Shown here: positions 1-64,000 of the stretch, one piece after another
Layout of the letters: every line of letters begins with the position of its first letter
Numbering within the stretch: position 1 is the first letter of the stretch
Source of the DNA: Asterias rubens
Lineage: Eukaryota
Direction: 5' to 3'
DNA: 64,000 nt
Assembly (NCBI RefSeq): GCF_902459465.1
Contig: NC_047068.1
Span: 16,430,001-16,494,000 of the forward strand
Notes under the pieces: generated by a model
Database searches by the model: none
The model's input: the letters and a program-made list of their open reading frames with translations, nothing else
What the model was told of the DNA's origin: nothing
Translations under genes and position numbers: made by a program

Positions 1-222
1 AACAGAGTTTGGGTTTCCACCATCCACCCGCCCACTAAGTAACAGATATGGGTCCCCCTCCCCCACAAAGATAACATATCTACACCCCCACCACCACCAC
101 TTACATGTGAGGCAACAGAGTTTGGGTTTCCACCATCCAACCACCCACTAAGTAACAGATATGGGTCCCCCTCCCCCACAAAGATAACATATCTTTACCC
201 TCACCACCACCACTTACATGTA
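1..222. repeat. Tandem duplication, about 113-bp unit x2
   Basis: aacagagtttgggtttccaccatcc...ccaccaccacttacatgt at 1 and 114. Confidence 0.9.
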
Positions 223-318
223 CATGTAGAGAAATGGTACAAGGATCTTGTCATCTTGGCGTATGCCATCCCATATGGTCAGCATTTCCTCCTCTGCTGT
301 CTAGATGATAACCCAAAA

Positions 319-452
319 GGGGTCGATTTCACAAAGATTATTCCTAATTTAGGACTAGTTCTAGGACGCTTAAGGGGTTATTTAAAAACTTAAGGCTTGT
401 CCTAAGTTAACTCGAGATACGCCAAGCCTAAACTCTTTGTGAAACCCACCCC
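319..452. mobile_element. Small MITE
   Basis: TIRs ggggtcgatttcacaaaga / tctttgtgaaacccacccc. Confidence 0.7.
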
Positions 453-1901
453 AGACCCAGCAGTAATGCTACATCCAGGCATGTATCAGTGTATGCTTCG
501 TTTTTGAAAGGTCACAAGGGCACCAAGGTATTTTCTCCTGGAGCATTTCAAGGGCACCAAGGCATTTTCTCCTCAATGACCAGGGGGCATGGACCAGGGG
601 GCATGGAGGCAATCTCCTCCGTTGCCTCCGCTAAGTATCAGCTGCACATCCTAGTTACATAAGTTACTCTCAACATCATCACAAATAAACCAATCCTGTT
701 TCCCACTTTTAAGTAAATAATTGGCACCAAAGTTCCCAGTTCTAAAAGGCCACACGTAAAGCCTGCCTTAATAAGCACGGAAAACTCTTGAAATAAATCA
801 CAGTGTCAACAACAATGTCCTGTATCAAACATCGTGAGTGTAAGTTTTTTTCCTTTTTTTCTCAACCCTGTTCACTCGCTCTGATTGTCCTTCAAATTTA
901 TCACCGGCTAATGAAGACTGTGGATGGGAAAATCTATCTGGAGACGTCATCCATTGACGTCATTTGGTGCGGGGATTTCGCAAACAATGGGTCACTAACT
1001 AGCTAATCAGGTTTTGTTTGAAGAGAAAAAAAAACCGATGGCACAATAGAAGTGAATAACCTATGTCCCAAGGTAATGATGATAATAGAGAATAATAGAG
1101 TGAGACAAAGGAGATTATAAAAGGGCTAAACAAAAATCAATGATTAGCTTCACTTATGAATGAAGCGTTAAAATCCAAGCAGGATGGGTACTTAGGAGGG
1201 TGATTGCAACAGTTTATATTAGGAACATAACAACAAAATTTGTACGAAAAAAACGGTCTAAGATCACAGATTTACATACAACTTAGTAGATAGTAGAAAA
1301 CATCCCTTAAAATATTTCTGTCTGAAATGTCACATTTGATGAGTAATAAAAAAATAACTAATTTCCTGTTGTGAGTTTATCGCTCAGTGAGCGTTTTATT
1401 CACTTAATTTTTTGAAATCCGGTCTTCACTATTTTCTAATGACCCAGATGGCCGATCAATCTCAAACTTTCACAGTCAAAACTTTCAAAGATTTGTTACT
1501 TTATGCATATGTTGAGATACATTGAGTGAGAATACTGGTTTTTGACAATATTACCAAACTTGTACAGTGCATTAAGTGAACATCTTTTGTTCATACTTCA
1601 CGGCTTTAAAGTAAAGAAGCTGCTTGAATAATTTACCAAGGGAGGAGGGGTCAGGCAGGTAGTGTTTTTTTTTTTTTGGGGGGGGGAGGGGTATGTTTGT
1701 TTGTTTGTTTGTTTGAATGATCTTTCCATCAAGGGCACCCGGCAAACTCACAAAAAGGGATATAAACACCAAGCTGGCAACAGCCAATCTCTCTCATATA
1801 AACATTGGTTTAACGTCTATGATTATGAATTACACAAATCAAGAAATTGTGATTCAGTATCTAGACGACAATATTTATGAGAGTAGCACTCAATTACTCA
1901 C

Positions 1902-2035
1902 TTGTCCCTGAAGACTTGGTAGGGTTGCACGATATGATCCTTGTTCTCACGGCGTAGGGCCTGTCGTAACTCAGCGTGGGGAATTGCATAACTCTTCTGA
2001 GTCTTGTACAGCTCTTCAAAGTCTGTGTTAAAACC
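1902..2035 (-). CDS. EXOC7: EXOC7 exon 21 (GFNTDFEELYKTQKSYAIPHAELRQALRRENKDHIVQPYQVFRD)
   Basis: cctcctccccag| acceptor, |gtgagt donor; matches Exo70 GFNxxxEE...AIPD...LR. Confidence 0.93.
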
Positions 2036-5000
2036 CTGGGGAGGAGGATGGGGAGAAAGCCAAACAGGGTTTAAGTGCTGTAGACATGGTAGAGTGAAAT
2101 GTACACTACAACCCTCCTACTGTTCATCATTTAAAGGCAGTGGACACTATTCAGCTATTGGTGGTTATTCAAAAAATTTGTTAGCATAAAAACTTACTTG
2201 GTATTACGAGCAATGGAAAGCTGTTGATAGTATAAAACATTGTGAGAAACAGCTCTCTCTGAAATAAAGTAGTTTTTGAGAAAAAAAGTTAATTCTCAAT
2301 AAAATATTTGAATTGAATTCCAGACCGCTGAGGTCTCAAATTCAAGCATCTGAAAGCACACAACTTGTGCCACATGGGTGTTTTTTCCCCACTATTTTCT
2401 CAAAGTTTTGACGATCAATTGAGTTAAAATTTTAACAGGTTTGTTATTTTATGCATATGTTGAGATACACCTAGTGAAAATAATGGTCTTTGACAATTAC
2501 CAAAGGTGTCCAGTGCCTTTAAAGGGATTGTACAATGAATATTTATAAAGACTTGTAACACACATATCCACCCTGCTGGGTGTTCAAGGCGCAATTAAAC
2601 AAAACGAAAGAAAAAAGACACAACAAAATTTGTCCTTGAAAACATGTAACTATGACATAAGATAAGTTTTGAGAAGAGATTTACATAGACAAGGTCCAAG
2701 ATACATATCTGTTTTGGTAAATGGAACCCACTGTTTGTTTAAAGCCTATAAAGTTGTTTATACCATGTGTGAACATTTCATTTCAAAGAGTGGTAGCATT
2801 TTTTGCCATATTGCCAAAAAAGTTGAGCAATTATGTCCACGAAGAGAAAACAATCTGTGATTTGACTACACAATCTGAGTAACGTTGCTGACAGTAACAT
2901 TTCGAGGGGATAACAAAAGGGATATCTTCTTCCATAACCGCATTACTTAGTAAAATAAGTCTCAGTTGTATTTTTAACTAATGTCGCAAAATGGTTTAAC
3001 TAGGAAGAATATCTTTGGATCTAGAATAAATGTGAATGGTGCTCTGCTTAAGTGCCAACTTAAATAAGTGATAACTTCTGCAGCTTCATGAAAAAAGGCA
3101 AGTGAACAAAAATTTTGCCTTAAGCTTTCGAGAAAGACTCTGCTAGGGTCAAAATGTCAGGGCATTAACTTCTTTTTGCATTTATACTATTCCTGGATCC
3201 TGAGCAGCTTGCAACAGCTAATTTTTTCCCGCAAATGGAAAAGAATTAATTCAAGCACAACCTTAATGATTCAGCCGCCTACATGTCCACTTGTTTTGCT
3301 TCATTTCATTTATTCCAGTTGTGAAGCCAAGAACTCTCAGAAAAAGAAGCAAACTTAACCAGTCTACTAGCCAAGAACCAAATGGAGAGAAGAAATGAAG
3401 GCAGTTTCAGTTTGAGATGTGGGAGAAAAAAAAAACCTGAGATTTATTCCAGGAAACACCCTAGGGAATGAAAACCAAATCCACATAGTGCCAGGGTTTG
3501 AAATTGGCGGGAACATTTACATGACTGCAGTTCGAAAAATAACTGTCAGCTTTTTAACTACTACTTGGGCAAAAGGTAGAAAATCAGCCACGACTACTAC
3601 TTTAGCCAATGACTGGACTGTTGTTAACTACACTACCACAGAGTGAGTTCTTAATAGGTCTCAAGGTTTCGACAAGATTGCTCTAGTCATCTTCAGGTGA
3701 CATACACATTTGACTGCTCAAACTCTCTCATCATTCTACTCTAGACTCATAAATATCTCAAAGAAGAAGAACTTATTGCAGTAGCGAGATAACTGTCACA
3801 TGCTGTTGATGTTTGTAGAGTGAGAGAACACAAAATAGAACCCCAAGAAGCACTTCAGCCAATATATATCAATGTTCATCAATTCCCATACAAGAGCTCA
3901 TAAAGTTCCCAGCAACATAAGCAATCAGTGCAGATGCCACCGTGCTTATGTAGAATAAGGCTTTAATGGTTGTTTTATTTGAATCAAAGAAGAGAGACAG
4001 TATAGACCAGTGGGCAAAATTACAAATGTTACACATTCCACTAAGGAATAAAATTGCTCATAAAATTTGGCTCACACTGGTTAACGACAAAAATCACGCA
4101 GGTGAATTTTTAATCAACAGGGGCATTTCAGGGGTCATTTAGAATAATAAATCATTAAAGGGACACGTTGCCATGAATCTGGCGAGTTAGTCTATGAAAA
4201 GTGACATTTAAGCAGACAAATATATACACACAAATATGCCTCAAAATTGTGTTGTTTTCCTTTTATATGGTGAAGTAACGCAGCACACTATAGTATGTAG
4301 AGTCAGCTTTTTTACTTCACAAAAATGGTGAATCGTGTTAGTTCAGAAAGAAAGAGGAAAACCTTGCGAAATCGAGGCATACTTGTGTTGATCATTATGT
4401 TCTACTTTTAAAACATCTTTCAAACCTTATGCATTTTATAACAAACGGTTCAAGTGTCGTGGCCTAGCGGTTAAGAGCATCGAATTCAAACTAGGGTGTT
4501 TCTTATCAGCAGAGTGTGGGTTCGAATCCCCAGCCATGACACTAAATGTGTCCTTAGGCAAGACAAATCACCATTGCTTCGTCCTTTGGATGGGACGTAA
4601 ATCTGTTGGTCCCATGTGTTGTGTAATGCAAGTTAAAGAACCCATGGCCAGTGCACTTATCAAAAAGAGAAGGGGTTCGTCCCAGTGCTCCTGGCTGTGG
4701 CTGCTGAACAGTATGTGCCATAGCACCTTGTAAATAAGCTGCTACACAATTGGGTCTCAGAATTCATCACTGCAATAACCAATCTTTCTGAAAGTTTGTA
4801 TATACTCAGCGCCTGGAGTACCTTGTTTGGTAGATACGTGCGCTACATGTGTATAAGACTTTGATATTATTATTCAAACGCTTTCATAGACCAGCTCGCC
4901 TGATCAAAGGCAAAGCTAGTGTCCCTTTAAGAACACACAGCCAACGAGTGCATCTGCCTTATCACAAAGCGGCTACCCCAGTTACACAATTGCTCATTTA

Positions 5001-8000
5001 AATACCCCATTATCAGAGTGTCCTTCCTTGATTTTGTGTCCTGGTTTTCCATGAAATATCATCTTTGCCCAGCCAGTAATTCAAGGGCAGACCTGGTATT
5101 GGATTATGTCTATATTTTTTATTGGGTTAATAAACTAGGTCGGGCTTTGCATTATGCAGTGTTTGATGCTAACCTCAATAATATTTTATTCAGAGTTTTC
5201 TCACAAGTGAGGCGAGGGGATAATCTTTTTACGAGATATGCATTCTTCATAACACCGGGGGTAGTTTATTATTAAGATTTTAAAATGACAGAATAGCAGC
5301 TATCGCTTGTCATTCTATCAGGTCCTTCATGACCTTGCTCTTCCATCATTATATGATTTATCTGTTGCATGTTTGAGTATTCAGATGAACAACTGAAGAA
5401 AAAGATCTGTTGGCTTGTATACAACAAATCACTAAATTTCAAGCCAGTGTGCAGCTGCATCAAAGAAAGCAAACAGAGTCCTGAATCTGGATAAAGATTT
5501 TCAATGCTCCATAAAATGGCTGACCGTGTTTATTCGCGACATAAAGGAAAACTATGTAATTTTGAGGCATGTTTGTGTGGATTATTATATTCTACTTTTA
5601 CATTATCTATGTAACCATATGCATTTCGTAACAAATGGTTTCAAACGCTTTTCAAAGACCAACTCGACCGATCCAAGGAAACGTGTCCCTTTTAAATGTA
5701 TTTGAGCCAAATGAAAAGAGAGGGTGATGAATAAATTGCAGTTTTAGATATGGAAGGAAAAGCCCGAAGAATTATTCCAGGGAAAGCCAACACAGTCAGG
5801 TAGGGACTGAAAAACCCAATCCACATAGTGGCCCCAGTGGGATTCGAACTTGGGACCCAGAGGTGGAAGTCGAGGCAAGACACCACTACACCATCATGAC
5901 CTGGGGATGATCGAGGGAAGTTTGCATGTCATCTTTCAATAATATAAATCGCTTGTTCGCCCACACTTAGATGACTGTATACAGGTTTGGAGCCCCCCCC
6001 CATCTAACCAAAGACAAGAAACCTTAAAAAGATACAAGCCAATGCCACCAAACTTAACTGATAAAAAAAATAAGACAACCAGTCACAACCTATAGTAATA
6101 GTTCATTGTGTGTCAGCCCATAACCATTTCTACCATGTCAACTAAGCAAAATATCAGCAACTTTGTGCATGCGAAGAAACACACAACACTTTCTTTTGGT
6201 AAAAAAAACTAAAACACTAAAACAACTTTTTTATATTAACAATGTAAGAAAGAGATGTACAGTATCATACAAAATTTAATCAGAATTTGGTTCTAGTAAT
6301 TTTTCTATAATATATGAAATGCCATCCATATAACCTTCAAAATTGAATAGGGAAATTTAAAAATGGCTGGAGATTTCATCAGAGGAGACAGACCGATATT
6401 TGAACTGGATTTTAATTTGATAGACTCAAAATCGAGGTCATAAAGCGAACAATGTAGTTAATGAATAGTTGTATACATTCGAGTGGCTTGTTTTTAATAT
6501 CAAGTTCATTACGTTTGACTCATTTTCTATTTGATGATTGGTCAGATCTATTAAATCAGCGTTATGATCAGTGCTGTAGCCATGGTGGGTGGGTGGTGCT
6601 AGGTGGACCTGCTCAGGACTCACAACTTTTGCCTAGCACTCTCAGCAAAATACATTGACCGCCCAACACAGATTTCCCTCAAAATAGTATCCACTGTGCA
6701 TTGATCCGAGACACATCTAATGATAAGGGGTATCATATGTCACAGAGAATGAACACAGCCAAAAGGTCATTTAACTTATTGCAAGACCACATAACATGAA
6801 AACGTTTGTTGATCCAGTTGCCCTTTGTAGACTTAAACATGATTTACTGCCCACCACTGAAATTGATTGGTCTACCTACAACCATGGTCATTATTCAATT
6901 GTAATCTACCCTCAAGGCCACATTAAATGAGAAGGTACTTGTCTACTAATTAACGAGCACTCTAGTCAATCTGTTAATTAACAAACAGTGATGAATAAAC
7001 AGCTTCGGCATATTTGTCACAATAAGCAAACCACTGATTTCACAATGGCTAGAATAAAATAAGTAGTGTCAAGTTACTGAATCACAATTTTTGTGCAACT
7101 CATACATGTAGACGTTATGTTTGTACGAGAGAGATTGGCAGTTGCCAGCTTGATTTTTTTTTATATCTGAACTTGTTTACCATTATTCCCCTACTCGGAG
7201 TTTACAACCATCTCAACAGTCATTGCTTTCAATTATCTCAACAGTCACTGCTTTCAACTACTAGAACTTCTTTCATTTTTTATGGCCACATATCTTTGTC
7301 ATACATGTATACTGCACCGCTTCTTTGGAAGTCTTCCTGTGCATATTCGCCAGGCTAGTTCTTTACAATGTTTAAAGTCTCTGTTAAAAACTTATTTGTT
7401 TAAAGCTGCTTTTTTTTGTAATCTCCTAATTTGTAATTTGTATGTTTTATCTCATTATATATTTTATTGTTCTCTTTTATGTGCTTAGAGGCTTTTCGCA
7501 TTGGTCGCTTTACCAATGTCTTATTATTATTATATTATTATATCCCCTTAATTGAGTTTGCCAAGGCCCCTTTGATGGGAAGATCATCAACAAAGAGACA
7601 GACAAAGGAGAGAGCCCCAATTCATGATTGAACTGTTTGTGTTTAAGAGTAATACTAAGTGTGGAGATGAGAACAAAAGAGGTCCAAGCAACAATATAAA
7701 TACGAGAGCAGAACTCAAATGTATATAGGTTGTTATCATTGATCCAGGAAATAAAGTGAGGTCCAGTTTAAAAATAAAACCTACAGTCGCCAGAGGAGGC
7801 TGCTGGTGATAAATTGCACACTTCCAGAAGACACGCAGATACCTCCCTCTGTCTGTCCCCATTGTGGCGGGGCAACCACAGTAGCTCTATCCAACAACTT
7901 CCCCTCTATGCAAGGCAAAAGAAACACTGTCCTGGCACCATTTCCATTGACTGCACTTTGTTAATGTCCAACTCTTCACAATGAAGATTGTGGTACAATT

Positions 8001-11000
8001 TTCTTGTGGTACCATGTTCTTAAGGTACCATGTTCTTGGGGTACCATTTTCTTGTGGAACCATGTTCTTGTGGAACCATGTTCTTGTGGAACCATGTTCT
8101 TGTGGAACCATGTTCTTGTGGAACCATGTTCTTGTGGAACCATGTTCTTGTGGAACCATGTTCTTGTGGAACCATGTTCTTGTGGAACCATGTTCTTGTG
8201 GAACCATGTTCTTGTGGAGCCATGTTCTTGTGGAACCATGTTCTTGTGGAACCATGTTCTTGTGGAACCATGTTCTTGTGGAACCATGTTCTTGTGGAAC
8301 CATGTTCTTGTGGAGCCATGTTCTTGTGGAACCATGTTCTTGTGGAACCATGTTCTTGTGGAACCATGTTCTTGTGGAACCATGTTCTTGTGGAACCATG
8401 TTCTTGTGGAACCATGTTCTTGTGGAGCCATGTTCTTGTGGAACCATGTTCTTGTGGAACCATGTTCTTGCGGAACCATGTTCTTGTGGAACCATGTTCT
8501 TGTGGAACCATGTTCTTGGTGTTTCTGATCAACAGAGTGTGGGTTCTAATCCCGGTCTTGACACTTGTGTCCTTAAGCAAGACACTTAACCATCATTGCT
8601 TCGTCCTTCTGATTGCACAAACATGTAAAGCCATTGGTTCCCTGCTTTGTTTAAAGATCCCAGTAACACTTATCACTAAGAGACGGGGTTCACCCTGGTT
8701 GTTGGCAGTGGGTGCTGAATGCACTGCGAACACTTTGTGAACCCTTAAAAAGTGGTACACTATTGGGTCTCAGAATTCATAACTTCAATAACCTATCTTT
8801 CTGAAAAAAATGTATATTCTACTTAGCGCCGTGACAATGCTTGGCACCTCATTGGTAGATACGTGTGCTACATAAGACTTTGATATTAATACTATTAATT
8901 GCCAGGCCTGAAACATAATAATAGTCTCTAATGGAACACTGCCTTCAAGCCCAGCGCCCATCAAATGATTTAATAAATATTCTTCTCGGAGGGGACAAGT
9001 TTACGTTTCTGTGCTTATCAAAACTATCGGTCTCCTTTAATACTCCTCAGAGTGCAGTTAGCAATCTACCTTGACCAGGAGCGAACGCAACACAGGGGGG
9101 AAGCACGACTCACACACAGCTGGGAGCAATGGTGCGTTACAATCAACTTGGTCAACTGTTGTCGTTTTAACGAGGAGCGAGCGGCATTTGTTTGTATTAT
9201 TCCAATGTCGGCCAACCCTGGGGCCCTGTGGGATACCAGGAAATTGGACACCGACGCCATGAGCCGTGTCCAAATGACACAGAGATGAAAGATAACGGTG
9301 GGGCGTCGAGAGAAAGAGAAATGAGGTCTGAAGAAATGTGTTTTATGGTTTCAACACACAATTAAACGTTGGTTGTCTGATTTGGTGTTTGAACTTGAAA
9401 CACTATGTGGACTTAAATTTGTCCACAAAGTGTTATTTACAGTTTTGAAAGAATATGAGTTTTATGGTTTTAACACACAAGTAAACAAATGGGTATCTTA
9501 TTGTGTGTTTAAATTTGAGACACTATGTGGACTTCAGACATCCACACAGTGTTAATTACAGTGATGAAGAATATGTATTTTATGGTTTCAACAGACAATT
9601 AAATGAAAAACTTGGTTGTCTGATTGTGTTTTAACTTTTTACACTATGTGGACTTACACATGTCCACACAGTGTTAATAACAGAGATGAAGAATAGAATT
9701 TTTCTTAATTGTCCAGTACAAAGGAATGTCCTCACAGCGACTACAACATAGAGCTGTGTGCTCATTTTCAAAACCTTACAGAGACCAAGGACAAAATAAA
9801 AATGGGAAAAAAAGGACTCCGTAGGAGAATTCGAACAGCTGGGGTGCTCCACAAGGGATTTTGTGGAAGAAAAAGATGATTCCACAAGGATGCAAGGTGT
9901 TAAAGACCAGTCTTCTCACTTGGTGTATCCCATCATAGCCATAAAATAACAAGCCTGTGAAAATTTGGGCTCAATTGGTCATCGAAGTTGCGAAAAAATG
10001 AAGAAAGATAAAACACCCTTGGTGGACGAATTTGTGTGCTTTCAGATAGGAATAAAAGACTTCTAGCTAGAAGTCTTTTATCATTTTAGTGAGAAATTAC
10101 TCAAAAACTATGTTACTTCAGAGGGAGTCGTTTCCCACAATGGTTTATACTATCAACAGCTCTCCAATGCTTGTTACCAAGTCAGTTTTCAAGTTAATAC
10201 TTGTGATGAGTAATTACCAAACGTGTACCTTCCCTTTAAACAAAGGCGTTTTTACAAAAGGGATCCGGGTGTTTGACAGAGTGAGGACGTCCTTGTTTCG
10301 CTTTGTTGTACAAAACTAATAGAGATGTCGCTTAAATAACAAAGTCTGAACAGTGGGAGAACAAAGAGAAGTCATCGATTAGCGGTATTCACAACCATGT
10401 GCGTTTCTGTGTATGTGGGGGTTATCATCATATAGAAGACAAAAAATCTGCAGAATATATATTAGTTTCCATATTCCAAAACAATCAAATGAAACATCAA
10501 CTAATGCATAATTAGCCCACACATAATTTCCGCACTCAGGAAATGGACTTGATAAAAATTATGTGTACGTAAACAGTACGCACCGAGCCCAAGTTTTGAA
10601 TATGTTTCTAAGATTGGATCAGTGCAGTGAGGGGCATATGCCTGATGCAAATTTGGGGATGAGAGAGGGTGTTCAAATAAATAGAACAGTGTATAGTTGA
10701 TTTACACAGTTGGCTTCCTGACAAGGTTTGAATAAACTTTAAACTTTTACTTTTTAGAAGTTTATGTATTCTTTGCCTGGTGTAACTTTTTATTTTTGTA
10801 CAAATTATTTTGAGTTATAAACAAAGACAAATTTACTTGAGCAAGACTTGAATCAACAACCTCCGGAATAACATGCCAGCATTCTACCAAGCAAGCTGTA
10901 TCTAGCCCTATGTTTGGGGGTCTCCATATTTTGACAATTTCTTTGTTCGGGGGTGCAAGTCATACAATACAATGACCCCATGGCATCCCATGTCAAAGTT

Positions 11001-14000
11001 CAATAGGGTCAACATTGAAACATTCTAAAAACTGTACCCAATAATCTTTCACTAAGCTATTACAATGTGATGTTAGGTCTAGGTCTGACCCCTCCTTTTC
11101 AATTCAATGACCTTATTTTGACTCTGTCAAAGTTCAATAAGGTCAAAGGTGAAATTTTATCTGGTAAACCTATCATGTGATAAATATTAATCATTACAAG
11201 TGAGCCTTCCTCTTTTTTCATTGACAATGACCGCCATTGTGACCCATGTCAAAATTCATGGGTCAGTTAATTCAAACACAAGATACAGAGTATACAATTT
11301 AAATTACATACTTGATTCTGTGTTGAAATAAGAACCTTTGGATTAACGTGCCTGCGATCTACCAACTGAGCTATCTAGCCCTACATATGTTGGCAGTCAC
11401 CCTATTTTGTCAATAACTTATGCAATATCTTGTATATGTTCAAGTACATATGGTGATTTTCTTGGCCCAATCTTATGGCTTTGCTTACCACAGGATCCTG
11501 CGTTTACGGCGCACTATAAAGCAAACTTCCATGGGTTGTAAAAAAACGTTAACTCAGAATTCCACAGAGAGCAGTAAGTTCAAAGTTTAAAGTACAAATG
11601 CAGGTCAGCAATATGAACTAATCTACACAAAAATTGATACGTACATGTAACAAAAAAGTCTATCTTTCAATTTTAGCAACTAAATACAGCTTTGGCAAAA
11701 AACAGTACTTGTCATTACCTCAAGCTCAAATGCAGCGCGCCACAACAACAAAATTAATTATACAGACTAGATAACAAATCCGTCTGTCCTTGTAGCTCAA
11801 TGAATATATAATGCAATAATAAAAACCACTTACCTTCAGTTAAATCACTACAATTTCAATGCATAAATGTATTGAATTTTTACCACTCATTAAAATGTTT
11901 TAATCCAAGAAACTTTGTGACTGATCCGCTTAGCTCCACCCATCTTTGTGGCAAAAGCGTAGCGACACGTGCGCGCAAAAGCTTAGCGACATGTTGCGCG
12001 CAATAGCGAAGCGACACCTGACTAGCTCCATTAGGGACTTACATGCATTGTTCATTCGCATTCTCACAACATCATTCCCATGGATGTATGTATCAAGATT
12101 GTTGCACCTTTTTCCCAGGTCGATCATCGTGCTTGACCACAACCCATTGTTTGTCATTGTCTCTCTTCCAGGGGTTAGCGACAAGAATGATCGATACAAC
12201 ACATGGGGACGAGGTTGGCATTCTTATGGAAGTCTAATGGTTGTGCAGTCAAGATGGGATTGACCAGATCAAGATCAGGCTTAATGGATTGGTCTATTCT
12301 AAAAATAATTCAAAGAAAGTTTTTTTTTTGTTTTACCCTTACACCGATGTGCGGTAGGTCTGTAAAAAAAAAACCAGGCTTTCTAGAGCAGTGTCTTAAA
12401 AACTAGACCACCGAGATTACCTGGAAGCTAGAGGCAGTTTGAATTGCTTAACTCAGGAAAGTACTGTGTACAGTGCTATCTCACATACCAGTGTAAGGGT
12501 AAAAGCAAACTCAAATTCTTTATACCCGATGCAAATTCAATTTCTTTTTTTTTTGCAAAATGAAAATGACTCGTGCCTTGGAAAAAGTGCTGGTTAGTAA
12601 TAATGAATTAAAGTATCATTCAATATGATGAAATTTGCAATCCAATGTTGTGGGTGGCTAGAAAGGGGCAGGACTACCATGAGAACCAAAACACTTTGTT
12701 CAAATTACTTTTTTGGACAAAACTTATACATCATTTGAACATGGAAAGAAATAGATTGAATATCACATGATGTTTAGGGGTGCCTCAAAAGACGGGCAGG
12801 TTTTAGGAGCAAAGGAAGGTTCCCGTAGGCATGAACACGCAATCCAGTGGCCTGCCAGAATGTTCAGCTGGACCCTGGACTTGTAGACAAGTTGTTAAAT
12901 GTCTGTCGCGGTGATAGTGTTCCGAATCTCCCCGGGATTCCCGCGGTATTCTCCCGAGACTGCTGGCCCCGCGAGACTACTGCTCTCATGACTACGGTCC
13001 CATTTAGCAGGGGAGTAGAAGTTGGCAACCAGCAGTTCGTGCGAGAGCAGTAATCTCGCAAGAGCACGGCCACAACTCGACTATCTCACCGCGGCAGACC
13101 ATCAACAACTTGTCTACAAGTCTAGCTGGACCCCGATGTTGTGCCGTGCTACAGGAACATGCCTAGATGAAGAGAATTGATACACTGGGATTATCAATAA
13201 TCCAATGGAACAATCTCAGTAGCCCTTTCACACTGTCTCTGCCTAGATCCCTATATTCCACAGGGTTCCTTCCAGCTGCATGTTTCAACGATACCCCAGT
13301 GTTTTACCACTCACCCCTACTCCAGAGCAGGGCTAGCTATCCCCAGGGTGTGCCTATTTGCTGCAGAGTAGTAACAAGTGTGAAAGGGGCTGGGGAGGGA
13401 CAATGTAAAAAACCTGAAAGCAGTCAAAGTATTTAATCCAAACAAAACATTTCAGAGATGCATTTCTTATGCTGTTGGATGAAGAATTTTTATCATGTGT
13501 TGGTTCACATTAAAACGTGCATGGGATCAGGGCTTATGAAGAGATGCATCAACTGATAAGCGTGTGCGCTTTTTAATGTTTTTCATGAATGATGGCCAGG
13601 TAAGGGTGATATGTGATGTGACCTTTGACAAGTGATGTGACCTTTGGCATGACCTCTGACCTTGAATCTGTCCTTGATTTGTTGTCGCTCCTTTTTGTCC
13701 TTCACCTTGCCTGTTGCCTCCTGGTTTAAGTGGAGTTTGTGATTGTTATATTTAATTCTGGCAATTAAACTAAGCATGCCTATATAGGGCGAGCATAAAC
13801 CCTGAACATGTGTAGCCTACAGGCACTGGACACCTTTGGTAATTGTCAAAGACCAGGGGCCAATTTCATAGAGCTGCTAAGCACAAAAATTTGCTTAGCG
13901 TGAAATTTCTTCCTTGATAAAAACAGGATTGCCAACCAAAATTCCCATTTGTTGCATATTGCTTGATACTGGTATTCAGCTGTTGTTTGCTAATCCTGAA

Positions 14001-17000
14001 AATCACTTGGAAATTTCTTTGGTAATCCTGTTTTTATTGTGGAAGAAATTTCATACTAAGCAAATTTTTGTGTATAGCAGCTCTATGAAATTGGGCCCAG
14101 TATTCTCACTTGGTGTATCACGCATGCATAAAATATCAAATTTGTGACAATTTTGACTCAATTGGTCATCAAAAACTCCACAAGAATATTGGGAGCAAAA
14201 CCACCCTGGTTGCACAATTTGTGTGCTTTCTGACATTGTCTGAAGTCTTTTAATATTTGAGCGAGAAGTTGAATTTTTCTCAAAAACTATGTTACTTCAG
14301 AGGGAGCCGTTTCTCAAAATGTTTATGCTATCAAAAGCTCTCCATTGCTCGCTACCAAGTATGTGTCATTATGCCAACAATTTGTTTGAGTAATTACCAA
14401 TGGTGTCCACTACCTTTAAAAGCTTGAGGAATCCTAGCAAGGATCTTGCTGTCGACCAGAAAATATTTTTGGTTTCTCTGGCACTCCTTAGCTCCATAGG
14501 ACTTTTACTTTTGTTTAAATACTATCTCGGATATAAGGCACCATTTTTAGGGTGGGCAAATTGTTTGTTCCAACTGTAATTTAAATCTTAGTTCTTTCTT
14601 ACACTTACAGTTAAAAGCTTCAGATTTTACCTTCCAAACATTCCACAGCATATACATTTTAGGGTGCTAAGTTTTGGACGCCTAAATATAATTTGTAGAG
14701 TCTTTATTTCTCATAAAATATGCCATTTCAAACAGAAATATTTCAAGGGGTGTTTTCTACTATTATTTAATTGACATCCAAACCCAGTTTCATAAAATGT
14801 ATTTGGCTTTAAAGGGGAATGTCAACGAGGTGAAATTGGTAGCGTCTTAACGTTGAAACCCTTCCTCAGTGCCCAGAACTCTGTGTTTGTGTACAGCACA
14901 TGTATTCCCGTTAGGGCTAAAGCACTACCTACAGTTTATGCAACCATCTGAAGGACAAGGCAATAAGTGTTTCACACTACAGCCCCCCCCCCCCTGTAAA
15001 TGACGTCAAAAGCTCAATGGGCACTCTCACTGAGGTCACAGAGACCTTTTATCTGCTGAGAGTTGTGCCTCCTGAACATTTTTTTTTTTTTTTTTTTTTA
15101 ATTGACAAAAAGACGTGCCCTCCCAGACTTAGCTCATAAAAAGGCATGTTAAGGCCTACCAAATCAGATAGTATCTGATTTGAGAATTTTATCATTGGGG
15201 AATAGCACATAATGACATCACAATTTGAATACAGTCAATGATTGTCAATAAAATCATAGGTTGGTCTGTGAGATGTACATATTCAATCCCATCACAGGTA
15301 GGCTGTATACCAAGTTGTACATAACGCATGTGTGTGGTAATAAATTGAAATGTGCGTACATGTACATGTACCTTAAATTTATATAAAGGAGAAAAAACCT
15401 AAATATGAAATTATGGTATATGACCTGACAGATCTGTTTCAAGCACTATGGAATTTACCACACAATGAAACAGTGCAAAACAAGATTTTAAAGGCCCTGG
15501 ACACGTTTGGTAATTGTCAAAGATCAGTAATCTCCCTTGGTGTATCCATACATACAGTATGCATAAAATATCAAAAATGTAAAAACTTTGACTCAACTGG
15601 TCATCAAATTTGCACAAATTTGTGTGCTTTCAGATGCATAACATGAGACTTCAACTGAAGTTTTTAATTATTTGAGTGAGAAATTACCTTTCTCCAAAAC
15701 CACGTTTCTTTAGAGGGAGCCGTTTCTCACAATGTTTAGTACTACATGTATCAACAGCTTTCCATTGCTTGTTACCAAGTAAGATGTTATGCTAACAATT
15801 ACTTTGAGAAATTGCCAATCGTGTCCAGTGGCTTTAAGTCATAAGCTTGGAAGGCTAATCTGACAGAATTACAATTAAAAAACCTGCTGTACACAAAAAC
15901 GTTCCACTCTCAAATTCTTACAGTTCATAAAATAAACAGGAAAGCAACAAACAGCCATTAATCCTACCTTGAATTTATCTTTGATTTGCTGGCGTTCCCG
16001 GTCTTTGAGTTTGCTAGCGTCTTGGGTGACACGCTGTGTTGACATCGGCTTGTTTACTTCTAAGATATGAAACAAGACTTTGTTCCAACTGAAAGTGAAA
16101 GTAAAACGCACCCAGTGAAAAACTACTAATTTCAATTGATCGAGAAATAATGATAATTATAGTGGCTTCTTATATAGCATGCATATCCATCACTAAGTAG
16201 TACTCAGTGTGCTTTTACATACAGTATTTTTCTGCAAGGTATTTGGGACTATGTTTGAGTTATGAGACCTAATCCTTCTATATAGAACCATGTAATGGTT
16301 TACAAGGTGCTGTGGTGCAATATTCTGCCAATCAAACAGGGAACACCAGGGCGAAGCACATGACTTTTTGACATAAAGTGCACTAGTTTTTTTTATGTGC
16401 GTTCAACAACACACAGGACCAATAGCTTCACGTCTAATGGTGCAAATGGTGTTTTTAGGCCGTCACCGAGTTGCTGTCTACAGCTGCAATTGTTAAGCAA
16501 TTATTTTCTCACACTTAAGCAGCTCAATGAAATTAGGCCCTAGTATTGAACCCATCATTTGAGGAAACATGACTACCTTTTTGAATATTCTTTCTTCTGT
16601 TCACGGATGATGTCTGCATAGTGGGTCTCTATATCAGGAGTGCTGATGATGACGAGTTTCATTAACTCAGACCTGTAGCATTTTCAGAAAAATAAATAAA
16701 AATGGAGTTATAAATTTCAAGTTTTGAAAACAGTATCCTCAGTGCCAGCAATAAAATCAACAGCACGACTTATTTCATTTGGAGAAAAATACAGCATTTT
16801 TTGTTGACTAGGCACACTTTAAAAAGCTTAAAATCTGATAAAAGTCTGAAATTTATCATCCTTGCTCCCTCCGATAAACAGGGTTCAAAATTAACATTGG
16901 ACCACAGGCCACTAATGTCTATTTTACAGGTAAACTTAGGCAATTCTGTCAAAAATATCTTAATGGATTTCCTACCATGACCATCTTTATTGAAGTTGTG

Positions 17001-20000
17001 TGCAAATCTGTGGACATTTTTATTTGCACTCTTACAAATGTTGTACACATCCTTAATAAAGGTTTGGTATAGTGGTATCGTTCCTCATTTTCAACCTCTA
17101 GGACCCGGTTTAAATGATGTCAGGGCACTACTTGGATTGGGTAGTCAGTCCCTACCTGACAGCGTTGGTTTTCTGTAGAATATTTCTCTGGGGTTTTACT
17201 TGCTTTTTTTTCTCTCTCCATTAGGTTCTTGTCTCATACAGTAATAAAGTTCACTTTTCTTAGAGCCCTTGGCTTCACAATGAGAATAAATGAAATGAAG
17301 GTACTTACCTTTCCAATGACTTGAGAATATAGTGGTAGTTGTTCAGGAGGAAGATGGCTCCTAGATATTGGTCAGAATAGGTCTTAGCTTTCTGATCCAG
17401 GTTCAGACTCAGAGCTCCAAGCACCTTGGCTATGATGAAAATAAGTCAAATTTGGAAGCGTTCATAATTGGAATACAATCTAGTAGGATTTGGGGAGACA
17501 GCACATACACAAAATTCTTTTTATGAGTTGAGTTTATGAAAGGAATCAATTTACAAACTTGACGTTTCAATCCGTATTCAGGAGAAGTTCAGTATTTCTG
17601 ACGACTATCAGAGCATACTGAGATAACAAGTGTTCTACTAAGTGAGTGTGACTTTTGCTTTGTTTACAGTAAAGCTGTGTTTATGGAATTGAAAATTGTG
17701 CTAAGAGCAGCTCGGTAGAAAGAAAACATCAGGGTCGGTTTCACACAGCCTGTAAACAGATGTTTTATGCTTAAACAGCAACCCTTAGCACAGTTTCTAT
17801 TTCATGATTGCTGCTAACCATAAGCAAATAAAAAGGCACACTAGCCTGCCGGCAGTACTTTTAAACATATGAAAATCCATTGTCCAAACACACAATCATT
17901 GAATACACTTTTGCTTGAGTATTAAGCATAACAAATTTGCTTAGCAGTAAAAAGCTTTACGTTATCGGGTCCTGCTAACAGGCTTTCTGAAATTCGCCCA
18001 AGAATTTAGAAGTTACTGACAGTAAATGGTTGTGCACTTACCAACATAGATTGAAACTTTTTTCTTCTTGGCTTCGATATCCTGGTTCCTTGATGAATGG
18101 TCTGAAATTACAAGAAAAATAAATGAAATGTAACATTTTTATCTGTATGTTCACTCTGGCATCTTGTCACCGAGCATGCTTAGTTGTCTAGTGGTCAGGC
18201 CAATCTGTATGTGAATTTCGTGTTTTTTACCCCTGGTACAACGGAGCAGATAGTACATGCTTTTGTCACCAGCAAGCTTTACACATGAAATGCTAGGATA
18301 GTAACTAACCTCTTTGTCCAGTCAACATTGCAGCAGTTGTTTCAACATAATCCAGCAGATGCTCCAGGAATGTCAGTGCCTGGTGCGGAAAAACAAAACC
18401 AACGGAGGAATAAGTAACAAACAAACCCCCAAAAACTAATGTAAGTTTGACACAATGAGGCAGACATCAAGTAATTTATTTATTTGTTTATTTCGATTAA
18501 AATAAAAACATGGTCGGTAGTATCATAAAGTCTTTGTAACACTAAAAATTGTGAGCTTACAAAATCAAACATTAAGTATTACAAAGACAATCAAAATCAA
18601 AAACATAGGCTAGCCAGATATGCAGACATGCCAACCTCTGGGATCACAAAACTGTATTCTGAAACCCCAAAACCTGTATTTTGCATCAAAACCTGTATTT
18701 TTTTTAAAAACACGCGTAAACGTAGTTTTAAGCCCCGAGACAGGCAAAATAGAGAAGGTGTGAAGGCCATTTAGTTATCAAACAGCCTAATTAAACCAGT
18801 TAATTAAAACTTGAAGAAAAATAAATAAAAATAAAAATAAAAATAAAAATAAAAATAAAAATAAAAATAAAAATAAATAAAATAAAAAATAATATAAAAA
18901 ATTACAAAATTGGGCAGAGGTTTCCCTACGGGTGGTTAACCCAATGGAACAGGTTTTGTATGGGAAAAAAGATATTGATAAATCATATCTTAAAGACATT
19001 GATTAATCATATCCTATTTCATATATAAACCCTTGTCAATTAATTAAATATCATTTTCTTTGTCAAAAAAGGCAAGTACAAAACAAAACCAATTTAATTT
19101 CAATGAAGAAAAACAAAAAAAAAATCATCCCAAAAAGTTTTGTTTGTTGTATTTGGGGGCATAGTTCTTAAATTTATCTTATAAAAATCTCGCTTCAGGC
19201 GCTCTATATCTTTTGTGTCTTTATTTTGGCAAACAATTCTTTTGCAAACTCGATTCGTCCGTTCACAAAACGACCGATACCATATAAGGGCATTTGACAA
19301 CAGCGCCCTCTGTTGTTCAATGAATTGTGTAAGACTGGTTCCCTGTGAAATCGGGACGTCAGATAAACTGGAATCTACGTTGCACTCGCTCGATGTGTGG
19401 TGAAAGTTGAATAAGGAATACCCCCGTGGAATAATAGAGTTCACTGGATAATCATTATCGGCCGTAAGTAGCCGGCCGAAAACTTTGTGTCAATAAACAA
19501 AATATTGAACTTGAGTTAAAAAAGGGCACGACGGCCAACTGGGATAAAATTGTATTTGTGCGGTGGCGATGCTCAAAACCGTATTTTTTTTGCAAAACCC
19601 GTATACCCGTATTTTTTACAAAAACCTGTACGAAATACGGGAAAAACATACTAGTTGGCATGTCTGGATATGAGAAATAAACTTCTTTAGCTACCGGGCA
19701 ATTTTGGTGGTCTTGTCGGTAAGACACTGCTCTAGAATGCAAAGGGTTGTGGGTTAGAATCCCACCTGGGTAATATGCCTGGGAAAGAACTGAGTATACA
19801 GTGTTAACACTCATCGGTGTATTATGCGTAAAACCAAAATTAAAATATTAAATTTCCATGGGTCTATAGCTGTGATAGTGACACGCTGGTGTTGATAATA
19901 CTTACATTGCTGGTGAGTTCATGCACTGTACCATCCCTTGGCATGTTGGATTTATCGGGATCATTCTGAGACCAAACAAATATATATATATATTTACTTT

Positions 20001-23000
20001 ATCATAATTGTTTCCCTCCACCCAGAAATTTAAATAGGTACCGATGAGAGCTGCGATGGACTGGCGTCCTGTCCAACTAATAAGAATAATATTATTACTG
20101 CTGACTCATTATTGACTGAATTGATTAGTAGACTGAATGGTTTTAAAGTTGGACTCAAACTCTGTAATTTACAGAATGTGGGTTTGAATCCTGGCCTGGT
20201 CAGCCACGAGACTTCTGTCCTCGAGCAAGGCACTTGATCATAATTGATTCTCTCTCCCAGGAGTACAAATGGGTACTGGTGAGTATTCTGCGATGGACTG
20301 GCGTTTTGTTCAAGGAGAACACAAAAATACTTTCAGTTTAATGCCAAGGAAACCGGGTATAAACACCGGCCTGATGACCCATATTGGCTCGGGACAGACT
20401 TTACTTCACTAATTTACTGTCGCTGGATTTCTCTTTAGCAAACATGGGGCGTTTCTCAATCTCTTCAGATTGATATGGCGCATTACAAATACCTATCACT
20501 ATTATTGTTACATCCACATTGACTAGAGGCTAAGCCTGGGCTTACCTTGACAACATCAAAGAACTCTTCCAGGGCTTTAGCTCCAGTGGTCTCCAGGCTA
20601 GATATGAGTGTTGGTAATTTACCTCTTGTAGTTGGTGTTGTACCCTACCAGTAATAAATACATATGTTTTTAAATATTCTAAAAGACGAAGTTCAACTTC
20701 AATCGCAGTAATTTTGGTGCTGTTTTTCTTAACACGTAATTTTAATCATTTGTAAATAAATGTCAATATCTGTGATGCATTGATATCAAGGACATGAAGT
20801 TCCTTTTCTGGGGCGCGCTATGGAAGAAGACTTATTGCCTGTATCACAATATTTGAGGCTATGAGGTAAACAGGAAGTGTGGTATGAGATGACGAACGAA
20901 ACCACTGCCTACCTGGGACATGAAATGACAGTTGGCCAATCAGGGCCCGATGTCATAAAGCCTGTAATAAGCATAAAAACTTGCTAAGCACAGAAAAATC
21001 TTGCTTAACAGAAACTGAATGCCAAACAAAATTCCATAGAGTTTACATTGTGCCCCATTCATTTCATCAGTGTTTTCTGCTTATCAGCTTTTTGAAATTG
21101 GGCGGAGCTACGCCATGTTGGCTCTTGAATAGGTTTTGAGAGGCATGTCATGGCCTAGCGGTTAAGAGCACCAGAGTCAAACTCTGGTGTTTCCGATCAG
21201 CAGAGTGTGGGTTCAAGTCCCAGTCGTGACATCTGTGTCCTTAAGCAAGGCACTTAATCATGATGCTTTGTCCTTCGAACTGGACGTAGAACTGTGCTCC
21301 TGTGTGTTGTGTAACGCACATAAAAGAACCCAGTGCACTTCTCGAAAAGAGAAGGGATTCGCCCGGTGTTCCTGGTTTTGATTCACAGCATATTGTTCCA
21401 CAGCACCTTGTAAACCATTACATGGTGCTAAGGATTAGGTCCCACATACCTTACAGGAAATACTGTGTGTTATTGCGCCAGGACTGCACTGAGTGACGAA
21501 TATGCGCGCTATATAAGAAGCCACCACTATTATTATTATTACATATAGTATTAGTAAGTTGAATACAATGCAATGTTTGGCTGGTAACCAGTGTAGGGAG
21601 TGAAAGATGATAAGGAAAATCTTAGAAATTATGCGATCCCGAACAGGAAGCCAGAGTAATGCTTGTAGGGTAGGCGAGATATGTGATGAGTATTTGTGAT
21701 GCGATCAAAGTAAATGAGTCATATGTCGGAAATGTCATTATGGAGAAACACGCCACAACAGGCCCACAACAGGGGTGAAATTTTCAAAAATGGTTTTGAT
21801 ACAAATTTAGATGCCAAATTATATCTTACTTTATATTGGCAACTTCTTTCCTAATAAAACACATCATAAATGGGTTAAAATTAGCATGGAAAAAAATTTT
21901 GCCGATAAATGTTCAATAAACAACTCGTCTTTCATCCCTTTTTTCTCAGTTACATATCTCGTATCTTGTAGTAATTCTACTTTTACAACTTTTGAACCTG
22001 AGGTGTTATCAAAGTGGGGTTTAGAGTATCCTCTTTTCTAGCGTATCACAAAATTAAAAATTACTTGGGTTGACAGAAGAATCATGTTGCTTTATCACAT
22101 CACATTGATTAAATGGAATTGAATTAAATCAAACTTAGCAACACCAAACCCACATCAACCCTCCACTACCCAAAGTGTAAAGTCTGTCAAAAAGAAATTC
22201 ATTTAGGAAAAAAATCAAGAGATAATTTTGGGGTTGAACAAAGACAAATTTACTAGATGTGGACTCAAACCAACGCCCTTCAGATTAACGTGCCTGCGCT
22301 CTACCAACTGAACTATCTAGCCCTATGTTAGCCGTCTCCTTATTTTGTCAATATCTTTGTTCGAGGGTGCCGGTCAGAAGCCAAATAACCATTAACTGCC
22401 GTTTAGCCAGGGATCACACCAAAATTACAATACAACTGGGGAAGCATAGGCCAGGGGATCATCTTAAGGGGATGCGCGACTTTTTGTTTTTAGATATCAA
22501 CATAAACTAAAAGGGAAACTGAATGGATAAATTTAAAAGATTTTGGAGTTGAACAAAGAAAACATCAAGAGTTTAGAAGGGGGAAAAAAATCATTAGAGA
22601 GTCTTGAGGCTTACTTGTAACGTTTCTTCAAACTCCGGTCTGATTTGGCTAAGATGTTTGGCAACAGGAAACACTGTTAGGACAGCGGTGTAGTCATGCT
22701 TCAATACTGCCCTCTTTGCTGCTGAAGAGATCGCCTGTAAAAAACAAACATTTTTCAAACCATTTTTTTAAAACCATTATTTTATTTCCCTCCGCAAGTC
22801 AAGATTAATTCAAATGGGTCTTTTCTGACTCTTTTGGTGCCCATCACAAATAGACTTGAGAAGGCTAGACAGAGGTGAGAGCCACATCAAGATGAGGGCT
22901 GCTAACCCCCACATCAACTGTCACCAAGACAGAATATAATAGCATCTCAATGTAATCTTATTTTCTTCTTCCCTAATTTCACACAATTAGACAATGTAGT

Positions 23001-26000
23001 TTCAACACTTCCACTTTGGTGTTATTTTATTTTTGGTCAAAGACTCGTGCAATCTCTGCAAGCATTATAAGACCCGGTAGTCCTAGGTGGCTGGTTGATC
23101 ATCATCGGGCATGTTGGCAGACCTTTGGAACCCTGAATCCCACAAAAGATGGATTGCAATACGCGTCATCGACTGCCATCTTTGATGTATTTTACACGTG
23201 AAAAGTGCAACCGTGTAGGCGCTGCGCGTGACTCTCGTTTACCTTTCGAGTGTAAAATACATCAAAGATAGCGGTCATAGAATGACGCCTATTGCAACCT
23301 ATCTATAGACTACATACCATAGCCCGCCCTCATGCGTGCTCATGCACCGTGAACAAATAAAATACGCTCTTATTCGCCCATGGTCACTCAACCAAACATA
23401 CTTTAATTTTTCACATTTCTTGACTAACCTCTCCATCTTGGAAGATCATTTCCATTGATCTGTCGATGATCTTATCAAACGCTTTACGCTGATGCTCACC
23501 AGGGATTATCCCAATCATCAGTTGTACTTCACTCTAGAAAAGATATAAAGTCAACTCATGAATTTGAAGACTGTGGGGGAAGTTCAGATGAGCTTAAAGT
23601 CACATACAAATTGGTGGCTACAGTTATGGCTATGTTGCTTAGGGTGTTGTGCTTCTTAAGCATTAGATGCAAGAATTTGTGAACTACAAAGGCACTGGAC
23701 ACCTTTGGTAATTGTCAAAGACCAGTATTCTCACTTGGTGTATCCCAAGATATGCATAAAATAACAAATTTGTGACAATTGGTCAACGAAGTTGCAAGAA
23801 AATAATAAAGAAAAAATATCCTTATTGCTCAAATTTGGGTGCTGTCAGATGCCTAATAAGACTTTTGGAAGTCTGATGCCTGGATGCCTGAAGTCTTTTG
23901 GTATTTGAGTGAGAAATTACCACTTTCTCAAAAACTATGTTACTTCAGAGGGAGTCGTTTCTCACAATGTTTTATACTATCAACAACTATTGCTTGTTAT
24001 CAATAAATTTGTATGCTAACAGTGTCCTGTGCCTTTAAGCAATTAACAACAAAGGCCTAGTTATTGGGAGACAACAAAGTAGACATAGTCAGAAAAGAGA
24101 TATAATAAAAAATAAAACACAACGTCATCTTTACCTGCATGAGTTTTAGTAGACCACTAATGCTATACAGATAGTGCTCAATATCGGACTCCATTTCCAC
24201 ATGGGTGTCTGGAGTCAGACTGTTTATCTTCTTTTGAGCTATGGAAGAAAAGAAAGCACAAAATGCTGATGTTAACACTGTGATGGAAAAAGTCAGATAT
24301 TTTAAACATTTTTGTGAATCTTATGTTTATTTCATTTCATTTGGGGTGTCGTGGCAGAGTGAATTTGAGCACTGAACTCAAGGTCTGGCATTTCTGTTCG
24401 GTAGAGTGTGGGTCCGAATCCCGGTCGTGACACTTGTGTCCTTAAACAAGACACTTAACTATAATTGCTTCTCTCCACCCAGGGGTAAGTGGGTACCTGT
24501 GAGGGCAGAGATGGTTCTTGTGATTGATTTAGCTTAGTGCGCTGCATATTTGGCAGCACAGGCTGTATACTCCCCAGGGGGAGCTGAGATGAGATCATAG
24601 GGCCCAATTTCATAAAGTTGTTGAGCAGAAAATTCTGCTTAACAAATTTCTTAGCTGAGCAGGAAATGACCGGGAAACCAGTCACAGTAATGGTATTTGA
24701 ATGGTGTTCTGGCTGGTAACCTATTTTTGCTAAGCAATCGTTTTTTTATGCTAAGCAAGTTGTTGTGCTTTAATACAGGCTTTATGAAATTGGGTCCAGG
24801 GGGTAATAATGTTTGAAGCGCTTTTAGACACACTTCGAGTGTATAAAGTGCTATATATAAAAACCAATAACTATTATTTATCAATTCTGGTTGTTAAGAC
24901 AAGTGTACTCAGGCACCAAAAGGAAACTTAATCACTTTACAAGACAATACCCCAATGAAGAGAAGACAAGGAAAGAAGTTTCAAGTTTTAGATGTGGGAG
25001 AAAAACACCAGAGAATTAATCCAGGAAAATCTATGAAATTAGTTAGAGACTGAATACCCAATCCACATAGTGCCACAGCGTGATTCGAACCAGGGTTCTA
25101 GAGGCAGAAGGCGAGGGGAAAAAACACTACTAAAATAGATAAACTTTAGATAACAAAATGGGTTTTAATGAAATGATAAAAAGTTGTTGATGTTTAAATG
25201 GACATGATTGTTGCTTGATTTACAGGTGTGTGCAGTCAAAAAGTATGTTAATAAATTTTGCATAGAATCCAAGATGGTATCCTCCACGGTCCAAATCTTG
25301 ACTTTTATTGTTAAAATGTTAAGAAAATCAAAGTTTGACTCACAAGCTTCTCCTCTGCTTGACTGACTTGCGGATGAGCCTTTGCGAGCTACAACACTGT
25401 AGGTTAAGAAAATAAAAAAGATTATTTTGTAATTGATTGTGAAATTATCCATCAAAGACAAAACCAAACAGGTGAGTTTGTCTAGCGGCAACCACTCCAT
25501 CTTAGTAGTGCTCTAATCCATCCAAAAACCATCCTGTCCAAAACTATCCTCCAAAGAACAGGCAGACAAACAAATTCTGATCTGAATACATCCGAGACTG
25601 GACAAACCAACATTTTGCTGCCCTTGTACGAATGACAGAGGCAAAGAGCTTTAGTCTGAACATCTAACATCACACTACGAGGCTTGACAATAACGCCAGA
25701 AACCAGCCTAACCGAATACTGCCTAATGTACCATTAACCTCGCACAAAACACTGTCATAATGTAAATGTCCAACATTCCCTTTTCATTTAAAAGCATACA
25801 AACTATGGATAAGGTTCATTTAAAAAAAATACAAATCAGACTGGACTTACGGTCTGAGAGCAGTAGTTGTGCGTCCTTTAGGTGTGTCTTTGCTTCTGTG
25901 AACTTTGCCAGCAGTCTAGGTAAGGGGGAACAAATAGATAGTATTAAAACATTTGGTAGAGCACTGGCATTTCAAATTTCTCTTTATTTAACCTTCATTC

Positions 26001-29000
26001 AGCAATATGTGCATTTCCCAAAAATGTTTACATCTGAGTGACATCTTTACATGCCCAGTTACTGTCTAAGATTATTTTGAGTCCTTTAGCAACAGTAATT
26101 GGAACATTTCTTTAATTATCTAAGTTCTAAATGGCATAGCAATGCCCTTATTTACGACCACAAAATCCCAATTTTTTGGGGACAAAATCCTGTAAACAAA
26201 TAGTAATAATAATCTGGGGCATGACCCCCCCCCTGAGAAATGTGAAATCGCACATTCCAGGATACAAAGGAAATTGACTCCCCCAATCATTAAACTTTGG
26301 CAAAATGACTTATTAGTACATGTAATTTTATGGTAACATTAAATGACCCTTCCGCTAAGAAAAAAAGGTTTAAGAACAGCTTTAAACTCGAGGGCAATCC
26401 AAAGACTCACCACCATGGGGGAGTAAGCTCCAACAGAGGGGGCTGCGGATCTTTTACCAAGGTGGTCTTTCAGCCATTCCAAGGACTTCTTAAGGATGCT
26501 GGATCGCGTCCCATGGTAGATATCGATAAAGTCTAGGGTCTTACTGCGGTCCTTTAGCCATTTGGATATCTCGGTCAGGTCTTCCATTGCTGACTCTATT
26601 GTAAAGAATCACAAACAATGACAATTATATCAAGCATTGCACAGTTGCCAGGTGTAACACACGTGCAAGAGTTCATTTGAGAGCTTTAAATTATGTTCAC
26701 AGATTTAGATTTGGGTACGTAACTATTTCAGGTAGTTTGTCTGTAACAAAACACAATATACATGTAGTACAAAATAGTTATTTAACTCTCCATTGTAAAA
26801 GGTCAGAATGTTTTAGGATTTTTCTTGCTTACCTGGCATTTGGCAGAGCGAGAGATTATCCGAATCAAAATCTAAGGGAAAAAAAGGGGGAGAGTTATTA
26901 ACTCTTTTAAATGTATTTAACCCCTAATTTTACACCAACGTGCAATAGGCACTGCTAAGCTCACATGCTAGTCTGACCCCCACAGCAGATATTTTAACCA
27001 ATATACCACAAAGCATGCCTGCTAATCAGAAAGTGCATTATTATTCATTAACAAAAAAGCAAACATGGATGTGATAGGCTGTTGAAAAAAATTCTGAACT
27101 ACGAGCACAAAGCATGAAAGCTTGTGAGTGCGAAAGCTTGCGAGTACAAAGCCTGCTTACATACATTTATTTTTGGTTTAGAAAGCCCTACTCGGCAAAC
27201 TGGGGTGTTCCATATGGTTTTATCTTCATTTTCAAGTTATAAAATTAAATAATAAAAAAAATCTAAAAAACAAAGAAATCACATAATAACAGTAACTCGC
27301 TACACTCCAAACTCACTACAAACAAATTAATCAACACAGCGAAACACAAGCAACAAACCAACAATTCTACCTTCATCATAAGCTGATATTTTTGGGGTGT
27401 GGGGGTTGTAAAAAAAGGAATTCCGGTTAAAAACGGAGAAATCACATAATAACAGTAACTCGCTACACTCTAAACTCATTACAAACGAATTCATCAACAC
27501 AGAGAAACACAAGCAACAAACCAACAATTCTACCTTCATCATAAGCTGATATGGCATCAAGTAGCAGGACTGGTGGTACAGGTTGGCCGTGTCGACTCAG
27601 TAGCACTCTAAACTCATTCTGAAGGGAATCTTTGCCAGTATTAAACAATGATGTCTACAAGAAAATCAATGGTAAAAGGAATTACATGAAGATAATAGGT
27701 GTTAATTGGTAAAGATGAAAAGGATGTGTTAATCTGGACTCTTTTTTTTTACTTGAGATATCCCATAATGGTGAGATTGAGTATCTCATCTCAGATGAAC
27801 TTTTGCCCCTTGTTTGAAACTGTAGACATGAAGAACAGCAATAGGTGCCCTCACTGGCATTGACTGGGGTAAAAAAGTGGCCTCACTGGGATCACAGGCA
27901 TACGATTGGAAGAACACAGTTCTTTGTGCGTAAAAACATGTGCGTGAGCTAAGCGTAAGTAAGTGTAGCATTTCCCATCATACAAGGGGTCTACATGTAT
28001 AACAATACTCACTGCTTTGGCAAGCTCCGGACTGCTCGGGTTGTGTTCCTCAAAGAAGTACTTGGCTTGTTCAATCTGCTGCATGTGACTGAGGTAGAGC
28101 TCCAGACCGTTGCCAGCACTGTAATAAGGAGACATGTATCCAAAATCATTTACAGATTTAGGGATGGTACTATTTGTTTTAAGAGAAAGTTTTGTAAAGA
28201 AAAAAAAGAAGCCCCGAGCCAGTATTACTTATCAAGCTGGCGTTTATTTCCAGTTTACTTGGCATTAAAAAACAAGAACATTTCTATTCCCCATGACAGG
28301 ATGCCAGTCCATCGCAAACTACTCCCCAGCTCTCGCGGGGTACCCATTTGGGCTCCTTAGAGGAGAGAAGCCATTATGATGAAGTGCATTGCTCAAGGAC
28401 ACAAGTGTCGCACACGACAGGTCAGGATTCAAACCCACACTTTGTAAATTACAGAACTTGAATCCAATAAGACCATTCAGCCACAACACCCATGCATGCA
28501 GAAGTAGGCTCCTCATCTTAAGGTGCCTAGCAAACACATGATGTTGGATCAAGCTAAGGGAAGGCTAAGTTTGCATTCTACAGTGTCTTACCTTGTTTCC
28601 TTTAATAATAATAAATAATAATGTTGAACATTTCTAGTGCACCATGTCTGTCAATGATGACACTCCTGGCGCAAAAAAACAAGAACTCTGCTAATACACA
28701 ATGACACAAGACAACCAAAAGTTAAAATGCTATTGTTTCTGAAATAGATATCCGATCTAATTACTTTGAGAAGTACTTGACTGAGTCTGACTGACCAGTC
28801 CACGAACCTACATTCTGTAACTTATAGAACTTGAGTCCACCACCCTAGACCGCTCGGCTATAACACCCCTAATCTTCATAGGCTTTTCTTCAAATTCCCA
28901 CACAGACATGGCAGACCTTAGCTGAGACCAGACCCAAAACTTACCCTGCCTTGACTGGTTGCTCAAGATCCCGGACTGCATCATGGTGACTCAAGACATC

Positions 29001-31317
29001 ATCAAAGTTAATCAATGTGTTTGAAAGATCTAAGAGGTTCAGGAAATATATTGGGACTTGAACAGAGTACTGAGCCCTGGAATAGGTTTTCCGTCACGAC
29101 TTGATGGTGGGTTTCCCCAATGGTTTTTCGTCGCACAATTAAAACTAAAATTTGTTCAAGTTGCTTTTCAACATCCCTTCCTAGTCACTTGGCGTTAAAG
29201 CTCAATTATGGGCTCCATTTCATGGTAGAAACACTATACAAAATGTACACTGCTCCAAAATTGATGAATAAGCCCAAGCCAGAGTCAGACCCCAATTTGA
29301 AAAAAGCCTCTGGGTTTCATTACCATAATCAATAGACAGGTCTCATGCATATTCAAACATTGTTGAGACATTTTGGTCCCTCGTACACGTACAATATATA
29401 ATTAAGTGTTCAAATGGGTCCCAATGTTCATATACAGGTGAGACTTGCAGTCTAAAGATCAACAAAATAACACTTTTCCCAAGTAACCACCAACATGTGA
29501 TAAAAGGATACTTTCTTGAAGTTTCTGCAAGGACACTGTCTCTTTGTGTACAGGGAGTATGTTTTGCTCCAACTGGGCCAATCTGTCTTCAAACGATGTA
29601 AGAATGGTCACCTGTTGCGAGAGAAAAACCAACCATTAGCATCTAAAGAACATCAGGCCTGAAATTACATGGAGGTCACGACCTCCGTTGCCCCTGGTCT
29701 TGGCCTCTATGACCTTACACAAAGTTTCCCATAGACTTCAAGACTTATAGTGAAAATGGCCTTGCCCTCTCAAAGGTGAAATTCCAGATGTGTGTCCTGA
29801 GCCAGTGTGGCTTATCAGGCCGGTGATTTATCCAGTTTCATTGGCACAAAACAACTGAGAAAGTTAATATTTCCCAACTCTCGCTGGTAACCATTTGTAC
29901 CCTTCACCCAGGGGGACTCTGTGAGGGAAGACGTTGATACAGTATTTAATAATCTTAATAATAACTAACTATAATTCTGGAGGTTAATCATCCTTTACTT
30001 GCAGCTAAGAGCTGAATTGCGAAAGATGCCTTTGGCAGCCAGCCTCATCAACCCATTTTTGACCACGGAACATACCCAGAGATCAAAAGTGCTTGATTTT
30101 TCCCATAGGAGGAAAACTGGATGAAAAAAAGGGATTGGAGTGCCATGGCAGCCCGGGTCTCAAGTTGTACTGCCATGAGTGTACAAAAATGATGGGGTTG
30201 TAAAAGTTAGTGAATTTTTAATGGTTCTGAATGGTTTTGAATGGTGTATTAGTAGGAGAATAAATTACCATATTTGATGTCATCTGACTGCTTTTACCAA
30301 GGCTTTCCTGGATGAAGGTAAGATCCTCTGCTCCCTATAAGAAGAAAAAAAGTTAAAATATTTTTGGTTTTACCATACAGTGTGATAAGCACTGTGTAAA
30401 TAATAATTGTATTGTAAAAAAAAACAGAACAATAATAATTAATATATAATTTAAGATATTTGTTATTTCATTAATTTAGATATTTTACTTAACAATAAAA
30501 AATTGCAGGAAAACAGCAGAATTACAATCAAAATCGATATGATAATAACACAAAGACAAAACAAAATACAAAAGGGGCCTACGTGCAAAAGAAAGAAAAG
30601 AAAAAATTTTTTTATACAAAATGACTCAAAAAATAGTAAAACACACATAAAGTAAGTAGATTCTTCAATCACTCTTTATGTTTGTTGTTATTTTTTATCC
30701 CTGCTGCAATTCGAAAATGTTAAAATTTTTATTGAACAACTCAAACTCAGTCAAACAAAAGAAAGAGTGGAAAGTTTCCATGTGGCGCCACCATTTGTTC
30801 AATCGATATGAAATAATATAGATAGCATCTAATTTACCTCAATGAGGTATCCCTTTTTGTAAAAATGAGTGGTGGCGCCATACGGAAAGTTATCCGAAAC
30901 TCGAAAGGGTTCATGTAGTAGGTACTAATATAATTATAATAGTCTATAAAGTATTATTATTTTTTAAGAAGATAGTATATAATTAAAACTAAATTTAATT
31001 TCCAGACCAATGTCATGACAAAAAAATTATTGAAAAGGGAGGCGTAGCTTTCTCACACTCTGCAACTAGTAACTGTGGATCGAGTAATGCTGCAGGTACC
31101 GTCAGTGCATAAGTAAAAGCACTGTTAGCATTGAACTGATCAGAGACAGCCCACAGACTAGACAGTGGGAGACTGTCGTCCGTCGACGTCCCATCATCTT
31201 GCGTGTGACAGCCACTCCCACACAACACAATTCCAGTTTACACAGCACTCATCATCTACCACCTACCTTTAACAACTTCTCGTCGATATCTTGTATCTTT
31301 TGCACCGTGTCTTCCAT
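1902..31317 (-). CDS. EXOC7: Exocyst complex component 7 (Exo70), 21 coding exons in window, 3'-terminal exon outside window
   Basis: Hand-spliced exons (high->low): 31317-31267, 30334-30269, 29611-29512, 29029-28945, 28118-28013, 27654-27534, 26871-26833, 26595-26411, 25915-25851, 25396-25344, 24238-24135, 23533-23429, 22734-22615, 20644-20546, 19965-19906, 18379-18310, 18101-18042, 17429-17309, 16672-16577, 16088-15968, 2035-1902. All are GT-AG and phase-consistent, totalling 1961 nt (653 codons + 2 nt). Recognisable Exo70 motifs: ILTSFEDRLAQLEQNILPVHKET, MPRDGTVHELTSN, AIFLLNNYHYILKSL, KLKDRERQQIKDKFKGFN. Confidence 0.96.
2135..2518. mobile_element. Kolobok-like non-autonomous DNA transposon, family A
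   Basis: TTAA|AGGCAGTGGACAC ... GTGTCCAGTGCCT|TTAA. A TTAA target with 5'-RR termini is the Kolobok signature. Other copies at about 9901-10235, 13821-14415, 15492-15833, 23690-24034, 43413-43802, 44985-45130, 47882-48260, 49197-49553, 53880-54055. Confidence 0.8.
4159..4926. mobile_element. Kolobok-like MITE family B interrupted by a SINE
   Basis: TTAA|AGGGACACG ... GTGTCCCT|TTAA; related partial copies at about 5500-5692 and 63795-64000. Confidence 0.72.
4454..4874 (+). mobile_element. tRNA-derived SINE, family 1 (full length)
   Basis: Pol III A box TGGCCTAGCGG, B box GGTTCGAATCC, 3' (ATT)n tail, short ttcaa duplication. Confidence 0.82.
6624..9260 (-). CDS. Hypothetical nested gene in EXOC7 intron 20 (exons 9260-9070, 6716-6624, possibly 5392-5272)
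   Basis: ATG in a CpG-rich patch with an open frame to AG|gtagat (phase 2). A 93-nt phase 2-2 open exon has a cccttatcattag acceptor and a gtgagt donor. No recognisable homology. Confidence 0.3.
7990..8519. repeat. 16-bp minisatellite (GGAACCATGTTCTTGT)n, about 33 units
   Basis: Directly visible tandem array; occasional GGAGCC variants; GGTACC-type degenerate units at the left edge. Confidence 0.98.
9340..9695. repeat. Degenerate tandem repeat, about 118-bp unit x3
   Basis: ttttatggtttcaacacacaa...cactatgtggactt...tccacacagtgtta recurs at about 9342, 9462 and 9578. Confidence 0.85.
12880..13125. mobile_element. GC-rich MITE with about 45-bp TIRs
   Basis: gacttgtagacaagttgttaaatgtctgtcgcggtgatag vs ctatctcaccgcggcagaccatcaacaacttgtctacaagtc. 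Confidence 0.7.
13661..13757 (-). CDS. Candidate duplicated/alternative EXOC7 exon 20b (…EATGKVKDKKERQQIKDRFK)
   Basis: Open frame ending AAG|gtcaga at the same codon position as exon 20. The last 10 codons differ from exon 20 by 5 synonymous and 1 conservative change. Acceptor uncertain (13757 phase 2, or 13720 phase 0). Confidence 0.5.
13821..14415. mobile_element. Kolobok-like family A copy carrying a nested MITE
   Basis: AGGCACTGGACAC...GTGTCCACTACCT|TTAA; internal sequence is interrupted at 13857-14097. Confidence 0.75.
13857..14097. mobile_element. PIF/Harbinger-like MITE (GGGCCCAATTTC TIR, CAG TSD)
   Basis: TIRs gggccaatttcat / atgaaattgggcc flanked by a CAG duplication. Family copies at about 20943-21100, 24600-24797, 41502-41760, 48745-48937, 52495-52753 and 62780-62950. 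Confidence 0.7.
15968..16088 (-). CDS. EXOC7: EXOC7 exon 20 (WNKVLFHILEVNKPMSTQRVTQDASKLKDRERQQIKDKFK)
   Basis: ctttcactttcag| acceptor, |gtagga donor; phase 2-0. Confidence 0.95.
16577..16672 (-). CDS. EXOC7: EXOC7 exon 19 (SELMKLVIISTPDIETHYADIIREQKKEYSK)
   Basis: ctacag| acceptor, |gtagtc donor; phase 2-2. Confidence 0.93.
17309..17429 (-). CDS. EXOC7: EXOC7 exon 18 (AKVLGALSLNLDQKAKTYSDQYLGAIFLLNNYHYILKSLE)
   Basis: Conserved IFLxNNY motif; |gtaagt donor. Confidence 0.96.
18042..18101 (-). CDS. EXOC7: EXOC7 exon 17 (DHSSRNQDIEAKKKKVSIYV)
   Basis: tttcag| acceptor, |gtaagt donor; phase 1-1. Confidence 0.88.
18310..18379 (-). CDS. EXOC7: EXOC7 exon 16 (ALTFLEHLLDYVETTAAMLTGQR)
   Basis: caccag| acceptor, |gttagt donor; phase 0-1. 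Confidence 0.93.
18623..19666. mobile_element. 1-kb non-autonomous DNA transposon with 13-bp TIRs and 6-bp TSD
   Basis: gatatg|CAGACATGCCAAC ... GTTGGCATGTCTG|gatatg; subterminal aaaacc(t)gtatt repeats; internal (AAAATA)n at about 18827-18890. Confidence 0.8.
19906..19965 (-). CDS. EXOC7: EXOC7 exon 15 (NDPDKSNMPRDGTVHELTSN)
   Basis: Exo70 DGTVH signature; tctcag| acceptor, |gtaagt donor. Confidence 0.96.
20546..20644 (-). CDS. EXOC7: EXOC7 exon 14 (GTTPTTRGKLPTLISSLETTGAKALEEFFDVVK)
   Basis: GAKALE motif; |gtaagc donor. Confidence 0.95.
21145..21540 (+). mobile_element. tRNA-derived SINE, family 1
   Basis: A/B boxes and (ATT)n tail. Other copies or fragments at about 8517-8898, 24345-24470, 33511-34073, 61526-61740 (+) and 20150-20260, 28340-28490, 41330-41496, 51125-51262, 51905-52150 (-). 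Confidence 0.8.
21696..22105. mobile_element. MITE (TGTGATGCGATCAA TIR); second copy about 44177-44582
   Basis: Imperfect TIRs; shared internal aacaggggtgaaattttc motif in both copies. Confidence 0.6.
22230..22330 (-). mobile_element. tRNA-like head of a second repeat family
   Basis: Minus strand tagttcagttggtagagcg...ggtttgagtcc; related copies at about 10815-10915, 11330-11395 and 43045-43140. Confidence 0.55.
22615..22734 (-). CDS. EXOC7: EXOC7 exon 13 (AISSAAKRAVLKHDYTAVLTVFPVAKHLSQIRPEFEETLQ)
   Basis: tttttacag| acceptor, |gtaagc donor; phase 0-0. Confidence 0.95.
23156..23296. mobile_element. Short foldback MITE
   Basis: gcaatacgcgtcat...catctttgatgtattttacac vs gtgtaaaatacatcaaagat...atgacgcctattgc. 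Confidence 0.65.
23429..23533 (-). CDS. EXOC7: EXOC7 exon 12 (SEVQLMIGIIPGEHQRKAFDKIIDRSMEMIFQDGE)
   Basis: ttctag| acceptor, |gttagt donor; phase 0-0. Confidence 0.94.
24135..24238 (-). CDS. EXOC7: EXOC7 exon 11 (QKKINSLTPDTHVEMESDIEHYLYSISGLLKLMQ)
   Basis: ccatag| acceptor, |gtaaag donor; phase 1-0. Confidence 0.92.
25344..25396 (-). CDS. EXOC7: EXOC7 exon 10 (VVARKGSSASQSSRGEA)
   Basis: ctacag| acceptor, |gtgagt donor; needed to bridge phase 2 to phase 1; lies in the variable linker. Confidence 0.82.
25851..25915 (-). CDS. EXOC7: EXOC7 exon 9 (TAGKVHRSKDTPKGRTTTALR)
   Basis: acctag| acceptor, |gtaagt donor; KDTP motif; phase 0-2. Confidence 0.9.
26411..26595 (-). CDS. EXOC7: EXOC7 exon 8 (ESAMEDLTEISKWLKDRSK...AYSPMV)
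   Basis: caatag| acceptor, |gtgagt donor; phase 1-0. Confidence 0.93.
26833..26871 (-). CDS. EXOC7: EXOC7 exon 7, 39 nt (DFDSDNLSLCQMP)
   Basis: ttttcccttag| acceptor, |gtaagc donor; phase 1-1; matches vertebrate VTLEHLP. Confidence 0.85.
27263..27550 (-). repeat. 163-bp tandem duplication of the EXOC7 exon 6 3' end plus intron start
   Basis: atcagcttatgatgaag|gtagaattgttggtttgttgcttgtgttt present twice (donors at 27533 and 27370). Confidence 0.9.
27534..27654 (-). CDS. EXOC7: EXOC7 exon 6 (TSLFNTGKDSLQNEFRVLLSRHGQPVPPVLLLDAISAYDE)
   Basis: ttgtag| acceptor, |gtagaa donor; phase 0-1. Confidence 0.93.
28013..28118 (-). CDS. EXOC7: EXOC7 exon 5 (AGNGLELYLSHMQQIEQAKYFFEEHNPSSPELAKA)
   Basis: ttacag| acceptor, |gtgagt donor; phase 2-0. 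Confidence 0.94.
28945..29029 (-). CDS. EXOC7: EXOC7 exon 4 (NLSNTLINFDDVLSHHDAVRDLEQPVKAG)
   Basis: tcttag| acceptor, |gtaagt donor; phase 1-2. Confidence 0.92.
29512..29611 (-). CDS. EXOC7: EXOC7 exon 3 (VTILTSFEDRLAQLEQNILPVHKETVSLQKLQE)
   Basis: Conserved Exo70 N-terminal coiled coil; phase 0-1. Confidence 0.95.
30269..30334 (-). CDS. EXOC7: EXOC7 exon 2 (GAEDLTFIQESLGKSSQMTSNM)
   Basis: ttatag| acceptor, |gtaatt donor, phase 0-0. Confidence 0.92.
30769..30897. mobile_element. Small MITE (GGATAACTTTCC family); another copy nested in the SINE at about 33771-33890
   Basis: ggaaagtttccatgtggcgccacca ... tggtggcgccatacggaaagttatcc. Confidence 0.65.
31267..31317 (-). CDS. EXOC7: EXOC7 exon 1 (MEDTVQKIQDIDEKLLK)
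   Basis: accATGG start; AAG|gtaggt donor; aligns with vertebrate REIEDKLK. Confidence 0.85.
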
Positions 31318-31490
31318 GGTTGTGTTGTTCAGAAACAACAGCTCAGTTGAAGAAATTACCCTTAACAATCTGCAACGAATGGGCTGTTTACTTATTATTG
31401 AAACTTTAAACGAACACTGACACTTCACTTCACGGTGCAGGAAGTCGCCATTTTATTTTTGCACTGGTACCCGGCCCCGCCTTCTTTTTT
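31318..31490 (-). promoter_or_regulatory. EXOC7 proximal promoter/5'UTR
   Basis: YY1-type CGCCATTTT at 31446-31454 and GC-box-like GGCCCCGCC near 31472. Confidence 0.5.
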
Positions 31491-32354
31491 TCTACGCAGA
31501 CACTGTATGGGAAGTTTTATTACCCGTGAAGTAGTAAACAAGAACATGCGTGCAATAGACTAGCAAAACGTTCTCCGCTGTGTGGTGCCCTTATGTGTTC
31601 CGCTAGGTTTCTCCCAACGCATTGTTTTAGGTGCAAAACAGTTTGATTGGTCTTCAAAAGTATATGACCCTTTGACATCTGCAGAATGTCACACTTTGCG
31701 AGTAGCCTATGCGCGCTATATAACAGATACTGTGCAGGGGGACCGGGGGGGGGGGGCATCTCTGTCCTTATTTTTATACAAACTCAAAAGGGCGTCCACC
31801 CGTCCTTTTTATTCAGAGGGGGTATAATCAAAGCTCAATTGATCCTTAATGACAAACTTGCTTCTCTACATTATGGGCTTTACTAAATGCAAATAATGAT
31901 GAATACATATTATTTTACGCTTGCCCGAGTACAGGTACCCCCTCAACCTCCCCCCTCCCCCCTCAAAAAGGAAGGCCAAAGGGGGAAAGCGAAGGAAAAA
32001 CACGTCATCAGTAAAACAAAAATGTATAACAAAAGAGGAAAAAATCATATACGCGGCCTCCTTTGCCTCGAAGGTAAAGTCCCACAGCAGTAGTTCAGTG
32101 GCTCCTTTCGGCAACCAGAGGCAATTCAAACAATTTTGTCCCCATGAAATCTGAGCAACCAATGCCCCTCCCCCCCAATCTCTTTCCGGACTGCTCACAA
32201 TATTCAAACATTCGGGCGACAGTGGTACCTTTGAGACCCCTTAGTTTCACTACCAACTAGATATAATAAAATAATAAATAGAACTGTAATAGTAAAACAA
32301 ATGAACAGCAAAAGACCAATTAACTGTCTCTTGAGAAGGGCCGCGCCCCTTTCC

Positions 32355-32472
32355 TTGAACATGCTAATAAAAACAACTAAAAGTGGTCTTCTTTTCCCCT
32401 CACAAAAATGCGTAAGGAACATGCTAATAAAACTAACTAAAAGTGGTCTTCTTTTCTCCTTACAAAAATGCG
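32355..32472. repeat. 60-bp tandem duplication in the EXOC7/G-alpha spacer
   Basis: gaacatgctaataaaa..actaaaagtggtcttctttt..cct.acaaaaatgcgt x2. Confidence 0.9.
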
Positions 32473-32619
32473 TGATTGTATTGTTCAGTTTTTCAAATAT
32501 CTTTAGGGTTGGATTTTTTGAAAAATGGTTAAATATGAACACTTTTTTTCAGTGTGACAAATTGTTGGTGTCAACTTTCGTTGACAATGACAAGTTGCTT
32601 GACACACACTGCTGACCAT

Positions 32620-32733
32620 GACAGTAGGGCGGCAATCGCGGTCATTCACACAGTAGACGCACACACGCACGCACTCGGGTATTGCTTCCGGTTCGTGACG
32701 TCATGGGTGTGGTATGGGAACATTACAGCCAAC
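32620..32733 (+). promoter_or_regulatory. G-alpha12/13 proximal promoter
   Basis: CpG-rich; ETS core CTTCCGG next to a full CRE TGACGTCA at about 32685-32703. Confidence 0.55.
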
Positions 32734-33195
32734 ATGGCGGGCAATGTTTTTACGTGCTGCCTCTCTCCGCAGCAGATGGAGGCGAAATCTCGGAGTAAAG
32801 CCATCGACAAGGAGTTAAATAAATGCAAATCCTACATCCGAAGAGAAATAAAGATTCTCCTGCTCGGTGCTGGCGAGAGTGGTAAAAGCACCTTCCTCAA
32901 ACAGATGAAAATCATACACGGACAAGAATTCACCGATGAAGATCTGCGCGACTACCGCACCATTATATTCTCGAACATAATCAAGGGGCTGAAAGTGCTA
33001 CAGGACGCCCGGAATAAACTGCAGATACCGTGGGGTGATTCGACGAATGAAGAACACGCCACAAATGTTATGTCTTGTGATACAATTCAGCTGGTAGATT
33101 CTACGGTTTTTTCTGAGTTTGTTGTGAGCTGTAGGGCGTTATGGGCCGATAGTGGAATACAGGGGGCTTACGACAGACGAAGGGAATTCCAATTG
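32734..33195 (+). CDS. GNA12/13: G-alpha12/13 exon 1 (MAGNVFTCC...RRREFQL)
   Basis: gccaacATGG Kozak; P-loop; TTG|gtgagt donor. Confidence 0.95.
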
Positions 33196-36100
33196 GTGAG
33201 TGTGTTATTTACGACCAATGTGGTTGTGGGGGAGTTAACTATTTAAACTAGTTACTTGCATAGTTCATTCATGCAGTATAAATTATGGTCATTGGGTGAC
33301 TGGTCTTGATGCATGATTGTGTTGAATAACCCACATGTCTAGTCTCTAGAGGTAACATAATCAATGTCAATGACAATTGACATGAATATCATATGGGGGT
33401 TAATAATATAAATAATACAAAAATATGTTTTTGTTTACAGTTACACAATCACAATTATGGATTATTTTAGATGGGAGTTTTTAATGTTAACTTTTTTTTC
33501 AAAATTGTCATGTCATCATGGCCTAGCGGTTAGTAGAGCACCAAATTCAAACTCTGGTGTTTCTGACCTGCAGAGTGTGGGTTCAAGTCCCAGTCGTGAC
33601 ACCTGTGTCCTTAAAAGCAAAACACTTTAACAATGATGCTCTGTTTATTGGATTCTGAGACATAAAAGCTGTTGGTTCCGTGTGTTGTGTAATGCACATG
33701 AAAGAACCCACACACTTATCAAAAAGAGAAGGGGTTTGCCCGGTGTTCCTGGTATATTACCAGCATATTGGGATAACTTTCCGTATCCTGCCAGTGCCAC
33801 CACTTGTTCACAAATTTTTACAAAAAGGGGTATCTCATTGAGGTATTTATTACATTATTTCATATCGAATGAAAAAGTGGTGCCGTGATACACAAACTTT
33901 TCTGCATAATGCACCAAAGCACCGTGTAAACTTTAACATGGTGCTACACAAACCATGTAAAAAGAGTAATTCAAATGTAGTCCCACATACATGTACCTTG
34001 CATGAAAAACTGAATGTTAAAGTGCCTTAAGTTCTGAGTGACGGATGCGCGCTACGTAAGAAGCCACTATATTAGACATACATTGTAATGTACACGTACA
34101 CAGAGTGCTTCATTGTGTACATGTACATGTACATGCAAGAGCAAACCTCAATCATATGGACCAGACAGTGTTCAGGAAGTTTAGTATTGTTTAAAATGTT
34201 GTTACAGACAGGGATGTTGATACAAGCCTTCAAACACATTAAGTAATGTACATGTAATAGGCCTAACATTGTTTCTGTTGGATTGTTTTACTGGTCATTG
34301 TAAAACATTGCACCAGTGTACTCATGGTCTATCGTCAGTTGGGCATTGTACATGGTAGATAGTACACTAAGTCTAATTGTGCAAGATGTTCTTGACATGG
34401 TTTAACCATGGTAAAAAATAGACTATTCCACCGATAGAGGGTGTATCTGTAAGCTGCGATCCCATTTTCCAGTGTTGTGTGACCTGGAAGTTTTTCTATA
34501 GCGCCCGCTAATGTTCGATAGTAATGTGCACAGCGAGGAAGGAGCGGGGCATTGCGATAGTTGAGTGATATTGTTCTAACAATGTCTTGCACTAATACTA
34601 CAAATGTACAGGTGGATACAAACAATGTAGTTGTGCAATTAATGGCTGACCCTTACCCAATGATTGAACAATCATGGACTTGTCCTTAGAGTGTAAACAT
34701 CAAAGCTGTCAGGAACCTTTTACACCATTCAGGCATTTAGCACAGGGCTCGAAGGGAAGGGGGGAATCCATATAAGACATGTAAGCTCAAAATGTCTACT
34801 TTATTTGGACTAAATGTCTATTGGACTGGAGAGTTTGTTACAAGACCGGAATGAAATTGAAGAGAACATGAACCCTTGTGCAAGACACTTTACCATTGAT
34901 AAAGTTTGGGAGGTTGCATTCTGAGCACTCTATCATAAAAATAGAACAGGAAAGACACGATGAAGAAGAAGCTCTATATGTAGGCTCCTAGTGAATCATT
35001 AGGGGGCCTAAGCCATTTTGAGATGGTCTCTAAAAAGGTTAATGAACATTTGTACATTGTACGTCCTTCAAAACATGTGAATTTATCAGATCACATGAAG
35101 TGCAGTTACCTAGTATTAACCAATGTATCACCTGTCATGCCTGCTGCCAAACAACATTCACAACAACCACAGTAGTTAGAGAGAGCTATTACAGCATAGT
35201 GTCCACAGCTTTAAGGACTAAGGGGAGAACAATTCTAAATAGTTTGTAAATTTTTCAAATTCACATTCCTTTGGATGTAGGTATGACGTTATTTCATATA
35301 GACCACCACACCCACTTGGCTCAAGTGATTATGAGAAGTCCTGTACTACATACTGTACAGTTTCTCTCCTAGTCCTAGTCATACATGTAGGACTTCTGGA
35401 TCTAAACAGCATTGATGATGTACACACACATGTCACATGGTTTGCCTTTCGTGTCTTAGGCTGGACTTAGTTTTTATAAATTGTTTGCATACATACATAC
35501 ATGTACATATTTTAGTAGAAAGATCCTTTTTCCAGGAAAATGACCTTCTTAAAGTTCCATGCATTGGAATAAAAGTACTTCACTGTACACTGTGTACGTC
35601 AAGCATTCAGTCTAAATTCTGAGTGCTTACTGAATTGCTGTACCCACAGTACAACCCATCTTCTCCACCACCTGCTTGTCTGTAGGTTTATGGCCCTGTG
35701 AGTGAATGTGCAGTCATTTTAGTGTGTAACAAACATGTAGGACTTCAGGCTTGTATGCTTTGTTTTTAAAAGGGCAAGGGCACCAAGGCATTTTCTCCTT
35801 GGTAATAAAGGGCCACCATAATAAACTGAGAAAATTGTGAATTTCTACTGGGAAATTCCCTAAAGGGTTGTACAACTTGTGCCCGACTTTGTTTTGCTAA
35901 GCATAGAATCTTGCTAAATAGTATTTTCTGCTTAGCAGCTTTTTGAACATGGGCCCTGGAGAGAGGGCTGAAAGGTTTGAAGTATGATGTAGTTTACTTA
36001 CACTACACTGTACAAATACAAATAATACAAATCTCGAGTCCCTTCCTCATCATAGAACACAGGCCAGCATTATCCCCACATGGGCTTTTTATGAAGTCCC

Positions 36101-39100
36101 AACATTCCCCAATCCAGCTTTTCAGTAGACCCAGGAACTTTTCGGTGTTGTTCTTTTCAATTAGAGACCCCCAGTGGGTGCTTGATGTCCTTTCTGATCT
36201 GATGTCCTTAGCTGTTCATAGACATGCTTGATTGATAAGTGCATCGGGCAGCGAGTCAGTGACAGCATCACTGGGATGGGAGGGTGGTTGACCTCATCTT
36301 CAACGAGTGTCACCTACTACGTGTATTTTTCTTGAGTATAAAGATTCAAAAGTTTAATAATCTCATATGACTAAATTAGTTTGACTAACTTTTCATTCTG
36401 TTATTCCCTTTCCCTATAAACAGTGCAATACAATTAAAACACCAATTTTACTCCAGATTCGTGCCGGGAGATGTGACTTTCTTACCTTTTTATCAGCGTT
36501 TTTTTTTATTTTTAAATGTTTGCCTCTTAACGTTTCGCAATTTTTAAAATGCTTTATTAAATGACTAGTGAAACTAATCGAAACATAAACGAAAATTACG
36601 TGAGTATTTGGCTGTGTTTCATAGAAAATTCATGTATAATAAATTATTAAGTTGATATTTTACCAGCCTGATGAACTTCTTTCATGATATTTATAAAAAG
36701 CATTTTTAAAACTTGCTGTGCAAAAGTTATGTAAAATTTTTTATAAAACTTGCTAATACAAAAAGAAAATTGCATACCTAGCAGTTCGGCTATGCAACAT
36801 ATTTGGACAAAATCATCCCTGTAGTATTTTTGTTGTTGGGCCTATTTGGTAAATTTTGCCCTTTTGACCATCAACCTGACGTATCGTCATCCTGATATGC
36901 TAACTTATGCACTTAAAGGAAAAACCCTAATACAGTATTAAGATGTTAACAAGTTCATCACATTACAGAATTTAATACAGACTCACCCTGTTGTCACTGG
37001 TATAAAAGGACTAAGCAGAGTACCAGTTGCACAGATAATTGTGTGACACAATCATCATCTGGTTGAGATGTTCTCTTATTAATGTGACGCTTGTGATGCA
37101 AAACTGTCGAGCATCAAAATCATCACATAAGGCCGAATGTCCTGTCAAACATTTTATGAAATCACTAAATGTTTCACAGTGTGGTGAAATGTTGGACAAT
37201 CCCTGTTGAAGCATGATAAACATGCTTTTTGTATCAACTCTTAAGGCAATGATATTAAAAACAGATCATCACGCACATTTGTATTGTGCATTTCATTGTA
37301 TGCATTGAGTTATTCACTTCAAAATATGTCGCTAGACTTTCCTACAGTACGTACAATGTAAACATCTATGTTGTAAAATTAAAGAAAATGGCCCTGCCCT
37401 TTTGGTTGAGTTTCACTGTCTGTGTGGACGGAATATTGTCAGGTTTTGAACATCTTCAATATTTTTTCAAGCAAACTTGAAGTTTTGATTCTGATAGGTC
37501 GCTCCATAGCAAGAGTGTGATATAAACCTTAGGTCTTTATCAAACATTGGTCAGCCTCAGGCGAAGGCTCGCAGCTCGGTCTTTAACCTGCATTTTGGAG
37601 CAGCGCGTATTGCTCGAACATCATTGTAGCCCTAGCCGAGGTTTGAGAAAGGTCCCTTACAACAAAACAGCCCACATCAAACATTGTTACATGTATATTG
37701 TACAAAGCACTAACATTTTGTGTGGCAAGTAGCTACATGTAGGTGGTTTCTCATTTTAAAAAAGTGATTAAACAAATTATAATAATTCTTGTTTGTATTT
37801 ATTGTACAGGCGGACTCAGTCAAGTACTTCTTAAATGAATTGGATCGGATAGGAAACAAGGTAAGACACTAGAATGCAGACCGAGCTTTTCCTTGTAACT
37901 CGAGCCACCATCTTGTGTTTTCTGATCTTGTGTTTTCTGGGGACCTTACATGTATAATGACATAATTACCAAACGTGTACCTTCCCTTTAAGAGCAAAGA
38001 ACTATACTATAATTGCTTCTCTCCACCCAGGAGTAGAAATGGGCACCAGCGAGAGCTGGGATTAATCTGCGATGGACTGGCATCCTGTCCTGTGGAATAG
38101 TAGTATACAAATATTGAGTGGCTTAGAGTGGAATGGAAGGAATATTATCGCTCGGTAAAATTTGGACTGTTCCAATATTATCGCTCGGTAAATTTTGGAA
38201 CAGTCCAAATTTTACCGAGCGATAATATTCCTTCCATTCCACGAATTAAAGCCACTCAATATTTGCTGTATATAACTGACATATAGAGATCCTTGTCATT
38301 TGATGTATTTTAAAAGTATAACATGAAAAATCACACAAATTACTGACATCCAAAAATCATATAGCGCCGCATAGCGGCAACAATGCACAAATCAGATCAC
38401 AACCTTTTGCACACGTGCTCCTTTGTTTTAGCGGCGGCACTGTACATGTACTGCTCAAAAACATTGGGAACAAGGATGATCCTAACTGTTGAATGGGAAA
38501 TGCTATTCCCCATGGGCGAATACACTGTAGGTCTTTTTGATCGCCGGTGCGGATGGGAGTAATAGTGTATGTCACGTGAAGTAAGTTCCACCAATCAAAT
38601 GACAAGGATCTGTATGTCAGTTATATAATTAAAAATATTCTCAGTCGTTTTATACAAGGAGAATGAACGAGAGGGTGTACGTAGATTCGTGGATAAAATT
38701 TGTACGAGACAAGGGAACAAATCTACACTTTAGAGTCTATTTTCTGACTTAAACTATTTCCCAAATGATTATGTAACAGTTTCAAGGAATTTGATGTCAC
38801 ATAAATAATAACAACACTTAATTATTCTACCTTATTTCTTGTACTTTGTCAAACCGCGATTATCAGGCATACTTTATAGTGCTACTGCTTGCAACACTAT
38901 CAAGTGCATTGTCAGATTGAAAGGTTAACAATAAATTGTGTTCGCAAAAGTGTTTATTGCCATACATTTTTAGAATTATCACCAGTATATCTTCCCCTTC
39001 AGTTTTTTAAATATATTTATAGTAATATCTTTTGTGTTTATCTTTGCGATTAATTTGCAGGATTATCTCCCCACAATGAAGGATATCCTCTTTGCCAGGA

Positions 39101-39630
39101 AAGCAACAAAAGGTATTGTTGAGCATGTCATCGACATCAGAAGTGTCCCGTTTCGCTTCGTCGATGTCGGCGGGCAGCGGTCGCAACGACAGAAGTGGTT
39201 CCAGTGCTTTGAAGGGGTCACGTCAATCCTATTTCTGGTGTCGTCCAGCGAGTTTGATCAGGTCCTGATGGAGGATCGCATCACCAACCGACTAGTAGAG
39301 TCATGCAACATCTTCGATACCATCGTCAATCACAAGTACTTCTCCGAAGTGTCCATTATCCTCTTCCTTAATAAATCCGACCTTCTGGAGCAAAAGGTCA
39401 AAGTAGTAAACCTCAAGGACTACTTTTCAGCATTCGAGGGCGACCCCACCGACGTGAAACAAGTGCAGAACTTTATCCTTCTCATGTTCGACATGCGGCG
39501 GCGCGATCGCAGTAAATCGCTCTTCCACCACTTCACTACGGCCGTCGACACGGAGAACATTAAGTTTGTATTCTACGCGGTCAGGGACACGATTCTAAAA
39601 CAGAATCTGCAAGGGATCATGCTGCAGTAA
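32734..39630 (+). CDS. GNA12/13: Heterotrimeric G protein alpha subunit, G12/13 class, 360 aa, 3 exons
   Basis: Exons 32734-33195, 37810-37860, 39061-39630. G-boxes [21 protein letters not shown]; G12-class features [19 protein letters not shown] and C-terminal IMLQ; N-terminal CC (putative palmitoylation). It cannot be assigned to vertebrate GNA12 versus GNA13. Confidence 0.96.
33511..34073 (+). mobile_element. tRNA-derived SINE family 1 with nested MITE
   Basis: tggcctagcggtt...ggttcaagtccc head; interrupted at about 33771-33890. Confidence 0.75.
37810..37860 (+). CDS. GNA12/13: G-alpha12/13 exon 2 ([17 protein letters not shown])
   Basis: gtacag| acceptor, |gtaaga donor; 51 nt; SVKYFL motif. 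Confidence 0.94.
38108..38266. repeat. Near-perfect foldback (about 67-bp arms, 21-nt loop)
   Basis: caaatattgagtggctt...ggtaaaatttggactgttcca is the reverse complement of tggaacagtccaaattttacc...aagccactcaatatttg. Confidence 0.92.
38270..38627. mobile_element. MITE with about 35-bp TIRs, TA-flanked
   Basis: tataactgacatatagagatccttgtcatttga ... tcaaatgacaaggatctgtatgtcagttata. Confidence 0.75.
39061..39630 (+). CDS. GNA12/13: G-alpha12/13 exon 3 ([17 protein letters not shown]...LQGIMLQ*)
   Basis: tttgcag| acceptor; switch I-III; TAA stop. Confidence 0.96.
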
Positions 39631-39659
39631 CGTTTAGCATACCTTGCCTGTTCAACCAC

Positions 39660-40115
39660 TTATCTGTCTGTGCCTCTTACATGTAACAAAGCACGCTTCA
39701 AGTGTATGGTACACAAGGTACAATGTATGCCATAGAAGACGCAGCAACCAGGCCTGGAATTACACAGAGGCTATGGCCCCTGCTGCCCCATAGACCTAAC
39801 AATTTTACCATTGAAGTGCCCTTTGCGAAATGAAAATGGTCTTGCCCTCTCAAGAGGAAATTCCAGGCTGGTCAACTAATCATCTGTCTGTGCCTCTTAC
39901 AAGTAACAGAGCAAGCTTCAAGTGTATGGTATGCCATAGAAGACGCAGCAACCAGGCCTTGAGTTACGAAATGTACAAGTACACCGAGGCTGTTGCCCCT
40001 GGTCTTGACCTTGGAGCCCCATCAAAAGCTTCCCATAGACTTCACAATTTTCACATGGAAGTGCCCTTTCCAAAATGAAAATGGCCTTGCCCTCTCAGAG
40101 ACGAAATTCCAGGTC
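39660..40115 (+). repeat. About 221-bp tandem duplication in the G-alpha12/13 3'UTR, each unit carrying a MITE fragment
   Basis: atctgtctgtgcctcttac...atgccatagaagacgcagcaaccaggcct at about 39662 and 39882. Confidence 0.85.
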
Positions 40116-42705
40116 TGAGCGACATCATGAGGATGGTGTTGGGATGGGGCACACTTCCACCTGCCGTTGGCTCAGTGCGTACTGTTCCCGGTAAATTCAA
40201 CCACCAGTCCTCGATTCAGCGGAATGAAACGGACACAGCAGTCTTGGTCTTTTATCAAAGCAGCCATAGATATTCTGAGATTTTAAATGGAAGTGCCCTT
40301 TTACTCAAGAGAAAGAAAAAGTGACCTTGCCCCTTCAGGAGATGAAAGTTCAAGTCTGCTTGGAGCCATACATGTAGCTTGATTGGAGTGAACCTGGGGA
40401 AACTACCGCTATAGTGGAGTAGACATTCTTGGTGAAATTCAGTTTGCAGATCTCCACCCACCCTAGCAATCCAGAATGGTTCGTTTTTGTCGACAGAAGA
40501 CAACCAACGTTCCGGTTTCATCTTAACGTAATTAACTGCAGAAGTTAATACTGTATGTTTTCAATTATTAAATATGTTAAACTATTATGGTGCATACATG
40601 TACGTGTACATGTATGTATGTCAATGTATGTGTATGCTCATTCATAATGCACACTGGGTGAAATGCAAACTGCTCGGGCCAAACAAAATAAATGTTGCGT
40701 TTTTTGTTGTAACCAGACTAAAAAAAATAATATGTGCATAATGTACACAATATGTATGTAGTTGGGATTTTTACTTGTGACATTTTGTTTGTTGCATGCA
40801 CTGGTGCATTGTGTGTACATGTAATGTGCAATGTTGAAAACACAATTATTGCTGTTTTTTGCCATCAATCATTGATAATCAGTCCGTCTTCTTCTGTTAT
40901 TGTTGCTGACGTTTACAAGAAGGAAAAAGCTGTAGAATTACTTGCATATGTGGAAAAATCCTGACTCTACAATGTACCTTTCGCTTATTGATTTGTTTGG
41001 TTTAGACGCTAGAAATGTGGTTTATTTTGTTTGGCCTGAAAATATTAGCCCCAACAGAGCCTTCTTAAAGACTTAAAAGGGGGAAATCCATTGTTCTTTG
41101 GAAAGTGCGCGGCCAATTGTATGGGAACTATTGTAAATGTTGTCTCCTGTCATGAATGTGTACATTGCTGAAGTCTCCTCGCCCCCTCCCCCCTCTAAAA
41201 TAATGCAACAGTACATGTAGGTTTGAGGACATGTACAAAAGTTTATTGAGTATTTTGACGATTGTACACCTTTTTTCAGACCATCCATTTATATCCAAAT
41301 ACTAACACTTTAAATATTAGTTAATGAAATGTGAAAGAAAAGATTCCTGTTCGTGCATGTGTACAACTGGGGGTCTTAAACACTGCATGGGCATGGAACC
41401 TAAGGCTTTACATCCCATCTGAAGAATGAAGCAAGTGTCTTGCTCAAGGACGCAAGTGTCACGACTGGGACTCAAACCCACATTATGATCAGAAACACAA
41501 GGGCCCAATATCATGGCTAATACTGTAAGCAAAAAATAGGCGCTTGCAGAAGCAGGGAATGCTGTGCCTACATGTATATGTCAAGCGTATTTCACAGGTT
41601 AGCGGGAATTGTGGCTTGTGTGGGTGCGTACTCAACGATACCAGGCATTCTACGCTTACACAGCTAGCGCAGAAACTCGTCGCTTGCAGTGCTAGTGGAG
41701 AAAAGTCAACGTGATTAAACACAAAAAAGACCACTGGGAACACAGCTTTACAAATCAAAAACCACTTATAATGCATTGTCTTACCAACAGGATGTAGTTC
41801 ACTCTCTAACAGTACGGTACTGTGTACCAGCATTTTGCAAAAGATGATTTTTTTCAAGACTATTCGACAGTAAATGGCACATGAACAACTTTCTTTACAT
41901 ATGTACATGCTAATTACAAGCATGGAGGACATGGCAAGAAGTTTTAGGTTTTTATGTAAATAACGTTTATTTTTTTTATGCAAATGAAGTAAGTGTAAGT
42001 GTGGACATTGAGAAATATTTAAAGATGGTCGCTGAATCTATGTTGGCATTTTTTTTTTAATATAATAGATCTCGTTGTAAATCTTGTAAAAAAAGACTGT
42101 AATTGTGGGTTTGTAAAGTTTGTTTGTAATTTAAAAAAAAAAATAATAAAAAATTATGACGGAAGTGGCTTGAAGAGATGTGAACAAACTTTTCTTTTTT
42201 TTCCTATCTCGACAACCTGTCTGGTTCAATCAAGCTTTGTAACTCCCAGCAGCATCTGTTTTAACACCCATTCAGTTTCCTTCAATGTTTATTACATAAC
42301 ATTTGAAATAAAAAGATGCATTCTCTTTAAGGTGCTCCCTAGACTTGACTCAAGTCCCAATCCTGTGCAAGATCCTTCCTGGCCTCATCGTCAGAAAACT
42401 ATTGTTTTGCGCTCTGCATTTTCCACTCTGTTCCACGCTCAGGACCTCAATAGCTACATTTTGTCGATGAGGGTGCATTGGCAGACTGGTATTACACATG
42501 TTACATTGTACATTTGTACAAGTGTGTTAAGGACCTCACACAGGAAAGGGACTTGAATCAAGTCTAGGTGCTCCCCTGCCTGCCACTTCCCAGGTTGTAT
42601 CAGAAACTTGGGTGTGATCCCTGGCTACATGGCAGTTACAGGTTGTATGGTATCTGACCCGCACCCCAGAGCAATGATATTGACAACCTCCCGACAAGAT
42701 ACATT

Positions 42706-43049
42706 AGGCCAAGTAAAAAAAAGTACCAGTTGATCGTCCGGGTTTTTTCAAAAATAGGAGAATGAGGGCCTTGTTATTTTTTTTATTTTTTTCCTTTAAA
42801 AAGGTGTCCGCCAAGCATTTCATTTTACACTTGCCTAAAAGTCAGTTTAAAGTCACCGCTTACTTATGTAGTTACAAGTTCTTAAAAGATTAAATTAATC
42901 TAGAAATACACAGAGAAAATTTGCCTTTTTGAAAAAAAGAAAGAAAAAAAACAAAACAAAAAAACATGGATGCAGCCTCGAAAAAAGGATGCAGGCTCAA
43001 AAAAGGTTGAGGGAGGGGACGATCAACTGGTATTTTTACATATGGCCTT
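42706..43049. mobile_element. MITE with about 33-bp TIRs
   Basis: aggccaagtaaaaaaaagtaccagttgatcgtcc ... ggacgatcaactggtatttttacatatggcct. Confidence 0.65.
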
Positions 43050-46000
43050 ATAATGTAGCTCAGTTGGCAGGGTGCTGGCACATAAATCCAGAGGTGGCAG
43101 GTTCAAATCCTGCTGTAGTCAAATTTGTCTTAGTTCAACCTGAGCATTTAATATGAATGCTCTTTACAGTTGTTGTGTGAATCACAAACTCTTACCCACC
43201 ATCCCAGGAGGTCAAAACAATATATTATATTGTAACTCAATGATGTGAAAAAAGTCGTATACCTCTGATTTCTTAATTTCTTTGGCATATTATCTCCTTT
43301 TGCTTTCAGATTTTCTGCAAGACATGAATTTACAGTCAAAACTTTATTCCTCTTTGGTCAAAACTTCTGGTTTCCCTTTTGCAGTGATTTAAATATTCTG
43401 GGAATCCTCTAAAGGAACTGGACATGTTTGGTAAATACTTAAAATAATTGATAGCATAAAAACTCACTAGGAAATGAGCAACAGAAAGCTGTTAATGGTA
43501 TAAACACATTGTGAGAAACGACTCCCTCTGAAGTATCTATAGTTTTTGAGAAAGAGATAATTTCTCACGTACATGACATACTGACATAAATATTTGAATC
43601 TAAGAAAGACTTCAGGCCTGAAAAGTTTCTCAGACATCTTAAATCACACAAATTTGTGCAGAAGGGTTCTTTGTCTTTCATTATTTTCCTGCAACTTCGA
43701 TGACCAATTGAGTCCAAAATTTCACAGGTTTTGTTTTACAATGCTGGGATACACCAAGTGAGAATACTGGTCTTTAACAATTGCCAAACGTGTCCAGTGC
43801 CTGTAAAAAAAGCAGAACAAATTTTGAGTTTTTACCTTTAAACCATTTTCTTTTTATTTCTAAAATCTCTTATTATGATTTTTGATTTGTTTGTACAATC
43901 CCTGAGGTAAAACCATTGTTGGCTTGTATCACCTCTTCTGAGAATGAATTTAATGATCTAGAGATTGTTCATAATTTCCAGATATAGGTGCAAATTCTGT
44001 GATGCTAATTCCAAAGTGATTATTTTAAAAGCAATTTTTTTTATATAACTATAAGCCATGTGATTGGTTGGTTAATGTCTGTATGAATTTACATTATAAT
44101 GCTGCGTCAAACTTTCATTCTCTTGAATACTTTTATGATAAATATTCAATATTACCCAGTACAGTGTTTTGTATTTGTGATGCGATCAAGCAAAATGAGT
44201 TGTTTTTCGAATCAGGCCGTTTTTTTATTTCTGTATACATTTGAAAAGAACATAGTCTATGCTTTAATTCCTTATAAAAAAAATCCATGTTGATACTACC
44301 TTTTGTTCAAAACTTGTGAAAGGAGAAACACCAAGAGACGTGTAAAACTGAGAAAAGGTTGTTAAAAGTCGAATGGTTTATTGAAAAAAATTATCACATT
44401 TTCTCTCAATGCGAAATTTTACCCTTCTTGATGTTATTTATCAGAAAGGAAGTAGTCAATATGAATAAGATAAATTGTGGCATTTAAATTACAAAGAAAA
44501 ATATTTGTGAAAATTTCACCCCTGTTTTGGCTTGTTTCTCCATTCTCGACAAATCACTCTTTTAGGCTTGATCGCTTCACATTTGTTTCTTTTTCTTTTC
44601 TTGTAGTGTTGGTTATGTATTCAACAAACTGTAGACTCTGCAGGGATTAACAATGACAGATATTGTTAATATCTGTGGTCAATAAAGAAGTGTACCATTT
44701 ACATCAAGCCTCTAATTAACCTTGTGAAATTGCCCTTTATGCCCTTGATTCTGCTGTGGTTTGCCATGGTGCCCTGTGTAAAGTTCAAATATATTGTAGA
44801 CCATTTCATAATGCGCAGAGCACTTGCACGCGCCTCTGCTGTCCACCTACATGTCAAAAAGGCGCACAAAAGGATGGTACGCGTGTTTACGCACATCCAA
44901 ACAATGTGCATTACCATTTCTGCCTTTTTGGGCGAGTCCTCTCCTTTTGTACCTGTTTTGACAATCAAAATGGTGGACAAAGAGTTTAAACACTGGACAC
45001 TATTGGTACAGTAACTCAAAATAATTGCTTGCATAAAAACTTACTTGGTAACAAGCAATGGAGAGCTGTTGAAACATTGAGAAACGGCTCCCTCTAAAGG
45101 AACAGTTTTTGTGAAAGTGGTAATTTTTCATTAAAATATTAAAAGGCTTTAGGCCCGTAGCCTTTTGTTAGGTATAGCATATTTTTGGTAAGCATAACTT
45201 TGTTGTGTTCAGCTCCTTTTTGTGCAGCTCTATGAAATTGGGCCTAGGCATTGACCTTTGTACATTTCAGGACAACATTATTAGATTTGAATAATCTGCG
45301 GTAAGCAGAACCGTGATGTTGGGCTGTAGAGATTGTTATCAACTTTTAAAACCTGAGTGACCAAAGTTTGTCACTGTTAACCTTGCTTGAAAGCTGAAAA
45401 GAAAAAGGGAAAGACAACACAAACTTTTGAAAACAACACGTTTTTTTCTGAAAGAGACACCCTACAGATCATTGTCAGTAAAAACAAGCCTCTTTTTGCA
45501 ACTTCCATATTTTGTATTACGCTCTCTTTGAATTTGTGTACATGTATGATGGAAAACCTTTTCATACATAATATGATACATTTTTATACAAACATTGAAA
45601 TATCACACTATAAGCCATTTGCGAGTTAGATTTGAATAATGTTTGGTACAATGACTTGCTTAGTCACAATTCCGCTTACATTTGAATTCCTCAGACAGTT
45701 TGTATGTCAAATGGTTTGGGCGTTTGTTCAGCAACCTCCAGATGAGCAAACCCTTGTACCATTGTGCCATACATGTACATCACATCCATTCAGAATTGTG
45801 TATCCGTGGGTGTTCAACATGTAATACGTGCACTCTGCAAAAGCTCTTTAGTCTGAAGAATTCAAATCTAAGTGGTAAATTGCAGACAACATTCAAGTTT
45901 AATATGCAAATGTTTTATCGGAAGTGTTTTGTCTTAATCTTAATAGTGTAAGCTGTTGCTTAATGGTTAATCATGTGCAGTTGAATACAACACAAGGAAG

Positions 46001-46460
46001 TGTGTGTATGTGCAGTGTAATGTGGTGACTTGTTAACGCAGTGGTTGGTACTCTCGGTTTATACACTGTTTACAAATAGTTACAATGGCATGTATGTATT
46101 GTTGTGAAAGTACATATTGCCTAACTGGAAGTTTTGATCTTCTCTCTTTTGCAACAAGTTTAACTTACTGGGCCCAATTTCATAAAGCTGTTGAGCAGAA
46201 AACACTGCTTGGCAAAATTCTTTGCTAAACAAAAACTGAGTGGGGCACCAGCGATTGCGATGAATTTTGACGTCCTACTCCTGTTTGCAAATGTTTCACA
46301 ACCAAGAGATAAACCCATTTTAACTGTTGTGAATTATTTGTTGCGAATTTGTGACGTCCAAATTTGTATCGGCTTCACTCAATGAGGAAGTTATAAGCAG
46401 TCACAAAAAGTAAACGTGACCTTTTACATGTATTGTCCAATTTGACTGTTTGTCCACAAG

Positions 46461-46581
46461 GTAGCGTAGTGAATTCATCAGGAAATTTTTAAATATTAGC
46501 TTCCTGGAGTGTTTCAAAACTGTTGACAAAGAAGCAAATGGAACCATTCGTGCCGAACTAAGAAAGAGAATTCAACAATGG
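46461..46581 (+). pseudogene. Degenerate EF-hand exon (myosin light chain/calmodulin-like relic)
   Basis: FLECFKTVDKEANGTIRAELR resembles F..F..FDKEGNGT...AELR; flanked by ccacaag| and |gtaaga; a stop or frameshift is needed to reach the acceptor. Confidence 0.35.
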
Positions 46582-47881
46582 TAAGATATGATATGAGCCA
46601 ACACGTCTCTAAAGAGATTTATACTTACATGTAGTAAAACCACAAACCTCACCTGATTTTACTCCCAACCATACAAAGTTTCAAATCTTCCTGCTGCATG
46701 CTAAATTTGTGTTCATTCTCTACGTGAAATGTATGAGACAGAAGTAGGCATCTGGCCTGCCCCTACAGCAATCTCATTGTCAAAAGCAGGCCTACAGGTA
46801 CATTATATGCCACTTGAGGCATTTTCTCTTCGGTAAAGGGCAACCCTTATAAGTAAATTGTAAATTTCTACTGGAGCATTTCAAGGGCACCAAGGCAATG
46901 ACCAGGGGGCATGGAGGCATCACCTTCATTGCCTCCGTGAAGACATAGGCCTGCAAAGCTCATTAATTATGTTGTTTGCTCTTTGCTAATTGCAATTTGT
47001 GTGTATGATTTGTCTACCCATCTTCAGCTTGTGTAGACATTGTAGAGTAGAGAAAACGTCAAGGAAAGATTATTGTGAATGGCCACATTTTGTTCCTGCT
47101 ATATGTGTAGTGATTGGATAATTACCCAAATACACAAAGTCTGAAAGAAAAACTGAGCTGCAGTACACAAAGAACCATCCAATGCAAAATTCAGCATCAA
47201 TTGTAACAGGCAAGACAGAACAATGCAATAGGTTTAATTACTTTTATTGATCCCTTTACTATAAAGCAATCTTTATATCTATTGTGTTGTTTATTAGACA
47301 TTCACAATACATTATGCCAGTGCGAAAATCAAGTATTTGGTTTTGAAAACAAAGTTATATTTTGCAATGGTTTTCAGGATTATTATAAAAAGCCTGATAT
47401 TTTCTGTCAAAACGAGGCATTTCTTTTCTCGGTAAAGAGCAGGGCCCATTTACATTTACTTGTAGCTCTGCTTACCCCCGAATTGTGCACTTGCGATCAC
47501 CATTCTTCGTTTACTGTACAAGCGCCAAATTTCCTTGTTAGCCGTGAAAGCGAAGATTGCCTATTGACTTGGAGTTTCTTGTTTTTCCTTTTTTGTATTG
47601 TTATGTAAGGCACTATGTATCTCAAAATGTATTTATTGTTGATTTATACGCCATATTTAGTGTTGTCTGGATGTATGTATTTACATATAAACATTTGTAC
47701 TGTTGCCTGTTAAACAGGCAATCAAATCTCACTGTATGGTTGCTTAAAATGTTTAACAACTGTCTAAAGGGTCAAATAAGGGGATGGTGGGGTAAGGATT
47801 AGTAAGGGCGGACCTTAATGTTAAGGTCAGACAGATTCAGTGTTCAGTAGGAACCAGGGGTGGATTTCATATAGAGCTTAA

Positions 47882-48260
47882 AGGCAGTGGACACTATTGG
47901 TAATTATCAAAGACTAGCCGTCACAGTTGGTGTATCTCAACATATGCATAAAATAACAAACCTGTGAAAATTTGAGCTCAATCGGTCATCAAAGTTGTGA
48001 GATAATAATGAAAGAAAAATAACCCTTGTCACACGAAGTTGTGTGCGTTTAGATGGTTGATTTCGAGACCTCAAGTTCTAAATCTGAGGTCTTGAAATCA
48101 AATTCGTGGAAAATTACTTCTTTCTCGAAAACTATGGCACTTCAGAGGAAGCCATTTCTCACAATGTTTTCTTACCATCAACCTCTCCCCATTACCCGTC
48201 ACCAAGAAAAATTTTATGCCAATAATTATTTTGAGTAATTACCAATAGTGTCCACTGCCT
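47882..48260. mobile_element. Kolobok-like family A copy, inserted into another MITE (47857-48344)
   Basis: TTAA TSD on both sides. Host ends ggggtggatttca...gtgaaattgacccc match the intact MITE at 319-452. Confidence 0.8.
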
Positions 48261-49196
48261 TTAAGACTGGTCTTATCTCAAGTTTTTAAAGACTAAGTAG
48301 TCCTGAGTTAGAACTAGTACTAAGTTCTTTGTGAAATTGACCCCATCAGACATGGATCGAGAACCAAACCTAAATCTCAACTGTGTGCTACATGTAAGAA
48401 TTGTATGAAAAGTCTATTCCAAGGAAAACATACCGTCACTGATTATAGTTTCTACAGATGAATTTACTAAAAATTCTTAAATATTTCACTTGGGACCTTT
48501 GAAATCGCGGGTTCAATATGTACTGTATATAAATGGTTGAAACCACTCATTAAATTTACAGCACAAAAGCTGACAATGAATATATGGTTGGCTCTCCAAA
48601 TTGGTGGCTGCTTTTGGGCCTGTTGCTGTTGCTGTTGCTTACCCTAACACATGTAACCGTGGTGAAGCCTAAGCCGCTAATGTGTGGCTGCAATGCGCCT
48701 GTTGCTGTTGCTACGGGGCTGCCTGTCCCTTAACACATGTTAAGATAGGCCCAATCATAAAGCCTCTGCCTGTAAGCACAAAAAATCTTTCTGAGCAGGG
48801 AATAGTATCGCTAAGCAGAAACAGGGAACCAGTCAAAATTGCATTTGCATTATTGTGGCTGGTGCCCTACTCAAATTTTGCTTACAAAGAAATTTGTTAA
48901 GCAATATTTCCTGCTTAACAGTTTATGAAATTGGGCCATGCTGATTAATAGCCACCACAACCAATTCGGAAACGACCAATCAGAAGCTAAAGCTGCATAC
49001 ATGTACATGTCACAGGTCTCGTATCACAATGCAATGCATTATATGTCATTTCCATTGTTTTGTTGAGAATACAAATCTGGTATTATTTTTTTTTTCTATG
49101 TACAATTTACAAAATGAATGGTTTAACAAAATAAAATGGTACAGGACTTTTTAAAAGGAACAGTTTGTGATGTCATTTTATATACAAAGAAGTTAA

Positions 49197-49553
49197 AGGC
49201 AGTGGACACTATTGGTAATTACTCAAAATAATTATGAGAATAAAACCTTAATTGGTAACAAGTAATGGGGAGAGGTTGATAGTATCAAACATTGTGAGAA
49301 ACGGCTCCCTCTGAAGGAATTTTCCACGAATTTGATTTCGAGACCTCAGATTTAGAACTTGAGGTCTCGAAATCAACCATCTATAAACGTACACAACTTC
49401 GTGTCACAAGGGTGTTTTTTCTTTCATTATTATCTCGCAAGTTCGATGACCGATTGAGCTCAAATTTTCACAGGTTTGTTATTTTATGCATATGTTAAGA
49501 TACACCAACTGTGAAGGCTAGTCTTTGCCAATTACCAATAGTGTCCGCTGCCT
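49197..49553. mobile_element. Kolobok-like family A copy, inverted relative to 47882-48260
   Basis: TTAA|AGGCAGTGGACAC...GTGTCCGCTGCCT|TTAA. Confidence 0.8.
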
Positions 49554-52196
49554 TTAACCAGGGGTCTGTTGTGCTTTCTCCCTAACTACCATGATATTAT
49601 GTGGACACACCTGATGAGCCTTTTTACCTCATTTCATATAATTCACATGAAAGCAAATGAAAGGGGAATTTCTTGTTGCCTTTAATGGACTCACAATTCT
49701 TTGACACCTTAAAAAAAAAGTGTGTTCCAGGATTGTGAAATAGCCTACTGATGACAACACTTTTGCTGAAAATACTCATGCTATGTTCAGACATGTGAAT
49801 TTGTAAGCCCATTTGGAAAATAGCTATGGTAATATGACCGATTGTACTAAAAAAGCTAGAGTTCTCCATTCGAAAAGAACTCATTTATGTTTCTTAATAT
49901 GTACCGAGAAACCAATGATCATATGAAAAACAGCAGGAATCAGGAACATAATGGGGTGTGCACATAGTCTTGACAGACAATGTGACCCTCCTTTGACCAA
50001 AGAAAACACTTCAACTGCCATTTTGGGAACATCGATCTCACAGGTTTCCATGGCAACCTCAGCCATCTGATGAATGAGTTGCACATTTTGATCCACCCCA
50101 CCCTTCATTGACATATGTATAGGTGTGCACTGCATGGTGTAGCATTGTATTCTTACAGCTATGTATTAGCATAGAGCTATAGGACCCAGTAGTCGTGTTA
50201 AGCCACTTTTGTTTATTTATTAGTAGCGGTCCCTTGCTTTAATTGAGCATAGACTGTCCAAGGTTTCCAGTGAAATCAATTCAAATCTTTTATGAACAGT
50301 ATGTAAACGTTGCTATCCTTTCACACGGGGTGCATTTTGCAACCATGCTAAAATTAAGCAAGGGGACACTTGCTTAGTAAAGTTACTGTCATGTGAAAAG
50401 GGCTTTATTATTAGTCATGTTTGTTTATTTGGCAGCAGGAGAGCTTTCAGTGTGCTTGTGGGGTTAGAGCACTGTACCCTGTGTTCTAACACTACTATAG
50501 AGGGAATCTCCCCAAGGATCATGACCCTAACAATGAGTCACCTTAAGGAATTTTGTTGGAGGGTTATTATTAGGTTATCACCTAAAATATGTTTGTTGAC
50601 TTGTGACCACAATTGGATCATGGAGAGTGTGCTTTAATCAGGCATGTAGTAAGGTGATCAAAAGTGGGGCAGCCACTTGTTACAATCCCTGTCTCAGCAG
50701 TCAATTACTATAGTCTGCACACTAGCTTGAGGGGATGACTTATTATCATCATCAACTGTGGCAGTGGTTAATCATCCTTCAACTGTGGCAGTGGTTTGGG
50801 GGGGGGGGGGGGGGGGTTCACTCTTCCCAAGAAAAATGTACTTTTATCAAGTTCTACTTGTTGGTATACACCCTTATGTTAAGTGTCACTCTTTCAGCTT
50901 TTTGCTTTGCTTAACTTTTTAAAATTATACAATGTATTCTTTATTTACTTGTTGACAAAAGTTATGTTCATTGAATTTCTATTTTGGGAGGGGATGTCTA
51001 CATAGGAAAAGTGAATCCACCCTTTGAATATGCAACATATCTATGACATCATTCAGCAATGGTTTTGATTAGCATGGAAACCACATTCCACAAAACCACA
51101 ATATGTCATCACTTTCTAATAATAATAATATCGAAGTTTTATAAAGCGCACGTATCTACCAAACAAGGTACTCAAGGCGCTGAGTAAATACAAACTTTCA
51201 GAAAGATAGGTTATTGCAGCGATGAATTTTGAGACCAATTTTGAGACCAATTAGTTAGCACCTTTATAATGGTTCTACTGAGCAGTCAACTTCCTGTAGA
51301 AGTTTTTCATTTTTTAGAAAAAAAATCCAATCATTCCATGCACACTTTACACAAGAAATCCTTTCAAGAAATGGTTTACTCAATAATATTCATCTTTAGA
51401 TGCAAATATTACATCAATATAAATTGTTAGCAGTACCAGGACTCGATTTTGGGGTAAAATTCCACAAGACCGCTAGGCTTGGAGATAAACATTTTAACTG
51501 GACCAGAATTGATTTGACAAGACCAGAATACAAATGAGTAAGAACTTTCTACAAATAACAACAGGTAATCTCTGTTCAGACTGTTGCTGGGGACACAGGC
51601 CTGCTGCAATCCATTGGACTTTCAGTACATTCCGATAGAATCGTTGTGCTGAAGTACTCGAGAATAATCCTATACAAGTGAATACGCGCATTAGTATTGG
51701 TCCAACGGAACAGTCAATGTGCATGCGCTGGAATACTAATCCCTAATCCTGATGCAGATATTTAACTTTAAAGAAATTAAAGTAAAACAAATAAATCAAA
51801 CCAAATCAGCAGTCTGTCTTAACATTAACAGTAATAGCTAGTTCTTACAATAAAGTATCAATGAGCTTTACTTGAGTGCCCTGGTCATTGGGCTAATTAA
51901 TATTCCTTTTGAATCGTTCTCAGCTCCTTGGAGAGAATACAGCCTGTGGTGCTCCAGTGGCTTTTCAAACACAGTATCAACCCTCTACCCTCCCGCGTAC
52001 CCATTTATACCCCTGGGTGGGTGAAGAGATGATGTACAGTAAAGCATCTTGCTCAAGAACCAGGTGTCATGATCAGGATTCGAACCCACACTTCGATGAC
52101 TAAACCACCAGAACTTGAATTCAATGCTCTAAAACACACAGCCATGACACCCCCTTACTGTCCAAAGTCACATCCATGTCATTACAATGTCCAATG

Positions 52197-52334
52197 TTAT
52201 TGAATTGGTTGTTTCTGTTTTATGACACAAGACTGTGTGACTAGATGTGTGAAGAGAGCTGCTGCAGCGACCCTGGCCTTGGTGTCTGCCATCTCAGTAT
52301 CGTGAGCCCATTCAACACTGCCCCACCTTGCAAT
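52197..52334 (-). CDS. ATPAF2: ATPAF2 exon 6
   Basis: IARWGSVEWAHD...QPIQ*. Confidence 0.94.
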   Translation of the reverse strand: MARWGSVEWAHDTEMADTKARVAAAALFTHLVTQSCVIKQKQPIQ

Positions 52335-55300
52335 CTGATGAGAACAAAGAAAGTGGTATTTGAAGCTTTGCATGGTGTGGAAAATAAGATAAGAATTACT
52401 TATCCAGACCTGACACTTCTTGGGGGCAACAAAGAAAAATAATTGCCTATGCCCCCTTGTCATTAATAATAATGCCTCGGCAACATACCTTGGCTCATTT
52501 TCATGGCTCTGCTTCCCGTAAGCAAAGAAATCAGCGCTTACTGAAGCAGGGAATTCCACCCTTATCTCTAGCTTATTTCACAGATTAGCAGGGAATTTTT
52601 GCTTGTGTACATGTACATGTACGTGCATACTCCACATTTCTAGGCATTCCTCGCTTACACAGCTAGCGCAGAAATTCGGCGCTCGACAGTGAACAGAGAA
52701 TGGTGATCGTAAGCACAGAATGCGGTGGAAAGCAGAGCCGTGAAATTGGGCCCTCCTTTGGGGCGGGTAGGGAGGCAGGAGAGCGAGAGGGGGTACTGGG
52801 TTAGCGAGAAAGAGGACCTGGGAGTTGGTGGAGGTTTTAAATTGTAATTATTTTACCTGAAACTCGGTCTCTAACAATGAGAGGTGAACAGCCTCCTCAA
52901 CAGTGAGTCTCCTATCCATAAGGGCAAAGGTCAACACCAGGGATTTCAGGCAACCAATTGCATTCTCATAACCTATAAATAAAGCAATATGAGAGAGCAA
53001 GTCATTAAAACCAGCCTCTGCTGAATTCTGTTTACAATTAAGCAAATATCTACCAGTGAGCCCACGTCCATAATCACCATTGACCTTGCATCATGGTTCT
53101 GAAGATTCACAAGTATGTCCTTATACTTGCGGATAAGGATCTGGAAGCAGTCTAAGGTTTTTGCAACAAAAGTCAACTGCAGAGGGCGCTACTCTAATAA
53201 AATGTGTATACTACACATAGGTAATCCACCACAGAATAACTGCATATAAATCAGAATAACTTGAACTGTTCAATAGGCTCCATATCCCAAAATGGAATAG
53301 TCCAGATGTTTCCATTAAAAACAATTCTATAAGGGCACCCACCATTTGTCTGAAACATTATTTGTATGTAGAGTTTGAACCGCACTATTTATTGGAAAAT
53401 TGTCTTGCTATTAAGAGAGAAACAAATGAGAAAACAAGTTAAAGATCTACACCCACCTACAAGTGCCCAGTCTGAGTGAGTCTCCAGATGATGTCCAAGG
53501 ATTTCTTTTGTTTCTTCAGGTATTACAGGCCCTGTGATAGAGGTTGACGACCCGACATCAACCTTGTACCTCTCGTTGATCCAGTCCAATTGGGGATCCC
53601 ACTCATTTTGTTGAAGGGAAACCAGTTCTGGCGGATCTTCTAGTCTGTAACTGTGCGAGACAGATAATACTGTTCTCATAATAATAATTCATTAATAATT
53701 AATCTGAGGGCTAATCATCCTTACTCGCAGCTAAGAGCTCAATTGCGAAGGACGCGGCTACAATGCGTTCAAGGCAGCCATGCAAGAGCCTTTGGCTGCC
53801 AGCCACATCAACCCATTATGACCATAGAGCACAGCCAAGATCGAAAGTGTTTGATTTTTCCTGAGGAAGGAAAAACATATGGTCTGGAAATTACTTCTTC
53901 CTCAAAAACTGCTTTACTTCAGAGGGAGCTGTTTCTCACAATGTTTTGTACTATTAGCAGCTCTCCATTACTCGTTACCAAGTAATTTTTATACTCAAAA
54001 AGTAAGTTTTTATGCTAAAAATTACTTTGAGTAATTACCAAGTGTCCACTGCCTTAAAATGATTGGAAATTTACGCACTACCAGACACACAGGGGTGAAC
54101 CCCTTCTCTCAGCGAAGTGTGTACTGGGGTCTTTTATGTGCGCAAAACCTAATGTGTCCGTCCGATCCTAAGGACAAAGAAGTTATGGCTTAAAGCCTTA
54201 CCATATTGTATCCGTGTCTATAAAGTGTAGAATACCTCTTATGACCTGTTGTTTATTTCTGAGGGATGGGTTGTCTAATGCTGTGTTGCATAGTGAAGTC
54301 TGTAAAAAATCAAATGACAAAATCAAACAAAGAATGTGCAGTTGCAATGTGAGACTTTGCAATGTTACTTAGGGGACATTTGGTATACACTATGTTAACA
54401 AATCTTTTACATTCTTTTACATCATTGGTTTGACCCACCCCCACTACAAATTTTTTATTTTTAAATACTGAATGGCTTCATAATATAATTCATACACTAA
54501 AGAATATTGAATGCCTCGAATTAACAGGATATTTTAGATCAAAGGTCTCCAACATTTGTGTCAATGGCTTTTCCTTTGTAGTATAATCAGAAATGAAATT
54601 GATGGTTTCGGTCAGCTGGTTACTTTTTCTTCTTCTGTATCAGTTGTTAGTGTATTTTATGTTTTAAATAAAAGCTGAATGAATAATGTATCTGACAGTA
54701 AAGTTTCTCAGATTTCTATTTTGGGGAATAAAAAATTACATTTGACCACAATCACATAACTTCAAAGTGAAATGACACTCAAAATGCTTTACTATCAAAA
54801 GCTGCTGTACTTCGCACCAAGTAATTATTTGATTTCCATTAAGTTTAAAGGCAGTGGACACTGTTGGCAACTACCAATAGTGTCCAGTGTCTTTAAGACT
54901 GATTCCCAAATGTATACCTTCCTTTGCTCTATGCTATACATGTATTGCTTTACAAGTAAGTAATGTAATGGAAATTGCAAATAGTTTTTATTTACCAGAT
55001 GCATTGTGTGTTGCCTTATGATGTCTGTTTGGTTATCCCATTCCGTTGCTACGGCAATAGCCATTGGCTCGCTGGGTACTGTAAATAGCTGACCATTAGG
55101 CGTCTTGAGTTTCCTCCGGTCCAAGTTAATTTCAAAGGTCTTCCCTGATTGGGTGATGCTGACATTCTTGTAAAATCGTTTCTTTTCTGTTGAAAATAAA
55201 TTGAGAAGGTGAAGGGACAGACTGCAGTGACTTACTCTAGTCTAGAACTATATGAGGATTGTTCCGCTGTGGGGACGATAGCAGAATAAGCCTCATACAT

Positions 55301-56585
55301 AATGTAGTTCTAGGAGTAGTAGTGACTGCTCTTACAAAGGTCACTAACGTGATTTGCTTCTCTTAAAGTAAATATTGGACTCTCTTCTAGCAACCTGCAG
55401 TTAATATGCTATTATAACTGGCCTTTCTTTACAGAAATCCTTCCCCGATCTTGAACTCTTGGTGGCAGCAGTCACTGTGGTGGTACCTGGGGTTGTACTG
55501 CGCTGCCTAATAGACCTTTCTTTTGCAACGTCACAGCCCAAGTTTTTGCCAACGCAGATTGGAAAACTATGGAAAGCCGTAAGTGCAAATCAAGAAAAGA
55601 TCGCTGTTTTTGGTACCAATGTAACCAAATTTGTTGATTTTGTTTAAAATAAAACAACTAATTATAAGACGTATTTTGTTTAATTGAAAGTTTGCAGAAA
55701 GTGGTGAATTTTGTTAAAACATCTGTTAATACGATTGAATGATTTACTAACATTCGGCCGACCATGCCAACCAAGGCGGTTTGTTTATCAACAAAAGAAA
55801 GGTCTATAGCGAGGGGTTTAGGGATTGGGCTACACGGCCACCATCTAATCAGTCATGGGTTATTGGACCTTTACTTCAGTGCAGTGAGCAATCATTGGGT
55901 TTAGGTTTTGAATCGCGTAGCTGTAGGTAGGGCATTTAAACGGATTACTGCAGGCACTGTCAAGCAAACCAATCACTTCGTCCCTTCAAGTACAAAAGTA
56001 CAATCGATCTACATATCCATATGCCATATTTTGTTATTATTTGATGCAGTGCTACGACTAATTTAATTGCCCAAAATGACGGGTAGCCCTTGTGCCGCGT
56101 GGCAGGGCGCCAGTCTTTGTTGCACAGCGTTGTGTACAAACAATGGAGGGGTCCAACCTGGGCTTTCAGTTAAAGCAAAACATTTATGAAAAGATATACA
56201 AATATTTTCATTATCATAACATGAAAAGAATATCTTAAATTATGACCAGATGAAAACAAAAACAAGATGATTTTGATATTTTTTGACTTGAAGATGTACT
56301 AAAAATTTTAGTAAAATTAAAAATGTTTTTAAAATATTATTACAAAGCAAAGTTAGTCAAATTTCAATCAGGTTATGAATATGATTATGATTATGTAAAC
56401 AATGTAAACAAAATAATATACAAATCTTGTGATCTAGTTTTTTCTTCTGATGGTTTTCTAATCTTACCTCTGAAACTGGCGGTCGCGTAAAACCTTGTTG
56501 ATTTTGAGTTCATCACAACGTTTTGCAGCTGGGTAAACTGAAAAACTCTTCCCAGTTTTTGCCATCTTAATAAGAAACTCGACAT
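52197..56585 (-). CDS. ATPAF2: ATP synthase mitochondrial F1 complex assembly factor 2 (ATP12), 284 aa, 6 exons
   Basis: Exons 56585-56468, 55186-54996, 54299-54202, 53650-53457, 52972-52857, 52334-52197; phases consistent. Motifs KRFYKNV, LDRRKLKTP, AVATEW, LCNTALDN, DTDTICYR, WGSVEWAHD. Exon 1 is an acid-free, Arg/Ser-rich transit-peptide-like leader. Confidence 0.95.
52857..52972 (-). CDS. ATPAF2: ATPAF2 exon 5
   Basis: YENAIGCLKSLVL...SLLETEFQ; |gtaaaa donor. Confidence 0.94.
53457..53650 (-). CDS. ATPAF2: ATPAF2 exon 4
   Basis: YRLEDPPELVSLQQNEWDPQLDW...WALV; |gtgggt donor. Confidence 0.94.
54202..54299 (-). CDS. ATPAF2: ATPAF2 exon 3
   Basis: TSLCNTALDNPSLRNKQQVIRGILHFIDTDTI; |gtaagg donor. 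Confidence 0.94.
54849..54892. mobile_element. 44-bp TIR-only Kolobok-like element
   Basis: TTAA|aggcagtggacactgttgg caacta ccaatagtgtccagtgtct|TTAA. Confidence 0.75.
54996..55186 (-). CDS. ATPAF2: ATPAF2 exon 2
   Basis: KKRFYKNVSI...QHTMHL; ttttcaacag| acceptor, |gtaaat donor. Confidence 0.95.
55510..55808. mobile_element. MITE in ATPAF2 intron 1
   Basis: atagacctttcttttg ... caaaagaaaggtctat. Confidence 0.65.
56468..56585 (-). CDS. ATPAF2: ATPAF2 exon 1 (mitochondrial presequence-like)
   Basis: MSSFLLRWQKLGRVF...ATASFR; G|gtaaga phase-1 donor fits exon 2. Confidence 0.8.
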
Positions 56586-56948
56586 GATTCAGCCAAAGAC
56601 TATAGAGTAAACAACTTGTGTAAACAAACTTCCTAATCAGCTGACGGTTTGTTGTGTTTTTGGAAAGTGCGGAAAATCAAAACACAGGAAACACACCCAC
56701 GTGTGTATATTGTGGTGATCACTGTGGTCAGTCATGTGAGGGCGCTTTCTCGAAGACCTTCCTGAAATTCCTAAGTATCTGTACAAGCTACAATCTGATT
56801 GGCAAATATGTTCGCACAAGTGCTACGTCAACCAATCAGATAAAGGTTTGCAGAAATCTATCTGTCATCCATGGGGGCTGCCATATTGAATTTAGGGTGG
56901 CTGTCGGTTGCGTAGGGGCACAATCTGGGAGAACATTTCTCAACTAAA
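56586..56948. promoter_or_regulatory. Bidirectional promoter ATPAF2/GID4
   Basis: 363 bp between divergent ATGs; oppositely oriented CCAAT boxes (ATTGG 56798-56802, CCAAT 56832-56836); CRE-like ACGTCA. Confidence 0.75.
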
Positions 56949-57092
56949 ATGCCTGGAATAACGATGTATCCACCGCCCCCTAAGAGCAGCAAACAGCAGG
57001 GTGTTGCACGGTCATTACTCTATAGTGGTTCCAAATTTCAAGGCTTCCAGAAGAGCAAGGGAAATTCTTACGTAGTCGAAGTTGAACTTCAG
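56949..57092 (+). CDS. GID4: GID4 exon 1 ([11 protein letters not shown]...VEVELQ)
   Basis: aaaATGc start; CAG|gtgagt donor. Confidence 0.92.
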
Positions 57093-60000
57093 GTGAGTCG
57101 TCGAATCTCCATTTTTTGCGTTACTTTGAACATCATTATCATCATCATGGCGTGCTACGGATAGGCCTTCCGCCGAATACCGGACACTTCGACACCTTGC
57201 AAAAACTCGGGACCTTGCAAACATTTTGTGTCTTTGTCAATTAGTTGGTTTTTACTGATTATTTTCATCCCATGGTTTTTTCATTCTTCGAATCGAAGTT
57301 TTATTCGATATATTAATAATTATTAATTATGAAATAATAATTATCTAGTTTAGTCTAGTCTAGTTGTAAACCTCAGCACCTCAGGCTCAACATGAATCCT
57401 TTTTCTGTAAAAATTAAAAAATGAGTGAAAAAATGGTTGTGCCATCTGGAAAGTTATCCCCGGAGACATTTTGTTTGGCCAGTTTTTATGTGGGGTTTTG
57501 TTTGGTTCCTTTTTGTCTATTTAAATCGTTTTTCAGAATCAGTGTAATGTAAATCATAGTTATTAAGTTTTTCTGTTTTGTTTTAGTTTACTGTCTACGA
57601 GCTTTTTATCAATGTTTTGACATGTAAATTTTCCACTTTTATCTTTTGAATGGACAAATATTAAATAAGTTAGTGAATTGAATTCAATTAAAATGTACCA
57701 TGCGGTGGTAAATCAACTATTTTCATCTTGGTGTCAAGTTTGTTTTTTGTCGAGTTGAGGATGCCGAGTTTGTAAAGTGCCGAGGTGGCTTCATGATGAT
57801 GATACAATATAAACATGTTAAAAACATTATCATCATTAGCGCCCAATTACCAAAGGATGCAAGGCGCTAAGCGCTTATAGATATAGATGAAAGGAAAAAC
57901 TGAAGTGATGGTGACAACCAGCTACAGATTGGATAGAACAAGTCTGTCTTGACTATTGAGAACCTTTTTGAAGGAAAGAACAGTCTAAAGCATTTTTGAT
58001 GGGGACAGGCAGACCATTCCATACCATAGGCGGGAGGCAGCAGTAACTTTATGTTCCTTTTAATATAAGCCTATCCCAGGGCAATATGTGTAACAGTATC
58101 AGTTACACAGCACTACTTCTGTTTACTTATAATAGAAAAATAACTTGTATTTGCAGCATGTGGATGAAGAAAACAGCTATCTATGTGGATATCTTAAGAT
58201 CAGCGGGCTGACCAGCGAGTATCCAGAGTTAGTCACATTCTTTGAAGGAGAGATCATTAGCGACAAACATCCATTCCTCACGAGAAAGTGGGATGCTGAT
58301 GAAGAAGTGGATAGGAAACACTGGGTGAGATTCACAAACATTATGGTGATGATTGAAGGGTTTGGGTACTTTTTGTACGACACAAAACACAAACATCCAC
58401 AGATTTACATTAAACTTACATGGTTTGAAGATAATGATAGTAGTTAGCAATTTCACTATAATAATTTTAGTCCCAGTGAGACAGAAATGATTTTATCATG
58501 TTATACGCTTCTTGTGCGATTGACTTCAGTCTTCTGGTCTTGCCAATTCTGGGATCAGGCCCTGTGGTCTTTTGGATTTTGTCCCCAAACTCAAGCCCTT
58601 ATGTACCCGAAGAACAGGAATATACACCTGTTCAGGTCTAGTGACAAATAAATTTCTTTGTTATTTTGTAATATTTAACATACTGTATTTTCCTTCCATT
58701 GTTTGCAGGGTCAGTTTTTGTCCTTCTATCAGTACGCCAAAACATTTAATTTAGACACATTTGACTATGAAGCACTCAGGAGTACAGATTACATCTTCAT
58801 GAGGTGGAAAGTGAGTTTGTTTTACTTAACAATTTATATCTTGGAGAATGATGCAGGGCAGAAGATCTACAGGCTTAAAGCCCCTTTTACACGAGCAATT
58901 AAGCAAGGGTCCCTTGCTAAATTGTATGCAGCAAGTTTGTAAAATGTACCGCTTGTGATAACACAACAATTTTGGTAGGGTCGAAGGTCCCTTGTAATAT
59001 CTTGTCCAACATTGCTACACAAGTCCATATTTCAAATGAAATATGGCATGCTTTATATCACTGAACTACCTTAGCCAGCAGGACCATGTTCCTTTAGGTT
59101 AATTTTGAATGGTCCTCAGGTCTTTAGACTTTCTCTGAGACATAAACTTGCCATCATTAGACGAAAGACCTGGATATATCTAGTTCATACCTGTAGTATT
59201 CCTGTTGTGATGATATCTGTCAAATGTAAAACCCTGGAAGTTTGAGACGGTTATTCATCTCAACCAAGAAGAGACCACTTCATGGTTGTTTATCTTTGTA
59301 CATACACTCACATCCTGTACTGTCTTCTCTTTAAGGAGCGTTTTCTAGTACCAGATCACAAAATAACGGATATCGATGGTGCGTCGTTTGCTGGCTTCTA
59401 TTATATTTGCTTCCAGAAATCCACATCTACCGTAGAAGGCTACTACTACCACAGGAGCTCAGAGTGGTAAGTGAAAATGCCCAGATCAAGGTTACCAAGA
59501 TTGCTCTTCTGGTTGAAATGTTTTGTTTATTTGTTTATTTTGTATGAGAGATCGCCTAACATCACAAGGCCAAGGATGGCCTCTTCAAGGCAAGGGCTGC
59601 ACTTAACTGATTTGGGTTGTCAGCCCAGATCCAGGCATGATACTTCATGGAATCAACACAGGCATTTGCCTCCATGCTCCCAGGTCATCAATTTGGTACC
59701 CTTGAAATACTCCAGTAGAAAATTACGATTTCCTTTTAGGGTGCCGATGGAGAAAATGCCTTGGTGCCCTTGCCCTTTTAAAATTGAAGCAGACAGGCTT
59801 GCAAATCAACTACCACCAGGGGAACATTGTCAGCTACTCTTTGGGCTGAATCAGGGTTACCCTTCACAGTCTGTAAGGATGTAGGCAACTGTATCATTGT
59901 TACAATCTCAAATCCAAAGGAATAACTTAACAGAAATTAAAGGGAAATACCGCACTTGATTATATGTGAATGGGATTCAAGGTTTAGAACTTAAAAATAT

Positions 60001-61166
60001 AAGACATTTAATTTAATGTAATAAATACTCAGCGCTTCAAAAATATATGAGCATAAGGGAATGTAGAATTACTTAAATACAAAGAGAAATTTAATACACT
60101 AAAAATAATTGAATACAATAAAGGGAATTTAAATACAGTGAAAATAGGGGGTGTGGTAACGGAACTCGTGAAATAGGGGAGAAGTTACCTCCGTTGAAAC
60201 TCGAAGTTGGGGTTTGAAGTCCTGTCGCTGTTATGCTCCATTCGTGGGCGGATCATTCTCATCAGAGCATTAGCTTTACAAGAAACTGGCCTATCAACTC
60301 CAAACTTGGTGTGCAGATCGGTCTTGGGATCTTTTAGAATTCTGTTGTATTTGGACTTCCTAGGTCTTAGGTAATTCTGACTAAAAACAAAAAGAATGTT
60401 TTTCTATCGATACCTTGAGATATGACTCAAGGTATTAGCTTTAATTTAGTCTGTGGGTTGGTCTTTTGTTCTCTCAGTCAGAAGCCTGTTGTATTTGGAC
60501 CTCCTGGGTCATACAATGTATGTCAAGTTCATTATTGCTATTGCACAAAAGAATGTTTTCCAATAGGCCATTTGCGAGTTGGCTTTGAATAATGTCTGGT
60601 ACAATGACTTGGTTAGTCACAATGTTCATCTTACAATTGAATTCCTCAGACTATAGAGGTAGTTGCTATGTCAAATGGTTCGGGGCAAACCTTTGCGTAG
60701 CAACCTTAAGATGAGCAAGTCCTGGTACCATTGTGCGATGGTGCCACACATCCATTTACCGTCTCTCTGCGCAAAAGCTTGCCCCCTAATCATGTGATAT
60801 AGCAACTGTCTCGATGGTCTGAGGAATTTAAATTTAAGCGGTAACTTATGATCAAGCACGCCATTGTACTAGACAATATTAAAATCTAACGCGCGAATGG
60901 CTCATTGATACCTTGACAATTGACTTGGCATAATCAACTCCAAACTTTGTGTACTTCATTTGTTTTAAGAAACATTTTAAGCTTTACTTGTAGTACTTCA
61001 TTTTTTCCAATTAAGATTTTAAGCTTTGTATGGTTAAGAGGTACTAGGTAGTTTGCTGTGGGTGACAAACGGTAACTGTTTCTCGCTCTTGATTCCTCAC
61101 AGGTACCAGTCGCTCAACCTTACTCACGTCGAAGAACATAGCGTCCCGATCTACGTGTTCAGGTGA
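56949..61166 (+). CDS. GID4: GID/CTLH E3 ligase substrate receptor GID4 (Vid24 homolog), 202 aa, 5 exons
   Basis: Exons 56949-57092, 58157-58324, 58709-58810, 59336-59466, 61103-61166; phases 0,0,0,2. Motifs [67 protein letters not shown]. Confidence 0.96.
58157..58324 (+). CDS. GID4: GID4 exon 2
   Basis: [15 protein letters not shown]...VDRKHW; ttgcag| acceptor, |gtgaga donor. Confidence 0.95.
58709..58810 (+). CDS. GID4: GID4 exon 3
   Basis: [11 protein letters not shown]...FMRWK; |gtgagt donor. Confidence 0.95.
59336..59466 (+). CDS. GID4: GID4 exon 4
   Basis: ERFLVPDH...HRSSE; TG|gtaagt donor. Confidence 0.95.
61103..61166 (+). CDS. GID4: GID4 exon 5
   Basis: cctcacag| acceptor; [20 protein letters not shown]. 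Confidence 0.94.
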
Positions 61167-64000
61167 ACCCCCCGTGTACAGTACCGCCAGTTTGTATATT
61201 TGTAAATAGTTCATATATTTTGGTACAATTACCACACCAACTGTACCTTTTTGATCTGCAGTTGTAAATAACAAATTTGGTTATTTATCATGTTTTGAGG
61301 GCATTGGTATGATAGAAGCTGCCCTGTTTCATTCTTTTAAAAAATAAATGCAATATTGTTTAAATGTTGCTCGCCAGAAATTGAAACCAAAAATTTTGTT
61401 TTGGTTTTGTTTAATTTTTATAAAGAGTTTAGGTAGTATACTCCATTGGTACTTGCCCAAAATTTGTTATGATTTTTATGAAATGTTTGTATTGGGTGTT
61501 CATTTATTCAAGTGAGGCAGACTGTGGCGTTTCGTGGCCGAGCGGTCAATCGCACCAGACCAAAACTCTGGTGTTTCTGATCGTCAGAGTGTGGGTTCAG
61601 GTCTTGGTCTTGACACTTGAGTCAATAAGCAAGACACTTAACCATTGTTGCTTCTTCCTTCGGATGGGACATAAAGCTGTTGATCCCATGTGAAAGAACC
61701 AAGTGCAATTATCTTTTAGAGAAGGGGGTTTAGCCATGACACCCCCACTTGTCATCTTGTGAACATTGTCTCTGTGCCACAATGTACACCCTCTTTGACC
61801 ATGATAGGGCCTACCCTTTGCTTCTGCATGAAACATTTCTCAGATTGAACATCCATTTTTTTAAATCCCTTTCTCTGAAACCTCATGCCTTTATGAAAGA
61901 AGGGAATCTTTTCTCAACATGTTATAAATTGAGCAGCTGCAGTGCTTTGTACCAGGAAGAATAATTCTCAAAAGGTACACCTTCCCTTTAACACATAAAG
62001 TGATAACAAGCATTCAATGTTTAAAGGAACATTACAGACTTGGTAAGAAATTTTTTTTCTAAGATCACAGATTTACATAAAACTTATACGGTCCAATGAT
62101 GATGACAAGCCACTCTTGAAATATTTTTGTCTGAAAATAAAACCAATTTCCCGTTTGGAGTTTATCGCTCAATGAGTGTTTCATTCATTTTTTTTTATGG
62201 ATGTCATAAAAAATATGTAATCGGTTTGTCACGATTTTCTTGTGACCCAGGTGGCTGATTGATTTCAAAACTTTCACAAGTTTGTCAGTTTATGAGTGTT
62301 TTACTCTGCCAAAAACCGTTTTGTTTGTTGGCAAAACCCAATTCTGTAATTTTCCCAAACCATTTGGAATCTTTCTGAGTAAATGAATCAATTATTAGTT
62401 TTTCTTCCAATTTTCCCAAAGTAAGTTTTCCATTCAAATTTCCCCAACTAATACAAGTATTTGTGCAAGGTTCACGTGCAAATATCATGAAGAAGTGTAG
62501 AACATTCTAGGTTATGTTAAAGCATTTTGACAGTGTCTAATTAACTCAACAAAATAATTTGATAATTTTGGTTGATCCATAAGTACATGTATGAAGTGCA
62601 AATTAATCAGCTAACATATATTAAGTTTTAGGTAAACAATAAAACCATGACCTGATGAATTCTAAAAACTTTTAGGTTAGTAGCATAAAATTGTCCAAAC
62701 CTGAGACTCAAACACTGGCCATTCAGTGTGTGGTTTATATAGCAATATTTATGCAACTTTGGAAGCTCCCTTATACCAGGGCCCAATTTTACAGAGCTGC
62801 TTAAGCACAACAAAATATGTTTAACAGAATAAGGTTACCAGCTAAACAAATGACCAAATGGACAATTTGGGACTGGTACCCTGCTCATTTCTGCTAAGTA
62901 GAAAGTTGTTAAGCAATTTGTTCTGCTTAAAAATCTCTATGAAATTAGACCCTGTTGTTAGTGATGTTGTAGCCTACACTTTTTTCCATATTGAATTGAG
63001 TTTTACTAAAATTGATTTTGTTCCATTAATGAATTATTCAAGTTTGAACACTTAAATTGCATGAAAGATTGTGATTTCTTGTTTTCCTTGCCGATAAATC
63101 TGTCGGTATCCGGTGGTTTTGATTAATAAGGCAACACAAGGCTCAAGTTGTCAGGAATTTTGTTAAAAGATCCGGAAATAACACATGTAGTTTCAAAGGG
63201 GATACATCAAATCAAATCAAATCAAATCAATCAACATTTATTTACATACAAACACAATATACAAATACAAACAAAAGGATTTTACAAGACCGCAAACTGT
63301 ATGGAGGCATGGCCCATTAAAGCAAAGCTTGTAGGCTGGGATGTCTTTTACAAAACAACGGATACGCATTCTGCAGGGCTTGAGTTTGGGAAGAAATCTA
63401 CAAAACCGAATAGCTTGTTCAAAAGGTTTAATGTCCTAGAATTGCTCTAACAAGACCAGAACAGTTGAAGATGCATACTGTTTTTAATTAAACAAACACT
63501 ATGACATACGGTATAAGAAAAAGTTATCTCATTTGTCTTTATGGATAGACATACTTCATTACTCAATAGAATTGAAAGGTGTTTATTAGACTCAAAGTCA
63601 ACATTTGAACATAACTTGTTTCTGTTTAAGATAGCAAACGCTGGTTTTATTATTCAATTGATAAACACAAGAATAAAGCTGTCGATTTCACCAAACTCAT
63701 CCTAATTTAGGATTAATCTTAGCACTTAGGACGAGTCCCAGTCTTGCCCTGTAACATGTAAACATTAAGCTGGATTGTCCATTGTCAAGTTTAAAGGAAC
63801 ATGTTGACTCTGATCAGTCGAGTTGGTCTTTAAAAAAGCGTTTGAAGCCATTTGTTATGAAATGCAAAAGGTTAGATAGATATTTTTAAAGTAGAATAGA
63901 ATGATCCACAAAAACATGCCTCGAAATTGCACGGTGGTCTTTTTACGGCGCGACGAAACACGGTCGGCCATTTTGCGGAGTCAAAATTTTGACTCCATAA

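What the first reader, a model, noticed from the sequence alone, without database searches (positions are those of the whole stretch)
13661..13757. Synonymously diverged duplicate of EXOC7 exon 20: candidate mutually exclusive exon
2.2 kb downstream of exon 20, a second segment encodes KVKDKKERQQIKDRFK (exon 20: KLKDRERQQIKDKFK) and ends at the same codon with AAG|GT. Over the last 10 codons the changes are gaa/gag, cgc/cga, cag/caa, aaa/aag and gat/gac (all silent) plus aaa/aga (K>R). That pattern points to purifying selection on a coding copy rather than neutral decay. With the ttaattgccag acceptor at 13757 the exon is 97 nt and phase 2-0 like exon 20. Including both would then frameshift, which is the classic signature of mutually exclusive exons. 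A weaker acceptor at 13720 would instead give a 60-nt in-frame cassette repeating the basic helix. This lies in the basic C-terminal region of Exo70, whose C-terminal domain is known to bind PI(4,5)P2. I know of no described alternative splicing here; the described vertebrate EXOC7 isoforms vary in the mid-protein linker.
Basis: partly seen in the sequence, partly recalled or inferred. Interest (0 to 1): 0.7.

Follow-up and report, generated by a model that had tools for sequence, protein, structure and literature searches.

The report
Sea-star EXOC7 duplicated 60-nt cassette exon
The flagged segment is a real alternatively spliced 60-base exon of the sea-star Exo70 (EXOC7) gene, born from a partial copy of the exon before it. 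It is added to that exon, not swapped for it, and both forms are already in public RefSeq models, so it is modestly interesting.

Summary
On the minus strand, 13661-13708 is a diverged copy of the last 15 codons of EXOC7 "exon 20" (15968-16012). It lies 2.2 kb downstream and ends at a GT donor. Over the last 10 codons there are 5 silent changes and 1 replacement.

The main interpretation, a 97-nt mutually exclusive exon, is wrong. The exon is a 60-nt in-frame cassette (13661-13720, acceptor cag|G at 13720) spliced between exon 20 and exon 21.

- **Public gene models:** RefSeq isoform X1 (707 aa) of Asterias rubens and A. amurensis contains exactly the 20 residues EATGKVKDKKERQQIKDRFK after ...KDKFK. 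Isoform X2 (687 aa) lacks exactly these residues.
- **RNA evidence:** An RNA contig of 112 nt fits only exon 20 (29 nt) + cassette (60 nt) + exon 21 (23 nt).
- **Conservation:** Patiria miniata has the orthologous 63-nt cassette. Its core is 44/48 nt identical to Asterias, against 33/45 for the exon 20 core, and the donor and about 40 nt of downstream intron are also conserved.
- **Distribution:** No such copy exists in the same intron of a brittle star, sea urchin, sea cucumber or crinoid.

The cassette is therefore specific to sea stars among the classes sampled. Its function is inferred only: it lengthens a basic loop in the lipid-binding C-terminal domain. The scan's only other note on it is this same stretch read again.

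The parts
16577..16670 (-). EXOC7 constitutive exon ('exon 19'), ends ...TCA AAA AG|gtagtc (phase 2)
   Evidence: Sequence. RNA contigs X1 record 6 and X4 record 11 join 16577 to 16088. tblastn of P0002 residues 537-568.
15968..16088 (-). Constitutive 'exon 20' (121 nt), encoding WNKVLFHILEVNKPMSTQRVTQDASKLKDRERQQIKDKFK. Its last 45 nt (15968-16012) are the parent of the duplicate.
   Evidence: RNA contigs in X1 and X4 both stop at 15967, as expected if two continuations follow this exon.
13721..15967 (-). Intron of 2247 nt between exon 20 and the cassette. It holds SINE-like repeat copies (about 13821-14420 and 15489-15838) that are very abundant in RNA runs.
   Evidence: Repeat families D2, D3, D5, D8, D11, D12, D15 and D19. 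Contig depths of 10^4-10^5 and repeat-type joints and loose ends at 13821-14324.
13661..13720 (-). Alternative 60-nt in-frame cassette exon encoding EATGKVKDKKERQQIKDRFK. The acceptor is aaaccag|G and the donor is AAG|gtcagaggt.
   Evidence: These are exactly residues 610-629 of RefSeq isoform X1 (P0002, P0083) and exactly what isoform X2 (P0084, P0085) lacks. tblastn places them at 13720-13661 with 100% identity. X4 contig record 7 and X1 record 5 start their match at 13719 after 30 other letters, which fits the k=31 simulation.
13661..13708 (-). Duplicated core within the cassette (KVKDKKERQQIKDRFK), paralogous to 15968-16012
   Evidence: It is 44/48 nt identical to the Patiria miniata cassette core.
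13616..13660 (-). Conserved downstream intronic element: donor gtcagaggt plus three AGGTCA motifs within about 45 nt
   Evidence: The local alignment of Asterias with Patiria runs on past the donor (score 99, against a background maximum of 31). AGGTCA is expected 0.019 times per 60 nt on this strand. Direct repeat D9.
13721..13757 (-).
   Evidence: Contigs do not match beyond 13719/13720. A 97-nt form would give a 150-nt specific contig, not 112 nt. It is absent from the RefSeq proteins and not conserved in Patiria.
1902..2035 (-). Next constitutive exon ('exon 21'), GFNTDFEELYKTQKSYAIPHAELRQALRRENKDHIVQPYQVFRDK, reached after an 11.6-kb intron
   Evidence: Sequence; tblastn.

Best explanation
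The window carries the Exo70/EXOC7 gene of a sea star. It matches Asterias rubens at the three residues that separate the two Asterias RefSeq proteins.

In an ancestor of sea stars, the last ~48 nt of exon 20 were copied into the following intron. The copy now has its own splice sites: a weak acceptor (A-rich tract, ccag|G) and a weak donor (AAG|GTCAGA). It is a 60-nt cassette exon (63 nt in Patiria).

When skipped (isoform X2, 687 aa), exon 20 joins exon 21. When included (isoform X1, 707 aa), the protein reads ...KLKDRERQQIKDKFK-EATGKVKDKKERQQIKDRFK-GFN..., so the basic motif occurs twice in tandem, in frame.

Shown here: the exon's borders, both isoforms, in-frame conservation over the Asterias-Patiria distance, and stronger nucleotide conservation than in the parent exon, including synonymous sites and the downstream intron. 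That pattern is typical of regulated alternative exons.

Inferred from AlphaFold models: the cassette copy, which abuts GFN, takes over as the start of the conserved domain-D helix. The exon 20 copy is pushed into the preceding flexible loop. The fold is kept, and the loop grows from about 20 to about 40 residues and gains net charge +4.

Domain D of Exo70 binds PI(4,5)P2 through basic residues. The most likely effect is therefore a tuning of membrane or partner binding by the exocyst. I put about 0.35 on that last step.
For: - **Gene identity:** P0002 carries Pfam Exo70_N and Exo70_C and matches mouse Exo70 2pft at E 1.8e-43. Exons of P0083 map along 31317-1902 on the minus strand.
- **Isoforms:** Cluster members XP_033630890 and XP_071797550 (707 aa, X1) and XP_033630891 and XP_071797551 (687 aa, X2) differ by exactly the 20 cassette residues.
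- **RNA contigs:** X4 contig record 7 (112 nt, depth 26.9) matches 13660-13719 at its positions 31-90. X1 record 5 matches 13611-13719 from its position 31. The constitutive contigs end at 15967.
- **Simulation:** With k=31, only exon 20 + 60 nt + exon 21 gives a 112-nt specific stretch (29+60+23). Exon 19 + 60 nt gives 113 nt, and the 97-nt forms give 150 nt.
- **Raw reads:** In X11 the bin 13546-13739 is covered (about 3x mean). The intron bins 13158-13545 are at 0.
- **Orthologue:** Patiria X1 (P0086) has EQFTYKVKDKKERQQIKDIFK at L001:38591-38653, 2.6 kb after its exon 20, with the same ccag|G and AAG|gtcagaggt.
- **Conservation:** The cassette core is 44/48 nt identical (3 synonymous, 1 replacement). 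The exon 20 core is 33/45 (8 synonymous).
- **Absence elsewhere:** No copy is found in the same intron of Amphiura, Diadema, Holothuria or Antedon.
- **Structure models:** In X2 the helix 598-622 is confident. In X1 the helix 618-642 is confident, while 581-596 and 606-614 have pLDDT below 50.
- **Lipid binding of domain D:** PMC8440521 and PMC3248907.
Against: - I never saw the letters of the unmatched ends of the two contigs. The junctions are inferred from lengths and offsets.
- Junction reads from the raw runs were not among the rows shown, because repeats filled the tables.
- In X1 the contig runs through the cassette donor into the intron, so full inclusion in that run is not shown.
- Inclusion levels are rough: X4 26.9 against 28.8; X1 11.5 against 61.1; X11 about 10x against about 18x.
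- The tissue and stage of every run are unknown to me.
- RefSeq X1/X2 are automatic models.
- The functional step rests on low-confidence parts of predicted models.
- The lysines shown to matter for lipid binding (K632, K635 in mouse) lie in the last exon, not in the cassette.
- Absence outside sea stars rests on one genome per class. Acanthaster could not be checked.
Confidence: 0.85

Rival explanations
1. One reading: a 97-nt exon (13661-13757) spliced from exon 19 in place of exon 20, giving a mutually exclusive pair.
For: The 97-nt stretch is open in the right phase, has a cag acceptor, and has the same length class as exon 20 (97 and 121 are both 1 mod 3).
Against: Homology to exon 20 covers only about 48 nt. 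Both RNA contigs leave the genome at 13719/13720. The predicted specific contig would be 150 nt, not 112 nt. All three sea-star X1 proteins carry exon 20 and the copy together. The extension is not conserved in Patiria. It would also replace the strongly conserved SWNKVL... segment (W570 and V573 are invariant) with unrelated residues.
Confidence: 0.03
2. The cassette is spliced in but is functionally neutral: a tolerated relic of a duplication with no role of its own.
For: No functional data exist. The first 4-5 codons differ freely between Asterias (EATG) and Patiria (EQFTY). AlphaFold places the extra residues in a low-confidence loop.
Against: The core is 92% identical in nucleotides between two sea-star orders, while the parent exon is 73% identical and the surrounding intron does not align (background local scores of 31 or less against 99). 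The frame is kept (60 against 63 nt). The splice sites and a downstream intronic element are conserved.
Confidence: 0.1
3. The main product is a transcript that enters the cassette and does not use its donor. This is either an alternative last exon or a retained intron. It would give a protein ending ...DRFKVRGHAKGHITCQRSHHISPLPGHHS* that lacks the C-terminal lipid-binding end.
For: X1 contig record 5 runs from the exon 20 junction through 13661 to 13611. Low-depth contigs continue at 13371-13609 and 11835-12689. The ORF 13583-13777 is open to a stop at 13583-13585.
Against: Those downstream contigs have a depth of only 4-6, against 61 for the exons in the same run. That fits unfinished splicing of an 11.6-kb intron. 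X11 has no reads at 13158-13545. The X4 contig leaves the genome at 13660. No public protein model ends this way.
Confidence: 0.04

Closest known systems
Alternative exons created by tandem exon duplication (described by Kondrashov and Koonin 2001 and Letunic et al. 2002; cited from my own knowledge)
   Same: There is a diverged copy of an exon in the adjacent intron, on the same strand, kept in frame, under purifying selection and alternatively spliced.
   Different: The classic cases copy a whole exon and are mutually exclusive. Here only the last ~16 codons were copied, and the copy is a cassette added after its parent, so the protein carries a tandem repeat of the motif.
Vertebrate EXOC7 epithelial and mesenchymal isoforms (ESRP-regulated cassette in the mid-protein linker; named in reviews found; details from my own knowledge)
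   Same: Alternative in-frame cassette exons in the same gene change Exo70 behaviour without changing the rod-like fold.
   Different: The position differs (linker between the N-terminal and middle domains, against domain D). The origin is unrelated, with no duplication. The lineage differs. The vertebrate and amphioxus proteins retrieved here have no insertion at the sea-star site.
Exo70 domain D basic patch that binds PI(4,5)P2 (mouse K632/K635; PMC8440521)
   Same: The cassette lies in the same C-terminal domain, is rich in Lys and Arg (8 basic and 4 acidic residues), and sits before the helix that begins KERQ.IK..FKGFN.
   Different: The experimentally defined lysines are in the last exon (EKYIKY; SKYMKL in the sea star). 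No experiment links the duplicated segment to lipid binding.

Membership tests
Exo70 / EXOC7 exocyst subunit | Exo70_N (PF20669) and Exo70_C (PF03081) domains over the full length | tested here: met
   Precomputed Pfam hits for P0002 and all relatives. The window encodes P0083 exon by exon.
Exo70 / EXOC7 exocyst subunit | Sequence homology to solved Exo70 structures | tested here: met
   Mouse 2pft E 1.8e-43. Arabidopsis 4rl5, 7pp2 (an Exo70 family protein) and yeast 2pfv, 2b1e and 5yfp_G also match.
Mutually exclusive exon pair | The two exons are never joined in one mRNA; one or the other is used | tested here: not met
   RefSeq X1 of three species has both in tandem. The contig arithmetic requires exon 20 upstream of the cassette.
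Mutually exclusive exon pair | Homology over the whole exon, with matching length and phase | tested here: not met
   Similarity covers only about 48 of 121 nt. The real exon is 60 nt, phase 0-0, against 121 nt, phase 2-0.
Alternative cassette exon | Both included and skipped mRNAs exist | tested here: met
   X1 against X2 in A. rubens and A. amurensis. Contigs branch after 15968. The cassette contig is present in X4 and X1.
Alternative cassette exon | Canonical AG/GT borders and a length divisible by three | tested here: met
   ccag|G ... AAG|gt; 60 nt in Asterias and 63 nt in Patiria.
Alternative cassette exon | Regulated (tissue- or stage-specific) inclusion | not testable with these tools
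   Run labels are coded and only one read-laying run was allowed. The rough inclusion estimates differ between runs.
Exon born by tandem duplication | Paralogous similarity beyond chance, on the same strand, in the adjacent intron | tested here: met
   It is the only hit in the 64-kb window (E 4.8e-4), with 24/30 nt identity in the last 10 codons.
Exon born by tandem duplication | Present in one lineage and absent from the same intron in outgroups | tested here: met
   Present in Asterias and Patiria. Absent in Amphiura, Diadema, Holothuria and Antedon, one genome each.

The most novel reading that the evidence does not exclude
Sea stars evolved a regulated switch that doubles a basic motif at the entrance of the Exo70 lipid-binding domain. 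Inclusion would be controlled through the conserved AGGTCA-repeat element just after the weak donor. It would change how strongly or where the exocyst docks on PI(4,5)P2-rich membrane, for example in secretory tissues such as tube-foot adhesive glands or in oocytes and embryos.
Probability: 0.25. Interest if true: 0.45.

Novelty: new member of a known kind. Interest (0 to 1): 0.3.

Why it matters
It is a clean, datable example of how a partial exon duplication becomes a conserved alternative exon without breaking a helical fold. The copy takes over the structural role and the original is released into a loop. For exocyst biology it offers a natural variant of the membrane-binding end of Exo70 in species that suit embryology (Patiria, Asterias). 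Its weight is limited. The exon and both isoforms are already in RefSeq, the kind of event is well known, and no function is shown.

Tried and rejected
- **Retrocopy or processed fragment:** Rejected. After AAG the copy continues gtcagagg, not the exon 21 sequence GGTTTTAAC.
- **Chance match in Lys-rich sequence:** Rejected by the window-wide tblastn and by the Patiria orthologue.
- **Part of the neighbouring SINE-like repeat:** Rejected. The repeat boundary lies at about 13821 (loose ends; family D19), and the other repeat copies in the window carry no such segment.
- **Exon 19 joined to the cassette:** Rejected. It puts a stop codon in frame, and the predicted contig is 113 nt, not 112 nt.
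- **Looking for more carriers of the cassette:** A word search on the 60-residue region returned only Asterias, Patiria and the Acanthaster X2 form that lacks it.
- **Loci not on record:** Acanthaster and Strongylocentrotus loci could not be fetched.
- **Literature:** No paper on this exon was found. Liu et al. 2007 could not be read. A search for K571A found nothing. I therefore make no claim about that residue.
- **Read tables:** The single read-laying run was flooded by repeat-derived joints, so raw junction reads were not displayed.
- **Earlier notes of this scan:** They held only this same finding and an unrelated GID4 note.

Full report
**What is in the sequence**

The gene runs on the minus strand.
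- Exon 19 (16577-16670) ends ...TCAAAAAG|gtagtc.
- Exon 20 (15968-16088, 121 nt) encodes xWNKVLFHILEVNKPMSTQRVTQDASKLKDRERQQIKDKFK and ends AAG|gtagga.
- Exon 21 begins at 2035 with GGTTTTAAC (GFN...).
- At 13661-13720 the strand reads cag|GAGGCAACAGGCAAGGTGAAGGACAAAAAGGAGCGACAACAAATCAAGGACAGATTCAAG|gtcagaggt.

The last 16 codons of this segment (KVKDKKERQQIKDRFK) parallel the last 15 codons of exon 20 (KLKDRERQQIKDKFK). The last 10 codons differ by five silent changes and one K>R, with 24/30 nt identical. In a tblastn of the cassette peptide against the whole window, exon 20 is the only hit besides the cassette itself (E 4.8e-4; next hits E above 2). The similarity stops at the donor. It does not continue into exon 21 sequence, so the segment is not a retrocopy. 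It also does not reach upstream of about 13712.

**Which exon is really used**

A 54-residue exon of the window (22597-22758) was searched against the representative protein library. It returned a 707-aa Exo70 (P0002). Its sequence reads ...KLKDRERQQIKDKFKEATGKVKDKKERQQIKDRFKGFNTDFEEL....

Its 90% cluster holds four RefSeq proteins:
- "exocyst complex component 7-like isoform X1" of Asterias amurensis and A. rubens (707 aa);
- "isoform X2" of the same two species (687 aa).

X2 lacks exactly EATGKVKDKKERQQIKDRFK and nothing else in this region. tblastn places those 20 residues at 13720-13661 with 100% identity. The window agrees with the A. rubens protein at the three residues that distinguish the two species. 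The exon is therefore 60 nt, in frame, and sits between exon 20 and exon 21.

**RNA evidence**

Two RNA runs kept as contigs (X1, X4) hold half of the sampled words of 13655-13765. When laid on 11800-17600:
- X4 contig record 7 (112 nt, depth 26.9) matches 13660-13719 at its positions 31-90.
- X1 record 5 (139 nt, depth 11.5) matches 13611-13719 from its position 31.
- The constitutive contigs (X1 record 6, X4 record 11) join 17307-17430, 16577-16670 and 15967-16088. Both end at 15967, as expected if two continuations follow exon 20.

I simulated which 31-mers are specific to each possible isoform.
- Exon 20 + 60 nt + exon 21 gives a 112-nt stretch made of 29 + 60 + 23 nt.
- Exon 19 + 60 nt gives 113 nt.
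- Either 97-nt form gives 150 nt.

So does the offset, in which the shared G is counted with the exon 20 side and one G of exon 21 matches 13660.

In the raw-read run X11, the bin that holds the cassette is covered. Its mean of about 3 over 194 nt amounts to about 10x over 60 nt, against about 18x for exon 20. The intron bins 13158-13545 are empty.

There are four limits to this evidence.
- I could not see the unmatched contig letters.
- Raw junction rows were crowded out by repeat-derived joints.
- In X1 the contig runs through the donor into the intron, which I read as unfinished splicing of the 11.6-kb intron.
- Inclusion levels are only rough.

**Conservation and age**

Patiria miniata isoform X1 (P0086, 711 aa) has ...KLKDKERQQIKDKFKEQFTYKVKDKKERQQIKDIFKGFN.... 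In its locus L001, exon 20 ends at 35984, the cassette is 38591-38653 (63 nt), and exon 21 starts at 47795. The layout is the same as in Asterias, and the borders ccag|GAG and AAG|gtcagaggt are the same.

Both cassettes share V for L and the extra K (KDKKERQQ). The duplication therefore predates the split of the two orders.

Conservation between Asterias and Patiria:

| Segment | Nucleotide identity | Synonymous changes | Replacements |
|---|---|---|---|
| Cassette core | 44/48 | 3 | 1 |
| Exon 20 core | 33/45 | 8 | 1 |
| Whole exon 20 | 86/120 | 14 | 9 |

A local alignment of the cassette with 400 nt of flank on each side scores 99, against at most 31 for other Patiria intron pieces. It runs about 45 nt past the donor, through three AGGTCA motifs (expected 0.019 per 60 nt). 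Low synonymous divergence plus conserved flanking intron is the usual mark of a regulated alternative exon.

The same intron has no such copy in the other classes sampled.
- Amphiura filiformis: 14.5-kb intron.
- Diadema setosum: 2.8-kb intron.
- Holothuria leucospilota: 0.7-kb intron.
- Antedon mediterranea: 0.15-kb intron.

The retrieved proteins of urchins, crinoids, holothurians, a hemichordate, amphioxus and fishes show no insertion there either.

**How it probably works**

The region aligns to mouse Exo70 (2pft) residues KLRD-KERQMIKERFKGFN. HMMER aligns the cassette copy, not the exon 20 copy, with the mouse helix.

AlphaFold models built on a 25-sequence alignment give the following.
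- For X2: a confident helix 598-622 (DRERQQIKDKFKGFNTDFEELYKTQ), preceded by a loop with pLDDT below 50 only at 581-588.
- For X1: the equivalent confident helix is 618-642 (KKERQQIKDRFKGFN...). The exon 20 copy falls in a stretch with pLDDT below 50 at 581-596 and 606-614, with only a weak short helix at 599-610.

The inference is that the copy next to GFN takes the structural place of the original. The original joins the preceding loop, which doubles in length and gains 8 basic and 4 acidic residues.

The C-terminal domain of Exo70 binds PI(4,5)P2 through basic residues, and K632A/K635A abolish membrane binding (PMC8440521; PMC3248907). Those lysines lie in the last exon, not in the cassette. 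An effect on membrane or partner binding is therefore a hypothesis, not a result.

**Comparison and verdict**

This is an alternative cassette exon born by partial tandem exon duplication. That is a known kind of event, though the textbook cases are whole-exon, mutually exclusive pairs.

The exon and both isoforms are already in RefSeq for three species. I found no paper about them. The earlier notes of this scan contain only this same finding read again. Interest is modest.

Noticed in passing
window 13616-13660 (- strand); L001:38654-38695: Three AGGTCA motifs, each resembling a 5' splice site (AAG|GTCA), lie directly after the cassette donor. They are conserved between Asterias and Patiria. 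This may be an intronic splicing control element or decoy donors.
   Followed up: partly
window 7876-8598: A tandem array of a 16-nt unit (about 45 copies, about 95% alike) lies inside the 11.6-kb intron. It produces long spurious ORFs in all frames.
   Followed up: no
window 9898-10240, 14088-14420, 15489-15838, with fragments at 13818-13856 and 2448-2523: Copies of one SINE-like interspersed repeat. RNA runs hold it at contig depths of 10^4-10^5 and show many repeat-to-repeat joints, so the family is highly transcribed or sits in many transcripts.
   Followed up: partly
window 13371-13660 and 11835-12689: In run X1, low-depth contigs (4-6, against 61 for the exons) cover the intron downstream of the cassette. 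One contig reads from the exon 20 junction through the cassette donor. This is probably a splicing intermediate, with the 2.2-kb intron removed before the 11.6-kb one.
   Followed up: partly
window 16040 and 16067 (exon 20): Every RNA run with reads there (X1, X4, X11 and 2 reads in X12) reads C and G where the window has T and A. Both sites are third codon positions, so these look like strain polymorphisms of the assembled individual.
   Followed up: no
L001:6342-8112 and 11331-15018 (Patiria miniata): Two G-alpha genes (PF00503) are called on the same strand inside the span of the Patiria EXOC7 gene model. They are either nested genes in an early intron or a sign that the model's first exon is placed too far upstream.
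   Followed up: no
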